A DNA stretch of 64,000 nucleotides from contig BROI01000014.1 of NCBI GenBank assembly GCA_027923505.1, forward strand, positions 558,001 through 622,000, written 5' to 3'. The DNA comes from Mayamaea pseudoterrestris (Eukaryota). The notes under the pieces were generated by a model that was given only the letters and a program-made list of their open reading frames with translations, searched no databases and was not told the DNA's origin. Within the stretch, counting starts at the first letter, position 1. The number at the start of each line of letters is the position of its first letter. Shown here one piece after another: positions 1 through 64,000 of this stretch. A program made the position numbers and the translations under genes.

Positions 1-351
1 GTCCATGGAGCAGCACTTTGTCTGGGCGGCGAGTAAGCAAAAGGCGAGGTATGTTATAACGCATGCCATGCAAACGACGATTGAGGTGGCGACTGCATTG
101 AAAAAGTAGGTGACTGTATCACAGTTGGACATGGCATTGTTAAAAGTTATTGTCTGGCCATCTACCCGAATGGACGTGGGCTTGCATACTTGCAGCGGAA
201 TGTAAAGAGTAGCGCCAACCAAGGTGTATTCCTCTTGTGTGAACTCGGTGTGTATCTCATGGACAGCAATGCCTGCCAGTATGATCCAGGCAATGCTCGT
301 CACTTTGGTGATTGCCGACGTTAGCCAAGCCAAAGACTTTGCGCAAGTCAT
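1..351 (-). CDS. Hypothetical membrane protein, 3' end outside window
   Basis: Manual translation from ATG at 351 stays open to position 1 (MTCAKSLAWLTSAITKVTSIAWIILAGIAVHE...FNAVATSIVVCMACVITYLAFLL); two hydrophobic helices; absent from the ORF track because there is no stop in the window. Confidence 0.6.
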   Translation of the reverse strand, partial: MTCAKSLAWLTSAITKVTSIAWIILAGIAVHEIHTEFTQEEYTLVGATLYIPLQVCKPTSIRVDGQTITFNNAMSNCDTVTYFFNAVATSIVVCMACVITYLAFCLLAAQTKCCSMD

Positions 352-709
352 TGCCGCTTCGGCGCTTGGAAATTGAAGCAGGATGGTGTAGGTGAGGCTA
401 ATGACAGTTGGCGTCCATTGTCAATGATCCTATGGAGCCTCGATCGACAGCCGCTTTGCAAGGACATCTTGTGCCCTGAAGTCATTTGGTCACTCAAAAA
501 GGCTGTCCGAAGGATTTTTATTAAGCCCCTTTCATGAAAAGAATGTGGTGCCAGTGCGTGTGCGACACGCATCGGCTGCAACCGGACTTCACCGCTGCGT
601 CACCATGGAGAAGGGAAGGTGCAATGGTCGAGAAAGTCGCCACATTCTGAAAGCTCTTGAATTGCAACCTGCCTTGTTAATGTGCGATTGACAGTTGTCT
701 TTGAGGATA

Positions 710-3229
710 ATGTCGACTGCAGGATGTCCCAAAGCTAAAAATGCCGCCAACCAGCGTCTCGTGGAATGTCTCTTTGTGAAGCGCAACTCAATGCCACCGA
801 CGCAACCTGGCCGACGAAACCATTTTGCACACAGCATCAAGAGTGCGGAGGACAGTATACGCAAAATGAAAGAACCAATTGAAAATTATAAGCAAGCACT
901 GGCTGTCAAGGGAGTTGGTCCAAAGATTGCGCATATATTGTTTGCCGACGGACAAGACGAAATTGCAGCAGCAGCGGCAGCCAAGCGCAAACAAGATCGA
1001 GCCACGGCCTCCAGCATGCCGGATTCACCAGCCTCATCGGCTGCATCATCCTCGTCCATTGCGACCAAGCGGAGACGCAAAGAAAATGGTGATTCCAGTA
1101 AATGCAGCGCCAAGGTTCGCGCCTACGAAAAGGCGCTGGCCGACGCTCAAACGTGGAAGGCGCAGTCGGCGCGACTGGTATGGAAGGTTGTACTCATTGT
1201 TGATGAGCGAGAGCGGGAAAAGTCACAAATGGAGTCAAAGTGTCTCATGGCCAAAATTCCATGCGAGCGACGGACTCTTCCGATTGGAGACATGGCGTGG
1301 ATTGCGCAAGCCTACGACAAGAACGATCGCTTGGAAAAGACTGTAGTCGAGCTCATGCTTGGAACCATTATTGAGCGCAAAAGTATCAGTGACTTGATCC
1401 AAAGTATCAAGGGCAGTCGCTACGTGGAGCAGCGCATGCGTATGAAGGAGTCTGGATTGCCACAATTACTCTTTCTCGTTGAAGGTGACTTGCACAAGGA
1501 GTCTCGCAACACACGAGAATTCAAAATGTGTTACACGGCCATGTACGAAACGCGTATGCATCTTGGCTTCCAGATTGTTCAAACGGGAAACATGACTGAG
1601 ACGGTGCAAATGTTGAAACGCTTGCATCGACGGATTTTGAAGCGAACATTTCCGTCGGCTTTTTATGCGGAAGCCTTGCCATTCTTCAGTGGACCAGATC
1701 TTGACCATCGACGCCGTCAACAGTCATCATCATCATCGCAGCAGACATCCAGCAGCAGCAGTAGCAGTACCGAACGTGCTCCAGCTGTCCGACACCGACG
1801 AAAGAATGATTCCCTGCAAGAGATGCGGTTTGACGTTGAGCCCGAGCCATTTGGAGATATGGAGCGATTCATCACCTATCCAGAATTCAAGGCAAAAGTC
1901 GAAATGGGCCGCGAGAATGCTAGCCGATCCGTTGCCATGATTCATGCCGCCATGTTGAAGCAAGTTCCCCGGATCGAAAATAAGAAGATACAAGCAATCA
2001 TGAATGCCTATCCCACGCCACATTCCCTATTTAGCGCATACCATGAGCTGGAGACGGAGCGTGAGAAGAAGGAACTGGTATCGCTACTGTCGTTGTCGGA
2101 CTCTACGAGCGCTAAACAACTTTTTGTCGGGCAGAAAAGCTCTGTGAATTTGTATACTGCGTATGGTATGACACGCGACGCAAGTCAGCGACTGTCGTAC
2201 GAAGAACTGACGCAGCGAGTACGGAGTGGCCAGGACTCAACATCCGTGGCGTGCAGTCAGGAAGCTGAGGTTGGCATGAGTCAAGAGCCGTTGTCGGTGA
2301 CTGGTCAATCCTTTGTCATGAAGACGACGAAACAAAACAAAGCAGCCTCATCCGACGAATCTGCTCGGTTGCCCGCTGTGCAGGTACCGACACTTCCATT
2401 CGATCGGACGAAGCAAACAATGGAGTGCATTGATATATTATCATCCGATGATGAAATGAACAAAAAGCCTGCCGCTCGCCTTTCTCCTCTCAAAACGAAT
2501 GTGAACGCAATCGCAACGCAACGCACCAAACATGCAGATGAGTTGCAAAATGACGAACTTGACGACAACAAATTCTCGCCTGCCAAAGCGTATGCTACGA
2601 AAGAGCAATCGCCAAAGCAAGAATTGAAAGGAGACTACACCGCTGATGATGACGACGATGACATTGGCAGTGACTACGACTACTCGCCTTTGAAGGCGCA
2701 AGTAAACACGAAAGAACAATTGCCAAAGGAAAATTTGAAGGGGGACTCCACAGTCAATAATGACGACGACGATGACATTGGCAGTGACTACGACTACTCG
2801 CCTTTGCAAGCGCATGTTAACAAGCATCCTCCATTACCCCGCGACAAGTCAGCGACGAAGAAACTCTACGAGAACAAGCGGGCGTCCAAGCCTGCCAAGC
2901 GACAAGGTTTGTTGTCAGTTTTGGACAGCAGTGACGATGACGACGACGATTATGACAATGGTTCATCATTGAAAAAGGCACCCTTGGCGGACACTAAATG
3001 CGCTGTCCCCTTGGCATCAAACACCGCCAAGGAAGCGCAGCGCAAGACTGCGGCAAAGCCATCAAGTACAATCAAGAGAGGCGTGTTGAGCGTGGGAGAT
3101 AGCAGCGACGAGGAGGACGAGAATGCTTTACCGGTTAAGTCAGCTAACAACAACTCATCGAAACGGTCGCTTTTTCCCGCAATGAAGAAACAGTCGCAGG
3201 AAGTTCTTGATCTTCTTGATGACGATTAG
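710..3229 (+). CDS. MUS81: Crossover junction endonuclease MUS81 (ERCC4 nuclease) with long acidic C-terminal tail
   Basis: N-terminal HhH (AVKGVGPKIA); ERCC4 motifs LIVDERE, LPIGDMAWI, IIERKSISDL..SIKGSRYVEQRMRM, FLVEGD; C-terminal HhH (MLKQVPRI..KKIQAI...YPTP); first ATG at 710. Confidence 0.9.
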   Translation: MSTAGCPKAKNAANQRLVECLFVKRNSMPPTQPGRRNHFAHSIKSAEDSIRKMKEPIENYKQALAVKGVGPKIAHILFADGQDEIAAAAAAKRKQDRATASSMPDSPASSAASSSSIATKRRRKENGDSSKCSAKVRAYEKALADAQTWKAQSARLVWKVVLIVDEREREKSQMESKCLMAKIPCERRTLPIGDMAWIAQAYDKNDRLEKTVVELMLGTIIERKSISDLIQSIKGSRYVEQRMRMKESGLPQLLFLVEGDLHKESRNTREFKMCYTAMYETRMHLGFQIVQTGNMTETVQMLKRLHRRILKRTFPSAFYAEALPFFSGPDLDHRRRQQSSSSSQQTSSSSSSSTERAPAVRHRRKNDSLQEMRFDVEPEPFGDMERFITYPEFKAKVEMGRENASRSVAMIHAAMLKQVPRIENKKIQAIMNAYPTPHSLFSAYHELETEREKKELVSLLSLSDSTSAKQLFVGQKSSVNLYTAYGMTRDASQRLSYEELTQRVRSGQDSTSVACSQEAEVGMSQEPLSVTGQSFVMKTTKQNKAASSDESARLPAVQVPTLPFDRTKQTMECIDILSSDDEMNKKPAARLSPLKTNVNAIATQRTKHADELQNDELDDNKFSPAKAYATKEQSPKQELKGDYTADDDDDDIGSDYDYSPLKAQVNTKEQLPKENLKGDSTVNNDDDDDIGSDYDYSPLQAHVNKHPPLPRDKSATKKLYENKRASKPAKRQGLLSVLDSSDDDDDDYDNGSSLKKAPLADTKCAVPLASNTAKEAQRKTAAKPSSTIKRGVLSVGDSSDEEDENALPVKSANNNSSKRSLFPAMKKQSQEVLDLLDDD
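2575..2822 (+). repeat. In-frame 114-bp (38-aa) tandem duplication within the MUS81 tail
   Basis: gacattggcagtgactacgactactcgcctttg occurs at 2660 and 2774; peptide TKEQ.PK..LKGD.T..DDDDDIGSDYDYSPL appears twice. Confidence 0.9.
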
Positions 3230-3324
3230 CGACGACACTGGTCTAGAGACCTTTATTGAGCAGATAGGCTTTGTCTGACGCATGTGTAAAAGCTGTAACG
3301 TAAATATAGAATCAGTTTATTATC

Positions 3325-3663
3325 TTATCGCTTCAGTACAGCCAATACATATCCCTCGTGCGGCGAAATCATCAGTTCATAATTATCCTTGCTTCGCAGC
3401 TGCATGAATGAGACTTTATCATCGGCGTCCGTCGTCTGAAAGTAAAGATTTGCTGCATCCATCAGTTTCTGAACATTCTTGGCATGAGTTGGACCATTAT
3501 GGTTGCTTCCACTCTCGACCATGATATCGCCGCTGCGATTCAGAATCAACACCATTTGCACGCCCTTGTGGCTCGATAGTCGTGAAACAGTTTCCTGCAT
3601 TTCCTGCAGGTTGATGCTGTTACCGTCTTCGACTGCGGTTGTTGCTTCGGATGATGTTGCCAT
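3325..3663 (-). CDS. Dynein light chain roadblock/LC7 family protein
   Basis: ETVSRLSSHKGVQMVLILN...VSFMQLRSKDNYELMISPHEGYVLAVL matches the roadblock pattern. Confidence 0.85.
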   Translation of the reverse strand: MATSSEATTAVEDGNSINLQEMQETVSRLSSHKGVQMVLILNRSGDIMVESGSNHNGPTHAKNVQKLMDAANLYFQTTDADDKVSFMQLRSKDNYELMISPHEGYVLAVLKR

Positions 3664-4093
3664 GATATTTCTAATTCAGCTAGTTTCCTGCTATACGAAC
3701 GAACATAAAGCAAGCAATTGCTTTTCCTTGCTCGTCTCGTTTACTGTCAATGCATTTCACATGATCATGGTCGCGCGATCGCAGCGCAAGCCGCAATCTA
3801 TAATCGCACTGGTACTCAATCTATCTTACCGGCACTCACATCGATCTTTCGCACGCCGCTCTCTCGTCGTCGGCGCCTCGTCGTTCCATAATGACGAGTC
3901 CTATGCCTTGTATGCAATATAAAAGCAACCAGCCTTTGTTGCTGAATGAATAATCTCAAACGAATCGACGATTTGGGACGATTTTAATTACAAGTTGCGT
4001 TGAGCAAACTCAGGGTCGCCTCTTGCCGACTTGCGCGCTCATCGTACAAAGAATTGGATCTTCTTTCCTCCTGCACATGTTTTATATGCAAGT

Positions 4094-4888
4094 ATGCATA
4101 TCATGATTCGCTTGGTAGTAATTTGTTTCTGGTTATTATTCTTATCGCTCCGTTTGAGCTACACACGTGCCCGAGAAGATGCTCATGTTCTATACGCAAC
4201 AAACGCCATTGCCATTGACGAATGCACGCTCCACATTCTAGACGCTTCGTCGGGAAAGGAAGTTAAAGCCATTGGTACCGTCGAACATGTTTTGGATGAT
4301 ACGCCCATGGGTATATTTGGAATGTGCTTTTTCAATGGAAGCATGTACGCTGTCAATCATCTCGACCAGCTTGTCACCATTGATCTTCAAACTGCCAAAG
4401 CGACCATGGTTGGATCGATTGGTGTCAATGGACTGTACGATCTCGCATGTCCTCCCGCTTCTTTGTCGGACGAAAAGGCTTCAGCGCTACTATATTCGTA
4501 CGGAGCGCAAGATTCTAAACTGGTGGCAATCGACCCAACAACTGGTCAAGGACGACTGTTAGCGTCAAGTTTACCCCCAGCGGAAGCGGTCAGTATGGAC
4601 TTTGACCATCAAGGCACGCTATGGCTGCTGGCGAACGGAAAAGCATTGAGTGTTGTCGACACAAGGACTGGAGCATTAACACCTCACGGCACCCTCGATG
4701 GCGTACATGTCAATCAGCGACATGGATCCATCAAAGGCGGCGAGTTGTACAGCGCCTTTTTTGAAGCAACACCAAGCAACGTTTGGAAGGTCCATTTGGT
4801 CAACGCGTCTGTAGAGTCGGTGCTGTCTACGAACCTTGACAATACTTATACGTTGGCATTCGTAAACGCAACAATGGCGCGACTGTGA
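4094..4888 (+). CDS. Putative secreted beta-propeller-like protein
   Basis: Hydrophobic N-terminus (LVVICFWLLFLSL); recurring L..ID..TG.....G blades (LVTIDLQTAKATMVG, LVAIDPTTGQGRLLA, LSVVDTRTGALTPHG). Confidence 0.65.
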   Translation: MHIMIRLVVICFWLLFLSLRLSYTRAREDAHVLYATNAIAIDECTLHILDASSGKEVKAIGTVEHVLDDTPMGIFGMCFFNGSMYAVNHLDQLVTIDLQTAKATMVGSIGVNGLYDLACPPASLSDEKASALLYSYGAQDSKLVAIDPTTGQGRLLASSLPPAEAVSMDFDHQGTLWLLANGKALSVVDTRTGALTPHGTLDGVHVNQRHGSIKGGELYSAFFEATPSNVWKVHLVNASVESVLSTNLDNTYTLAFVNATMARL

Positions 4889-5012
4889 CGTCCAGGCGCG
4901 ATGCACGTCATGCCATAAGCATAGAGACGACACGCGTAAGCTACATTACTTGTCCTGTCACAGAACAGTTTATTTGTATACTATGTAAACTCAGAACGCG
5001 GCTAGGACATTT

Positions 5013-5100
5013 ATACAAGATGGAATGCCTGCCAAGTAAACATCTCGCTGCCATGCTATGGGTGAGATCTTCTCACCAGTCCCAGTCAGCCGCACCCATG
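5013..5100 (-). repeat. Solo degenerate fragment of palindrome repeat family B
   Basis: tacaagatggaatgcctg...ggtgagatcttctcaccagtccca aligns with tacaagatggaatgcctg...ggtgagaactgttcaccagtccca at ~50602-50673. Confidence 0.7.
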
Positions 5101-5362
5101 ATTTTGTTAATACAGTAGGCCTTGTTTTGCCATATATATTATGATTTATAGACGAAGTGGGGTTGAAGTCTCAGGTCTTGCAGGTCGTTTGGCAGGTTGC
5201 ATCCTTTTCACGATTGGATCAGTCCCGCATGTCAATCAAGGTGCCCGCGCCGCGCGCCGCGCCAACCTCACCTTCGCCTTGAAACAGACATCATGGATTC
5301 GCATGACTCTCGTTGTCGAGCCAGCGACTGTTCACTTGCCTTTAGCCCTTTTTCCCAATACA

Positions 5363-8122
5363 ATGAGTAGTCCAACCAAGCGACTGAATCCAGACGCGTC
5401 ATCGTCGCCAGCCAAAGCGAAAAAGGGAAAAGTAGACGTCAATGGCGACGACGAAGACCCTCAAGTCTTGATTGGCCGTCAACGTCTTGACCTTGAGCGC
5501 CTGGTGACGGCAATGGAACTGGTAGAAATTCCACCACACTCATCATGGCAATCCATTAGTATGCGAGGTGAACGGGCGCAGACTCTTTGGAAGATTGTGG
5601 CACCGCACTTGACCGAGCAGCAAAGACTGAAACTGGAACCCCGCGTCCAACGCGTCTGTCAACGAGCCAATGAAATTTCCAGTGAACTTGCCAAGGACGA
5701 CACGGATGACCCTGTGCAACGCATCTTTTATAGGAACGAGCAGCAAAACCAAAAGCACGCTGCAGATGTAAATGGAGACGAAAGACCAGCTGTTGCTATT
5801 GCGGCCAAGCACGACGTCACTCCGACAAGCAAGGCAGAAGCCGCTCCTCCCAATTTGTCTGCCACGAAAAATGCTACGTCTGCAAGCACTAGCACCGTCC
5901 CTGCTCCTCCCAGCATTCAAGAATTGCAAAAGACGCAGCGCGAGCAAATGGAAACGGCCATTGGTCAAATGGCCGCTCAAATGAAGGAGGAAACGGCAAA
6001 AATTCACTCGACGTTGCAGAAACAAACGACTGGCATCTTGGCGGAAATGGAACATGTTGCGACGGAAAACGTGGAGCAAGTCACGCAGGTGGCCAGGGAC
6101 GTCAAAAACCATGTCTCGAACAGCTGGAAGCGGTCCATTGGGACTTGGGCCATGCTGTTTACCATTGTTGGAGCGTTTCTATTTTGCCTTGTAACCATTC
6201 AAGTGGCGCCCAAGCGACCTGGCGCATGCTTGTTCTTTTGCGACCGAAAGTCGACGAAGAGTGGGAGTCATGCAAGCGTTCAAGCATCTTCGAAAGCAGC
6301 ATCGACTTGTGAAATGGATGTCAATGGTGACTGCATTGCGCCGCTACACGCAGATTTTGCGGGTGGGCATGAGTTACCTCGAGAGACTGAGCGAACGCTT
6401 GATCAATTAGGCGAAACGAGTGAGCAAACAGAACGGATGGATATTTATTCGTCGGTGGATGGCATGGCGGAGGAAGCGCTTAACGAAGGTTCTGTGGAAA
6501 CTGTCAACGGCGATGGCAACCAGGGCGCCGATCAGATTGCCGAAGCTGCAGCTGTCAATGATCTTGATGACATTGAATTTCCTGTGGACGGACTAGCTGA
6601 TGACGTTTTGAAGGAATACATGGAGACGGTCGAGGCTGCGCGTAACCCAACACCCGACGCGACGACTCGACCTAACGCAAATGCAGCCAACGAAGGAGTT
6701 GACAACGATCCCTTCGCTGGGTTCGAGGCTGTGAATACCGACGAAGCAGCTGAATACAACGGTCCACGTGTTACCCTCACCGATGTTATGACGGCCGCAG
6801 TGAAAGGTGATGCCGAACTGGTCAAGGAATATTTGGCCATCGACCCGAGTTTGCTCAATCAGGGGGATGAAAACCGTTGGACGCCACTACATCTTGCCGC
6901 GCACGAAGGACACGAGGCAGTTGTCCGGGTGCTGTTGGATATAGGTGCTGACCTTGATGCAACGACGATTGATGGCAAGACTCCGCTTGACTTATCGATT
7001 GAGCGACAGGGGCAAGATCATGCAATGACAAACAGTTTGCGAATGAAAGTGCACGAAAGGCAGCAATTTACAGCATCTGATCTTCGTACTGCCGCTGAAC
7101 TGAACCGGATTGAGCTTGTGCGTGGATATCTTAGCGTCAAGCCTGATTTAGTCAACGAGGGCGATGAAAATCGCTGGACCGCTTTGCACTTGGCTGCACG
7201 TGCCGGCCACAGTGAGGTGTTACAGGTGCTACTCGCCGCTGGGGCGGATGCAGCATTGACGACATTGCATGGGAAGATGCCGATTGATATAGCGGTTGAG
7301 AGACTCGGTCCGGATCATGCGATTATAAGTATACTTCAGACGACAGCTGGTCAATCAAACGGCATGGACACATTGGCAAACGATGACGGAGATTCAGACG
7401 CCGAAAGTGTGAGCGAAGATGTGAATTCAGACACTGCAATAAATCAAGCCGAAGAGACGAATGATGAGGAGAATGCTGATGAAATCGACAACGACACTGT
7501 TGATGACGATTTCTCAAGCTCGGGCGATGAAGATGAGCGCGAACTCATCGTTGCTATACAGTCAGCGGCGGGCTATGGCGACGTGGACACACTCAAGGCT
7601 TACCTTGAATCACATGCACATTTGAAGGATGCGACCGACGAAAACGGTTGGAACGCTCTTCACGTTGCCGCGTCGAATGGACAAGTTGGTGCGTTGCGAA
7701 CGCTGCTGCGGGCTGGTTGCGATCCATGGGCACAGAATAATGCCGATGAAACGCCGTTCGACGTGGCTTTTAATGAATATGGAGATGCACATCCTGTCAC
7801 TACTATTTTAAAGGAAGTGCAGTCTGCTGACCTGAGTGACGCTAATGATTTGCTGGAGGCGATTGATAGTGGCAATGTCGAGTTGGTTCGGTCAGTGGTG
7901 CTGAGTAAGCCTTATTTAAAGTCTCACGAAATTGGCGCTACTGCTTTGCATCAAGCAGTCACTGCTGAGCAGTCGGAATGTCTAGGCTTCCTTTTGGAAA
8001 ATGATTGGGATCCATATCTAGTGGACAACGAAGGGCTATCCGTTGTTGATGTGGCAGACGAGATGTATGACGAGGATCATCCAATAATGCTGCTATTGGG
8101 CGAATATACTGATGAAATGTAA
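5363..8122 (+). CDS. Use1-like ER SNARE fused to C-terminal ankyrin repeats
   Basis: Coiled coil REQMETAIGQMAAQMKEE...ENVEQVTQVARDVKNH followed by TM WAMLFTIVGAFLFCLVTIQVAPK resembles the USE1 C-terminus; then ankyrin repeats (WTPLHLAAHEGH, WTALHLAARAGH, WNALHVAASNGQ, ATALHQAV); Kozak-like ATG at 5363. Confidence 0.75.
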   Translation: MSSPTKRLNPDASSSPAKAKKGKVDVNGDDEDPQVLIGRQRLDLERLVTAMELVEIPPHSSWQSISMRGERAQTLWKIVAPHLTEQQRLKLEPRVQRVCQRANEISSELAKDDTDDPVQRIFYRNEQQNQKHAADVNGDERPAVAIAAKHDVTPTSKAEAAPPNLSATKNATSASTSTVPAPPSIQELQKTQREQMETAIGQMAAQMKEETAKIHSTLQKQTTGILAEMEHVATENVEQVTQVARDVKNHVSNSWKRSIGTWAMLFTIVGAFLFCLVTIQVAPKRPGACLFFCDRKSTKSGSHASVQASSKAASTCEMDVNGDCIAPLHADFAGGHELPRETERTLDQLGETSEQTERMDIYSSVDGMAEEALNEGSVETVNGDGNQGADQIAEAAAVNDLDDIEFPVDGLADDVLKEYMETVEAARNPTPDATTRPNANAANEGVDNDPFAGFEAVNTDEAAEYNGPRVTLTDVMTAAVKGDAELVKEYLAIDPSLLNQGDENRWTPLHLAAHEGHEAVVRVLLDIGADLDATTIDGKTPLDLSIERQGQDHAMTNSLRMKVHERQQFTASDLRTAAELNRIELVRGYLSVKPDLVNEGDENRWTALHLAARAGHSEVLQVLLAAGADAALTTLHGKMPIDIAVERLGPDHAIISILQTTAGQSNGMDTLANDDGDSDAESVSEDVNSDTAINQAEETNDEENADEIDNDTVDDDFSSSGDEDERELIVAIQSAAGYGDVDTLKAYLESHAHLKDATDENGWNALHVAASNGQVGALRTLLRAGCDPWAQNNADETPFDVAFNEYGDAHPVTTILKEVQSADLSDANDLLEAIDSGNVELVRSVVLSKPYLKSHEIGATALHQAVTAEQSECLGFLLENDWDPYLVDNEGLSVVDVADEMYDEDHPIMLLLGEYTDEM

Positions 8123-8172
8123 TACTAACAGCTTAAGAATATCTTGTACTGATGTGAATTGCATTTGCTAGG

Positions 8173-9618
8173 TTACAATGGAGCTTGCTCTTCAAGATGC
8201 ATGTTGATCAAGCGCGAAAGCTGGTCACCGAGATGGCCATTTGACAGCCAATGCACCCGAAAGTATGCAGCGTGGTTCAGCAGATCCCAATTCAATTGTG
8301 CCGGCATAGTATTCTCTTCTGTATCATCCGGACAATATAATACCAACAAAGCTCCTCGTGGCAGAAATATCGCCGAAGCTAAGCCATCGCCTTGGCAATC
8401 AGTGATCATCACGGTAGTTTGGGACACCATGATCGCCTGCTCCTTCACACTCACTTCGTTGAATGTTTGTGATTGAACTCTAGTTGTGGGCGACGCTGAT
8501 TGTAGCGTTTGTTTAACCGAGTCGACTGCTCGAAGCAACTCGGGCGCTGACAGGGGAGACGTGACGAATGTTACCACGATTTTGTCAGACGATATTGTGG
8601 ACGGCAATGCTCCTTCACCCTTAAACAGCTTGCTCGCCACGAACGTGCGAAACTGCCACATCAACGCTCCATAGCCGACCATATGCGTCATTGTGTAGTC
8701 TTGATCCGTCCAATTCGACTCCTTTTTCAAGTGGCTGGCCATCATTCCCAAACCTGCCGCTCCAAACTTGCTACAAACGTACGGAGACTGAAGGCCCGTC
8801 GTCATTTGCGCAAACTCCATTTGCGTCATTTGCTGGAATTCGTTCAAACCCAGAAGTGAGCGATACTTTTCTAAATGGCGCTGACCAAGCTGTAAATGTT
8901 CGTCGGCGCAATCATTGCACGCACTACGGACGAGTAGGAATTTCTTGTCTGAAAGTCCAAACATGCTAGCCAGCAAATAAATGGGAAACCAGTCGTCCCA
9001 CACCAAGTGCCCAGCATGGTTAGCTTGAAACGAAACATAGGGAACCAGCAGAGTGTTTTCGGGAAGCATGTAGACGCCGTGGGCATGTATATCAGTGCGA
9101 TTTGTTTCAATGCGAGGAAACCATTTCTGCCGAGACGAGAGTTCAGGCGTCAAGGTACCAAGTGAAACAAACGAGTCCTTCATTGTGGAAGACGAAACTG
9201 CAAACTTGTTTGATGTTTGGTCAAGTAGTTGCTGCAGTTGCAGCTCCTCCAACGACGGAAAGAGCACGTAGTCGTTGGAGCGAGTGTCGAAGCAAAGGTT
9301 TCGAAACTGGCAAGACTTGAATTTCCACGCGTCGCTATTAAAGTTTTCGCCGACGCAGTGAACCGTAGAGTAAAATTCGTCGGTTGTTGTCACGTGTTTT
9401 AGCTGCTGATGTGAATCCGTGTCATCCAATTCTGCCGCCACTGCTGCAAGTTGTCGTCGCGGCGGAACGAAACCTTGCTCCATTCGTCCTATTTGCTGCT
9501 TTACAACCACCAAGAGATGACTCAGAATGCAAAGGAGAATCATAAAGACTGCCATCCATTGCAGCAGAACGTAAATTATGTTCCTTGTGAAAAATTGTGT
9601 CCGCGTTTTAAGCGTCAT
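8173..9618 (-). CDS. Type II membrane glycosyltransferase, GT61/DUF563-like
   Basis: N-terminal TM; SCQFRNLCF, NHAGHLVWDDWFPIY, SVKEQAIMVSQTTVMITDCQGDGLASAIFLPRGA resemble GT61-like motifs. Confidence 0.7.
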   Translation of the reverse strand: MTLKTRTQFFTRNIIYVLLQWMAVFMILLCILSHLLVVVKQQIGRMEQGFVPPRRQLAAVAAELDDTDSHQQLKHVTTTDEFYSTVHCVGENFNSDAWKFKSCQFRNLCFDTRSNDYVLFPSLEELQLQQLLDQTSNKFAVSSSTMKDSFVSLGTLTPELSSRQKWFPRIETNRTDIHAHGVYMLPENTLLVPYVSFQANHAGHLVWDDWFPIYLLASMFGLSDKKFLLVRSACNDCADEHLQLGQRHLEKYRSLLGLNEFQQMTQMEFAQMTTGLQSPYVCSKFGAAGLGMMASHLKKESNWTDQDYTMTHMVGYGALMWQFRTFVASKLFKGEGALPSTISSDKIVVTFVTSPLSAPELLRAVDSVKQTLQSASPTTRVQSQTFNEVSVKEQAIMVSQTTVMITDCQGDGLASAIFLPRGALLVLYCPDDTEENTMPAQLNWDLLNHAAYFRVHWLSNGHLGDQLSRLINMHLEEQAPL

Positions 9619-9964
9619 GCTGATGGATGCGGAATGCGGACACTGGCGACGAGCTTGCAAGCCGCCTCGAGTCACTCAGTCGCTCAATCCCAGCCTCCAT
9701 TCAACTGAAAAGCTTTCATGCTCTTGAAATAAATTTGTACCTTAATGAATCTACAGCAAGCTCTTCTAGCTCATGTATCCTCGTCGCCGGCGCATTTTGT
9801 GATGCATCGCGTTTTGCTAGCGTGACAGTACCACTGCGACATGTCACGCGGAAGAAGGATCTTTCGCAGCTTTCGCGCAGAGGATGTGAGAAGATGCGTG
9901 CGACGAAGGACCTGGCATTTTCATTCGTAAGAAGCGCTTATCATACATACGGAGTACAACAGTC

Positions 9965-11371
9965 ATGGATTCAGCCCAGAACGACGAAAACGACGACAAC
10001 AGTGACGACGAGCCAGCAACAATGGACTGGAACGAACAGCTCCGTAGTATTCTCGACAATGATGTACGCTCGTCGTCGTTTTGCGTCACGCAGCGTCTCG
10101 ACCACGTTCCGGCGCTGCATCCAAAGATTCATTTGACAGGGTTGACAGTGAACGATCGCATATCCTATCCGCTCACTCATCATCAGTCCATGCAACTGGA
10201 AGAAATGGTGAAAGTTGCTTGTGAGAAGAGACGAAATAATAGCGGCAGCGATTACGATGGATCCGTCGTTGACAAGCCGTGGGAGTTTGATGCTTCCCAA
10301 GTCACAATTTATGAGCAAGAAAAGTGGAATGAATTTCTTAACAGTCTCGTTCACGACATGACTTTACAAATGGGAGTCTCATCACCAGTCAAGGCTCAAC
10401 TGCTGGGATTGGCGCTCAAGGGGCCTGGTGTATCTGCGCCAGACTTGCTTGATTGTGATTTTCAACATGGAGGATTTGGATTGCTTGAAGTTCAGTTGCC
10501 ATCATACTACAAGGGTGGAACCATGGTCGTTTCGTACAAGGATGAACCAAACGTGAGCACCAAGGAGCATGTCGACGAGAGTCAAGATGCCTACTTTGCC
10601 ACTTGCTTTTTCGCCGACTGCGAATTGCAAACCGAAACAATCAAAGAGGGTTCTCGGCTGTCGCTGATTTACCAACTACAGCTTGCGGATCCTACATTGC
10701 CGATTCCGACTGCCGCAAACGTTTGGAAGCATCGAGAGGAGCTGCGGCAGCTCGTTCAAAAGTGGGAGGAAGGCACGATGAAGGGATACTTGCTGGACGA
10801 AACGTACTCGGGCGATGTCAACGACATTTGGTTCGCCAACCTTGCAACGCACGACGCACAAGTCGTCCAGTTGTTGCAGTCTGCAGCGGATACGGAGGGC
10901 GATTCACTCTTTGTCGTCCATTTGGCCTTGCTGGAAAAGTGGGAGTCTGTTTCCATTTCCGACGGCTCGGAAGACCATGACGAAATATTAGATTCAAGTG
11001 TGACTGTCAAGGCAGTAATTGACGCTGACGGTAACATATTTAGCGACATTACCATGCTTCCTTTCGATATCGACTGGGATTTACTCCATGACGCGGAAGA
11101 GGTGGATGACATTTTTGGAGATGAACCATATGAAGAGGTTCGTCGAGAGGGCGACGTTCACGAGTTTACGTACTACCGAGTCGCTGTCTTGTTTTGGCCG
11201 CGAGCCATTGCCGATTCCATTGCGTTCGATGCTTCTACATCGTTGAAGCGTGGTGCGCCGGGTAGTTCGTTCATTGGTACTCGTGACAAGCGAGCTCGAG
11301 TGGAACCGGTCAATGTTCCTGGTGCTGGGCGCCAGGACGATCCGTTTGTTTTGGATGACGATTCTGATTAG
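9965..11371 (+). CDS. 2OG-Fe(II) oxygenase-fold protein with apparently degenerate metal ligands
   Basis: ISYPL..., WEFDASQV, FGLLEVQLPSYYKGGTMVV, FFADCE....IKEGSRLSLIYQL follow a 2OG-Fe(II) oxygenase family pattern. Confidence 0.7.
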   Translation: MDSAQNDENDDNSDDEPATMDWNEQLRSILDNDVRSSSFCVTQRLDHVPALHPKIHLTGLTVNDRISYPLTHHQSMQLEEMVKVACEKRRNNSGSDYDGSVVDKPWEFDASQVTIYEQEKWNEFLNSLVHDMTLQMGVSSPVKAQLLGLALKGPGVSAPDLLDCDFQHGGFGLLEVQLPSYYKGGTMVVSYKDEPNVSTKEHVDESQDAYFATCFFADCELQTETIKEGSRLSLIYQLQLADPTLPIPTAANVWKHREELRQLVQKWEEGTMKGYLLDETYSGDVNDIWFANLATHDAQVVQLLQSAADTEGDSLFVVHLALLEKWESVSISDGSEDHDEILDSSVTVKAVIDADGNIFSDITMLPFDIDWDLLHDAEEVDDIFGDEPYEEVRREGDVHEFTYYRVAVLFWPRAIADSIAFDASTSLKRGAPGSSFIGTRDKRARVEPVNVPGAGRQDDPFVLDDDSD

Positions 11372-11646
11372 TGAACAGGTTCATACAATACGTACATATA
11401 TAGATAAAACAATGTTTATATATCCATTTTGTACTAAGCGAAATCAACTGCCCACGCCAAGTAATAAATGAAGACCGTCAACAAGGCCGAGGAAGGATGA
11501 AATAATGTCAACTTTCAAACGTACGGGAGGTGGCAAGTAAATAATGAAAGCTCTCCGTGACTGAACTTGTTTATTGTGCATGTCGGCCATGACACTAATA
11601 ATGGGCTGTTAGATTATGCGTGAAACTACAAAACATTTCCTATCGC

Positions 11647-12579
11647 TTAGCACTTCCATCGCTTTCCGCAACTCAGACATAATACAAAGACTGTCATGGG
11701 TTCGTCAGCGGATCGAGTCTGCTTCTGCGTTGACGTCGTCTTGGTCGACTTGCAACGACCACATGTAAAGAGCGACGCCTTGAGCAAATCGCCTCTGATT
11801 CCGCACATTTCGTTAATCTTATCCTCGTTGGCCTCGTTCCAATCCAGTCGGGAGGCATCAATGACTTTGCGCGCTTCCTCCGCTCTCTTCTTTAGCGTCT
11901 CTTCTGGTGCTAATTGTTCTGACGACATTTTCACGAGATCGTCCGCCTCGATTGTCCCAAGTAAAACATCCTTGCACAGCAGCGTATTCTTTTTCAAGTT
12001 AAATGCCAGTGATCGGGCTTTGTCCGAATATGCTTTTGAGTTTGGAAAGTTTCTGCAAATGGCACTTTCAATTTCTGCAGCTCGAGGTCCGACTAAATGG
12101 TCGATTGCTTCCAAGCTGACGCCGTCTTCAATCAGTGCCGGTTTGGCAGTCAGCAGGAATTCGTACAGCTTTTGACAGATAGTCTGGCGATGTGACGGCA
12201 GGCCAGCCCATTCAGAATTTGGTACCGCTGCTTGTGAGGGAATGCTTTCGCGGCGCTCGGATTTAACCGAGGGAGTCACCTTTTGTGACGTCGTCGATCC
12301 TTTCGTCGCGGCTGCTTTACCGTCGCCATTCTTGGCAACATTCTTCCACTTTTTGATAAGAGATTTTGCTTTCGGCCCAAGTGTCTCATGTGACTTTAGT
12401 TTACTGACAACTGTGCCAATGAGCGTTTCTGATAGAATAGCCAAGTTGATGTCGGCTTCGTCGAGTCGCGAAAGAAGGTCGTCGCAGCGTTCCACTGATT
12501 CTCCGTCAAGTTGCGGACAATCAAGCTCTTTTGCAAGACTTTTCTTGACATCAAGGACAAAGGCCTTTGCAGAAGACAT
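11647..12579 (-). CDS. TFIIS: Transcription elongation factor S-II
   Basis: N-terminal LSETLIG..V.KL...AKSLIKKWK domain; central YSDKARSLAFNLKKN; Zn ribbon CGRC...QTRSADEPMTVFVLCLSCGKRWKC. Confidence 0.95.
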   Translation of the reverse strand: MSSAKAFVLDVKKSLAKELDCPQLDGESVERCDDLLSRLDEADINLAILSETLIGTVVSKLKSHETLGPKAKSLIKKWKNVAKNGDGKAAATKGSTTSQKVTPSVKSERRESIPSQAAVPNSEWAGLPSHRQTICQKLYEFLLTAKPALIEDGVSLEAIDHLVGPRAAEIESAICRNFPNSKAYSDKARSLAFNLKKNTLLCKDVLLGTIEADDLVKMSSEQLAPEETLKKRAEEARKVIDASRLDWNEANEDKINEMCGIRGDLLKASLFTCGRCKSTKTTSTQKQTRSADEPMTVFVLCLSCGKRWKC

Positions 12580-12830
12580 GATGCGGTAGGATAGTCGTGC
12601 AGTTGCGACTACGGGGAGCAAGCAAGTGAGATGGATGTGCGAATAGGCGCGGTTGGTGGCTGCCGTTTCCGCGAGTGATGTCTTTTCATACACGCTAAGG
12701 ATGATTTTTGGATTCCCGATTCCTTGAACTGCCGATCTTTTGCACAGAACACGGAACATGCACGCGACGACGTGGGCGCATTGTTGATGCCTTCGATCTG
12801 TCTTCACCTTTTTTCGCAATCAATTTGAAC

Positions 12831-13947
12831 ATGAAGATCGCAATTCTCTCTTGCCTCCTTGCATCGGCATTGGCCTTTGCTCCTGCTGCTCAGCAACGAA
12901 CATCGACCGCGCTCAACTATGACATCAATTCTGCGTTTGGTGTGACTGTCGAGACTGGAAACAAGTGTCCTCCTCTTGGGGCGATGCTTTTGGAAGATAC
13001 GGACGAGAGGGCATTGAAATGGTTTCAGAATGCTGAGATCAAGAATGGCCGAGTAAGTCTGTACTTGCGAAGCTTTTACGCGTTAAGATTGATGGTGACA
13101 TGAAAGATGTGCTCACGTGCTCACGAAATGTTCTTTTCAATTTTCCAGGTTGCAATGCTGGCGACAATTGGATATGTAAGTATATAGGTCGTTTGAATCG
13201 GATGCGCAGTGCTTCGGGCTTCGGGCTTCGGGACAATATGGTTACTTTTGCACTATATTCCGCATTGTTTCTTGAATATATCGAATTACCTACGTGTCAT
13301 TGGTCTGCGATTTTGCTAACCATCTTGTTCGTTCTCGTCTTGAAGTGGGTGCAAAAGATGGGAATGCATTTTCCCTTGTATCTTGGACCTTCAGGTAGGA
13401 TGCCTAACTTATGCAGAGTTTGCATCCCTGTCGATGTGACGCTTGACTGACACGGATCCCATTTGCGTTTGCAGGATCAAACTCATTCCACCCCGAGTCT
13501 GCTGACACTTGGTACCTTAGCACCAGCGCCGGCATCACCTTTGCTGATGTGGCCAAGGCTGCGACTCCTTTTGATGCGCTTGGCATGATTCCAGCGGCTG
13601 GATGGTTGCAATTACTTGCGGCGGCTGGCGCCTTTGAGTTGACTGCCTGGAACAGACAATGGAACGAGGAGCGCGCCGTTCCGGGAGACTACGGATACGA
13701 CCCACTTGGCTTCACCAAGCGTGCTGGCGGCTTGGAGAGCGCTGAGCTCAAGCAGCTGCGCATCCAAGAAATTAAGAATGGGCGATTGGTACGTGATGCA
13801 AAACCAATATATTCGACGACGCCATGATGGTCACTCGTTCACTCACACGGCTCTAATGCGCTCTGGATGTAGGCAATGATTGCTATTGCAGGATGGTTGA
13901 GCGAGGAAAGCATTCCAGGCAGTTTCCCAGTACCATTCCACCCATAA
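12831..13947 (+). CDS. Light-harvesting chlorophyll a/c (FCP/LHC) protein; 5 exons: 12831-13052, 13149-13175, 13346-13394, 13475-13788, 13873-13947
   Basis: Signal peptide plus AFAP plastid motif; spliced AEIKNGR|VAMLATIGY and QEIKNGRL|AMIAIAGW chlorophyll-binding motifs; PGDYGYDPLG; all four introns are GT..AG and frame-consistent. Confidence 0.92.
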
Positions 13948-14307
13948 ATGATGCGGCAGGATTGTTGGCGTCAGCTATATCTTTTCCAACTCTATGCTTG
14001 CAGTTGCTGCTTTTCTTTAGCTGAAAGTAAATAATTGCTTGTATTTACAATTGACCAACTATATCATGACTTCTGCGAGACAAGTATAACATTGCAGACT
14101 ACCGATACAAGGAGATAACAACTAGGATAGCTAAATCTATCCTTAACTTTAAACATCCAAAGATACCTTTCTTCGTGTCCTTCCGTTATGTAACGCATCT
14201 CTCGCTCGGCGATCATCAACAATGGGCGACGAAAACGCCACTGACGAGACTCGACCTTTCATTGCAAAACTACCTATATTGACTACTCAGAGTTACAGTA
14301 CGCAGCT

Positions 14308-14841
14308 ATGGGACAATTACTAAGCAATTTACTGGACATATTCTATACCAAGAAGCTTGATATTGTCGTCATTGGCTTGGAGAATTCCGGCAAAACAACT
14401 TTGCTCTCCGTCTTGGCGAATGGCCGGCCTGTCGAGACGGTACCCACTATTGGACTCAACGTCAAGGTCTTTAAGAAGGGCAAGGTGAACATGAAATGCT
14501 GGGACATTGGCGGCCAGGAGCAATATCGGAGTGAATGGTCCAGATACACCAAGGGTTGCGACGTTGTGCTGTACGTTGTCGATGCTGCCGCTCCGCAAAA
14601 ACTTATAACGGCCAAGAAGGAGCTGCACAAACTACTGGATGATGGAAGCATTGGAACCACTCCTCTTCTAGTACTTGCAAACAAGATTGACGTACCGGAG
14701 CATGTTGGAGAAGCGGAACTGATTGATAAGCTCGCACTGAATTACGTCATGGATACACCCTGGATTGTTCTTCCAATATCGGCGCTTCACGTAACGAACA
14801 TTGATCAAGTCATTGAATGGCTGACTGCGCAAGGCAAATGA
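14308..14841 (+). CDS. ARF-like small GTPase (ARL8-like)
   Basis: GLENSGKTT, PTIG, WDIGGQ, NKID, SA motifs; KKGKVNMKCWDIGGQ.QYRS.W.RY is ARL8-like. Confidence 0.9.
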   Translation: MGQLLSNLLDIFYTKKLDIVVIGLENSGKTTLLSVLANGRPVETVPTIGLNVKVFKKGKVNMKCWDIGGQEQYRSEWSRYTKGCDVVLYVVDAAAPQKLITAKKELHKLLDDGSIGTTPLLVLANKIDVPEHVGEAELIDKLALNYVMDTPWIVLPISALHVTNIDQVIEWLTAQGK

Positions 14842-15055
14842 TGAACCATTTGCAAAGGTCAATGATGCTGGACTTAAGAAAAATTGGTGCAATTGGAGTT
14901 GTTGTCATGCGTTGCTGTCGATGAACGATTGAGTGGAACATCTATAGGCCAATTCAAATATACGAATAGAGAATATGGTAACGATATAAATTCACATATT
15001 AAATGGACGTTTAAAGTATGAACTCATTAGAATGGCTTTGTTTGACGGTAGATCT

Positions 15056-17325
15056 TTATAGAAACCATGGCGCTTGCTCGACCAATACAGACGACATTTT
15101 AGTCGTTTTGGCGCGATTAAACTCCCTCGGTCTGTCATTGTCAAAAAGAGCTACTCGACAGTCAACTCGTATATGCCGAACCGGACGGCCGTCCATCAGC
15201 AACGCGCAGTCACTATCTGCATCAGGTTGGTCGCAATACTCGAGGCTCAGATTCTCCTGCTCGGCGAAAATCTTCACTTTACTTGGCTGTCCACACGCTC
15301 CCTGTATAGCATTCTCCGCTAGCATGAGCTGCCAAAACTTTCCACCAGTGGCATCCACCGCTAGATGTGCCGAAATCCATTGAAAGGCGCCCTCGAGGAC
15401 GGACGTTGATCCATGCGTACCCCAGCAACCAGCCCGCCAAACAACCGTCTTGTATCCGTTGCGCTCGCCAATGTGCTTCATGACATCAATAGGTTCCGCT
15501 CCTTCAATCATCTCCACAATAACGCCATAGCCTTCAAGTTGACTCTTAATCTCTTGTATCTCTTGCAGCTCATGTAGTATCAGTTGCATTGAGGCTTGTG
15601 CAGAATTTTGACAGGCAATGGCAGCTTCGGCAGCCTTGGTTGCATCACCAGATTCTAGCGCAGAAGCAGCCTGCTTTGCGGCATCAGCGGCGGCTTCTGC
15701 TGCCTTTGCTGCAGACTTTGCCGCTGCTCGAGCTTGCGCGTTAATGCCTCGGCGAAGCAAAACGCGAGTCGGCTTGCGATCGGCAGCCTTCCAAAATGCT
15801 TCCACGTCAACAAAGCTTGGGAGGTTATGATTGCCATTTACAATGGGCAAGTCCTTCAAGTCCGTAGCGTCCATGACAAGAATGCGCTCCACACCCGCTG
15901 GTAAAACCTCTCCGTGGGTCGCCATCCACTTCAAACCATTCAGACGGACGGCAAGGTTATCGTCCTCCTTGCGACCGTAGCCCTTGCGCGGAAAGGTACC
16001 GACGATAGCGTCACATTGCTCGTACCACGGCATCATCGGCGAGCCCTGTAAATTGTCAGTATATTCCTCCTCAAAGTTAACGTCCATCATGGATTCAAAA
16101 CCAGAAGAATCGTCGTTCTCCTCCGTGTCCACCCATATCATCTGACGAGAAAACGAACAATTACTTAGCATATAGAAAAACGAAAAATACACGACGAAAA
16201 ACTCAATGCGGAGCTCACCTCTGGAGGTGGTGCAATCTCGTAGCTTCCAAAGTCTCTGAAGCCCAAATTCTTGCCCTCAAAATCTGTTCCAAAGGCATTC
16301 CCATGTCTAGCAAAGGCCTCGACATTGTCCGAATCAACGACACTGCAATGCAAGAAACCCAAGGGTCGCCTAAAGATCTCCACATGTTTTCTCGCCTGAG
16401 ACATGAGTTTGTTGTTTTGAAGATTGGAATATTCACGAATAAGTTCCTGGCACTCGTTCTGCAAATCGCTTCCAATCATGGTCACGCTAATCCCAGCCGC
16501 GTGCAACGCTTTTGCTCCCTTGGTGGCTAGCTCACGCACCGGATGCGAGCAGCCAATCACGACGCGGGGAATACCAGTCTCCCGAATCAAGTTGGTGGTA
16601 CTTGGACGAGCCGTTCCATGGCGCTTGGCGGACGGTTCCAGCGTCACGTACAACGTGGCGTTGGAAATGGCATGTCGAAGCGACGGATCCGACGGCCAAG
16701 CCATGCACCATTCCGATAGTGGCGTCACTTTCAATCCTGCATTCTGAATGCAATTTCGAACCGCTTCCGCTTTGTAGTCGGATCGTCCTCTGCCAATGAC
16801 GATTCCGTCGGCTGATACTAGAACGGCGCCAACGGTGGGATTCGGAAAGGCCGACGGCGCGGCTCGTTCGCCGCCGACGCTTTCGGCCATTTGAATGGCC
16901 ATGCGCATGTACTTTGCATCCGTAGATGTGCTTATCGCCGGATCAAGCTGTATTGCATTCTCCGTCGAATTCTTAGCTGGCGCTTCTACGGAGACTGCGT
17001 CGACGCTGGAAGATTCTTCTTCCTCAGACGGCAATTTTGCTTGCCCATTTAGCGACGGTGCATTCTCTTCATCTAACACGCCTTTTTCCACTTCTCTTTC
17101 TATTGTCTTTTCTTGAACATTGGACCTAGAGTTGCTGTGAAGATGTTTCTTTTGCTTGAACAAAGGACTCAGTCTTTGATGGTGTCTTTCGTAGGAAGAA
17201 ATGAAATCCAGATTCGATGATGGTTGTCCGTATACTTGGCGGCGGTAACTCGGACCGGTGAATGCGACTGCATTATATGCAAAGCAGCAACAAAACGCAG
17301 CTTCTAGTAGGGAGTGGCGCAACAT
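15056..17325 (-). CDS. Plastid-targeted RibD-like (pyrimidine deaminase/reductase-fold) protein; intron 16142-16218
   Basis: AVAFT presequence; DAKYMRMAI..A, PNPTVGAVLV, ATLYVTLEP, GIPRVVIG deaminase-fold motifs; a GTGAG..TCAG intron joins ORFs 16165-17325 and 15056-16192 in frame. Confidence 0.8.
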
Positions 17326-17558
17326 TCTTTTTAAGGTCGTGCTGGACCGAAAGATAAAGACGTGTTGTGTGACGATGCACCAAATTCATGCAGATGGCCG
17401 AATGAATTCTGCGTCATGGTCGCGCCGCCGCACAATGTGTCGCATCGTGATATCGCATCGGTATCCAAGGAGGAAGAAAAAACTGCGACGACGACGACCG
17501 CGCACTTTTTTACGCATCGACGTCTTCCACGTTGGCAAACTCATCCGCCTCCATAGAC

Positions 17559-19352
17559 ATGACAAATTCTTTAGCGTCTACAACAAGATCAATAGTATCA
17601 AGCGATAAGAAGATGATATCAGCCAAGGTTGTCATTATTGGAGCAGGAGCTTGCGGCTTACAGTGCGCGCATGACCTGGTCACAAAACATGGCGTCGATC
17701 CAAACGAAATCATTGTTTTGGAGGCAAGAAACCGAATTGGCGGACGTATACATACTAGTTACGAAACCTGTATTCATCAAGAAACTCACCAACCAGTCGA
17801 CTTTGCCGTGGATCATGGTGCATGTTGGGTTCATGGAACAGGTCTTGACTGGAATGCGCCAGTTCCTCATGGTTCCTCAATATTTTTGGCTCCAACGACA
17901 CCCGACTCTTCAACTGTTTCTACTGTTAGCGATTCCACCACCATGACGCCTCTTTCATCTACTGCATCTCTGTCATCATCATTAACCGTCAATCCAATCG
18001 TATCGCTCCTGAGCCAAGCAAGCGAAGAGTCCGTCTACGAGCAACTTGACAAGGTTTTCGAGGGAAACCCTTGGATGCGACCAAAAACAGTAGTCACGGA
18101 CCACAATCAGCTTGCCTTGTATGTTTCTGGTAGAAGGATTGACAATGACGGAACGACGACGCGGATTATGCAAGCTGCGTTGCAGCGTCACTTTGACGTA
18201 TTGCAAGCCGTGTCTGACGCTGGCAGGAAACTTTGCTACAATGGACGCGGCATGGAGACTATCTCTCAAAGCGCGCAGAATATGATAGATGCGCTTGCAA
18301 TACAAAACGATATTACGAATGAACCAGGCTTGTCAGATAATGAACAAGAAATTGTTTCCTCGCTGACTCCATTCTTTATGCACTTGGTCGAATGTTGGCA
18401 CGGGGCGCCGGTCAAGGAATTACAGCTGGCTGCCTTTATCGCGGACGAGGACGAGAATTCAGTACCAGTATCGGATGCAAGTGCTTACGATTCAGTATAT
18501 AGCAGTGTGGGTGACTTTTATGGGCCACACTGCAACGTGAAGCAAGGAATGGCCGCAGTCTTGGAGCCGCTGCTAATTGATGGAGTGCGGGAACGGATTC
18601 GGCTTGAGCAAGAAGTAACCAAGATTCGATATAATGAAGAAGGACGACATTTATTTATTGAGACAGCTTCAGGTCTCATTGTACGGACAGATGCGTGTGT
18701 CTCGACGCTGACGGTGGAATGTCTAAAAGCAGCAATTGCCGAAAACTTGTTCGAACCCAGACTTGGCGGCGACAAGGAAGAAGCAATATCAATGACACAC
18801 ATGGGCTCTTACAAGAAGGTTCTACTGACGTTTGATAACATATTTTGGCCGACCAATGAATCATTCATCGGTTTGGTGCAAAGCGACCCGGCAAGAGAAG
18901 CTTCGCCCCTCGGGAGGTTTCTCCTCATTAACAACCTTTGGTCGCGCAAAGGAATACCTTGCTTGGAAGCAGTCTTGTTTGGTGAATCTGGTAGTTGGGC
19001 TACAGGTAAAAGCGATGATGAGATTCGCACTGCAGTACTCAAATTTATCAGATCTGCGATGAATCTTGACGAAACCATAGATGCGCAATGTTTGGGTGTG
19101 CACGTGACACGATGGGAGGAGGACCGATTCTCACGAGGAGCATACTCGAACATGTGTTTGGGTGCATCTGTCCGACATGTTGATGAACTCTGCCAGCCAG
19201 AATATGACGGCCGCTTAATACTGGCTGGTGAAGGAACCATTCTGGAATACGAAGGAAGTGTACATGCTGCCTTGATCAGTGGAAGAGACGCTGCAGAACA
19301 ATTGCAAGCTATTTTAACAAAGGAATCACCGGATCATTCGTTGGCCAAATGA
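17559..19352 (+). CDS. Flavin-containing amine oxidase (polyamine oxidase-like)
   Basis: VVIIGAGACGL, LEARNRIGGRI, DHGACWVHG, TRWEEDRFSRGAYS, AGEGT, GSVHAALISGRDAA; start at 17559 or 17613. Confidence 0.92.
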   Translation: MTNSLASTTRSIVSSDKKMISAKVVIIGAGACGLQCAHDLVTKHGVDPNEIIVLEARNRIGGRIHTSYETCIHQETHQPVDFAVDHGACWVHGTGLDWNAPVPHGSSIFLAPTTPDSSTVSTVSDSTTMTPLSSTASLSSSLTVNPIVSLLSQASEESVYEQLDKVFEGNPWMRPKTVVTDHNQLALYVSGRRIDNDGTTTRIMQAALQRHFDVLQAVSDAGRKLCYNGRGMETISQSAQNMIDALAIQNDITNEPGLSDNEQEIVSSLTPFFMHLVECWHGAPVKELQLAAFIADEDENSVPVSDASAYDSVYSSVGDFYGPHCNVKQGMAAVLEPLLIDGVRERIRLEQEVTKIRYNEEGRHLFIETASGLIVRTDACVSTLTVECLKAAIAENLFEPRLGGDKEEAISMTHMGSYKKVLLTFDNIFWPTNESFIGLVQSDPAREASPLGRFLLINNLWSRKGIPCLEAVLFGESGSWATGKSDDEIRTAVLKFIRSAMNLDETIDAQCLGVHVTRWEEDRFSRGAYSNMCLGASVRHVDELCQPEYDGRLILAGEGTILEYEGSVHAALISGRDAAEQLQAILTKESPDHSLAK

Positions 19353-19729
19353 AGCAAGCTTGGTACTTGCCGATTTTTCTGGCACGGCTATGTAGAAGCG
19401 TCTTCGTTTACATTCGGCAAGTATGGCCTGATCAGGCGGCTGCGTAGCTGTACAGATACACAACCAAAAGTATTTAACGAGTTATCAACGAAATTTTATG
19501 AGCAGATATACAATCTTCCGTAGCAGCTACGTAAATTATATATCGTCCTGGTTGTCCCGCATTAGTTTGTCGCCAGCATCGAGATAGCTAAACAGTCTTG
19601 CAGGTAACGGTACGACCAATTTGAATCTGAAACGTTCTCTGATTGGCCGACGCGTCGAAGCGTGACACGCGCGCCGACTCAAAGACGCAGCAACGGTCAC
19701 TCGCACCTTCCGACTCCACATTTTTCACC

Positions 19730-20806
19730 ATGGCGCGCCGGTTCTCCAAGCAGCACCATGCGCATGAGTCTCGCTATCTGAGTAACAGCAGTGCTGCATC
19801 GTCGGCTGAGGGCAGTCTCAAGAGCGCATTAAATTCTTGTGGAGGCATCTCATCCTTTTCGTCCGATATTTTCAATCACTTGAGCTCGAGCGGTTCAGAG
19901 GCAAGCCATGCAGCGCCAGTGCGTCAATACTTTGCCAAAAAGAGCAAAGACGACGTAGATTGCGCAGAGCACAAGATGAACTCTCCAAGCGATCCGTTAG
20001 TGGTCAAGCTTACGTCCTATCAAACTCGAGGATGGATATCACGAGGCGACTACATGCACTATCGCAAACTGCTCAAAACCAAGGAGCAACGCCAGAAAGT
20101 CCAGACTCTGCTCACGGACATTGCAGCAACTCATCAGGTAGCAGCCTCTGATGCAGCTGCTCCGTCGTCAGGTCTCTTCAAGGGCAGCAATGCATCGTCG
20201 GCAACGTCCACGTCGAGCGCACTAATCGCTGCAGCTCGACGCTTGCAAGTCAGTTGGGACGATCATTCAAAAGCGTCCTCCACGGACGTGAGCGACAAGG
20301 AAAACGCCAAGGATCGCTCAATGGGTCCACCTGCTCCACGGATAGTCCCTGCTTTGCAGCAAGCCTTCAAGCCTACACCAGAGAATCCTCGGCCACCGCG
20401 CAGCAATATGGTAGCTGCTGCTGTTTCCAAACCACCAGATATCACCAATGCAATGCTGCTGGAGCCTTCTCATCTTTGGAAGGGGCATGCACCGTTGGAT
20501 GAGAAGAATCTCCAAAAGCTCTTTGTCGACATGTGTTTCTTTGCGCGCCTCGGTTTCGTGCAGCCTCCAAGCTGCCTGAAATGCGCCTACTCCCAAGTCG
20601 TTGCTGGCCATGCGCCACAGCACAAGCCTAATTGTCTTCGCTGGGTCATTTGGCGCAAGGATGCAAACATTCAACTGCATCCCAACAAATTGGAGGGAAA
20701 CATTGTTATTCTGCAGTGCCATGCGGTGAATGCTTTGCTGGAAGGAAAGCAAGTGGAGGGACGTGCATGGAATGCTGACAGCCGAAGGCTCGTCCGTACG
20801 CATTAA
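19730..20806 (+). CDS. Hypothetical protein with C-terminal Cys/His-rich domain
   Basis: Long ORF; low-complexity N-half; C-terminal MCFFARLGFVQPPSCLKC...CLRWVIWR...LHP...QC. Confidence 0.7.
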   Translation: MARRFSKQHHAHESRYLSNSSAASSAEGSLKSALNSCGGISSFSSDIFNHLSSSGSEASHAAPVRQYFAKKSKDDVDCAEHKMNSPSDPLVVKLTSYQTRGWISRGDYMHYRKLLKTKEQRQKVQTLLTDIAATHQVAASDAAAPSSGLFKGSNASSATSTSSALIAAARRLQVSWDDHSKASSTDVSDKENAKDRSMGPPAPRIVPALQQAFKPTPENPRPPRSNMVAAAVSKPPDITNAMLLEPSHLWKGHAPLDEKNLQKLFVDMCFFARLGFVQPPSCLKCAYSQVVAGHAPQHKPNCLRWVIWRKDANIQLHPNKLEGNIVILQCHAVNALLEGKQVEGRAWNADSRRLVRTH

Positions 20807-20889
20807 AAAGTAAAACTTTCATACAAAAGTATATTTGTTAGTCGCATGACAAGAATGTGTAAATCTTTTTACCGGTGTATAGTTTCAAG

Positions 20890-21540
20890 CTATTTTTCAC
20901 TTGTTTCGCGTCGTCGCACCTCACCGCGTCTATCGCCAAAGCAGTCGGCAACGTAGGCTTGTTCCGCCAATGTCAAGTCCTCCCATGACACTCCCTTTTG
21001 CTTTTTAATCTCCTTATAGTCAATCAGTATCTGTTTCTTGTCCTCATCATTCAGTGGCGACTTTTCAATGGCGTCCTTCCAGCACCTAATGTGAAACGCA
21101 TGCTGACGAATCTTGTGCTGCTGATTGGGCCTGCCGCCGCATAAAAGCTTGACCAACGCCTCGTCGGGTGCGTTGCTGCAGTAGTGACACGTCTTTGCCG
21201 CCTCGCACAAGTGTGATTGTTCGGAAACTCGAACGTAGGATAATCCGCAACCACCCGCGTGACAGTACATGACCATGGGATGCGATCCATACAAGGGAAT
21301 GACTGGAAGAGCGAGTGGATTTCCTCCATATTTAATGCCCCATCGAGGAGCTCCTTGTGGAATTGTTTTGCCACAGTCGACGCAAGTTGCTCGCGATGAA
21401 GGAGCAAGGTTGGCTTGAATGGCGTCGGGATGAATGTTGCGAAGCGTGGGGTCGAGTCGTTCCAATTGTATGGACGACAACTGTTTCTGCTTCTTTTCGG
21501 TCGGAGCCAAAGTTGTTGCACTATTGGCTCGCTTTGGCAT
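20890..21540 (-). CDS. PARP-type zinc finger plus PHD/RING-like finger protein
   Basis: APSSRATCVDCGKTIPQGAPRWG...YCHAGGC (zf-PARP); CHYC...LLCGG...HAFHIRC. Confidence 0.75.
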   Translation of the reverse strand: MPKRANSATTLAPTEKKQKQLSSIQLERLDPTLRNIHPDAIQANLAPSSRATCVDCGKTIPQGAPRWGIKYGGNPLALPVIPLYGSHPMVMYCHAGGCGLSYVRVSEQSHLCEAAKTCHYCSNAPDEALVKLLCGGRPNQQHKIRQHAFHIRCWKDAIEKSPLNDEDKKQILIDYKEIKKQKGVSWEDLTLAEQAYVADCFGDRRGEVRRRETSEK

Positions 21541-21892
21541 GGCGCAGGGAGGTGCAAACGATTTTAGAAAAGAGAAATGGACAGTGTGATGGTTCGGGTG
21601 TCGGTAATTTCACACATTCTGAGCTTTGTGACCTTAGACAGCAGCGACGTCAGCCATCGCTTGCCTTAACAGTCCAAGTTGACTTCTTATCCGCCAAATT
21701 GCATATTGCACGCAGTACTGTATGTCGTTTAATCCTTTCATTGATGGCTATAATTATCTTGCTTTGCTCTCATGTATGTAATGTCTGCTACTATACCCGT
21801 CGGCATCTCATAAATTGGCTGAGCAGTATAGCTACGATTCGCCAAGTCTTCAAGTAAAAATGTTCATTGCGTGCCTATAGTTCCTTTTATAC

Positions 21893-22567
21893 CTAATATC
21901 CAACTGGTCCAAACGGCAAGCGATTGCCAGGAAGATAGTCTCGCTGGACGCCTTCGGATGTGACAACCACTGTTCGAACAACTCCACCCGAACTTCCGTC
22001 GCGCGCCATGGCGTGGCTCACCGACTTTTTAACCAACACCAGCGTTTCTTCCTTTGTCATGTCTGCCTTGTAGGAGGAGTCGATCAAGCCAAAAATGTAC
22101 ATGGATCCAGATCCGCCTACTGCAAACGGAACCTTCATGCAGGTTCCTCCCTGCGCCACTTGATAGACAGCTCCACCTTCCTGCGGACTCCATCCCGCAA
22201 CAATGAGACCAGCACTCAAATTGTCTTTGTTGTCATAAACCAAGTTCGCCATGAGATGCGCCGCAACAGACACACGCGGCGGACGACCCGTCTCTAGCGT
22301 ATGCTGCTGCAGGTAGTACTTGACGTAATCCGTCAGCGCCTGGCAGTCGGCGGCGCTACCGGAGCGGCACGCGAAAATATGTTCGGAGAGTTGCGCAATC
22401 TTGTCGGACACGCGATTCGCAACGTACGTTCCAGTGGAGACGCGCGAGTCGCTTCCCAAAACGACGCCGCCGGCAAAGGGAATGGCCATGATGGTGGTTC
22501 CAGTCATGAGCTCGGCGCTCTTGTTGGGAAGCAATGACACGTGCGCGTCAGCATATAATGATGTCAT
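21893..22567 (-). CDS. PSMB6: 20S proteasome subunit beta1 (beta type-6)
   Basis: MTG|TTIMA catalytic Thr after the propeptide; GSDSRVSTGTYVANRVSDKI, CRSGSAADCQA, GGSGS, AMARDGSSGGVVR. Confidence 0.95.
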   Translation of the reverse strand: MTSLYADAHVSLLPNKSAELMTGTTIMAIPFAGGVVLGSDSRVSTGTYVANRVSDKIAQLSEHIFACRSGSAADCQALTDYVKYYLQQHTLETGRPPRVSVAAHLMANLVYDNKDNLSAGLIVAGWSPQEGGAVYQVAQGGTCMKVPFAVGGSGSMYIFGLIDSSYKADMTKEETLVLVKKSVSHAMARDGSSGGVVRTVVVTSEGVQRDYLPGNRLPFGPVGY

Positions 22568-22873
22568 GGTCACTGAGAGCTGAAATGTATAAATTAAGGA
22601 GGCAGTAGTTCAGGATGCTGCAAGCCTTGATGAATGATGTGCAATATGACGAGATGCACTTCACCATGGCGGCCAGCGCGGATGCGCAAAGATCTGTGCG
22701 ATCGAAGGCCAGACACCAAATATCGTACCGGTACCGCTAGCTGCCTACGTTGATGTCGCTGAGGTACTCGTAGGAGAGGCGCGCGCGATCGCCGATCGTC
22801 ATGCTCGCTGCTTCCAAGACTTCCATTTCGGTTGGACGTCCCTCGTTTCCAGTCGCCTTCCACCAAAGAAACC

Positions 22874-25834
22874 ATGAGTCAAGTCAACGACACAGACTAC
22901 CTTGCTCTATCATTTAACAGTTTTGAAAGCCTTCAGACTAAACTGCTGCTTATGCCACGAGACGATGAGACTGGCTTGGGAGCAATTGTTACGGCTAAAG
23001 ATTGCGCCGTTCAAAACCACGCATTGGTTGGCATGGTGGATCAACAAACAGACTTTTACGAGCTAGAATTTTGTCAAATACTGTCAGTGATACGGCAGGC
23101 CAATGCCCCATTTACTTGTCGGTTCGCCCCACTACCAGCCGCAGTGGCTGCAGCGATCCAGCATTCCGGTGACGCTACAACACAGGAGCAGGAGGAGGAA
23201 AAGAAGGATGACTCTTCCGTTAAACACGACGCAAAGCCAGATTTCAGACAGGAGCACAATGGCGAAGTTACGAACCATGAATCGATAGAAGCTCAAGTCT
23301 CAAAAACGTCAGCTGTGGACCAGTTGAGTGACAATAATCCGGATACGCCTGCTGCTATTGCATCAAAAAAGGACGATTGTTCCATTATAACCAAAAGTTC
23401 GTCAGACGATTCTCACAACGATTCAAACCACAAGATGCAACTATCGTCGCCTACTTGGAGCGACTTGCAAAAGTGGACGACGCGCATGACCAAGACCTCC
23501 ATGGAGTTTTCCACAGTGGCGGCATCCACGGCCGTTCAGATGGCCATGGCGGCCAAGGAGCGAGCGGCAACTGCTAGCAATGGTAATCATACACAATCTG
23601 CCGAGAGCGCCAAGACGATGAATGAGGAACAGGCCCTTCCGGTCAACATATTCATCCATACGAGCTCTGGTGCATGGTTGCCCTTGCCAAAGACGGAAAC
23701 AAATGGAGCGACCGGGGAGCTGGTCTTGACCAATTCATCAGTGATTTCCGTCCGATTTTCAGCAACAGAGCCATGCTTGAGTCGAAACTTTTCCTTCCAG
23801 TGGTATTGCTCGTGTAACAACTCGGATCAGAAATGGCAAATTTTAAAAGGCGCAACGAATGCTTCCTTCCAACCTTGCGCAACGGAAGTAGGTCATCGGC
23901 TGCGATGTGCAGTCCAGGCCAAGGACAAGGGGGAGACGGTATCCGTTAAAGACCCCGAGGCTGAAGGTGACATTAAAATATATTACTGCGAGACGATCGG
24001 TCGTGTTTTGGCATCGGAGCAACTTTTCAATGGAGCAAGACAAGCATTGGTACGAGGGACAAGCTTTGGAGGGCTAGTTGGCAAGGATAAGGCAACTGGC
24101 CGATCATTCTCTATCAAGATTCAGACGAAAAAATATAAGGATGAAAAGGGTAACAAAGCATCTTGCAGTGCTATCACGATCTATCAGGTCTCTGGAAAGA
24201 CGGCCGAGCCTATGCATCCGGAAAATGAACCAGTTACTGGAGTCATGGCCTGCGTGGACTATTCTACTCCCAAGGAATTTAAGCTAGTGTTTGCGAACGG
24301 CATTCCTCAGTCTGCATCAATGGTTGCGGCACTTGCCACTGACAATCAACTGACTTTGCAATCGTCGACTCGCCTTGGACGTGAGAGCTTATTGCTGACG
24401 CTTGGAATTGCCAATTTTCCGGGTAAGCAGAGCGAACTTGGCCCAACTACAATGCTGTATGATTGTCCCAGCAGAGATCCCGCTCCAATTTTACTGCAAT
24501 ACTCGTATGACTCTACTGTCGAGGGTGATGTGGATTGCGCTTCACACGGCACCGGCTCAACATGCACTTCGCCGATGGATCCTTTACGCTTGGGAAGTCC
24601 TGAGCGCAAAAACAGGTCGTCGCCTTGTCCATCATTGTCAACGGTTCACTCAAAGTCCAGCACAAGTCGAACGCAGGAGCGCTCAAACTCGTTGGGTTCA
24701 ATGTCGATTTTATCGGACAGTGACGACTCGACGCGGACGGGTGAACTGGAGCAAGAAGTCGTATTGCTGCGTGAGAAACTGGACCGCAAGAACAAGGTAG
24801 TGGGTGATCTCCAGCGTCAATTGGCACAGTCGGAAGCCTTGTCGGCAAAGAAAGAGGAGCAAGTACAAATTTCTGCCAGGTCCCTTCAGCAGAGTGAAAA
24901 TGATAAGCAAAGTCTGACACAGTCACTTCGGCTTGCTGAGAAGAAAGTTGTCACGTTGCAGGAAAGTGTCAAAATAATGCAAGAGAAGCATCATCAGAAA
25001 GTGGAAGCGGTGGAAGCAATATCAGCCGAAAAGTCTGCAAAAATCCTAGAATTGGAGAAAACAATACGGACGCTGCAAAACGACAAGGCGGTGCTCTCGG
25101 CAGGTATCGAAGCACGAGAGGGCAAGCTGGCCCGAATGGACGAGCTACAGCGATCCTATTTAGAAATGACAAGCAAGATACGCCACGAAGAAGTACTTCG
25201 AGTGGAGATTGAAGCTGCGAGTCGTCGTTGTAACGAAACTATTGATGAGCTGGAACAAGTTAAAAAGGCATTGGTCGAGAAAGAATCTGAAGTCGAAAGA
25301 TTGACGAATAAAACGTGCCAGTTCTCCAGTGAACTTGAGCATGAGCGAAAAAAGACAGCATCTCATCATGCTGATATTGAAACGTTACAACTTCGCATTC
25401 AAAAGCTCGTTGCTGAGCGAAATAACTACAAGCAAAAAGGCGACAGTCTATCGAAGGAAATGAGCCGAATATGTCGCAATGGAAGGTCCATTCGGGACGT
25501 CGAAAGGATATTGATTGATGAAGCATCTCTTCGCCAAGAGGTCGTGTTACTTCGCGAACAGAAGCGGCGAGCGCTCGAAGATTTAGATCATTATCGGACC
25601 TCCTACGAGCAATCCCGATCGGCTCAGCAAATGGCTGGATTTGATGCTGACACGGTGAATGTCTTAGAACGAAATGCCGAATTAGAAAGATTGCTGGCCG
25701 AGCTTACAGAATATGTGCAAGCCAAAGAAATGCAGCTAGAAACCTTGATGCAAGTAAACGCCGCAATCCAAAAAGAGCTAAAAGATTTGACAAAGTCAAC
25801 AATGAGCAAGAATTTGAGTAGACACGATGTGTAA
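22874..25834 (+). CDS. Large protein with Ig-like (AIR9/A9-type) domain and long C-terminal coiled coil
   Basis: FSFQWY...WQILKGATNASFQPCATEVGHRLRCAV Ig-like motif; ~350-aa heptad-rich C-terminus; possible degenerate PDZ at the N-terminus. Confidence 0.75.
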   Translation: MSQVNDTDYLALSFNSFESLQTKLLLMPRDDETGLGAIVTAKDCAVQNHALVGMVDQQTDFYELEFCQILSVIRQANAPFTCRFAPLPAAVAAAIQHSGDATTQEQEEEKKDDSSVKHDAKPDFRQEHNGEVTNHESIEAQVSKTSAVDQLSDNNPDTPAAIASKKDDCSIITKSSSDDSHNDSNHKMQLSSPTWSDLQKWTTRMTKTSMEFSTVAASTAVQMAMAAKERAATASNGNHTQSAESAKTMNEEQALPVNIFIHTSSGAWLPLPKTETNGATGELVLTNSSVISVRFSATEPCLSRNFSFQWYCSCNNSDQKWQILKGATNASFQPCATEVGHRLRCAVQAKDKGETVSVKDPEAEGDIKIYYCETIGRVLASEQLFNGARQALVRGTSFGGLVGKDKATGRSFSIKIQTKKYKDEKGNKASCSAITIYQVSGKTAEPMHPENEPVTGVMACVDYSTPKEFKLVFANGIPQSASMVAALATDNQLTLQSSTRLGRESLLLTLGIANFPGKQSELGPTTMLYDCPSRDPAPILLQYSYDSTVEGDVDCASHGTGSTCTSPMDPLRLGSPERKNRSSPCPSLSTVHSKSSTSRTQERSNSLGSMSILSDSDDSTRTGELEQEVVLLREKLDRKNKVVGDLQRQLAQSEALSAKKEEQVQISARSLQQSENDKQSLTQSLRLAEKKVVTLQESVKIMQEKHHQKVEAVEAISAEKSAKILELEKTIRTLQNDKAVLSAGIEAREGKLARMDELQRSYLEMTSKIRHEEVLRVEIEAASRRCNETIDELEQVKKALVEKESEVERLTNKTCQFSSELEHERKKTASHHADIETLQLRIQKLVAERNNYKQKGDSLSKEMSRICRNGRSIRDVERILIDEASLRQEVVLLREQKRRALEDLDHYRTSYEQSRSAQQMAGFDADTVNVLERNAELERLLAELTEYVQAKEMQLETLMQVNAAIQKELKDLTKSTMSKNLSRHDV

Positions 25835-26068
25835 GAAAATTTTCAGTTGTGTTTTTCATGAATAAACTGCCATCAGCGTATATCTATCGCTATATTTTGG
25901 TGAATGTAAGAATATGATGTAGCGTCGGCGGGAAAGCGTGGCGCTTTCATGCCACCGTCGTACGAACGACATACGTAGAAATACCTAGCGCAACCATGGG
26001 AGGAAACTTATCATGCAAATAAGTGCATGAACTATGATCTTGATGAACGTTACAATTCGCATTTACAA

Positions 26069-27790
26069 CTAAATCATCCCTTGTCTCACCGAAGCAAGAG
26101 CAATGGCCATGATTTCGTCAGCGTCAAGCTTCAATTCGCCGAAACGCTTTGGCTTTGGACGAGCAAGGTTTGCCACCCAGTTGCTGATAAAGGCCCTGTC
26201 CTCCTCGTACTTGGTGCTTCGTTGAGCTTCGTGGCCATCGCATAACACCTTTTGCTGTTGACTTTGCGCTGTAATTTCCGCATCTGTGAGAAACCAATCC
26301 TCATCCTGAATCGCTGGTTCCTCGACTGGTTGAGCAGTGTTGACCTTGCGTGGCTTTGCCTTGCGCATTGTATCTGTATCTTTACGCGACGCGGTAACAT
26401 TCGCATTTGATTCTGATACGACATCACCCCATGGTGTTGCTCCATCATCCGAAAAGAATGGCTGCAGTGCATCAGCATCGTCATCATCCTGGCTGCTTGA
26501 GCGAAACAGAGGCTGCAACTTGCTACGATCCGGAGCCGGTGCCAAAGATGTGACTCCACCAGCAGAGTTCAAAAAGCCTCCTCCAACCACTCGAAACGCA
26601 TGAGGATCCTCTCCGGCAAAGCCTTGCTCCGCGAACACGTGAGGGTTCCCATCATACTCAATCTTGCGTCCAAGCAATTGCTCATTGACTCGAAACATGT
26701 CTTCCTCGCTCCAGCCACCAACATCTCCCACGTTGGCTAAACCTGATTCTGTCAAATCATTCTCAGATCGCACTTTGATACGGCTACTATTGCGACTCCC
26801 CTTCTTGCGGCTCTGATCGCGTGAGGGTGTCTTGTTTTGCTTCTCCGTTGGTGTCTTGTCACGCTTCTTGCTGGCACTACCATTATCCTTGCCAAAAAGC
26901 TTAACGTACTTGGAAGGATGATTCCTTTTGATCCACCGCTTGAGCTGACTGACAAAGGGAATGACAGCGTACGTTCTGCTCGGTAAATTGTCCACGTCAT
27001 GCCACCCTACACTGGCAACTTCCTTGCGAGCCACGGGCGCAAACGGAAAGTCGTTTGGGACGCCGCAGCAAACGTAGCTCGTGCGTCGCTTGCCATCCGC
27101 TTCCTGAAAGACCAAGGCATCCGCCTCCGTTGGCATCTTCCAAGTCAACTTGTTGTTGTTTGCCTTGGATTCCTTCCACTCGGCCGTGAGTCCATAGGTG
27201 CATAGTGGATCAAACCCCGTCTCCTCGTACGTTTCTCGCGCGGCAGCTTCCAATCCATCTTCGCCTTGATTAATCTTTCCCGCTGGAAATGTGTAAGTCT
27301 TGGAGTTCCAAACTTGACAGAGGATAACGCGCGAGCAATCCTGAGACAATAGAATGCATCCATAGTTGGAAATCTTTCTCTTGTAATTGGAAAACTCTTG
27401 CCACATGGCATTGAATCGACTCGGATCCGGAAGAAGTGGACTAAATCCAAACAATTGCTGCGCAAACGGCTTGAGGTTTGCAAATCGCGGCAAGCTGCAG
27501 TTAGCATCGGGATCGCAGATCCAATCCTCGTAAAACCACCAAGCTTGCTCGAGCTGAAAAAAGATGCGGTCCGACGACTGAAGCTCCGAGTCGGGTAAAT
27601 TGAGAATGAAGCGAGTGTGAACGTCCTCGAGGGCTTCCAGGTACGCAGGGTTCGTATACTTGTTCTGATGTGGAGAATTGTTGATAGCCGCTTTCGCTGG
27701 TGGAGGTGTCATCACCATGTCATCCGATGTGGCGCTAGCCGTCGAAGACTCTGCGACGGAATCTTTACGAACATATGCAGACTGAGACAT
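26069..27790 (-). CDS. DCP2: mRNA decapping enzyme subunit 2 (Nudix)
   Basis: Box A LEDVHTRFILNLP..EL...RIFFQLEQAWWFYEDW; Nudix box FPAGKINQGEDGLEAAARETYEETG. Confidence 0.93.
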   Translation of the reverse strand: MSQSAYVRKDSVAESSTASATSDDMVMTPPPAKAAINNSPHQNKYTNPAYLEALEDVHTRFILNLPDSELQSSDRIFFQLEQAWWFYEDWICDPDANCSLPRFANLKPFAQQLFGFSPLLPDPSRFNAMWQEFSNYKRKISNYGCILLSQDCSRVILCQVWNSKTYTFPAGKINQGEDGLEAAARETYEETGFDPLCTYGLTAEWKESKANNNKLTWKMPTEADALVFQEADGKRRTSYVCCGVPNDFPFAPVARKEVASVGWHDVDNLPSRTYAVIPFVSQLKRWIKRNHPSKYVKLFGKDNGSASKKRDKTPTEKQNKTPSRDQSRKKGSRNSSRIKVRSENDLTESGLANVGDVGGWSEEDMFRVNEQLLGRKIEYDGNPHVFAEQGFAGEDPHAFRVVGGGFLNSAGGVTSLAPAPDRSKLQPLFRSSSQDDDDADALQPFFSDDGATPWGDVVSESNANVTASRKDTDTMRKAKPRKVNTAQPVEEPAIQDEDWFLTDAEITAQSQQQKVLCDGHEAQRSTKYEEDRAFISNWVANLARPKPKRFGELKLDADEIMAIALASVRQGMI

Positions 27791-28075
27791 TACGCTTGCT
27801 TTGCTAGTCTGTCTATATATCCTTGGTCTCGCGGGGATAGGTTTGCTGTGAATCGCCGTATATATGCGGATGGAGAGTCGATCGTCGTCGTCAAAGGAGT
27901 GGAACGCTGTCGCAACGGCAACCGATGCGACATGTAAATTGACGACGGATGATGAAGGCGTGAGCGTTTCATTTTCAGCAAATCCTCCTCGACACTGCTC
28001 CTGCATCTTATACCTGCGTTTGCTTCAGCTACTCCAGTCGTACATATAACATCCATCATGCCGAGCTAGCTCATC

Positions 28076-31000
28076 ATGCCGCCCAAAAATGCGCAAAAAG
28101 ACGAGAAACAGTCAAGCCGTGGGCATGTCGCCGAGTACTTTGCCATTCTCGGTGTCGGCGAGCAATTGGTTTGGAAGCACCGACAAAAGCAAAGCAGCGG
28201 TAATTCTGACCAGCATGAAACAGACGATAATGATGAAGAGGAGGACCTTTTATTAGAGGAGCGATTTATGAGAGAAATTGTTGACGTTGCTGTGATACGC
28301 ATTCCAGAAGGAGATGCGTTCTTTGACCACGAATGGAACGTTCTATCCAATGCCGACAAATCTACTGCTTTGCAATCTAATGCTGACGACTTTCCAGCTG
28401 TAACACCCAATACAACGGATTTCAGTCATGAATCCAAACATTTGCTGTCTTCTCCGTCGTACTCGGAGGCTACTACGTCGGTAAATCCATCGGTTCATCT
28501 GCCTCCAAATCGAAGCTCCTGCGTCGTTCGATATCATGGTTGGGAGCTGCTGCATCGGACTCTCCCGGCAGGGCGGACTGGCTATTGGACGGATGAAAGC
28601 ATGCAAACGAGTCGAAACCAGAAACAACATGACAATCTGCTATGGTCCAAGGCTCAAACCTGGGAAGCCAATATTGATTGGGCAGATGGACTTCGCGGAA
28701 AGCTTCTGGAGCAAGTTCAGCGAGTCGTGAAACCAACGCTACCTCATTTGAATGTCAACAAGATTGTTCGAAAAGTGGAATCCACCTTTCGCAACTTGCG
28801 GCATCGAAAAGAGACATCAGATGCAGCCGAGCATTACTACTTGGCCTACAAGCGACGACGAGTCGAAAATCGCAATCAACCGGCAATAGTCGACGTTCAG
28901 CTACTGTACATGCGCATGCATAAATCGTGTCTCAAGCAGCCGCTACAGAATAACGTGCCGGCAAGTAAGCGGCAAAGCAACATGCATGCTTCAAAGTCTG
29001 CAGCGGCAGCATTGATTCCAAACCTTGCTGGACAATTTTTGGAAAGGTATCAGTCGCAAATGAAGCATCCAATCCAAAATGATGGAGAGGAAGAGGCTGT
29101 GAAACTTATACCCGTTCAAGACTATCTGCAGCTACCCGACGGCTATGACGAATGGGCGATTCCGGACGAATTCTTGTACACGCGCGATCCCAATTCACTG
29201 ATTTTGCCGCAGCCGTCACCAACGTCGAGCAGCGCTGGCGCTAGCAAAACTCGAACGGTTGTCTTACTAGAAAACAATGATTTATATTCTCAACGAAAAT
29301 CTCATATTTGCAACCAGGACGACCAAGACTCGCAGCATGGTTCCGAGTCTGACATTGCTGCCGCCAGTAGTGGATCAGGATTTGGAGTTGAGGTTGATAT
29401 CCTTAGCAGCCAGTCCGGGTCCATGAACGCGGACGCGCTTTTCCCCAAAATTATTTCGAACCAAGCCATGACGGCTACTGCGTTTAATGGCGATGACGAC
29501 GATGGTCAATTCTATATAGTCCCCGTATTGGCAGTTCAGCGACAGCGCGTCGATGATGAGGAGCGATTTCACGAAACGGATTCGGCCATTGTCGAGCTCG
29601 CTGTATCCTTTGCCGACCAGAAAGGGGAGGCTGTACTACCTTTAGATGGGAGTGATGACGACGAAGACGATGGGGAGGACAACGATGGTGTATTTAACGT
29701 TTTGCGCAAAACAATGTGGCGCGTCGCTCAGCGTGACACCGCTCGTGAAGGTGCGAGACCTATGTCAATTGGTTCACCTGTAATATTAGCCAGGCGAAAT
29801 GTTCCATACGGCTTTGCTGACGTTGCCTTCGCGACGCGGGTTCTTGGGCGATTTCCGTATAAAAACTACAAGGATTTTCCATTGCCGGAAGAGGAACTGC
29901 CAATGTTTTGCTATCCGACTGGATGCCGGCTACACCGAGCTCGCTTCTCTGACGCACCATTGGCGGAGTGCTATGGATTTGTAGTAAAAAATGAACGTGG
30001 AGACAGCATATATATTTCCTGCGTGTCTTTCATGGAACCATTGACGAGCCAGAAAGTGAAGCAGTTGAACGACATGTCCAGGAAGCGCAGTCGAACGTCC
30101 CTCGCTCATCGCGCTTTTTGTCATGATCGCGAAAAGAGACAATTTAAGAGTTTTGATGTCGATGGAACAGGTAGTGAGGCATCTACTGAGGTCGATAGTG
30201 GTTTTCTGCTGACTGGTTTTGATGACATGACAACCTTTGAGAAAAAGACCATCTGTTTGGTGAGTCGCTTTCCTTTCTGGACTGCGTTTCGAAAGTTTCT
30301 CGCCCATTTGCACATACTTACAAATTCAACGAGCAGCATTCCGTTGGAACGCTATATTTCACATCTGCTGTTGTCAGTACCTGTCCCAAAAGCTGGTGGA
30401 CCATCCGTCCTCGTGCCCCTTCCAGCGCTGAATGATCCATTACTTTTGTACATGCCTCCCGAGAAGGATTTCCCTTTGGTGGACCTGCCGTTTCAAAGAC
30501 TCTTTGCCTGCTTGGACATAAAAACTATTGTGACGGTGGTTCTTGGGCTTCTTACTTTGGAACATAAAGTGATAGTAATGTCATCACGGCCTTCGCTTGT
30601 CCTCGATGTGTGTGAACTGCTGCGAGCACTCATGTTCCCTTTCGATTTATGCGCACCATACGTTCCTCGCTTGACCGAGCCCTTCAAAAGTTCTCTGGAA
30701 TTTCCCGGTGCGCTCTTTGTTGGTATCCATCGAGATGGGACAGAGAACGGTCTTGCCGAAGCAGTCCGTCGCTCACCTCCAGATGACAGCATCATTATCA
30801 ATCTTGACTCTGGCGAACTAGCCGGTGACGGAGACCGACACGAAATTGTTTCGGCCATATGGGACATGATTCCAGCGGGTGCCAGATCTATGCTTGTTTC
30901 GGAGCTAGAAACACTTTGTGAAGACGCAGATATCATCGATGGACAAGAACCACTAGATTCACAATACGATTCTGCGTTTGACGTGGCCCTTTCAGCTGCA

Positions 31001-33732
31001 GTCGACGATATGGGCGTGACCTCTTCCGAAATCTCAGAGCCTTTAGATGATAGAGCCGTTCGCGACGTGTTTCTCCGATTCTTCTGCTATATTCTTGGTG
31101 GGTACGAAAGATTTTTACTTGTCCCGGATGCAGACTTCTTGGTTAGCGGGGACGACTGGTTTAATGCGCAAGGATTTGTTGCTTCAGCCTCCGTTGAAAA
31201 GAGAGCATACTTGACAGCGTTGGTCGGGACACAATTATTTCAGTCGTTTATCCAAAGGCGCACAGAGGCGAGCGACGTTCACTGCATGCTCTTTGACGAG
31301 TCTCTGGCAGAGTTTCATTCATCGACCGTCCCCTACGGGCGACTTGGAGGCGATGTGGAGTCCGTATTCTCGGACGAGAAGCCTCGCGTTATGTTTAGTC
31401 TCTTGGTCGACCAGTCGGCAGCCCTTCCTCTTACAGATCCATTAATGTTAACTATGGACCAAAGTATGGACGCAAGCGAGGCGGAGAGCAGCTTAAATAT
31501 GTCCCGAGCATCTGGCTTTGGAGATTGTCCTTACTCAGTCCAGCATGGTGAGTGGGCGGTGAACGCAGGCGGAGATTTTGTCACTGCCCCTTCGCGGCAG
31601 AATCTTCCTAATGGAGCTCGATTTGCTTATTGCATCGACGGGAATCCATGTTTTCCTCACAAATTCCAATCGAGACTGTTTCTCCCACTTGAACCGGATT
31701 CATGGGTCATCGAGACAGCACGGGCTGCAAATCCATTGCTCGCCAGGACAGAGCGCGAACTTGAAGAAGGGGCGCGCAGAAGGAGAGCGGCAACATCTCA
31801 CCGTGGAATGCAGAGGCAACGAAGATGCTTGTGGCAGCTACCAAAGTTGATGGGATCACATTTTCTGGGTGCATGGCTAATGTGCATTCCTGTCCAGGTG
31901 TCGCAAAAGCAGCTGTCAAATGATCAACAATCACGATTTTTGATGAGGGCTCTGGGCGCGCTGCGTCTTTTTCGCAGCAGACAGCGTATAGTACCGGACG
32001 AAGCCGCATACCGAGCATTAATGGTTGCGTGTGGGCGTACCCAAAGTGATCGAGGTCCTGAACTGATGAAGTTGTTTGGATTACTTCGGTCGGATGGCAT
32101 CTTCCCAAGCGCAGTTACTCTTGGGCAGTACACAAAGGCTCTTGCGGAAGGTTATTCAAAACGGCAAGATTCCAGTTCCCAAGACGACGCCGGTAGTATC
32201 GAGGTAACAGAGTCGTCAAGCAAGGTTGGGGCCACAGCGATGTCGCCTGTCGCGGGTGGCCGGTTACCACAGGACACGGAAGCGACACTTTCAGCACTTG
32301 ATGCTACTCTATTACACCTTGAAACGCACGGTCGTCGCTGGCGGCAGCGCTTAAATGCCCGTCAAGACGCAGAGAACGGCGAGTCCGATCGGAGAGCTGG
32401 TAATGTTAGCAGAGGATGGCTGCCTGTTGTGTATTCAACATCCATTGTTCCAATGACCCCAGATAACAAGAACCACTCCAATGAAATGCGTCTCATATCC
32501 ATGTGGTCTCGAACACGAGGCTGCTCGAGCTGTAAATACATTCCCTTGGAGGAGGAGGTGATGGCAGGATGGGACGTTGTTGGCGGAGAGACGGAAATTC
32601 CTGGCGCTGTTGCATGTCCGCGCTGCGATTCGCTAATTGTGCCCATGCTTGGCTATAAGGAGATGACGCTTGGTGAGGCGCTATCTACCGGGGCCTCTGT
32701 TGATGAGAACCTTGATTGCAGTGTCGCTGATTTTGGTGCGCTTCCGCCACAGATTACACCGACCGTGAATCCGCAAAGCGAGGATGCTAAATACATCGCG
32801 TATATTAGTCCAGCATCCCTTCGACTCGCATTAGAGCACTACGTTGATGAATACGGAGAAGATGTGCTTGTGCGGGACCGTTTGAAAGCGCTCGACCCCG
32901 AGATATTCTACAATTTCTGGTGGATGTGCGCGCGATTCTCTTTACCACTCCCGCTTCCGGTCGCCTGCCACAACGACAAATTTCCCCATCATTGCATTCT
33001 CTTCGCGGCATGGGATCATATCATTGCTGAGAGAGGCTGCAAAAGTGCCGCCAAAGTATTGAAGCCACTTTTGGAACACTGCCCTGACCAACCGTTCGAC
33101 GAAGATCTTCCACTGGACGCCTTTGACGAGGTTCCATTTCTGTCGCGATTTAATTTACAAGGCTTCTTTTCTACGGTTTGGGATCATATAGACTTGTCTC
33201 AAATACTTGTTAAGCTAGTCGAAGCGTGCGACAAAAGGGATTTCACGCCCATTGGTATGTGATGTGTCGACATTTGTTGTGGTGGAGCTCGGCAGGAGTT
33301 TTTACTAACGCTTCTTTATTTGATTACATAGTCGACGCTGTGTTGAGCTGCAATAGACGAAGGCTGGCTTTGTACAGTCCTCAATCGGACGATGATATCA
33401 GCGATGTTTGTTCAGGGGCCGACCTGCCAATGCTTGGCGACTCGAATGAACTCTCCCCATCGATCGAGCTAGATGTCTATCGAACAATCCTTTACTTGGC
33501 AAAGTACCAGTGTACGACGGCGTTTCACTCCTTCTTCCCAGCGACTGTAAAACCATGCAAAGGATACCATTTCTGGTGTGCGATAGGCACGCCGCTGCCC
33601 ATGTTTGATCGTCTTATTCGCGATGGTGTCAAGAAAGCCAACAGCAGTAAAGAGCATGGCGTTGTAGCTCACACTCAAGCGATTTCCGATGTGGCATTGG
33701 GCTTCCGCTGTGTTTTTGGGCATTTGATTTAA
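28076..33732 (+). CDS. DENN-domain Rab GEF, DENND4-like (uDENN/DENN/dDENN, PPR, C-terminal Cys region); intron 33255-33331
   Basis: VAEYFAILG; RFPYKNYKDFPLPEEELPMFCYPTG; KTICLVSRFPFW; TQLFQSFIQRR; PPR PDEAAYRALMVACG; intron GTATGT..TACTAAC..TAG joins ORF 33226-33732 in frame. Confidence 0.9.
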
Positions 33733-33761
33733 CAGGTTAGCGTAGACAACTAAAATGTACA

Positions 33762-34946
33762 TTATCTTAGTTCCAATCCAGTCTGCTCTACTCGTCGGCG
33801 AACCTCTTCTTGCAAAGCATCAATCTCTTCATTCGTCAAACTCCGATTCATGGATCTGTAGACAATGCGGTAGCAATGCGAGACCCTTTGAGTCTTTGGA
33901 TGGGTAAAGTGATCAATCAGTTGCAGCTGCTCCACCAAATCGCCGGTAACGTCCCGCACAATTTCATTCAACTCATTGACGTGAAACGAATCATTCAGCC
34001 AAAAGCTGACGTCCTTAAACACTGGAGGAAACTTCGAATATGGTTGGAATTTGACAATCTCGCCCGATGTAAATTGACTGTGAAAGCGCGCATCGTCGGT
34101 CCAGAACAGACGAATGTCCGGAATATCAAAGAGAATCATTGCCAGGCGTTCCAAACCAAGTCCAAAGGCCCACCCCTGCTCTCCAGATCGTCCGGCGTTC
34201 TCCATGATTTGCGGATGAATCACGCCGCATCCAAGCACCTCCATCCATTCGCCCTGGAATAAAATTTCAAGTTCAAAGGAGGGATGCGTAAATGGAAAGT
34301 ACTCGTCGACCCATCGCATTTCAGCCGGCCCGAACAGATGAAGTGCCAATTGCTCCAAGCGTTGCTGCAAGTCTTTGGCAATAAAATCAATTTGCTTTTG
34401 ATGTGATCCGTGCAAGTTGTCAAAAATCTTGACGCCTTCCATTTGATGAAAGACTGGATAGTGACTCCGATCAATTTCGTCTCGACGATAAACATCTCCA
34501 GCAACTAGAAACTGATTGCTGCTTTGTTTTAATAAATCAACTTGATGCGCCGACGTGTGCGTCCGCAGCACCGTGTGTTCGTTCAAGTAGTACGTGTCGG
34601 ATTTGGAGCGACTCGGGTGATTTGGCGGTATGCGAAGGCGGTCAAAGTTTTGTTCACAAGAAACGACTGGACTGAGTCCGTCATGCAACTCGAAATCCTT
34701 GAAAAATTGAGCAATCTTTTGCTTTATCGTGTGCAGTGGATGCAGTGGTTGTTGATGTAGATTGATGCCGACGCGAGAGGCAATGTGTGGACTCACATTG
34801 CACTCGGGGTGAGTTAAGGAATAACCTTCCAACTGATTGGCATTTGTCGAAAACAGTCGCAAAGAGAGGACATAGCCTGGTTGTCGAGTGAAGCCAGCAC
34901 CAAAAGGGCGCAATGAACTGATCATTTGTAGATAACAAGGACGCAT
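33762..34946 (-). CDS. FARS2: Organellar (mitochondrial-type monomeric) phenylalanyl-tRNA synthetase
   Basis: HPSRSKSDTYY, LRTHTSAHQ, VYRRDEIDRSHYPVFHQMEG, YFPFTHPSFELEI, GWAFGLGLERLAM, FDX-ACB tail; basic N-terminal presequence. Confidence 0.95.
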   Translation of the reverse strand: MRPCYLQMISSLRPFGAGFTRQPGYVLSLRLFSTNANQLEGYSLTHPECNVSPHIASRVGINLHQQPLHPLHTIKQKIAQFFKDFELHDGLSPVVSCEQNFDRLRIPPNHPSRSKSDTYYLNEHTVLRTHTSAHQVDLLKQSSNQFLVAGDVYRRDEIDRSHYPVFHQMEGVKIFDNLHGSHQKQIDFIAKDLQQRLEQLALHLFGPAEMRWVDEYFPFTHPSFELEILFQGEWMEVLGCGVIHPQIMENAGRSGEQGWAFGLGLERLAMILFDIPDIRLFWTDDARFHSQFTSGEIVKFQPYSKFPPVFKDVSFWLNDSFHVNELNEIVRDVTGDLVEQLQLIDHFTHPKTQRVSHCYRIVYRSMNRSLTNEEIDALQEEVRRRVEQTGLELR

Positions 34947-35076
34947 GAGTGTGACTTGAAAGTGGATGGTCCATTTTTGGGCGCAACGCGTGACTCACTG
35001 TGACCCGCCGACGAAGTCCAGTACCGGAGCGACTTGGTTGAAGCGCGCTCGAACCATTTCGAACACAACATCCACC

Positions 35077-36070
35077 ATGACGGACAGCGGTGCATCAACG
35101 CTAGCGGCCGCAGAGCCGCCCCAGCAAATACCGCCGCCACCGCCGCCACCGCCGCCACTGATGTGCGAGCAAGCCATAGAGGATGAAGAGGACGACGAGT
35201 TTGAAAAGAAGGAAAAGTTCTTCAACGACGATTGGTACGTGATGTGAGAGCGTCGTTCGCGTCAGCTGTTCGCATGTAGCGCTACTAGAAACCTAATTGC
35301 TCTATCATCCTTACAGCCTTCGTGTATGGAGTATCGTGCCTCGCTTGACGGGGACTATTGCTTGGAGCATTGCCGTTGCCTTTTTATTCGATTGTCGATT
35401 TGTTTATCTCGACTATTCCACGGTGCAAGTCGCAAACGCGACATCCTTCATCACGGCGGAACCGTTGCGGTTTGGGCTCTTGTCGCACGCTGCCATTGAG
35501 CTGACACGAAACGACTTGAATGATTCGAATCTGAATCAGTTTACGCTACACAATACCAACGAGTGCCTCCGGTACAGCGACAGATTGTTCCAATCGACCC
35601 AAGAATTTGCAACAGCCCAAATTTGCGCAATTGTCTGCGTCGTCTTGGGCGGATTCTTGACTTGGATGCTTTGGATCATGTACTGCTGTCGATTCGTATG
35701 TCTCTGTATTCCGTCCATTATTATATCATTGGGCTTTCTGGTCGTCCTTCCGGTGCTGCAAGCGACGACGATTTACATGCTGCGCTCCGTCTGCCAGTTC
35801 CGCCTCGATGAACCGCCGCTGTTGGACATTATTCGGCAGGAAGACCCGCAAGCAGAGTTTGACTATACGGAGCAAACGTCATCATGCGGCATGAGCAGTC
35901 TTTATGGTCTTTATTACCCAGTTAGCATCTGTTGCTGGGTTCTCACCGGTACGTCTCTCCATTGCTGGACTGTTTGCGGCGGTTGGGACGTACATCAGTA
36001 CCTCACTGTTTTAACATTATTAATTCGCAGGGCTCTTGTTCTTGGCGATTCGACCAAGGAAGAATCATGA
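35077..36070 (+). CDS. Four-TM membrane protein; intron 35235-35316
   Basis: A GTACGT..TTACAG intron joins a Pro/acidic exon to ORF 35297-36070 in frame (DDC|LRV); four hydrophobic segments with loop cysteines. Confidence 0.7.
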
Positions 36071-36253
36071 CTTGGATGGAGTCGCCATGTTGAGGTAAAT
36101 ATATTGTATCCTATAATTAGTAAACGTTCATATTTATGCATACTTTAAAATTTAACTACTGCACTCGACAGTAGACGCCCTTTATCAGGCAGCAGAGGCT
36201 GCTACCGGTTGTCCGCCTACATTGAAAGCCACGCATTGACAGAGCTATATTAT

Positions 36254-37175
36254 TCACTCCATTTGGCTCGAGTACGGCAGCACGTAAACCCACATCATAG
36301 CCCAATGAGTTGCTGCCCCAAGCACGACAAAGATATGCCAGATCTCATGGAAGCCAAACCGACCAGGATACGGGTTTGGATGCTCCATAGTAAAGATGTA
36401 GCCGCCAACGGTAAAGACTACGCCTCCCAGTATCAGCAAGAATGATCCATTCCAACCCATGACTGGAATGAGCCAATAGAGCATACATCCACCTAGCCAT
36501 CCAAGTGTAATGTACATGGTCATGCTCATCCATCGCGGAATTCGCTCAAAGCAAAACGCAGTCGCTAGCATTCCAAGGATTGCCACAAACCAGACAGTCG
36601 CAAAGAACGCCCAGCCAATGGGTTCATTATGAAAGTACACCAAGCAGAGTGGCGTAAACGTTCCGCTTATCAACGGATAAATGGCAAGGTAATCCAACAT
36701 GTGAAAGGTTCGCTCCCAGGGTCCTTCCACTCCGTGATGGAGCGTTGACATGCTGAAGAGAAATAGCAAGGATGCTCCATAGACGGAAAAGCCGACAATC
36801 TTCCAAGGCTCGCCTCGAGCCGATGCGTCGACTATTAGCAAAACTGAGCCGAGGAAGAAGAGAACTGTTGCAGCCAAATGACTTGCAGAGTTAAAGACCT
36901 CATCTGTGGAATGGACTGAAACAATGGATTTGAGTGAGGAAGTTTGCCGCATAGAGACTCGGAGTAGGTGCTACTCTGGCGATGGACAACGTACTCGATC
37001 CATCGCGAGAGCGTTCTCGGACGCGACCAAAGTCGGTAAATCTCCAGGTATGATCCAATTTTGAGTTGCTAACGTCATTATCAAAGTTTGTGTAATCGTA
37101 TTGTTCCTGTTGATTGAGCATCCAACGATCCTGCGGCACTGATATCGTCAGACTGTCGGAAGCAGAGGTCGCCAT
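36254..37175 (-). CDS. Hemolysin III / PAQR family membrane protein; intron 36916-36994
   Basis: Spliced SRDGSIHSTDEVFNSASHL; STLHH, DYLAIYPLISGTFTP, GFHEIWHIFVVLGAATH motifs; seven TM segments. Confidence 0.92.
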
Positions 37176-37364
37176 GGTCGAGCCGTTGTTGTGAATCGCG
37201 AACTCCAACAGCTTTCCGAGGGCTATAGCAGAAACAACGTCACAAAGATCTGTTCACATACCGATGCGACACAATTGATGAATCATTGCCGATTCGACCA
37301 TCACCATGGGATTCTGACTCGATTGTGATCGCAGATTACAATCCATTCTCTTTTACTAATCATA

Positions 37365-38795
37365 ATGAGCGCCCATGACATATCGAGGCAGCGAAAACTT
37401 TGTAGTAGAACTCAAAAGACTCGTGGGACGCGCAGAAATCGCAGCATTTTATCGGCCAGTGTAGCTGTGCTCTGGTTCGCAGAACTCCCATCACCGGCGT
37501 TGGCTTTTACTGTACCACGTCCGTTGATCTCGAAACTTGAGTCACAAACACTTTTGTTTTCCACGACCGAAGATAAGTCGTTGGATGAATTACACTCTCG
37601 TCAAAGCGACTCAGGCGAGGACATCAGCGACAACGACAGCAATCCATGGCGACGTTCGGATTTGTTTGGCAGCAGCTTGATTGACGAGACACTTCAGAAT
37701 CTTGAAACTGACGGTGAGTTCCAAAGTACAGCTGCTCGTTATGCTACGCAAGGGGCTGCCAAGATTAGTTCAGAGGAACGAGCCAATCGACGCCGCGCTC
37801 TGGACTCCCTGGGCATTCCAAGTTTCAACGCCTTTTTGAAGCAACAAAATGTTCGCATTGAACGAAAACCCGATCCAACCTTGCTACAGCTCAACATTGG
37901 CTTGTACTGCAACCAAGCATGTGGACATTGTCACGTGGAGAGTTCTCCGCTGCGGACGGAAATGATGTCGACGGAAACCGCTGCTCGCTGCTTGAAACTG
38001 TTAGCGGCGACGCCGTCCATCAAGACGCTGGACATTACCGGAGGAGCACCCGAACTGAATGCCAACTTTCGCTACATTGTCAGCATGGCGCGCGAGTTAT
38101 GCGGGCCTGATTTGGAGATTATTGATCGTTGCAACTTGACTGTTTTGCAAGAGCCGGGACAGGAAGATTTGATTGAGTTTTTGAAAATGAATCGCGTCCG
38201 AATTGTTTGCAGCTTGCCATGCTACTCGCGAGAGAATGTTGATAAGCAGCGAGGAAGAGGCGTTTTTGAGCGATCCATTGCCGCCTTGCTGGCACTAAAC
38301 GAGGCTGGCTATGGAAAACCTGGCACTGGATTGGGGTTGGATCTTGTTTACAATCCAGGTGGCGCATTTTTGCCACCCCCACAAGCAAGCCTGGAGGCAA
38401 CATATAAGGAAGAACTGCGAGAAAATTTTGGTATCTTATTCAACTCCCTCTTTACCTTGGCTAATATGCCAATTAAACGATTTGCCGACTACTTCCACCG
38501 AAACGGAGAGCTTAAGGACTACATGGAGCTGCTTGTGAACAATTTTAACAAGAATACGACCAAAGGACTCATGTGTACTGATCTTGTGAGCGTTGGATAT
38601 GACGGAACTATTTATGATTGCGACTTTAATCAGCAATTGGGGTATGCCGTTGGCGGCAAGCCGGCTCACCATGGTGGCTTGACTGTTTTTGAAATTGACA
38701 CCCTAAGTTTGAAAGACTACAAGATTCGGCTTGACAATCACTGCTTTGGCTGCACTGCAGGAATGGGCTCAAGTTGTCAGGGTACAACAACGTAA
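37365..38795 (+). CDS. arsS: Radical SAM protein, ArsS (arsenosugar biosynthesis)/DUF3641 family
   Basis: LQLNIGLYCNQACGHCHVESSP (CxxxCxxC), DITGGAPEL, IDRCNLT, SLPCY, DLVYNPGG, YDCDFNQ, C-terminal HCFGCTAGMGSSC; N-terminal ALAFT presequence. Confidence 0.85.
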   Translation: MSAHDISRQRKLCSRTQKTRGTRRNRSILSASVAVLWFAELPSPALAFTVPRPLISKLESQTLLFSTTEDKSLDELHSRQSDSGEDISDNDSNPWRRSDLFGSSLIDETLQNLETDGEFQSTAARYATQGAAKISSEERANRRRALDSLGIPSFNAFLKQQNVRIERKPDPTLLQLNIGLYCNQACGHCHVESSPLRTEMMSTETAARCLKLLAATPSIKTLDITGGAPELNANFRYIVSMARELCGPDLEIIDRCNLTVLQEPGQEDLIEFLKMNRVRIVCSLPCYSRENVDKQRGRGVFERSIAALLALNEAGYGKPGTGLGLDLVYNPGGAFLPPPQASLEATYKEELRENFGILFNSLFTLANMPIKRFADYFHRNGELKDYMELLVNNFNKNTTKGLMCTDLVSVGYDGTIYDCDFNQQLGYAVGGKPAHHGGLTVFEIDTLSLKDYKIRLDNHCFGCTAGMGSSCQGTTT

Positions 38796-39039
38796 TCTAA
38801 AATGTTCACTTTCCCTTATTGCTGTAGATCATGAATGTCATTTCTGGAGGGCACTCACTAGCCCATGTTACATTTACGCACATCACCTTGCACGGGAATC
38901 TGAATTTGTAAGCCATATGTATGAAGTGATAGACAAGGTATACTTAATTGCAAAGTACCTTATATGGAATAAAGTTTATGCTGACTGTGAAAATTCAGCA
39001 ACCATAGCACAAGGATGGTGCTCTGATCCTTGGCAGTTA

Positions 39040-39480
39040 TCTGTCTAGGCAGACTGGTGAGAAGTTCTCACCAGTCACATTGCAGTCTACTGAGATACTA
39101 GCCAGGCATATTATCTTGTAGCACAGCTGGCATAATGATGTTAGCACCATTCTGGTGTATTCTGGGTGTATAAATGGCTTGCTGTAGGGGTGTTTGAATG
39201 TCAAGGCATCTGCCGGCTGAGACACCAGCAAGGCATACCATCTTGTAGCGCAGCTTGAATAATGATGTAGGCACCATTCTGGTGTGATATGAGTGTATAC
39301 TTGGATTGATGTAGGAGCGTTTGATTGTCATGGCATGTGTGGGCTGAGACTGGTGACAACCTGTCACCAATCACATTGCAGTCTACTGAGCCACCCACAA
39401 GGCATACCATCTTGTAGCGCAGACTGAATATCGATGTTGGCACTATTCTGGTGTGATTTGGGTGTATGCATGGCTTGTAA
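39040..39480 (+). repeat. Repeat family B, ~2.5 degenerate units at the left edge of the satellite
   Basis: gactggtgagaagttctcaccagtc palindrome at 39052-39076; variant at ~39348; ggcataccatcttgtagcgcag recurs. Confidence 0.85.
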
Positions 39481-42400
39481 TGCCACTTGAGGTGCTGAGG
39501 TGCACCCTTGTTGGATCTCACCATGGCATTCATGGTGATGGATACAGCAGTGCTACTGACCAACTTATGGCTTATCATGACAACAAACAAGATGTAAAAG
39601 ATATTGAAGGGCTCAGCAGGCAATGCTGACAATCCCTGCAGCCAAAAAGGGAATGCTAACCAGTGAGTTCAGGGACCCACCCAAATGGACAAGTCTATGA
39701 GCCCCATTCAATGTTAGAGTTCATGTTTGTTGTATTATGGGGTCTGGAGGCCATTTTGGAAGTCTCAATTGCCACTTGAGGTGCACTGCTAGCAGATCCA
39801 ACAAGTTGTTGGATCTGCTCAGTCTCACCATGGCATACATGGTGATGGATAGTACTGCAGTGCAACTGACCAACTTACGGCCCATCATGACATCTGTTTT
39901 GATGTGAAAGATATTGGAGGGCTCAGCAGGCAATGCTGATGATCCCTGCAGCCAAAAAGGGAGCAATGCTGGCACATTCAACCAGTTGTTGAATGTGCGG
40001 AGTTTCAGGGCATAGTGATGGCTTCCACACCCAATGGACAAGTCTATGAGCCCCATTCAATGTGCAAGTCCATGTTGGTTGTATTATGGGGTCTGGAGGC
40101 CATTTTGAAAGTCTCGCTAGCCACTTGAGGTGCACCTCTGGCAGATCCAACAAGTTGTTGGATCTGCTCAGTCTCACCATGGCATACATGGTGATGGATA
40201 CTGCAGTGCAACTGACCAACTTATGGCCCATCATGACAACTAATATGATGTGAAAGATATTGGAGGGCTCAGCAGGCAATGCTGATGATCCCTGCAGCCA
40301 AAAAGGGAGCAATGCTGGCACATTCAACCAGTTGTTGAATGTGCGGAGTTTCAGGGCATAGTGATGGCTTCCACACCCAAACGGATAAGTCTATGAGCCC
40401 CATTCAATGTTAGAGTCCATGTTTGTTGTATTATGGGGTCTGGAGGCCATTTTGGAAGTCTCACTTGCCACTTGAGGTGCACCGCTGGCAGATCCAACAA
40501 GTTGTTGGATCTGCTCAGTCTCACCATGGCATACATGGTGATGGATACTGCAGTGCAACTGACCAACTTATGGCCCATCATGACAACTAATATGATGTGA
40601 AAGATATTGGAGGGCTCAGCAGGCAATGCTGATGATCCCTGCAGCCAAAAAGGGAGCAATGCTGGCACATTCAACCAGTTGTTGAATGTGCGGAGTTTCA
40701 GGGCATAGTGATGGCTTCCACACCCAAACGGATAAGTCTATGAGCCCCATTCAATGTTAGAGTCCATGTTTGTTGTATTATGGGGTCTGGTGGCCATTTT
40801 GGAAGTCTCACTTGCCACTTGAGGTGCACCACTGGCAGATCCAACAAGTTGTTGGATCTGCTCAGTCTCACCATGGCATACATGGTGATGGATACTGCAG
40901 TGCAACTGACCAACTTATGGCCCATCATGACAACAAACATGATGTGAAAGATATTGGAGGGCTCAGCAGGCAATGCTGATGATCCCTGCAGCCAAAAAGG
41001 GAGCAATGCTGGCACATTCAACCAGTTGTTGAATGTGCGGAGTTTCAGGGCATAGTGATGGCTTCCACACCCAAATGGACAAGTCTATGAGCCCCATTCA
41101 ATGTTAGAGTCCATGTTTGTTGTATTATGGGGTCTGGTGGCCATTTTGGAAGTCTCACTTGCCACTTGAGGTGCACCGCTGGCAGATCCAACAAGTTGTT
41201 GGATCTGCTCAGTCTCACCATGGCATACATGGTGATGGATACTGCAGTGCAACTGACCAACTTATGGCCCATCATGACAACTAATATGATGTGAAAGATA
41301 TTGGAGGGCTCAGCAGGCAATGCTGATGATCCCTGCAGCCAAAAAGGGAGCAATGCTGGCACATTCAACCAGTTGTTGAATGTGCGGAGTTTCAGGGCAT
41401 AGTGATGGCTTCCACACCCAAATGGACAAGTCTATGAGCCCCATTCAATGTTAGAGTCCATGTTTGTTGTATTATGGGGTCTGGTGGCCATTTTGGAAGT
41501 CTCACTTGCCACTTGAGGTGCACCGCTGGCAGATCCAACAAGTTGTTGGATCTGCTCAGTCTCACCATGGCATACATGGTGATGGATACTGCAGTGCAAC
41601 TGACCAACTTATGGCCCATCATGACAACAAACATGATGTGAAAGATATTGGAGGGCTCAGCAGGCAATGCTGATGATCCCTGCAGCCAAAAAGGGAGCAA
41701 TGCTGGCACATTCAACCAGTTGTTGAATGTGCGGAGTTTCAGGGCATAGTGATGGCTTCCACACCCAAATGGACAAGTCTATGAGCCCCATTCAATGTTA
41801 GAGTCCATGTTTGTTGTATTATGGGGTCTGGAGGCCATTTTGGAAGTCTCACTTGCCACTTGAGGTGCACCGCTGGCAGATCCAACAAGTTGTTGGATCT
41901 GCTCAGTCTCACCATGGCATACATGGTGATGGATACTGCAGTGCAACTGACCAACTTATGGCCCATCATGACAACTAATATGATGTGAAAGATATTGGAG
42001 GGCTCAGCAGGCAATGCTGATGATCCCTGCAGCCAAAAAGGGAGCAATGCTGGCACATTCAACCAGTTGTTGAATGTGCAGAGTTTCAGGGCATAGTGAT
42101 GGCTTCCACACCCAAACGGATATGTCTATGAGTCCCATTCAATGTTAGAGTCCATGTTTGTTGTATTATGGGGTCTGGAGGCCATTTTGAAAGTCTCGCT
42201 AGCCACTTGAGGTGCACCTCTGGCAGATCCAACAAGTTGTTGGATCTGCTCAGTCTCACCATGGCATACATGGTGATGGATACTGCAGTGCAACTGACCA
42301 ACTTATGGCCCATCATGACAACAAACATGATGTGAAAGATATTGGAGGGCTCAGCAGGCAATGCTGATGATCCCTGCAGCCAAAAAGGGAGCAATGCTGG

Positions 42401-45400
42401 CACATTCAACCAGTTGTTGAATGTGCGGAGTTTCAGGGCATAGTGATGGCTTCCACACCCAAGCAAATAAGTCTATGAGCTCCATTCAATGTTAGAGTCT
42501 ATGTTTGTTGTATTATGGGGTCTGGAGGCCATTTTGGAAGTCTCACTTGCCACTTGAGGTGCACCGCTGGCAGATCCAACAAGTTGTTGGATCTGCTCAG
42601 TCTCACCATGGCATACATGGTGATGGATACTGCAGTGCAACTGACCAAATTATGGCCCATCATGACAACAAACATGATGTGAAAGATAATGGAGGGCTCA
42701 GCAGGCAATGCTGATGATCCCTGCAGCCAAAAAAGGAAGCAATGCTGGCACATTCAACCAGTTGTTGAATGTGCGGAGTTTCAGGGCATAGTGATGGCTT
42801 CCACACCCAAATGGACAAGTCTATGAGCCCCATTCAATGTTAGAGTCCATGTTTGTTGTATTATGGGGTCTGGAGGCCATTTTGGAAGTCTCACTTGCCA
42901 CTTGAGGTGCACCGCTGGCAGATCCAACAAGTTGTTGGATCTGCTCAGTCTCACCATGGCATACATGGTGATGGATACTGCAGTGCAACTGACCAACTTA
43001 TGGCCCATCATGACAACTAATATGATGTGAAAGATATTGGAGGGCTCAGCAGGCAATGCTGATGATCCCTGCAGCCAAAAAGGGAGCAGGGCTGGCACAT
43101 TCAACCAGTTGTTGAATGTGCGGAGTTTCAGGGCATAGTGATGGCTTCCACACCCAAACGGATATGTCTATGAGCCCCATTCAATGTTAGAGTCCATGTT
43201 TGTTGTATTATGGGGTCTGGAGGCCATTTTGGAAGTCTCACTTGCCACTTGAGGTGCACCGCTGGCAGATCCAACAAGTTGTTGGATCTGCTCAGTCTCA
43301 CCATGGCATACATGGTGATGGATACTGCAGTGCAACTGACCAACTTATGGCCCATCATGACAACAAACATGATGTGAAAGATATTGGAGGGCTCAGCAGG
43401 CAATGCTGATGATCCCTGCAGCCAAAAAGGGAGCAATGCTGGCACATTCAACCAGTTGTTGAATGTGCGGAGTTTCAGGGCATAGTGATGGCTTCCACAC
43501 CCAAACGGATAAGTCTATGAGCCCCATTCAATGTTAGAGTCTATGTTAGTTGTATTATGGGGTCTGGAGGCCATTTTGGAAGTCTCACTTGCCACTTGAG
43601 GTGCACCACTGGCAGATCCAACAAGTTGTTGGATCTGCTCAGTCTCACCATGGCATACATGGTGATGGATACTGCAGTGCAACTGACCAACTTATGGCCC
43701 ATCATGACAACTAATATGATGTGAAAGATATTGGAGGGCTCAGCAGGCAATGCTGATGATCCCTGCAGTCAAAAGGGAGCAATGCTGGCACATTCAACCA
43801 GTTGTTGAATGTGCGGAGTTTCAGGGCATAGTGATGGCTTCCACACCCAAATGGACAAGTCTATGAGCCCCTTTCAATGTTAGAGTTCATGTTTGTTGTG
43901 GGGGGGGCCATTTTGGAAGTCTCACTTGCCACTGTTTGGACAGGGTCACGAAAAAGCTGGCACATTCAACAAGTTGTTGAACAGGAGCAACTGTCCAACG
44001 TAAGTCTCACCAGACCTGGCAGATCACAAGTGGTGATGGATACTGCAGTGCAACTGACCAACTTATGGCCCATCATGACAACTAATATGATGTGAAAGAT
44101 ATTGGAGGGCTCAGCAGGCAATGCTGATGATCCCTGCAGCCAAAAAGGGAGCAATGCTGGCACATTCAACCAGTTGTTGAATGTGCGGAGTTTCAGGGCA
44201 TAGTGATGGCTTCCACACCCAATGGACAAGTCTATGAGCCCCATTCAATGTCAGAGTCTATGTTAGTTGTATTATGGGGTCTGGAGGCCATTTTGGAAGT
44301 CTCGCTTGCCACTTGAGGTGCACCGCTGGCAGATCCAACAAGTTGTTGGATCTGCTCAGTCTCACCATGGCATACATGGTGATGGATACTGCAGTGCAAC
44401 TGACCAACTTATGGCCCATCATGACAACTAATATGATGTGAAAGATATTGGAGGGCTCAGCAGGCAATGCTGATGATCCCTGCAGCCAAAAAGGGAGCAA
44501 TGCTGGCACATTCAACCAGTTGTTGAATGTGCGGAGTTTCAGGGCATAGTGATGGCTTCCACACCCAAATGGACAAGTCTATGAGTCCCATACAATGTTA
44601 CAGTCTATGTTAGTTGTATTATGGGGTCTGGAGGCCATTTTGGAAGTCTCACTTGCCACTTGAGGTGCACCGCTGGCAGATCCAACAAGTTGTTGGATCT
44701 GCTCAGTCTCACCATGGCATACATGGTGATGGATACTGCAGTGCAACTGACCACTTATGGCCCATCATGACATAAAACAAGAATTGAAAGATATTGGAGG
44801 GCTCAGCAGGCAATGCTGATGATCCCTGCAGCAAAAAAGGGGGCAGGGCTGGCACATTCAACCAGTTGTTGAATGTGCGGAGTTTCAGGGCATAGTGATG
44901 GCTTCCACACCCAAATGGACAAGTCTATGAGCCCCATTTACTGTTCAAGTCCATGTTTGCTGTATTATGGGGTCTGGAGGCCATTTTGGAAGTCTCGCTT
45001 GCCACTTGAGGTGCACCGCTGGCAGATCCAACAAGTTGTTGGATCTGCTCAGTCTCACCATGGCATACATGGTGAAGGATACTGAGGTGCAACTGACCAA
45101 CTTATGGCCCATCATGATATGATACATATATTAAAGATATTGGAGGGCTCAGCAGGCAATGCTGATGATCCCTGCAGCCAAAAAGGGAGCAATGCTGGCA
45201 CATTCAACCAGTTGTTGAATGTGCGGAGTTTCAGGGCATAGTGATGGCTTCCACACCCAAATGGACAAGTCTATGAGCCCCATTCAATGTTAGAGTCCAT
45301 GTTATTGGTTGTATTTTGGGATCTGCAGACCATTTCGAAAGTCTCACTTGCCACTTGAGGTGCACCGCTGGCAGATCCAGCAAGTTGTTGGATCTGCTCT

Positions 45401-48400
45401 GTCTCGCCATGCGTACATGGTGATGGATACTGAGGTGCAACTGACCGCCTTATGGCCCATCATGACAACCAACCTATTTGAAATATATTGGAGGGTTCAG
45501 CAGGCTATGCTGATGATCCCTGCAGCCACAAAGGGAGCAGGGCTGGCACATTCAACCAGTTGTTGAATGTGCTGAGTCTCAGGGCATAGTGATGGCTTCC
45601 ACACCCCATTGGACAAGTCTATGAATCCCATTTACAATTACAGTCCCTGTTAGGTGTATTATGGGGTCTGGAGGCCATTTTGGAAGTCTCACTTGCTAAC
45701 TTGAGGTGCACTGCTGGCAGATCCAACAAGTTGTTGGATCTGCTCAGTCTCTCCATGGCGTACAAGATAATGGATAATGAGGAGCAACTGACCAACTTAT
45801 GGCCCATCATGACATAAAACATGATATGAAAGATATTGCAGGGCTCAGCAGGCAATGCTGATGATCCCTGCAGCCACAAAGGGAGCAGGGCTGGCACATT
45901 CAACCAGTTGTTGAATATGCTGAGTCTCAGGGCATAGTGATGGCTTCCACACCAAAAAAAACAAGTCTATGAGTCCCATGCACTGTTAAAGTCCATGTTT
46001 ATTGTATTATGGGGTCTGGAGGCCATTTTGGAAGTCTCACTTGCCACTTGAGGTGCACCGCTGGCAGATCCAACAAGTTGTGGGGTCAGTTCAGTCTCAC
46101 CATGGCATACATGGTGATGAATACTGAGGTGCAACTGACCAACTATGGCCCATCATGACAACAAACATGATATGAAAGATATTGGAGGGCTCAGCAGGCA
46201 ATGCTGATGATCCCTGCAGCCACAAAAGGAGCAGGGCTGCCACATTCAACCAGTTGTTGAATGTGCGGAGTCTCAGGGCATAGTGATGGCTTCCACGCCC
46301 CAATGGACAAGTCTATGAGTCCCTTTCACTGTTACAGTCCATGTGCGTTGTATTATGGGTCTGCAGGCCATTTTGGAAGTCTCACTTGCCACTTGAGGTG
46401 CACTGCTGGCAGATCCAACAAGTTGTTGGATCTGCTCAGTCTCACCGTGGCATACATGGTGAAGGATACTGAGGTGCAACTGACCAACTCATGGCCCATC
46501 ATGACAACAAACATGATATGAAAGATATTGGAGGGCTCAGCAGGCAATGCTGATGATCCCTGCAGCCACAAAGGGAGCAGGGCTGGCACATTCAACCAGT
46601 TGTTGAATGTGCTGAGTCTCAGGGCATAGTGATGGCTTCCACACCCAAAAGAACAAGTCTATGAGTCCCATTCACTGTTACAGTCCATGTTTATTGTATT
46701 ATGGGGTCTGGAGGCCATTTTGGAAGTCTCACTTGCCACTTGAGGTGCACTGCTGGCAGATCCAACAAGTTGTGGGGTCAGTTCAGTCTCACCATGGCAT
46801 ACACGGTGATGGATACTGAGGTGCAATTGACCAACCTATGGCCCATCATGACAACAAACCTATTTGAATATATTGGAGGGCTCAGCAGGCAATGCTGATG
46901 ATCCCTGCAGCGAAAAAGGGGGCAGGGCTGGCACCTTCAACCAGTTGTTGAATGTGCAGAGTCTCAGGGCATAGTGATGGCTTCCGCACCCAAAAGAACA
47001 AGTCGATGAGTCCCATTCACTGTTACAGTTCATGTTAGTTGTATTATGGGGACTGAAGGCCATTTTGGAAGTCTCACTTGCCACTTGAGGTGCACCACTG
47101 GCAGATCCAACAAGTTGTAGGGTCGGCTCAGTCTCACCATGCATACATGGTGATGGATACTCAGGTGCAACTGACCAACTATGGCCCATCATGACAACAA
47201 ACATGATATGAAAGATATTGCAGGGCTCAGCAGGCAATGCTGATGATCCCTGCAGCCACAAAAGGAGCAGGGCTGGCACATTCAACCAGTTGTTGAATGT
47301 GCGGAGTCTCAGGGCATAGTGATGGCTTCCACACCCAATTGGTCAAGTCTTTGAGTCCCAATCACTGTTCAAATTTATGTTTATTGTATTATGGGGTCTG
47401 GAGACCATTTTAGAAGTCTCACTTGCCACTTGAGGTGCACCACTGGCAGATCCAACAAGTTGTTGGATCTGCTCAGTCTCACCGTGGCATACATGGTGAA
47501 GGATACTGAGGTGCAACTGACCAACTCATGGCCCATCATGACAACAAACATGATATGAAAGATATTGGAGGGCTCAGCAGGCAATGCTGATGATCCCTGC
47601 AGCCACAAAGGGAGCAGGGCTGGCACATTCAACCAGTTGTTGAATGTGCGGAGTCTCAGGGCATAGTGATGGCTTCCACACCCCAATGGACAAGTCTATG
47701 AATCCCATTCACTGTTACAGTCCATGTTAGTTGTATTATGGGGTCTGCAGGCCATTTTGGAAGTCTCACTTGCCACTTGAGGTGCACTGCTGGCAGATCC
47801 AACAAGTTGTTGGATCTGCTCAGTCTCACCGTGGCATACATGGTGAAGGATACTGAGGTGCAACTGACCAACTCATGGCCCATCATGACAACAAACATAA
47901 AAAGAAACATATTGGAGGGCTCAGCAGGCAATGCTGATGATCCCTGCAGCCACAAAGGGAGCAGGGCTGGCACATTCAACCAGTTGTTGAATGTGCTGAG
48001 TCTCAGGGCATAGTGATGGCTTCCACACCCCATTGGACAAGTCTATGAGTCCCATGCACTGTTAAAGTCCATGTTTATTGTATTATGGGGTCTGGAGACC
48101 ATTTTAGAAGTCTCACTTGCCACTTGAGGTGCACTGCTGGCAGATCCAACAAGTTGTTGGATCTGCTCAGTCTCACCGTGGCATACATGGTGAAGGATAC
48201 TGAGGTGCAACTGACCAACTCATGGCCCATCATGACAACAAACATAATATGAAAAATATTGGAGGGCTCAGCAGGCAATGCTGATGATCCCTGCAGCCAC
48301 AAAGGGAGCAGGGCTGGCACATTCAACCAGTTGTTGAATGTGCGGAGTCTCAGGGCATAGTGATGGCTTCCACACCTAAAAGAACAAGTCTATGAGTCCC

Positions 48401-50216
48401 ATTCACTGTTACAGTCCATGTTTGTTGTATTATGGGGTCTGCAGGCCATTTTGGAAGTCTCACTTGCCACTTGAGGTGCACTGCTGGCAGATCCAACAAG
48501 TTGTTGGATCTGCTCAGTCTCACCATGGCATACATGGTGAAGGATACTGAGGTGCAACTGACCAACTTATGGCCCATCATGACAACAAACATGATATGAA
48601 AAGGATTGGGAGGGCTCAGCAGGCAATGCTGATGATCCCTGCAGCCACAAAGGGAGCAGGGCTGGCACATTCAACCAGTTGTTGAATGTGCGGAGTCTCA
48701 GGGCATAGTGATGGCTTCCACACCTACAAGAACAAGTCTATGAGTCACATTCACTGTTACAGTCCATGTTTGTTGTATTATGGGGTCTGCAGGCCATTTT
48801 GGAAGTCTCACTTGCCACTTGAGGTGCACTGCTGGCAGATCCAACAAGTTGTAGGGTCGGCTGAGTCTCACCATGGCATACACGGTGATGGATACTGAGG
48901 TGCAATTGACCAACTATGGCCCATCATGACAACAAACATGATATGAAAGATATTGCAGGGCTCAGCAGGCAATGCTGATGATCCCTGCAGCCACAAAAGG
49001 AGCAGGGCTGGCACATTCAACCAGTTGTTGAATGTGCGGAGTCTCAGGGCATAGTGATGGCTTCCACACCCCAATGGACAAGTCTACAAGTCCCATTCAC
49101 TGTTACAGTCCATGTTTTTTGTATAATGGGGTCTGCAGGCCTTTTTGGAAGTCTCACTTGCCACTTGAGGTGCACTGCTGGCAGATCCAACAAGTTGTTG
49201 GATCTGCTCAGTCTCACCATGGCATACATGGTGAAGGATAATGAGGTGCAACTGACCAACTCATGGCCCATCATGACAACAAACATGATATGAAAGATAT
49301 TGGAGGGCTCAGCTGGTAATGCTGATGATCCCTGCAGCCGTTGTTGAATGTGCGGAGTCTCAGAGCATAGTGATGGCTTCCACACCCCAATGGACAAGTC
49401 TTTGAGTCCCATTTACTCGTAAAGTCCATGTTAGTTGGATTATGGGGTCTGGAGTCCATTTTTTAAGTCTCACTTGCCACTTAAGGTGCACTGCTGGCAT
49501 ATCTGGCAGATCCAATAAGTTGTTGGATCTTCTCAGTCTCACCATGGCATACATGGTGATGGATACTGAGGGGCAACTGACCAACTTATGGCCCATCATG
49601 ACAACAAATATGATATGAAAGATATTGGTGGGCTCAGCAGGCAATGCTGATGATCCCTGCAGCCAAAAAGGGAGCAGGGCTGGCACATTCAACCAGTTGT
49701 TAAATGTGCGGAGTCTCAGGGCATAGTGATGGCTTCCACGCCCCAATGGACAAGTCTTTGAGTCCCATTTACTGTTCAATTCCATTTTAGTTGGATTATG
49801 GGGTCTGGAGACCATTTGGAAGTCTCACTTGCCACTTGAGGTGCACCACTGGCAGATCCAACAAGTTGTTGGATCGGCTGAGTCTCACCGTGGCATACAT
49901 GGTGAAGGATACTGAGGTGCAACTGACCAACTCATGGCCCAACATGACAACAAACATAATATGAAAGATATTGGAGGGCTCAGCAGGCAATGCTGATGAC
50001 CCCTGCAGCCACAAAGGGAGCATGGCTGGCACATTCAACCAGTTGTTGAATGTGCGGAGTCTCAGGGCATAATGATGGCTTCCACACCCCAATGGACATG
50101 TCTATGAGTCCCATTCACTGTTACAGTCCATGTTTGTTGTATTATGGGGTCTGGAGGCCATTTTTAAAGTCTCACTTGCCACTTGAGGTGCACCGCAGGC
50201 AGATCTAACAAGTTGT
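39481..50216 (+). repeat. Tandem satellite array (family A), ~31 units of 347 bp
   Basis: Landmark gcagatccaacaagttgttggatctgc at 39792, 40141, 40488, 40835, 41182... mostly with a 347-bp period, last partial copy at ~50199; the repeated 107-aa ORFs in the track reflect the same period. Confidence 0.98.
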
Positions 50217-50307
50217 CTAAACCATAGCCAGCAAAAAATGGATGGAAATGGACTACAGGGGTAGGGGTAGGAGGCCACACTTCAGCACCATGAGAATGGT
50301 TACAGTA

Positions 50308-50550
50308 TGTGCCAGCAGTGCACCTTTTTTGGCAGCAGGGATCATTAGTATTGCCTGCTAAGCCATCCAATTTCTGTCAATTCATTTCAACAAATGTTTT
50401 TTGTCATGATGCGCCAATGAGTTGGTCAGCTGCACCTCAGTAAACCATGTAGGTAGCCACAGTGAGACTTAGCAGGTTCAACAAGTTTTTGAGTCTAGAC
50501 TGCCAGAATGGCCTGCAAGTTTAAAAGTCTAGACTGCCAGAATGGCCTGC
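50308..50550 (-). repeat. Inverted degenerate family A segment with a 25-bp direct duplication (50492-50516, 50526-50550)
   Basis: gtgccagca...ggcagcagggatcattagtattgcctgctaagcc...tgtcatgatgcgcc...gttggtcagctgcacctcagta is the reverse complement of the satellite unit; agtctagactgccagaatggcctgc occurs twice. Confidence 0.85.
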
Positions 50551-50559
50551 GGGCCAGCG

Positions 50560-50710
50560 ATAGACACCAGTATGGTGGCAACATCCTTATTTGGGCTGCT
50601 CTACAAGATGGAATGCCTGACTGGTGCCTCAAGACTCTGCAGTGCCACTGGTGAGAACTGTTCACCAGTCCCAACCAGCAGCAGCCATATTTTTTCACAA
50701 GACAAAATGA
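50560..50710 (-). repeat. Inverted family B unit at the right edge of the satellite
   Basis: Reverse complement reads ...gactggtgaacagttctcaccagt...ggcattccatcttgtagagcag, matching the B units at 39052 and 58394. Confidence 0.85.
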
Positions 50711-50846
50711 GATGTGCTTTGTTTGCTTGCACTTGGCAATGTGAAAGCGATATGGCCGCATGCTCTATTATCAGGCAATGCATAGGAAACGGATGCTAGT
50801 ATTTTAGCTCCGTATTAAAATTCTAGTAAGCCTATTGAATGTTATA

Positions 50847-51848
50847 TTACTCATCAAGAAATCCATCGTAAACATACTTGCGCGTCATGGCGCACTGCTC
50901 CAGAAACGCGCCCACGGATAGCGGATCGACACCAGCATTTACGCACATGGCCGAGTAAGCTTCATAGTCTTGCTTAATACCGGGTTCCCTTAACGTCATG
51001 GTGCGACAAGTGCGGCCATCATTGAACTTTGCTCGCTCGGAATGGTTGCTTGCCAATGATTCCGTCATGGTAAGTGGATGCTCCGAGTCTAGCTGCTTAA
51101 AGAAGCGCTGCGCGACAGCCAATGATGTCGTCGATCCAGGCTGCTGGACATTAATTGCTCTGTCATTGTCGTTAACTGTAAATGAGTCTCTTAAACATTG
51201 CAACTCATTCGTGGAATCCAAATTGGTATCGGACGATTGCAACAGTGTCACTCTTGTTTTTGCCCTGGAAATACTCAGTGAATGTTTCTCCTCGTCAGCT
51301 AAAGCGTCTGCGTCAGCTTCAATTATCAATTCACTTGGTTCCTTGACCGTCTCGAGATGAATGTGCATTGCCGCATACTCGACTGCATCTTGCGGTCGCT
51401 CCACTGTCACCCACCGTCGCTTCGTGCCGAAATGCTTTTGCTTCAAGTCCTGATGAGGCCTTTTCCACGACTTTAGGACTGAATGGCCAGTTGTTGGCAG
51501 TGTTGGGCGTCCAATCATGAACGGCGAAGGTGACAGCATGGGACTGGGGCTTTCCAGGATCACTGGATAGGATGGCGACTCGTCCGAGACATTGCCCTTC
51601 GCGCGAGTGGAGTCTTTCGGAGTAGCCATGGTGGGACACCCATGATTGCACTCATTTTCATCTTTTGAAGCAGACGTTGCATGTTTTGAAGTGGCGCAAC
51701 CATTCGTTGCAGCTAAGTTGTTTGAAAATGATGATGGATCGGCTGCAAAAGGTGCTTCAACGGACGAGTGATTTGCTGGCCTGATTCGAGACTTCTTTCG
51801 CCACAGCATGCCAGCATCGCCACCAAAGCTGCGTATTCGGTTGGACAT
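50847..51848 (-). CDS. Hypothetical protein
   Basis: 333-aa ATG-started ORF filling the space between the repeat and PIG-P; conserved-looking tail (AQRFFKQLD...YEAY...GVDPL...YDGFLDE). Confidence 0.7.
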   Translation of the reverse strand: MSNRIRSFGGDAGMLWRKKSRIRPANHSSVEAPFAADPSSFSNNLAATNGCATSKHATSASKDENECNHGCPTMATPKDSTRAKGNVSDESPSYPVILESPSPMLSPSPFMIGRPTLPTTGHSVLKSWKRPHQDLKQKHFGTKRRWVTVERPQDAVEYAAMHIHLETVKEPSELIIEADADALADEEKHSLSISRAKTRVTLLQSSDTNLDSTNELQCLRDSFTVNDNDRAINVQQPGSTTSLAVAQRFFKQLDSEHPLTMTESLASNHSERAKFNDGRTCRTMTLREPGIKQDYEAYSAMCVNAGVDPLSVGAFLEQCAMTRKYVYDGFLDE

Positions 51849-52050
51849 TCCTGTATGTTAACAGGATAGGAAATGTACAGCTAGCAGATAGATGGGCACC
51901 ATGAAGAGCACATCATGTTGTCGTCATTTACTTTGATCGAGGTGAGGAGTGTCGAAAGCCGATCGCGTCGCAGCGTTATTCACAAAGCGAAGATCGCTCC
52001 AAATTGCATCACATCCCATGCGCCTTTTGCCTGCTTGTCATACGATATCA

Positions 52051-52617
52051 ATGCCTTCCAATGCAGGAAACAATGTATCTGCTCGTCCATTACCAAACAC
52101 GAGTGAATCGAGCGGAGAAACATGCGGATTCGTCGTGCATGTGGTCGCTGTACTGATGGCAATTGCATTTGTTCTGCAAAACCTACTGCAACTCGGCGAC
52201 TCCTCGCTGGTCGTTTCGGATCATGACATATTTCTGCAAGATGTGTGGAACCTCCTTCCAGATTGGTCCTTGCGTCTCATAGTCGCACGAATTTTGGTGG
52301 GAGCTTTGGTTGCAATTCCATTCGTCTACTTTGGAATCAACGCTCAGTCAGTGCCCAAACTCGAGTCTCTGGACAGTCTCTGTGACGAGTTTACGAGAAA
52401 GAATACTGCTGCTACAGGCACCGGCACCATCATTGGCAATGACACATCAAGGTAGGTCGCTGTTTTTATACATGGAATGCAAAACATCACTCTCCTGACT
52501 TCTTCATCCGCATATGTTTTCGCTCAAAGGCGCGAATGGTGCGTACCTGTCGTTGCGGATATTGACGTCGCTCATATTAACGATATTGTATGGAAAGGCT
52601 TTCAAGAGCAGCGATGA
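52051..52617 (+). CDS. PIGP: PIG-P family subunit of GPI-GlcNAc transferase; intron 52452-52529
   Basis: E.CGFV TM1, W-L TM2, Y.GIN...VPKLESLDSLCDEF, and spliced VPVVADIDVAHIND, resembling the PIG-P C-terminal P...D.....N motif. Confidence 0.75.
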
Positions 52618-52772
52618 CAATGCCAACCTAATTGTATGTGAGCCGCAAGTAAAATATTTTTATTTAAAGTAGACTTAAAAGCGCATACAGTAATGCCTCC
52701 CTGGCGCCTGACTCTTCCTCGTTGCCGCCAAGGGCATGCTCACGGATCGAAAACATGTAATTCGCAACAAAG

Positions 52773-53699
52773 CTAAATAGTCGCCAGCGCATCAAAGTCA
52801 ACGTCCATCTCCGCCGGATGCTCATTGTAAAGCGCCTCGTACAAAAAATCACCAATGTCCGGATCGTCCAAGTCATCGTCCCACGCATCATCACTATCCA
52901 CCACCGCCGTTTCATCCGACGCCAGTTCCGACGAGTCCACAGACCTATCATTCGCATTCAATGTATCAGCAGCATTGTTGTAGATCTTCTTCTCAGCTGG
53001 AAGAATAGATTATATTAGAGGAATGGCTGGTAGTGCGCATTCCATAGATTGTGATCAAGATCAATCTGCGGTTGGTCTGGAGATCATAGACTGCTGATAC
53101 ATGGGGCGAATGAGGTGATCTGGAACTCGGTCTTCTTCATAGTCGTCGAGCGAAAAGGGAGCTTCTCTAGGTGAAAGTGGAGGAGACACGGCAGGAGTTT
53201 TGTCTGGTGTGCAAATGATGCTTGGGGATGGTGGTTCGTCAGCAACAATGGGAAGAGCCTTCTTGTTTGCCTTCTCTAGCTCGGCAATGCGCTTCATCGC
53301 GGCCGCATACTTGGCCTGTGACTCGGTCAACGCCACTTCAAGTTCTTCAATCCGCATGCGAGTCTTTTCGCGAGAAGCCGCTGCACTCTCACGATTCCTT
53401 ACGCGTCTCGCTTGTTTCCTCCACTGCGCTAGCTGGGCCTTGGTCATGGGAACGTCAGGCTCATAGCGTGAGCCTAGCTTGACTCCTGGAATCGCAGCAA
53501 GCGAAGCCAGCGGAGAGCAGTCGTCAGCTTCTTCCGGACTAGTTTTATGCTTCTTGTTCGTCGCAGTCGTTTCGGCTTGCTTGCTGGAGCGCAGTTTGTG
53601 CTTGCGATTCATCCTGGCTGCCGCTGGGTCGTCCGAAGGTAGCATGGGAAGCGAAAGGACAGTCTCCGGATGAGCAATCTCGTTGGTCATGGTTGTCAT
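52773..53699 (-). CDS. bZIP transcription factor, HAC1/XBP1-like; unspliced CDS 53699-53061 (212 aa), predicted spliced CDS 53699-53069 + 52996-52773 (284 aa)
   Basis: Basic region WRKQARRVRNRESAAASREK plus leucine zipper; downstream same-frame acidic ORF 52773-52961 is reachable only by removing a 72-nt segment containing three stops. Confidence 0.85.
52997..53068 (-). other. Predicted IRE1-type unconventional intron (72 nt) between two CNG|CNGN stem-loops
   Basis: 5' hairpin agaccaa[CCG|CAGA]ttgatct (loop 53071-53065); 3' hairpin ttcttc[CAG|CTGA]gaagaa (loop 52999-52993); no GT donor; the join G+CT restores the reading frame. Confidence 0.75.
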
Positions 53700-53759
53700 G
53701 ATTTGCTTTTTCTTCCTCCTCGAGTGGAGAGTTTGTGAGAGGTGACTGAAACTGCCAAG

Positions 53760-53875
53760 TGGCGAAACGTGATGGCGCGCCCGGAAGTCGACGATCGAAG
53801 TGCACGATTGAGATGACGTCACACGATTTGCCACGCGTCCCTGCAACGAGGCTCATGACCTGCAACGTGGAACCT
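53760..53875. promoter_or_regulatory. Shared divergent promoter with bZIP-type ACGT/CCACG elements
   Basis: TGACGTCA at 53814-53821, GCCACG at 53830-53835, ACGTGG at 53865-53870, AAACGTGA at ~53765. Confidence 0.5.
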
Positions 53876-53960
53876 TGTGGCGTTGCTCGCGAAACAGAAC
53901 GATCACATCGCGAGGCTCGTTGATCATTCGCGTTTCTTGCATGCATCCGGAATCCTGACC

Positions 53961-54452
53961 ATGACGACCACCTCTACCAGCGACAACCCAGAATCCAAGG
54001 CGGAGGCTCGGAAAAAGAGAAAGGCAATTTTAATACAGCAGCGTCAGGAAGAACTGCAAGGGACGGAACGACACGATGACGGTGGAAACGAAGATAGAAG
54101 CCGATCATTGTCCATTGCTTCTGCTTCTGTCGCATCTGATTCGGATGGAGCCTCACAACAAGACGATTGGGATTCTTTAAGCAAGAAACAAAGAAAGGTA
54201 CAAGTCAGATATGATCCTGCTATACCCATGGACAAGGAGGAGCTTGCGAACTGGAGGCGACAGCATAGAAAGGTGCGGAATCGCGAGTCGGCAGCAGCCA
54301 GTCGTCAACGAATACGAAGTCGCATTACCGAGTTGGAAGGCGAGGTGGAGGAATGGAAGGATAAATACAATTCTGCGATGGAACGACTCAAGACTATGAG
54401 AGAGGCGAAATCAAATGGGGATCGCAAAAAGGGCAGCGCTGAGAATCGTTGA
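53961..54452 (+). CDS. bZIP transcription factor, paralogue of the adjacent divergent bZIP
   Basis: RYDPAIPMDKEELANWRRQHRKVRNRESAAASRQRIRSRITELE, versus RYEPDVPMTKAQLAQWRKQARRVRNRESAAASREKTRMRIEELE in the neighbour. Confidence 0.9.
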   Translation: MTTTSTSDNPESKAEARKKRKAILIQQRQEELQGTERHDDGGNEDRSRSLSIASASVASDSDGASQQDDWDSLSKKQRKVQVRYDPAIPMDKEELANWRRQHRKVRNRESAAASRQRIRSRITELEGEVEEWKDKYNSAMERLKTMREAKSNGDRKKGSAENR

Positions 54453-54972
54453 TATTATCAACAGCTGCTACTATCTGGCGCAAAGTATACCTCGTTGACG
54501 GCGGCATGTAAATCGCAGAATGTAGACTCAATAAAATGTAATAACTTTGAAGTAGCGCTGGTGTGATCTCCTCGATCACAGAATTCATCGTCTATGGAAA
54601 ACCAGCTGCATGAGCATATCTACAATGTTGTCTCGAACGAAAAACTATATCTGTAAGCACTTGTCGTATATGTTTTGTGTTGGTATTGTAGAAGGAGTCT
54701 AACAGTCAACTTGTCAACTAACAATAGCTGTAAATTATACAAAGAACATGAAATAACATTGACGACAACCGACAACTGCAAACCGTCGATCCAAGCACCA
54801 GGCCACCTTTAACATCAATGAGTTGCTAACTGCTAAACGATGTACATCTTTCCCAAATCGTCTCCCGACAAGTATACTGTTACATGTCAACACTACCGGT
54901 AGCTCTTAGTGCTGCGCGCTGACTTATGCAACTCACAAGTCGGACAAGCGATACTCGTCCAGCGTCGTCACC

Positions 54973-55362
54973 TTACGATTCCATCTTCGCATGCGCCGGC
55001 GGCAACACTTCCTTGGTCATACCGGCAGCCCATTCTGACGTCTTATGATTGTGATGATTTCCAGCTTTCAATTCCTTGACTCTTCGTTTATAAAACTTTG
55101 TCTTCTTGTGATCTTCCAAGGCCTTCGCGTCAATGAAATGTTTGTCAGTCTCAGAGCAGTAGAATTGGCCGCCACCAGGTAAGTCTACGTCATAGTCGAA
55201 CGCAATCTGTGGAACGCCCGTGGTCTCTTGTGCCTTCTTCAGCTCTTCATCCACCTGGTCAATATCCTTGTCGCGACGACTCAACCAGATTTTGCGCTTG
55301 TAAGACTTGTTCTTTGCGTTATGCCCTTTCGTGGCTCCTTTTATTCCACATCGTCCACCCAT
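54973..55362 (-). CDS. BUD20: BUD20/ZNF593-like pre-60S ribosome factor
   Basis: RRDKDIDQV, DVDLPGGGQFYC...HF.D..AL..H.KTK.YKRRVKELK, EWAAGM. Confidence 0.85.
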   Translation of the reverse strand: MGGRCGIKGATKGHNAKNKSYKRKIWLSRRDKDIDQVDEELKKAQETTGVPQIAFDYDVDLPGGGQFYCSETDKHFIDAKALEDHKKTKFYKRRVKELKAGNHHNHKTSEWAAGMTKEVLPPAHAKMES

Positions 55363-55630
55363 TATGTAGCCTTTAGGTTTTGTTGATTTTCGTTTGTATG
55401 AATTCGATCCAAGAGCTTGTCCCGGCGGATTGTTCGCGGTTTGCAGAATGTGGAATGTGACGAAAATGGTTGGCGTCGGCAATAAGCGAAGAAGTACCGT
55501 TACGACTTCATGACGTTTGGATTTCACTCATCCGTCAGCCGCGAAACACGACATCGCACCTTTTCCACCATGGCGCTTCCAACGCATGCAACGATATCTC
55601 GACTCAATCTCCGGACCACCATTACGCAAC

Positions 55631-56203
55631 ATGTTGAAGACAACGATTCTATTATGTAGCTGTCTAAGACTGCATGCGTTCGCGCTTCGCCAATGGACAA
55701 GGAAGGCACACCATCGACCGGCACAACGACTGCTGCGGCCTTTGCGTTTGGACCAAAACGGCAACTCCGAGTCGATGAATAACGAAGAAGACGATATACT
55801 ATTCGAGTCAACGGTGAAAATAGACGACCATGGGTCAGACTTGACTGACCGTTTCAAATACAAGGTCAATGCCTTAATGGGTGTGTTTGATCCTCCTACC
55901 GAGACCGACAATGAGCGTACGGAAGGAAACATATTGAATGCCATGCTAAACTTTCCAGTATATTACTCTTTTAATGTTGTTGGAAGAACAAACAGTAACG
56001 AAGCTGAGAAGGATGTTTTTGTCGAGGCTGTCAAGGCGATCGTTAAGAGGAACTCGGGGAAAGAAGATGTGACGTGTTCCATCACACCGCGCGGAAATAA
56101 CTTTACCAAGGTAACTGTGGAGGCGAAAGTGGAAAGCACAGCAATCATAACTTCCATTTACAAGGAACTTGAAACGCTGGATCAAGCTGTGATGCGATTT
56201 TAA
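55631..56203 (+). CDS. DUF493/YbeD-like (ACT-fold) protein, probably plastid-targeted
   Basis: Signal peptide + HAF; LNFPVYYSFNVVG...F.KVTV...V.S...I..IY.EL...V.MRF pattern. Confidence 0.75.
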   Translation: MLKTTILLCSCLRLHAFALRQWTRKAHHRPAQRLLRPLRLDQNGNSESMNNEEDDILFESTVKIDDHGSDLTDRFKYKVNALMGVFDPPTETDNERTEGNILNAMLNFPVYYSFNVVGRTNSNEAEKDVFVEAVKAIVKRNSGKEDVTCSITPRGNNFTKVTVEAKVESTAIITSIYKELETLDQAVMRF

Positions 56204-56588
56204 GGAAGCTCAACTTTTGAAATGGCGTTTCATTTGACATCTTCTTGCGAACTCAGCACATCCGATACACATAGCATTGTAGTCAAACAATAGAACGAAG
56301 TGACTTGCGTTAATGCCTCTGTCTGATACTACCGAGTAGTTCGAGAGCGAAATGGCTGTGTGGAGAGCGCTGCAGGACATCATTAACAACTGTACCTATA
56401 CGTAGTGTCGGCAAGTTTGGACTCAAATGTCGTTCCGTTACTGTGACCCTGCGTCTTGCCCGTTGAGCTGCGCTGGCGTGCTGACGGGTATCTTCCTTCT
56501 TAATCGAGGACCACCACCCGTCGATTGAAATAGAGACAGAAACGACTTCACGCCGTGCCATCGATCACCTTGTCTAAGTAGCCTACCG

Positions 56589-58158
56589 ATGTCGTCCCCC
56601 TCATCCGAAGATGCGCCCGAGTCGGCGCATGGACAGGTAAGAAGCGTGGGTGTAAGGTGTCTGTTCCCATCGAGCTCCCATTATATGCTCGAAGACCACG
56701 AACACTCTAGTGTGTGTGTGATGCACCGTGCTGCAGCAGCAGCAGTCTCGCCGAATCTTTTAGCTTCGCCTCGATTATATCTTGTTCCGAACTTTGCGAC
56801 TGCTCCTGACTCCTGAGAGCTGCCGAAGCGCTGACATGCAAGGAGTGTAGATTAGCTTCAGGTCCTTGGCGCTGTTTGCTCTGCATTTCCTCTCCTGGCA
56901 CACGGTGTCGGACATTCCTTGGCTCGGTGCACCGAGGAATATCCTTTCGTCGGGATCCATCTCTGCGTCAACTGATAATTTTGTCGCCTGGCGGTTTGTC
57001 TTGCAATGCTTCTGACCTCATTTACTTCGCATGCTGTGTTTTAGAAGGTTCTGGAAGAAAGCGATAATGCTAACATCAAGCTGGAACATGAACCGACAAT
57101 TATGTCCATTAGTAGCGTTGGATCGATGGACTACCACAAGTCTAGCGATCGGATCCCTGTCAAGCGACCCAACAAGAAAAAGCCCAAAGATAAGCCGAAG
57201 CGACCACTGAGTGCCTACAACTTTTTCTTTAAAACGGAGCGTGGAAAGATTTTGGTAAGCAAGTACAATGACTGCAGGATTTTTTACGATTCACGATTCG
57301 ATCGACGACGATATGTTACTTATCAATCAATGTCTACCATCCAGGCTGTACTCGCAGAGCTTGACGGCGAGAATAAGGACGAGCTACCGGTAGCCGACGG
57401 ACCGCCCATGGCTAACAAAGAAGTATTGAATGACCCGAGCGACCCGGATTATCTCGACGACGAAACGATTGGCCGTTTACGAAAGGAAGGAGGCAAGGTT
57501 AGCTTTGAAGTAATTGGCAAAATCATTGGACAACGGTGGAAAAACATTGATCCTGACCGCTTACAAAAGTTCTCTGAGTTGGCTGCCGAAGACACTGATC
57601 GCTACAAGAAGGAGATGCTTCTGTACAATGGAAGGCAGGAGGAGAAGATGCGGGTCGAAGCCATGAAGCCTCCAGCGCCGACCTACACGGAAATGCAAAT
57701 GAAAAGCCAAGGCGGGTCTGCTTGCTACTCGGATTCGTCGATGGGTTATGGAGCCGTTAATGGTGGTGGATATTATGGGTATCATGAAGCGTATCAGTAT
57801 CAATACCCGAGCTCAGCAATGTACCAGTACAGTTACCCTTCCGAATCAATGTCGCAGCAGCCAATGGGCGGTTCATCGGATGCGCGAGTGCAGCAACAGC
57901 TGCAACAGCAGCAATATGCAGCTGGTCAAAATAGCTCAGGATACTATGGCGCACCGCCTGGTTATCCAATGGGCTACGGGTAAGTTTTTGCAGCAGCCAG
58001 ATATATTTCATTTTGGGCATGCCTCACTACCATACCTTTTCCTCTCCATTATCTGATCCAGAAGCGGCGCTGGGGATGGATATGGCCCACCTCCGACGCA
58101 ACCACCAAACGGATCGGACTACTATGGCAGTGGCTATGGGCATTGGGGACAGCAGTAG
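56589..58158 (+). CDS. HMG-box protein with Tyr/Gly/Gln-rich tail; exons 56589-56636, 57045-57254, 57345-57979, 58062-58158
   Basis: KPKRPLSAYNFFFKTER...KVSFEVIGKIIGQRWK...LAAEDTDRYKKEM; three frame-consistent GT..AG introns (first exon less certain). Confidence 0.85.
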
Positions 58159-58356
58159 ATACTACATATAATGTGGTGTTTAATATTACATAGCAAACTG
58201 AAGAAATTCAATCTGCAGTGAGAAATAAGACTATTGGTAGCTGTAACAAGGGAAGAAATGAATCAAATGTTTGTTTGAGGGTTATCTCGCTACTGTACTA
58301 CTAGTTTAGGAGGTATGATACGGAGGAAGGACTGCCACTAACCCCGGAGTTTGAAC

Positions 58357-58990
58357 TTTTTGTCTTCACAAAGGCAGTGCAGCTGCTGGCTGAGACTGGT
58401 GAACAGTTATCATCAATCACATCGCAGTCCACTGAGACACAAGCCAGTTTCATTTGGGTTGATTTGGGCATACACATGGCTCAAGCGCGGCAGCTGCTGG
58501 CTGAGACTGGTGTCAAGTTATCACATCACCAATCACATTGTAGTCCACTGAGACTCCCGCCAGGCATACCATCTTGTAGCGCACCTGAAATAAGGATGTT
58601 AGCACCATTCTGGCTTGATTTGGGCATACACATGGCTCAAGGTATGGGCATTTGAATGTCAAGGCATCTGCGGGCTGAGACTGGTGAGAAGTTCTCACCA
58701 ATCACATTGCAGTCTACTGAGACACCAGCCAGGCATACCATCTTGTAGCGCAGACCGAATAAAGATGTTGGCAGCATTCTGGTATGATTTGGGTGTATAT
58801 ATGGCAGGATATATGGGCAACTGAAAGTCGCGGCATCTGTGGGCTGAGACTGGTGACAACTTGTCACCAATCACATTGCAGTCTACTAGGGCATCCACCA
58901 GGCATACCATCTTGTAGCGCAGTCTGAATAATGATGTTTACACCATTCTGGCGTGATATGGGTGTATAATTGGCATGATAAATGGGTAAA
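58357..58990 (+). repeat. Short tandem cluster of repeat family B (~4 units, full units ~170-175 bp)
   Basis: gagactggtg at ~58392, 58503, 58677, 58846; caatcacattgcagtctact and ggcataccatcttgtagcgca recur; matches 39040-39480. Confidence 0.9.
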
Positions 58991-59138
58991 TGAATGGGCA
59001 TCTGCGGGAATCTTTGTTTGTACCGGTACGACGTCTGACGCAAAGGATAGGATGAGACATCGTGAGAATCTTTTATGGCATCTGCTCTGCATAACCTTGC
59101 AAGCTATTTGACAGTGCTTGTTGCTATTTGCAAATAAG

Positions 59139-60182
59139 ATGACTGACGAAAATGTAAATGCCTCTGATGGCGACTCAATGAACTCAAACGACGAAGCACT
59201 ATGCGAGATTTTGGGGATACCCTCATTGCGCGTTGACTTTGACGAGGTTTCTGAGACGGAGGCTCCAACAGCTCGGTCGCTCGACGAACTGATTCGTATG
59301 CCAGATATGGAAATGAAAAACATAACAGATCGGCATGGACTAAGAAAGCAATACGAGTCTCAGTCGTACTGCATCTTTCCAAACGAACTGAGTGTTCCAT
59401 CCGTTGTCATGCGACGATTGGCGGATGAGCTCACTTGGGGAGGCGACAAGGTCAAAGCTGACAAAAGCTACGAATCGATTAAAGTCATCAAGAATGGAGA
59501 ACTCATAGAAAGACGGACATTGACTCGGTTTGAGAACTTTGTAAATCACCATGACGACTGGATCAAGCTCAGTCGTGACTACGTACCTCGTTTGATTTCG
59601 GCGGCGCTGCAGATTCCTTTTGTCTTGTTCAAGGAGAAACTCAATTTAAAACCTCCTGGTGGAAGTGGATTTGCTCCACATGCAGATGGCCCGTCCTTGC
59701 GGGTCGCACTCGGTGCTGACGGGCCTCAGACCTTCTTGACGGTCATGGTGGCAATCGATGACATGTCAATACAAAACGGATGCCTGAGGATTGTCAAAGG
59801 GAAGTGGAACGAGTCGTGCGCTTGTCCAACAGTCGAGCCAGAAGAAGGCGGTAGCCCTGATGCTGGCGGACGAGCTGGAGCGATTCGGATGAATGCAGCA
59901 GATGCAATGGCCTTTGAAGACATCACTGTTGTCGCAGGATCGATTGTCATGTTCAATTCGTGGGTGCCTCATAGATCGTCAGCCAACCGCTCTCCTTTTC
60001 CTCGCCGGGCCGTGTTTTTTACATACAATCCAGCAAAGGAAGGTGATTTTCATGATCATTACTACGCCAAGATGACAAGGTTACGCGACGAATGGAGGTT
60101 CCGAGCGGGCGCCGGATTAGATATTGGCACTCCCGACTACGTCGATGAACTAAAAGCTTTGGAAACAGTTCCAACGAATTAG
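59139..60182 (+). CDS. Phytanoyl-CoA dioxygenase (PhyH) family 2OG-Fe(II) oxygenase
   Basis: LFKEKLNLKPPGGSGFAPHAD (HxD), VMVAIDD...NGCLRIV, GSIVMFNSWVPHRSSANRSPFPRR. Confidence 0.92.
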   Translation: MTDENVNASDGDSMNSNDEALCEILGIPSLRVDFDEVSETEAPTARSLDELIRMPDMEMKNITDRHGLRKQYESQSYCIFPNELSVPSVVMRRLADELTWGGDKVKADKSYESIKVIKNGELIERRTLTRFENFVNHHDDWIKLSRDYVPRLISAALQIPFVLFKEKLNLKPPGGSGFAPHADGPSLRVALGADGPQTFLTVMVAIDDMSIQNGCLRIVKGKWNESCACPTVEPEEGGSPDAGGRAGAIRMNAADAMAFEDITVVAGSIVMFNSWVPHRSSANRSPFPRRAVFFTYNPAKEGDFHDHYYAKMTRLRDEWRFRAGAGLDIGTPDYVDELKALETVPTN

Positions 60183-63100
60183 TTATGTGTTAACTTCTGC
60201 TTCTCTTTTCTTGGAATGCTTCTTTTCAAACTTGCAAACTCTAGCGTTGCCGTGCAAACTTAGCACGTTTAACCAATCGTGTTGCCGCGGGTCGAGACGA
60301 TCGTTAACACTCTTCACTTCAACCAGCATTGTTTCCACTCGCACCAGCAAATTATTATGAAGCAGTTGTAGACGCTCGGGAAGCGATATTTCCACGGCAC
60401 CCCCGAGGGTTTGTGGAGACGACGATGTCGAACTGGTTGCTGCCCATGAGCGATTCCGCTTGAACGAGTTTGTTGCTCCCGCATCACCCATAGAGCAACC
60501 AAGAAAGTCTTCGTCGCCTATGATCATTTGAGAACGTTTGGCCTGTATCTCGCTCTGAGACTCGACTGAAAATGACTCTCCAACAAAGTCTCCTAAGTCG
60601 ATCGTATTAAAGGAGTCGTCGTCGTTGTCGCAAGCGGAGGCTCTGATCAGCAGGAGATCTGGCATGCCGCCTCGAAAGTGACGATAGTCAAAGCACATGC
60701 ATTTGAATATTGAAGCCAGGCACTTGCCGCCCAATCCTGCTGCAATGAGCGACAATGTTCGTACTCGAGATATGTCGTCAACGGACGTCGGATCTCGATG
60801 ACCGATGCTCTGCATATATGTATGGCGGGCGACGACTGAATCGTACACCAAGTTCGATATATCCTGGTCTGTCATACATTCAAGCTTGCTAAGAAGAGCG
60901 TCAATTTTCGCCCGACGAGTCTGATAAAAGCTGTATGCCTGGAGGCCTAATTGGCCGTGACCTACGAGCAAATCCAAAGGCGACCCTTGGAAAGGTGATA
61001 TGTGAATAGTTGTATGCATCGAGTTCAAGCATATTCTACGTCCACAGCCCCAGCCCGCACCAAGTATCGGGGCTGCGCAAATGATTCGGAACAGAGAATG
61101 CACATGCGAGCCTTCGTCATGAAATCCTCGCCAGCCACCTCGCGAGTCGCCTTGCGGAAGCCGCCCCGTGTGGTAATGTTCCATCGCATGCTCTTCCACA
61201 TTCTGCGCAATCGGACTGTCTCTATCTTCGAACCCTATGTAGGCGCAGCGGAAGCCTGGGCCGTTTTCGTCGTTTACGATAGCATTAGCGACAGCCGTGT
61301 CAATTGTGGGATTCCACTCTGAGTATTTGTCAGGACGTTGCTTATGTGATGCCGCGCCATGGAGACGCAAACCAAGTTCAATTACCTCAAGGCTTGCAAT
61401 GTCTCTTAAAATTTTAGTCAGCGGTTGCTTAAGTGGTTTCGCAAGCTCCCTGGCTGAAGAAAACGGGATCGATGCGTTCGCAATGACATGGGCAACAGCA
61501 TGGTCAAAGAAAGCTTTTACTGACGCGACCTGACGGGCTTTCAACTCTTCTATTTCCGCTGGGATGCCTTTCAAGACCTGTCTTGCTCGATTTAGTAAGT
61601 GCCGATAATTTATAAACAACCGCACAAAGGCCTTGCCGCGAGTGCGTCTCGACAACAAGAGGGTAGCCAGCTCCTTGACATCCATTACCGGTATATGCGG
61701 GATGACAGACATCGTCGCGCAGCTAAACATCTTTCCAAAAAGTAAAGTTTCCAAAGCGTTAGCTGCCAGCGAGTGGTTCACCTTTTCTAGAATTGGAATA
61801 GCATCCCACAAAACGTACGACAAACTTGCATCCCACCACAAATGCCTCAGCCATGGCCTTCGCAGTTTACCAGCCAGTTCCGGACATCCGATTCTTTCAT
61901 TCTGTAATAAGAGAACGTGCATTGCGACAACGGCGACAATGGCAAGGATCTTGTGACAAGCGGAAGCAGGTGCTTCGCTGTAGATTGCAATGTCGCGTTC
62001 TATACAACTTAAAAGCAATTTGCTAACTCGATCGCAAGGCTTCCACACTGCGTGCACAAAGTCTTCTCGTCCGCATCGATGTGTTAAGTTTAAAACATCA
62101 ACGTTGTGCTCATTTATCTGTTCGAAATTGCCATTGCCAAGAGGTTGCATGCCACGAGCGAGCCGCCGTTCATTATATCTCAGTGCGTTCTCCAGCTCCA
62201 ACAGGAAATCGACATGGGCACGTAATTCTAAGCTGCCTTCAAACGCCACAAAGGATGCATGCGTGTCGAATATTTGATCATCAACATTCTTGTCGGTTTC
62301 CTCGAAAGGCATGCATCGAAACGACTTCTGAAATGGATATGAAGACAAACCAAATCGACTTTTCAAGCCAGGATACTCTGCAAAGTGCCAAGCATGGATA
62401 CCTGGAAATCGAACGCCAGCAATGGGAGAGGGCTTGGAAACGTTCAACAGACTTCTCCAACCGTTCGTTCCGTCACCACGCATGCTACCCGGTCCGCTTG
62501 TGGCGCACAAGAAGAGACGCGTGCAACGAGCCAGTGTGCGATGGGGCTCTGCGCGAAGACGAAAGCCAGCCAATAATTGGTGCATGGCGCCGTTTCCAAG
62601 TATTTGTCTGATTCTCGTCTCAACATGAGCAGTCTCGGCGACACTTGGTTCGTGTTGCGGATTTGAGCTCTTCAACACTACTCGTGCTAAACTTTGGAGG
62701 ATCACCGAGTCGACGTGCTGTTTTACGGGAAGATACGATGAGCTGCTCGCTCCAGGAAACAGAGGTCGCTGACTCTTCATTTGCTTCCAAATCGCCGTCC
62801 CTGGTGGGCAAGGTGCCATGCGCCCTCGCCGACTACCCGCCATTCGCAGCAAGACCTGTCCTCTCTCGGGATTGCTAAGAAGTGAGTCATCGACAGTCTT
62901 GCCACATTCCTCTTCTGATGAGAATCCACGAATAAATCCCTTTTCCAACAGCCGCTTTAGAACGTCACATAGATCTTGCAACGCCGACAAATGTTTGTCG
63001 ACTGCCGCAGAATCTGGCGCATCGGAGGACGATATTTGCAAATCCTTCGTAGCATAATACCTCCTATAGACGTCATCGAGTCGAAACCAAAAACCCTTTC

Positions 63101-64000
63101 TGTAAAAGAGACGACAGTACAAATGTAGGCTTCTGTCATCGTCTTCCATTTCCAAACAGGGCGTCTGTTGTAAATGTTGTGCTGGAACGACAGCAGGCAA
63201 ACTTTCACACTCAGCATTGCCTGTTAATTTGTCGCGACAAAGTATACACGTGCACACCCATGAATCGTGAACGTCGTCGTCAACAGGCAGGATATATCGT
63301 CGCGCCAACGCCAGCACCACTGACAAGTCATCTCCGCGTTCCCACTGAAAGAGCGTGTCATGCTTCGGTCCCACGCGCCAACGCGCGTCACGCATAATGA
63401 TCCAGCAAATTTCGGCCAAGTTTTGTAGGTAGGCAGATGTGAGTGGCGTGATGGGATGCTGATGAGTGGATGCAGGTGATGTTGTAGCGGTCGTTGTTGC
63501 TGCTGCTGACAAGCTGCAAATTGCTGATTCCAAAGAATCTTCTTCCAATTCAGGGTCAGCTACTAATTGATCCATTGCCGGCGTTGCCATTGGTTGGTGC
63601 GCTGGTGTTGGCGTCTTGTCGGCTCGAAACACGAGCTGATCGACCAGAAACTGTTTGTCTTTCTCCAATGCTAGGAATGATGATGGCCCTGTCGTCGAGT
63701 GCTTCGGACCTGGAGTTATTAGACTAATGAGTGGTTCATCGTCCAGATCTTCGTCATCCGAAGTGAATGATGTTTTCGTATGCAATGTCTGCATCTGCAT
63801 ATCTTTCTTCGAATTAGCGGACGCAATACTGACATCCGTGCCTGCATCATGGTCATTACTCCATTCAGTGTTCATCGCGTTCGCTTGCTGAGATAGTGAT
63901 GCGCCCGATGCAGCTGCTGCTGGTTTCATGTAGAGAAACTCGACCGAGGAATCGTCATCATTGACTGACAGTAAGTCGTCCTTTGCGTCATCGCCATGAT
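60183..64000 (-). CDS. FAN1: Fanconi-associated nuclease 1 (VRR-NUC), 5' end probably outside window
   Basis: LYCRLFYRKGFWFR, LLSRRTRGKAF.RL, NVEEHAMEHY, GWRGFHDEGS, DYRHFRGGMPDLLL, LVEVKSVNDRLDPRQHDW; frame stays open upstream of ATG 63929 to the window edge. Confidence 0.92.
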   Translation of the reverse strand, partial: HGDDAKDDLLSVNDDDSSVEFLYMKPAAAASGASLSQQANAMNTEWSNDHDAGTDVSIASANSKKDMQMQTLHTKTSFTSDDEDLDDEPLISLITPGPKHSTTGPSSFLALEKDKQFLVDQLVFRADKTPTPAHQPMATPAMDQLVADPELEEDSLESAICSLSAAATTTATTSPASTHQHPITPLTSAYLQNLAEICWIIMRDARWRVGPKHDTLFQWERGDDLSVVLALARRYILPVDDDVHDSWVCTCILCRDKLTGNAECESLPAVVPAQHLQQTPCLEMEDDDRSLHLYCRLFYRKGFWFRLDDVYRRYYATKDLQISSSDAPDSAAVDKHLSALQDLCDVLKRLLEKGFIRGFSSEEECGKTVDDSLLSNPERGQVLLRMAGSRRGRMAPCPPGTAIWKQMKSQRPLFPGASSSSYLPVKQHVDSVILQSLARVVLKSSNPQHEPSVAETAHVETRIRQILGNGAMHQLLAGFRLRAEPHRTLARCTRLFLCATSGPGSMRGDGTNGWRSLLNVSKPSPIAGVRFPGIHAWHFAEYPGLKSRFGLSSYPFQKSFRCMPFEETDKNVDDQIFDTHASFVAFEGSLELRAHVDFLLELENALRYNERRLARGMQPLGNGNFEQINEHNVDVLNLTHRCGREDFVHAVWKPCDRVSKLLLSCIERDIAIYSEAPASACHKILAIVAVVAMHVLLLQNERIGCPELAGKLRRPWLRHLWWDASLSYVLWDAIPILEKVNHSLAANALETLLFGKMFSCATMSVIPHIPVMDVKELATLLLSRRTRGKAFVRLFINYRHLLNRARQVLKGIPAEIEELKARQVASVKAFFDHAVAHVIANASIPFSSARELAKPLKQPLTKILRDIASLEVIELGLRLHGAASHKQRPDKYSEWNPTIDTAVANAIVNDENGPGFRCAYIGFEDRDSPIAQNVEEHAMEHYHTGRLPQGDSRGGWRGFHDEGSHVHSLFRIICAAPILGAGWGCGRRICLNSMHTTIHISPFQGSPLDLLVGHGQLGLQAYSFYQTRRAKIDALLSKLECMTDQDISNLVYDSVVARHTYMQSIGHRDPTSVDDISRVRTLSLIAAGLGGKCLASIFKCMCFDYRHFRGGMPDLLLIRASACDNDDDSFNTIDLGDFVGESFSVESQSEIQAKRSQMIIGDEDFLGCSMGDAGATNSFKRNRSWAATSSTSSSPQTLGGAVEISLPERLQLLHNNLLVRVETMLVEVKSVNDRLDPRQHDWLNVLSLHGNARVCKFEKKHSKKREAEVNT

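What the first reader, a model, noticed from the sequence alone, without database searches (positions are those of the whole stretch)
39481..50216. 347-bp satellite is an ancient dimer of ~170-177-bp monomers, each centred on a palindrome preserved by compensatory changes
Seen in sequence: each unit has P1 gcagatccaacaa-g-ttgttggatctgc (13-bp perfect arms, e.g. 40141) and P2 gcacattcaac-cagtt-gttgaatgtgc (11-bp arms, e.g. 40318), spaced alternately 177 and 170 bp. P1 and P2 are alignable and differ by paired substitutions in both arms (gcaG/Ctgc vs gcaC/Gtgc; atCc/gGat vs atTc/gAat). Their downstream flanks are also homologous (agtctca..ggcata..gtgatgg). A third hairpin, tcaccatg-gcata-catggtga, follows P1. 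Inference: dyad symmetry rather than primary sequence is being maintained, either by selection (cruciform, protein dimer site, nicking origin or structured RNA) or by arm-to-arm correction. The period is close to nucleosome repeat length, as in centromeric satellites. Described Phaeodactylum centromeres are instead low-GC and not satellite-based, so a centromeric role here would be new.
Basis: partly seen in the sequence, partly recalled or inferred. Interest (0 to 1): 0.72.

Follow-up and report, generated by a model that had tools for sequence, protein, structure and literature searches.

The report
Palindrome-bearing dimeric satellite in a diatom
A 10.7-kb non-coding array of a 347-bp repeat, built from two related half-units that each carry a palindrome, is one local block of a repeat family that also occurs elsewhere in a pennate diatom genome and looks methylated, and it most likely spreads selfishly rather than serving as a centromere.

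Summary
A 347-bp unit is repeated about 31 times at 39482-50216, and palindromes P1 and P2 alternate at 177 and 170 bp. The two halves share a significantly homologous core of about 70-90 bp in the same register. The remaining 108 bp of each half align only weakly.

P1 and P2 differ at 5 of 27 positions. Four of these form two mirrored, complementarity-preserving pairs (p about 0.003 under independent substitution). In contrast, all 13 distinct variants that arose inside the array are one-sided.

New context:
- The array abuts a second palindrome-bearing repeat of about 169 bp (S169), which occurs at four places in the window.
- The array is bracketed by an inverted repeat of about 400 bp.
- Thousands of contigs in two public runs match these repeats.
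- CpG observed/expected is 0.12 in the array against 1.07-1.09 in flanking DNA, a methylation-decay signature.
- There are no transposon genes, no Rfam match and no low-GC tract in the window.
- The organism is a raphid pennate diatom; Phaeodactylum is unverified and probably wrong.

Best reading: a methylated, selfish dimeric satellite. Its palindromes probably persist through one-step arm-to-arm template switching and through preferential amplification of intact copies. A centromere role is untested and unlikely (about 0.1).

The parts
39482..50216 (+). Satellite array: 31 units of about 347 bp. The first unit is truncated (289 bp), one unit is aberrant, and a terminal 39-bp stub ends inside P1.
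40141..40167 (.). Example of palindrome P1 (13-bp perfect arms, 1-nt centre). It recurs every 347 bp: 22 exact copies plus 7 near-exact.
40318..40344 (.). Example of palindrome P2 (11-bp arms, 5-nt loop). There are 25 exact copies plus 4 with one mismatch. It lies 177 bp after P1 and 170 bp before the next P1.
40174..40194 (.). Third hairpin (8-bp arms, 5-nt loop), present only in half A. Two indels of 3 and 4 nt relative to half B create it and account exactly for the 177 versus 170 length difference.
40120..44654 (+). Young, homogenised block of the array. Units are 97-99% alike except the aberrant unit.
43928..44307 (+). Aberrant 380-bp unit. The P1 core is replaced by a different core variant whose palindrome has only 8-bp arms, with a further 9-bp inverted repeat around it. 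Its right arm resembles that of the old inverted copy.
44655..50177 (+). Older, heterogeneous block. Neighbouring units are 88-98% alike. It holds all the one-sided palindrome variants, and some variants recur two units apart.
39048..39477 (+). Three direct copies of the ~169-bp S169 repeat, directly abutting the array. Each full copy carries a palindrome of the GGTGA(G/C)AA-n-TT(C/G)TCACC type. The middle copy lacks a 42-bp palindrome module bounded by a CTGAGAC-like direct repeat.
50295..50510 (-). Inverted, diverged copy of unit positions 15-213 (half A plus the start of P2).
   Evidence: (E 6.5e-38)
50564..50688 (-). Inverted S169 copy. Together with 50295-50510 it mirrors the left junction (39320-39660), so an inverted repeat of about 400 bp brackets the array.
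58373..58992 (+). About four more direct S169 copies, between an HMG-box gene and a PhyH-family gene.
5014..5101 (-). Solo S169 fragment (profile positions 5-93) just upstream of the ankyrin-repeat ORF that starts at 5141.

Best explanation
This is a non-coding satellite array in a gene-dense part of a raphid pennate diatom chromosome.

Shown:
- The repeat unit is a dimer of two diverged, nucleosome-sized monomers (177 + 170 bp).
- The array is one local block of a palindrome-bearing repeat family, comprising the 347-bp satellite and the neighbouring ~169-bp S169 repeat, that has more copies than this window holds.
- The family is CpG-depleted, which implies long-standing methylation.
- The array has a young homogenised block and an older decayed block, the usual pattern of growth by unequal exchange or slippage.

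Inferred:
- The palindromes are kept at the level of lineages that amplify, not at each copy.
- Individual copies decay by ordinary one-sided mutation.
- The variants that found new subfamilies have intact dyads, for two possible reasons. First, replication template switching between the arms can copy one arm onto the other in a single event, which gives mirrored 'compensatory' changes and inward stem extension. Second, hairpin or cruciform-prone copies may preferentially trigger the fork stalling and breaks that amplify arrays.
- No service to the host cell is required.
For: Array, dimer and palindromes.

Non-coding: 347 is not a multiple of 3, and stops occur in all six frames of tandem consensus units, with a longest open run of 128 codons. 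Rfam gives only two sub-threshold hits.

Gene-dense surroundings with ordinary cellular genes and no transposon proteins: 30 ORFs scanned against Pfam.

More copies than this window holds: 21,150 of 555,133 contig records of run X1 and 11,567 of 560,787 of run X2 lie on 39040-40140 at 80% likeness or more. The one contig that spans the unique S169-to-array junction has depth 249.5. Summed depth over the repeats is about 5x10^4 to 8x10^6. The tool warns that this is not a copy number.

Methylation-decay signature:
- CpG observed/expected is 0.12 in the array and 0.25 in S169, against 1.09 in ORFs and 1.07 in other non-coding DNA of the window.
- TpG+CpA observed/expected is 1.77 against 1.20, while GpC is 1.11.
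- The four surviving consensus CpG positions show 14% transitions against 2% at other sites.

Young and old blocks.

Lineage-level maintenance of the palindromes:
- Differences fixed between types are 2 mirrored pairs plus 1 single. Variants inside the array are 0 mirrored and 13 single (Fisher p 0.025; p 0.006 if the S169 allele pair is added).
- The family majority in the runs restores a perfect 9-bp-arm S169 palindrome where the window copy at 39350 is broken. At 39360-39361 the reads show CC to GT in 2.48-2.72 of 2.84 million summed depth in X1.
- The third hairpin arises from two matching indels.

Template switching is a documented one-step source of multibase compensatory changes and of arm homogenisation or extension (PMC8794818, abstract and introduction read; PMC8604942 and PMC13100816, abstract starts in the search listing only).
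Against: The number of independent events is small: three mirrored swaps, chosen after seeing them.

The contrast between old and young changes is also what purifying selection for a host function would give. P2 is among the least variable 27-nt stretches within the array (4th percentile).

No data here show hairpin or cruciform formation, breaks, methylation or amplification directly.

Without the whole genome, the number and placement of arrays per chromosome are unknown, so a chromosomal role is not excluded.

Some of the contigs laid may be sequencing-error variants of a very deep repeat.
Confidence: 0.55

Rival explanations
1. Transposon-derived repeat. The S169 and 347-bp modules are the internally repetitive terminal inverted repeats of a foldback-like or other DNA element, or are Helitron- or MITE-derived. 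The palindromes are recognition hairpins for its transposase or Rep protein. The array is an expanded arm.
For: - The array is bracketed by collinear inverted copies of 'S169 + half A' (39320-39660 against the reverse complement of 50290-50706).
- S169 copies are dispersed in four intergenic places, including a solo fragment.
- The repeats are CpG-depleted, as silenced mobile DNA typically is.
- Many variant contigs exist in the runs.
Against: - No transposase, Rep/helicase or integrase domain occurs in any of the 30 ORFs scanned.
- The only shared flanking word is a 7-mer. By my own estimate it would be expected by chance about one time in four.
- No CTRR-type end follows the hairpins (the motif definition is recalled).
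- The inverted arms are only about 72-78% alike and are very unequal in length.
- A model in which the palindromes are junctions of head-to-tail MITEs would require each element to have mismatched ends while the junctions stay perfect.
Confidence: 0.2
2. Centromeric satellite. One array per chromosome binds CENH3, and the dyad symmetries supply non-B DNA that helps specify the centromere.
For: - The monomers are nucleosome-sized, the organisation is dimeric, and strong dyad symmetry is present. These features are enriched at many satellite centromeres (PMC5889037, abstract and passages read).
- At 11.7 kb, this is the largest gene-free interval in a window that otherwise has genes about every 2 kb.
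Against: - Described diatom centromeres are short, low-GC and lack repeats (10.1101/096016, abstract and passages; 10.1101/2021.11.10.468027, passages).
- Array GC is 0.48, equal to the window average.
- The related S169 repeat is scattered between genes.
- No chromatin data exist here.
Confidence: 0.1
3. An array of binding sites for a dimeric DNA-binding protein, such as a silencing, insulator or transcription factor, with each palindrome being one site.
For: - The palindromes have perfect dyads.
- The 9-nt centre ACAAGTTGT is shared by P1 and by the S169 family consensus, although the two repeats are otherwise not detectably homologous.
- Summed contig depth in the runs peaks at the palindromes and the 37 bp upstream of them.
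Against: - Sequence-specific dimer sites should conserve bases rather than swap them in a mirrored fashion.
- P2 breaks the shared centre (position 12).
- No protein data exist.
Confidence: 0.08
4. Source of a structured RNA or of small RNAs from hairpin transcripts.
For: A single unit folds better than shuffles on either strand: z -3.8 and -3.5 as RNA, with 0 and 1 of 100 shuffles folding as well.
Against: - The same hairpins fold equally well as DNA (z -4.15) and on both strands, so nothing points to RNA.
- No Rfam family reaches threshold.
- Mirrored changes are G:C to C:G and C:G to T:A, with no G:U intermediates seen.
Confidence: 0.05

Closest known systems
Dimeric higher-order alpha satellite of primates (alternating A-type and B-type ~171-bp monomers; recalled, not checked in a call)
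   Same: Nucleosome-sized monomers of two alternating types form a unit of about 340-347 bp. Units are far more alike (97-99% in the young block) than the two monomers within a unit. The monomer types differ most sharply in one short box.
   Different: There is no sequence relationship. Here the diagnostic box is a long perfect palindrome whose type-specific differences are mirrored. Centromeric location and protein binding are untested. The array is only 10.7 kb and lies among genes.
Dyad-symmetry-rich satellites (Kasinathan and Henikoff 2018, PMC5889037; Tribolium satellites, PMC13081366 and PMC4675708, abstract starts in the search listing only)
   Same: Tandem repeats carry dyad symmetries predicted to form hairpins or cruciforms. 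Monomers of about 170 bp also occur in euchromatic arms in Tribolium.
   Different: The cited survey concerns dyads under 10 bp at known centromeres. Here the arms are 11-13 bp, the location is unknown, and the host is a diatom. My searches found no described satellite for diatoms.
Template-switch creation and maintenance of hairpins (Monttinen and Loytynoja 2022, PMC8794818)
   Same: Mirrored multibase changes keep a stem perfect, and a stem has been extended by matching insertions on both sides.
   Different: That work concerns RNA genes under selection. Here the hairpins sit in non-coding satellite DNA. The mechanism is inferred from pattern only.
Described diatom centromeres (Phaeodactylum tricornutum, 10.1101/096016; Fistulifera solaris, 10.1101/2021.11.10.468027)
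   Same: Short gene-free intervals in compact chromosomes.
   Different: Those are low-GC (about 36-42% or lower) and lack repeats. This array has 48% GC and is purely repetitive.
Foldback-type transposons with internally repetitive inverted termini (recalled)
   Same: Inverted bracket built of tandem sub-repeats, with arms of very unequal length.
   Different: No target-site duplication, coding partner or second copy was seen.

Membership tests
Satellite DNA | Long head-to-tail tandem array of a fixed unit | tested here: met
   Period 347, 30.4 copies, 91% matches. Unit lengths are 345-349 bp for 27 of 31 units.
Satellite DNA | Non-coding | tested here: met
   Stops occur in all six frames of tandem consensus units, with a longest open run of 128 codons. 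The only ORF of 150 aa or more inside the array has no Pfam hit.
Satellite DNA | Concerted evolution (units more alike within blocks than between) | tested here: met
   Units 2-14 are 97-99% alike; units 15-30 are 88-98% alike.
Satellite DNA | Present at more copies than this one locus | tested here: inconclusive
   21,150 of 555,133 contigs (X1) and 11,567 of 560,787 (X2) lie on the stretch. Depth is not a copy number, and no genome is held to map loci.
Higher-order (dimeric) repeat | Two alternating monomer types that are homologous to each other | tested here: met
   The core is significant (E 3.9e-6 and 2.5e-9, same register). Lags 170 and 177 stand out. Outside the core, only the global alignment is marginal (1 of 1000 shuffles in two schemes, 51 of 1000 in a third).
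Higher-order (dimeric) repeat | Identity between whole units exceeds identity between monomers within a unit | tested here: met
   Units are 88-99% alike. Between the two monomers, only the ~70-nt core aligns significantly, and the 108-bp remainders align only weakly.
Centromeric satellite | CENH3/CENP-A occupancy | not testable with these tools
   No chromatin data are available.
Centromeric satellite | One array per chromosome | not testable with these tools
   No whole genome is held for the window.
Diatom centromere as described so far | Low-GC tract (many 100-bp windows at or below 32% GC; at least 500 bp of low GC) without repeats | tested here: not met
   Array GC is 0.480. The lowest 500-bp GC in the whole window is 0.404. 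Only isolated low-GC spots of 100-160 bp occur. Definition taken.
DNA transposon with terminal inverted repeats (foldback or MITE-like) | Terminal inverted repeats | tested here: inconclusive
   Inverted collinear flanks of about 400 bp at about 72-78% identity. The element ends are not defined.
DNA transposon with terminal inverted repeats (foldback or MITE-like) | Target-site duplication | tested here: inconclusive
   The only shared word is a 7-mer in the two 70-bp flanks, at unequal distances from the repeats. This is compatible with chance.
Helitron-derived repeat | Hairpin about 10-12 nt upstream of a CTRR 3' end; Rep/helicase gene in autonomous copies (definition recalled) | tested here: not met
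   No CTRR in the 22 nt after P1 or P2. No Rep or helicase domain in the window.
Known structured RNA family | Match to an Rfam covariance model at gathering score | tested here: not met
   Two hits at 24.3 and 19.9 bits against gathering scores of 86 and 77.

The most novel reading that the evidence does not exclude
In this diatom the 347-bp palindrome-bearing dimeric satellite marks the centromeres, with one methylated array per chromosome. Its dyad symmetry is preserved because non-B DNA helps recruit CENH3. This would be the first satellite-based centromere in diatoms, and it would contrast with the low-GC, repeat-free centromeres of Phaeodactylum and Fistulifera.
Probability: 0.1. Interest if true: 0.8.

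Novelty: new member of a known kind. Interest (0 to 1): 0.42.

Why it matters
Satellite DNA has hardly been described in diatoms. Four literature searches listed no paper whose title concerns a diatom satellite.

This locus gives a compact case with three useful properties:
- The dimeric origin of the unit is still legible.
- Old differences between palindromes are mirrored while young ones are not. That contrast can be turned into a genome-wide test of structure-preserving mutation against selection.
- The repeats alone carry a strong CpG-decay signature in an otherwise CpG-normal, gene-dense region, which makes them a natural reporter for repeat-targeted methylation in diatoms.

If the arrays turned out to lie one per chromosome, the current picture of diatom centromeres would need revising.

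Tried and rejected
- Whole genome: none is held for this window, so genome-wide distribution could not be mapped.
- Earlier notes of this scan: three look-ups, by place and by two sequences, returned nothing.
- Sequencing runs: no RNA holder is listed.
- In X4 and X5 two bins (39484-39520 and 39632-39668) had no cover. No conclusion is drawn from this.
- Within P1 and P2 no variant appears among the 40 difference rows shown, but 126 rows were not shown, so no claim of invariance is made.
None of the 119 matches the satellite or S169 profile at E 1e-3 or better, so they are chance hits.
- Rfam: only two sub-threshold microRNA-like hits.
- Homology between S169 and either satellite half: not significant (z 0.7-1.6; 63-291 of 1000 shuffles as good). 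The S169 profile also finds nothing inside the array.
- Lags 42 and 49 looked raised in the self-match profile, but they contain no dense matching stretch. I treat them as noise.
- MITE-junction model for the palindromes: rejected by reasoning, because each element would need mismatched ends while every junction stays perfect.
- Helitron and target-site-duplication checks: negative or inconclusive.
- Low-GC centromere-type tract: none in the window.
- Species identity: two protein searches name only other raphid pennates, at 59-70% identity. Phaeodactylum could be neither confirmed nor strictly excluded, because the window's own proteins are shown without source.
Full report
WHAT IS THERE

Tandem Repeats Finder reports a 347-bp period with 30.4 copies at 91% matches over 39678-50216. 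Cutting at a conserved 16-nt anchor gives 31 units from 39482 to 50177, plus a 39-bp stub that ends at 50216 in the middle of a palindrome. Of the 31 units, 27 are 345-349 bp long. The first is truncated (289 bp), one is 316 bp, one is 355 bp, and one is an aberrant 380-bp unit.

Palindrome P1 (27 nt, 13-bp arms, 1-nt centre) occurs 22 times exactly and 7 more times with 1-4 mismatches. Palindrome P2 (11-bp arms, 5-nt loop) occurs 25 times exactly and 4 more times with one mismatch. A third hairpin (8-bp arms) follows P1. A single unit folds better than dinucleotide shuffles as DNA (z -4.15) and as RNA on either strand (z -3.8 and -3.5). The three hairpins dominate every fold.

IS THE UNIT A DIMER?

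The evidence for a dimer is good for the core and weak for the rest.
- The two halves share a core of about 70 nt. The local score is 44, against 16.0 +/- 2.3 in 500 shuffles.
- Profiles built from 28 units of each half find the other half's consensus at E 3.9e-6 and 2.5e-9 for a 0.128-Mb search space. Both hits start at position 9-10 of the half, so the register is the same.
- In an assumption-free self-match profile of the array, lags 170 and 177 are the strongest after 347 and 346 (0.333 and 0.320 against 0.249 +/- 0.017).
- Outside the core, each half has exactly 108 bp. These align only weakly. The global score is reached by 1 of 1000 shuffles under two scoring schemes and by 51 of 1000 under a third. 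Local scores are not significant.
- The 7-bp length difference between the halves is exactly two indels of 3 and 4 nt. Together they create the third hairpin in half A.

I accept the dimer reading, with the caveat that only the core is firmly homologous.

ARE ARM CHANGES PAIRED?

P1 and P2 differ at 5 of 27 positions. Positions 4/24 (G:C to C:G) and 7/21 (C:G to T:A) are mirrored and stay complementary. Position 12 is unpaired. Five random substitutions on P1 keep at least 12 of 13 pairs in 0.29% of 2,000,000 trials.

An old inverted copy beside the array (see below) carries G:C at 4/24 and T:A at 7/21. This is an intermediate combination in which both pairs are again complementary. I read this from the alignment.

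The picture inside the array is the opposite. There are 13 distinct variants of P1 or P2, 9 in P1 and 4 in P2, and all lie in the older right-hand block. All 13 are one-sided and none is compensated. Counting pairs formally gives 2 pairs changed on both sides. Every other departure is a broken or one-sided pair. As that tool warns, its shuffle control does not correct for relatedness.

Comparing fixed differences with within-array variants gives 2 mirrored and 1 single against 0 mirrored and 13 single (Fisher p 0.025). Within the array P2 is among the least variable 27-nt stretches (4th percentile), but P1 is ordinary (29th percentile). Another stretch, unit positions 140-180, is just as conserved.

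So dyad symmetry is preserved between old monomer types but not in recent copies.

SURROUNDINGS

The array is not isolated.
- Directly upstream lie three copies of a different repeat of about 169 bp, which I call S169 (39048-39477).
- About four more copies lie at 58373-58992.
- One inverted copy lies at 50564-50688.
- A solo fragment lies at 5014-5101.

S169 also carries a central palindrome. In the window it occurs as two perfectly paired alleles that differ by a mirrored G:C/C:G swap, at 39054 and 58681 against 58850. Several decayed versions also occur. Adding this swap to the contrast above gives Fisher p 0.006. The middle copy of the upstream trio lacks a 42-bp module that holds the palindrome, and a CTGAGAC-like direct repeat bounds that module.

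S169 is not detectably homologous to either satellite half (z 0.7-1.6). It shares the 9-nt palindrome centre ACAAGTTGT with P1. That word occurs 30 times in the window against 0.7 expected: 29 times in the array and once in S169 at 58856. It is also the centre of the S169 majority sequence in the runs. I leave this shared centre unexplained.

Immediately after the array there is an inverted, diverged copy of unit positions 15-213 (50295-50510; E 6.5e-38). Together with the inverted S169 copy it is collinear with the left junction at 39320-39660. The array is therefore bracketed by an inverted repeat of about 400 bp, built of 'S169 + half A'.

The aberrant unit at 43928-44307 has a different core, with an 8-bp-arm palindrome and an extra outer inverted repeat. 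Its right arm resembles that of the old inverted copy, which suggests a patch from another family variant.

All 30 ORFs scanned against Pfam are either ordinary cellular genes or have no hit. None is a transposase, Rep protein or integrase. Genes flank the repeats closely. The 11.7-kb repeat block is the largest gene-free interval in the window.

ELSEWHERE

No whole genome is held for the window. Seven listed runs from three studies hold part of 39000-41000. I laid four of them on 39040-40140 at 80% likeness or more.
- 21,150 of 555,133 contig records of X1 and 11,567 of 560,787 of X2 lie on this 1.1-kb stretch.
- 540 of 812,177 records of X4 and 286 of 9,369,044 of X5 also lie on it.
- One X1 contig spans the unique S169-to-array junction, with 3 differences in 186 nt and a depth of 249.5.
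- Summed depth over the repeats runs from about 5x10^4 to 8x10^6. It is highest in S169 and, within the satellite, highest at the two palindromes and the 37 bp before them.

The tool states that summed depth is not a copy number, and some contigs may be error variants of a very deep repeat. I conclude only that both repeats exist in many more copies and variants than this window holds.

The family majority differs from the window's S169 copy at 39360-39361 in a way that restores a perfect 9-bp-arm palindrome. This fits the idea that master copies are intact and individual copies decay.

A metagenome scan with a degenerate palindrome pattern returned 119 loci. None matches either repeat profile.

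A CHROMATIN-LEVEL SIGNAL IN THE SEQUENCE

- CpG observed/expected is 0.12 in the array, 0.25 in S169 and 0.10 in the old inverted copy.
- In the same window it is 1.09 in long ORFs and 1.07 in other non-coding DNA.
- TpG+CpA is 1.77 in the array against 1.20 outside it, and GpC is normal at 1.11.
- The consensus keeps only two CpG dinucleotides. Their four positions show 14% transitions across units, against 2% at other sites.

This is the classical footprint of long-standing CpG methylation confined to the repeats. In Phaeodactylum, loss of DNMT5a depletes methylation and de-represses young transposable elements (PMC9998398, abstract).

ORGANISM

For two proteins, the window's own protein cluster has one member on one 917,834-bp contig. 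The nearest named relatives, at 59-70% identity, are Amphora, Fistulifera, Seminavis, Epithemia, Nitzschia, Cylindrotheca and Pseudo-nitzschia. The best unnamed hits reach 79-80%. The window therefore comes from a raphid pennate diatom.

Phaeodactylum is not confirmed. The small number of holders, the single-contig record, and a repeat family matched by so many contigs argue against it. It is not strictly excluded, because the window's own proteins are shown without source.

HOW IT MOST LIKELY WORKS

Shown:
- It is a dimeric, non-coding, CpG-depleted satellite with copies beyond this locus.
- It has a young homogenised block (units 2-14, 97-99% alike) and an older block (units 15-30, 88-98% alike).
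- It lies among ordinary genes.

Inferred:
- The array grew by unequal exchange or slippage.
- Palindromes are maintained in the lineages that amplify rather than in every copy.
- Two processes would do this without any host function. The first is replication template switching between arms. It makes mirrored multibase changes and extends stems in one event (PMC8794818, abstract and introduction read; PMC8604942 and PMC13100816, abstract starts in the search listing only). The second is preferential amplification of hairpin-prone copies.

I give this reading 0.55.

Rivals:
- A foldback-like or other mobile element whose arms are these repeats: 0.2. The inverted bracket and the dispersed S169 copies speak for it. 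The lack of any transposon gene, target-site duplication or second example speaks against it.
- A centromeric satellite: 0.1. Monomer size, dyads and the gene-free interval fit (PMC5889037, passages). Array GC of 0.48 and the scattered S169 copies do not. Described diatom centromeres are low-GC and lack repeats.
- Binding sites for a dimeric protein: 0.08.
- A structured RNA or small-RNA source: 0.05.

COMPARISON AND NOVELTY

The locus works like a dimeric higher-order satellite, much as primate alpha-satellite dimers do (recalled). It also resembles dyad-rich satellites in other eukaryotes. It meets the defining features of satellite DNA that I could test.

It does not meet the only sequence criterion available for diatom centromeres. 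The two decisive centromere features, CENH3 occupancy and one array per chromosome, could not be tested.

Four literature searches listed no paper whose title concerns a diatom satellite. Supplements were not consulted.

I rate it a new member of a known kind, of moderate interest. The contrast between old and young palindrome changes and the CpG-decay signal are useful additions. The centromere suggestion remains speculation.

Noticed in passing
window 695-3229 (+) and 60183-63929 (-): Two structure-specific nuclease genes lie in the same window as the palindromic array. One is MUS81-like (ERCC4 plus the EME1/MUS81 C-terminal domain). The other is a FAN1-like protein with a VRR-NUC domain. 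This is probably coincidence.
   Followed up: no
window 39178-39308: The middle S169 copy lacks a 42-bp module that contains the palindrome. A CTGAGAC-like direct repeat bounds the module, which looks like a slippage deletion or a small insertion module.
   Followed up: partly
window 50482-50549: A 34-bp tandem duplication (91% alike) sits between the inverted satellite copy and the inverted S169 copy. Each copy holds the 10-nt perfect palindrome AGTCTAGACT.
   Followed up: no
window 39801-50216 and 58856-58864: P1 and the S169 palindrome share the 9-nt centre ACAAGTTGT, although the two repeats are otherwise not detectably homologous. It could be a common protein site, common origin of the palindrome module, or chance.
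   Followed up: partly
runs X4 and X5 laid on window 39040-40140: Two runs labelled as other organisms, from the same study as X1, hold S169-like contigs at a relatively higher share than satellite-like contigs. They could be related species sharing the repeat or carry-over between libraries. This was not resolved.
   Followed up: no
window 53061-53846 (-) and 53877-54452 (+): Two divergently oriented ORFs, 30 bp apart, each carry a bZIP domain.
   Followed up: no
window 16165-17325 (-): This ORF has a cytidine/deoxycytidylate deaminase domain just above the Pfam cut-off and a weaker, sub-threshold match to an AID/APOBEC-like deaminase family.
   Followed up: no
window 2597-2822: A 114-bp tandem repeat (2 copies, 84% matches) lies inside the MUS81-like ORF. 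It is in frame, since 114 is a multiple of 3.
   Followed up: no

Follow-up and report, generated by a model that had tools for sequence, protein, structure and literature searches.

Do diatoms possess a counterpart of HAC1, XBP1 and bZIP60, that is, a bZIP mRNA that becomes active through IRE1-type splicing without the spliceosome? The question is raised by one gene in the window, the 64,000-nt stretch of Mayamaea pseudoterrestris DNA analyzed here (contig BROI01000014.1, positions 558,001 to 622,000), the rest of which contains ordinary eukaryotic genes. Our analysis indicates that the gene very probably codes for such an mRNA. In the following, we lay out the features of the gene (Table 1), the joint seen in public sequencing runs, the conservation of the splice sites and the tail among relatives, and the alternatives that have to be weighed.

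The gene lies on the minus strand. Its open reading frame starts with the ATG at 53699 and translates into a protein with the C-terminus MISRPTAD followed by a TGA stop. The letters and the translation bear out the initial annotation in placing this stop inside a hairpin with the loop CCGCAGA. The arms of this 5' hairpin, agaccaa and ttgatct, form six pairs and one C.A mismatch; the loops and the twin positions had been described correctly, whereas the mismatch in the 5' stem had gone unmentioned. The second hairpin, 72 nt downstream, is as perfect as had been claimed, with arms ttcttc and gaagaa making six pairs around the loop CAGCTGA. Both loops, CCG/CAGA and CAG/CTGA (the slash marks the cut), are 7 nt long with C at −3, G at −1 and G at +3, and the cuts fall after G53069 and G52997. 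The published rule, in the available part of its source, calls for a pair of stem-loops whose 7-nt loops carry conserved bases (PMC3216516), and the IRE1alpha consensus is given, likewise in the part available, as CUGCAG plus a stem-loop (PMC2952871).

Table 1. Features of the bZIP gene and its transcript, in positions of the window
Feature	Position	Strand	Basis and remarks
Unspliced bZIP ORF	53061..53699	minus	ORF list; 212 aa + stop
bZIP basic region and leucine zipper	53259..53426	minus	Pfam; residues 92-147
Implied 147-nt GT-AG intron of the public model	52945..53091	minus	derived from the P0001 join; unsupported here
5'-exon GATCT	53081..53085	minus	putative exon-exon bridging stem; partner 52983-52987
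5' splice-site hairpin, loop CCGCAGA 53071-53065	53058..53078	minus	sequence and hairpin scan
Non-canonical intron, 72 nt	52997..53068	minus	translation and contig joint
Central intron hairpin, ggaatg ... cattcc	53020..53043	minus	minimum-energy folds; between the two cut-site hairpins
3' splice-site hairpin, loop CAGCTGA 52999-52993	52987..53005	minus	sequence, fold and hairpin scan
3'-exon AGATC	52983..52987	minus	minimum-energy fold; partner of the 5'-exon GATCT
3' exon coding part	52773..52996	minus	translation; tail read only after splicing, then TAG
AATAAA	52659..52664	minus	sequence; likely polyadenylation signal

Removal of the stretch between the cuts, 52997-53068, takes out in-frame TGA, TGA and TAA codons and leaves the joined frame open up to the TAG at 52775-52773. 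A 73-aa acidic tail is thereby added and the protein grows from 212 to 284 aa; translation of the join reproduces all of this as first proposed. The unspliced ORF reaches its stop one residue past the 5' cut. Counting the junction alanine, the 74 residues of the tail include 23 D/E versus 3 K/R, and the tail is a putative activation domain. The 212-aa ORF belongs to the bZIP class: over residues 92-147, Pfam bZIP_2 scores 25.1 bits, above its cut-off of 22.3, and bZIP_1, at 25.3 bits, falls short of its cut-off of 27.6. A search of PDB sequences with the bZIP protein returned a single weak bZIP-like match (E 0.015). In the protein atlas, its nearest named clusters are diatom bZIPs, with fungal bZIPs next, and no XBP1, HAC1 or bZIP60 label is found among them. 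Since nothing in the bZIP domain ties it specifically to XBP1, HAC1 or bZIP60, what we claim is membership of a functional class and not orthology. A TGACGTCA site is present at 53814-53821.

How far would such hairpins arise by chance in this DNA? The bare six-base motif matches the window 388 times, where 267 matches are expected, and hairpins obeying the strict rule number 14 against 4.9 in shuffled sequences. Twin hairpins no more than 300 nt apart occur once, as the pair at 53078-52987, against an expectation of 0.077. Since 22 of 300 shuffles yield one or more twins, the twin by itself is only mildly unlikely. The evidential weight lies in the RNA joint and in conservation among relatives, not in the statistics of the window.

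We compared four public runs (X1-X4), all from one study and taken as assembled contigs, not raw reads, with the region 52400-54700. The molecule type is unrecorded for these runs, and their RNA or DNA nature is judged from the cover. In X2 and X3 the cover is restricted to the two transcribed genes and drops to zero at 53786-53939, and we therefore read these runs as RNA. In X1 and X4 intergenic DNA is covered too. The sole joint in the whole region is found in contigs of X2 and X3: it skips 72 nt, from 52995 to 53068, with a 2-nt ambiguity that allows three equivalent readings of the cut, one of which is the removal of 52997-53068. X1 and X4 show no joint. Thus, the 72-nt non-canonical junction predicted by the initial annotation is present in contigs of the two RNA-like runs and in neither of the DNA-like ones.

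The X3 contig of 807 nt joins 52639-52995 to 53068-53517. X2 holds both a joined piece of 58 nt and an unjoined piece of 130 nt (52968-53097). In these two runs, which represent different samples, the depth at the joint is similar to that of the flanking exons. The occurrence of both forms in X2 and of only the joined form in X3 fits regulation, the levels of the two forms not being comparable between contigs of one study. Polyadenylation before 52997, an outcome against which the initial annotation had warned, is not seen: transcript contigs reach 52639, where the longest of them ends ~20 nt beyond the AATAAA at 52664-52659.

The same arrangement recurs in relatives. MISRPTA or a close variant is found in 50 of the 120 homologues listed, and in all but two of these 50 the motif is C-terminal or lies up to ~22 residues before the end. 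All named homologue matches are diatoms. Two catalogue proteins among the 120 homologues listed, P0044 and P0120, continue past MISRPTA into an acidic tail. We then scanned metagenome contigs with the orthologue alignment and fetched 80 related loci. A 3' hairpin in which cttc and gaag enclose a CNGCNGN loop lies shortly past the stop in 78 of them; the exceptions are L056, which is already spliced, and L061, with the loop TAGCAGT. Strict twin hairpins are present in 23 of the 80. The loops that the initial annotation expected to be conserved in orthologues ending near MISRP thus do recur, the 3' loop above all, and with them the acidic tail.

For the junction itself we defined 74 unique cases with motif-anchored 5' sites, the window included; outside this set stand L012 and L014 (5' site mis-set), L003 and L009 (no motif), L056 and L061. 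The predicted join opens a tail in all 74. Complete tails are 61-192 aa long with, on average, 21% D+E. The introns range from 59 to 189 nt, and their length is a multiple of three in 22 of the 74 cases and not in the other 52. The frame relation thus varies while the open tail is kept, a pattern that is difficult to account for unless selection acts on exactly this join. In 28 aligned tails F and L are invariant, within a consensus resembling ELGxFLxDTF.

Spliced forms also turn up outside the four runs. In L056 the exons meet at precisely the predicted bases; an intron of 101 nt occupies this position in the closest unspliced relatives (91% identity). A tail profile searched against 1.84 billion representatives retrieved 74 proteins, 71 of which are no longer than 168 aa, the tail having been called as a lone ORF. 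P0147 (275 aa) came from this search as a further read-through form. The hits also include P0190 (290 aa), the reading of which is ambiguous. When the junction and tail portion of P0120 served as a word-based query, no match besides P0120 itself was returned.

At the splice sites, conservation is strongest on the 3' side. Across 62 unique site pairs the 3' stem, CTTC with GAAG, is exact in 59. Immediately past the junction, the first complete codon is one of GCG, GTG and GAG, so that G holds the third position in 62/62, and the second codon is AAG in 61/62. Such constancy suggests that synonymous positions are constrained at the RNA level. The 5' site is more variable, with 26 of the 74 unique cases fitting a 7-nt CNG/NNGN loop and 48 not doing so. 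In these non-canonical sites the cut follows a G and the loop, closed by gac and gtc, is larger; 35 of the 48 are TTG/CTTG in an 11-nt loop closed in this way; some diatom relatives have an 8-nt CAGCTTGA loop. L056 shows that a 5' site of the TTG/CTTG type is used in vivo.

We further examined the RNA structure around these sites. RNAalifold recovered the 3' hairpin alone from 20 canonical sequences. Its five predicted pairs are nearly invariant, two of them varying one-sidedly in a single sequence of the 20, and no compensatory changes are found; as the stem hardly varies, it can give no covariation. For the 5' hairpin, 84% of cells pair in 14 canonical sequences, versus 15-46% with a slid partner. 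Its covariation in these 14 sequences is not significant (0.097 against 0.085 in shuffles, with 82 of 500 reaching the score). Hence the covarying stems anticipated by the initial annotation did not materialize at significant strength in either the 5' hairpin (n=14) or the 3' hairpin (n=20).

The interior of the intron gives a stronger folding signal. It forms a hairpin in 64 of 64 unique loci, and does so from unrelated sequences, with a mean z of −3.73 and values below −2 in 60 of the 64 (window, z −3.02). In these folding models, the central stem of the intron is preserved as a structural element. The motif GATC is found in the 5' exon of 56, the intron of 51 and the 3' exon of 56 of the 62 unique site pairs, a distribution suggestive of three elements whose alternative pairings might keep the exons together. 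In the window itself, the basal stem of gatct and agatc that had been pointed out from the letters is present in both its halves, gatct (53085-53081) pairing with agatc (52987-52983) in the minimum-energy fold. Folding energy does not make the 121-nt twin-hairpin region special relative to shuffles (z −0.81), and the minimum-energy fold of that region does not draw the 5' hairpin; a second folding test gave z −0.84. With its mismatch as well, the 5' hairpin counts as weak. A scan of 52600-53800 against Rfam returned only one sub-threshold lncRNA match, which we take as chance.

Could the joint be something other than an IRE1-type event? The public gene model offers one answer. The window ORF is 99% identical over 98% of the query to the Mayamaea pseudoterrestris protein MPSEU_000703400, a hypothetical protein at NCBI, and the public model P0001 is a 259-aa protein that joins ...MYQQS to VDSSEL.... 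Were it correct, a 147-nt GT-AG intron would be the main one and the 72-nt skip a minor by-product. This model exists at NCBI; it preserves the reading frame and retains the larger part of the tail. Its joint is absent from all four runs, and the X3 contig crosses 53091 and 52945 unbroken; moreover, its intron would delete two conserved stretches, the MISRPTA end and the beginning of the tail. We regard it as extremely unlikely, and the in silico intron that it contains is just what the initial annotation expected when it stated that GT-AG predictors would miss the spliced form. Nor does an artefact—assembly error, template switching by reverse transcriptase, or a genomic deletion allele—seem at all credible. 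The data are assembled contigs of one study, not raw reads, and an overlap of 2 bases at the joint might, in theory, permit template switching. Against this, the joint occurs in two runs of different samples and is absent in the DNA-like runs, independently spliced orthologues (L056, P0044, P0120 and P0147) come from other collections, and the open tail is kept in relatives across introns of 59-189 nt. The two samples, the absence from DNA-like runs and the independent spliced orthologues make an artefact unlikely.

With a real 72-nt intron in hand, what remains is the machinery that removes it. An unusual spliceosomal intron with non-consensus ends, subject to nuclear alternative splicing, would account for the pyrimidine tract and CAG at the 3' end of the intron and for the branch-point-like, A/T-rich CTAAT motif that many relatives have 10-20 nt upstream, and the partial removal in X2 could then be intron retention. 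However, whichever of the three equivalent cuts is chosen, the ends of the minus-strand intron read GC..CA, CA..AG or AG..GC, and never GT-AG, GC-AG or AT-AC. Further, the first intron bases vary among CAG, CTT, CAT, CCG and TAG without any donor consensus, the cuts always follow a G, the 3' cut lies in a conserved hairpin loop, and a stable interior hairpin is found in 64 of 64 unique loci; a spliceosomal origin is thus very improbable. Only marginally less improbable is cleavage by another endonuclease, e.g., the tRNA-splicing endonuclease or an unknown RNase. The role of IRE1 is one that we infer, and most orthologous 5' sites deviate from the classical loop. Against this stands the bulge-helix-bulge, which needs a 4-bp helix between the start and end of the intron with 3-nt bulges; by inspection, cagatt and ttccag are non-complementary. 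In addition, the two loops of the window and the near-universal 3' loop fit the IRE1 rule as published in the available parts of PMC2952871 and PMC3216516.

The IRE1-type reading, which we prefer, can be put as follows. The unspliced message would be translated into the 212-aa protein with its DNA-binding bZIP domain, stopping just past the first hairpin loop. An IRE1-like RNase would cleave both 7-nt loops after the G at position 3, i.e., after G53069 and G52997, and release the 72-nt intron, whose central hairpin may keep the two cut-site hairpins close. An RNA ligase would then join the exons, possibly held together by GAUCU/AGAUC pairing, in what would be cytoplasmic splicing. The joined message, read in the same frame, would yield the 284-aa factor with its 73-aa acidic tail and conserved FL motif, a probable activator of ER-stress genes. 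In this scheme IRE1 is the presumed nuclease, and both the identity of the ligase and the induction of splicing by ER stress are presumed. None of the 17 ORFs of at least 300 aa in the window that were scanned against Pfam has an IRE1 domain; an ERN1/IRE1 annotation is listed for a brown-alga transcriptome in the part of PMC6742357 that is available. Overall, the initial reading of this locus as an IRE1-type spliced bZIP mRNA is upheld by the 72-nt joint and by the conserved loops and tail, but not by its expectation of covarying stems.

A broader proposal is more tentative. Most diatoms might truly splice such messages through a relaxed 5' G/C cut (often UG/C) in an 8- or 11-nt loop closed by gac and gtc, combined with the strictly classical 3' loop, the central hairpin and the three GATC elements. 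We regard this as possible yet somewhat doubtful. If it is true, the diatom IRE1 would recognize one of its two sites by structure and context instead of by the classical 7-nt loop, and the IRE1-bZIP splicing module would extend into the stramenopiles in an architecture of its own, which would argue for an origin predating the split of the major eukaryotic supergroups.

IRE1-driven splicing of bZIP mRNAs has been described in fungi, animals, land plants and one green alga. Our literature searches, subscription-only papers aside, turned up no IRE1 substrate reported from diatoms, oomycetes or any other stramenopile, in line with the initial annotation, which was aware of none in stramenopiles. 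The available parts of PMC4891664, PMC4736632, PMC13545648 and PMC9585838 describe none for diatoms or other stramenopiles. In Phaeodactylum, tunicamycin induces the genes for BiP, GRP94, calreticulin and PDI, the responsible factor being unnamed in the available part of the report (PMC9585838). If our reading is true, the transcription factor of the diatom ER-stress response can be named. It would also provide a splicing read-out, in the form of a band 72 nt shorter, and a design for ER-stress reporters in protein-producing diatoms. Gene models would have to be corrected, the Mayamaea intron being wrong and the tails mostly called as separate small ORFs. Further, the phylogenetic reach of the IRE1-bZIP module would be wider, which bears on its ancestry in eukaryotes.

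Comparison with the known systems places the Mayamaea gene as follows. The fission-yeast-type Ire1 shows relaxed cleavage at UG/C and is known for mRNA decay and processing, not for splicing of a bZIP mRNA. Its UG/C core is shared by the commonest orthologous 5' site, TTG/CTTG, whereas the window's own sites are classical. Among photosynthetic eukaryotes, IRE1-spliced bZIP mRNAs are reported for plant bZIP60 (PMC3216516) and Chlamydomonas bZIP1 (PMC13545648), in the parts of these sources that are available. The same part of PMC3216516 gives the second loop of bZIP60 as 8 nt, not 7, a precedent for the 8-nt CAGCTTGA loop of some diatom relatives, and describes a 20-23-nt intron whose removal shifts the frame and removes the transmembrane domain. 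Mayamaea, in contrast, loses one residue only, gains an acidic tail and has a central hairpin in the intron.

With metazoan XBP1 (IRE1alpha / RtcB), Mayamaea shares twin loops of the CNG/CAG type and a splicing event that leads to a longer protein with a new C-terminus, as far as the available part of PMC3216516 describes it. The XBP1 intron, according to the same part of that source, is 26 nt long and its removal shifts the frame, whereas that of Mayamaea is a 72-nt in-frame intron with stops. The unspliced Mayamaea form differs from XBP1 further in having no long C-terminal region able to tether the nascent chain to the membrane.

In yeast, the HAC1 intron is 252 nt long and pairs with the 5' UTR, which blocks translation. 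The pairing of the Mayamaea intron with its 5' UTR, at −19.1 versus −18.5 ± 3.3 kcal/mol, is no better than that of shuffles (80 of 200 are as good), and a HAC1-like translational block is thus unsupported. The HAC1 intron is also much longer than that of XBP1 in the available part of PMC3216516, and longer than the 72 nt of Mayamaea. Saccharomyces cerevisiae HAC1 (Ire1 / tRNA ligase) is, in the same part of that source, a bZIP mRNA with conserved bases in the 7-nt loops of its two stem-loops (PMC3216516), features that the Mayamaea gene shares. Even without UTR pairing above chance, it is to yeast HAC1 that the mode of the Mayamaea gene is closest: in both, the unspliced stop lies at the start of the intron, and splicing swaps a very short C-terminus for a tail.

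In a large clade of related metagenome loci (the L028-L080 group), the 5' cut site reads TTG|CTTG, and the loop that holds it has 11 nt with gac/gtc as its closing stem, instead of being a 7-nt CNG|NNGN loop. The already-spliced relative L056 shows that this variant site is used in vivo. The central intron hairpin of many relatives is flanked by A/T-rich CTAAT-like motifs, which provide TAA stops and also look like a branch-point motif.

By the strict hairpin rule, 14 CNGCNGN-loop hairpins were counted in the whole window versus 4.9 in shuffles. The 12 found besides the twin hairpins of the first bZIP gene may be IRE1 decay sites or merely CAG-rich repeats.

Divergent from the first bZIP gene, at a spacing of about 260 nt, lies a second bZIP gene that shares its basic region RNRESAAASR; neither twin hairpins nor a tail could be seen in this paralogue. 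Within the intergenic region that the pair shares there is a perfect TGACGTCA palindrome, which may serve as an auto-regulatory site. In contigs from two of the four public runs (X1 and X3), 6-11 linked differences at 54146-54374 mark a second haplotype of this neighbouring bZIP gene. At position 53627 the window has G and all four runs have A.

Features of the locus, its surroundings and a related locus
Feature	Position	Strand	Remarks
Example of TTG|CTTG-type site	L029:929-1077		
In-silico GT-AG intron of public model	52945-53091	-	147 nt; locus model of 259 aa
A/T-rich CTAAT-like motif	53011-53018	-	equivalent place in most loci
TGACGTCA palindrome	53814-53821		intergenic
Second bZIP gene	53961-54452	+	163 aa; Pfam bZIP_1
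Further CNGCNGN-loop hairpins	loops at 35110, 23144/23141, 9465, 8759	-	strict rule
Further CNGCNGN-loop hairpins	22348, 33290, 37670, 48858, 49875, 57991, 63500	+	strict rule

Splicing of the public gene model's GT-AG intron is not seen in the transcript-like contigs, and taking this intron out costs the model the conserved MISRPTA end. In public protein catalogues, the acidic tail is mostly annotated as a lone small ORF (P0121-P0193), with 71 of the 74 matches to the tail profile being no longer than 168 aa; thus, the split annotation of the bZIP gene and its tail is a widespread annotation artefact.
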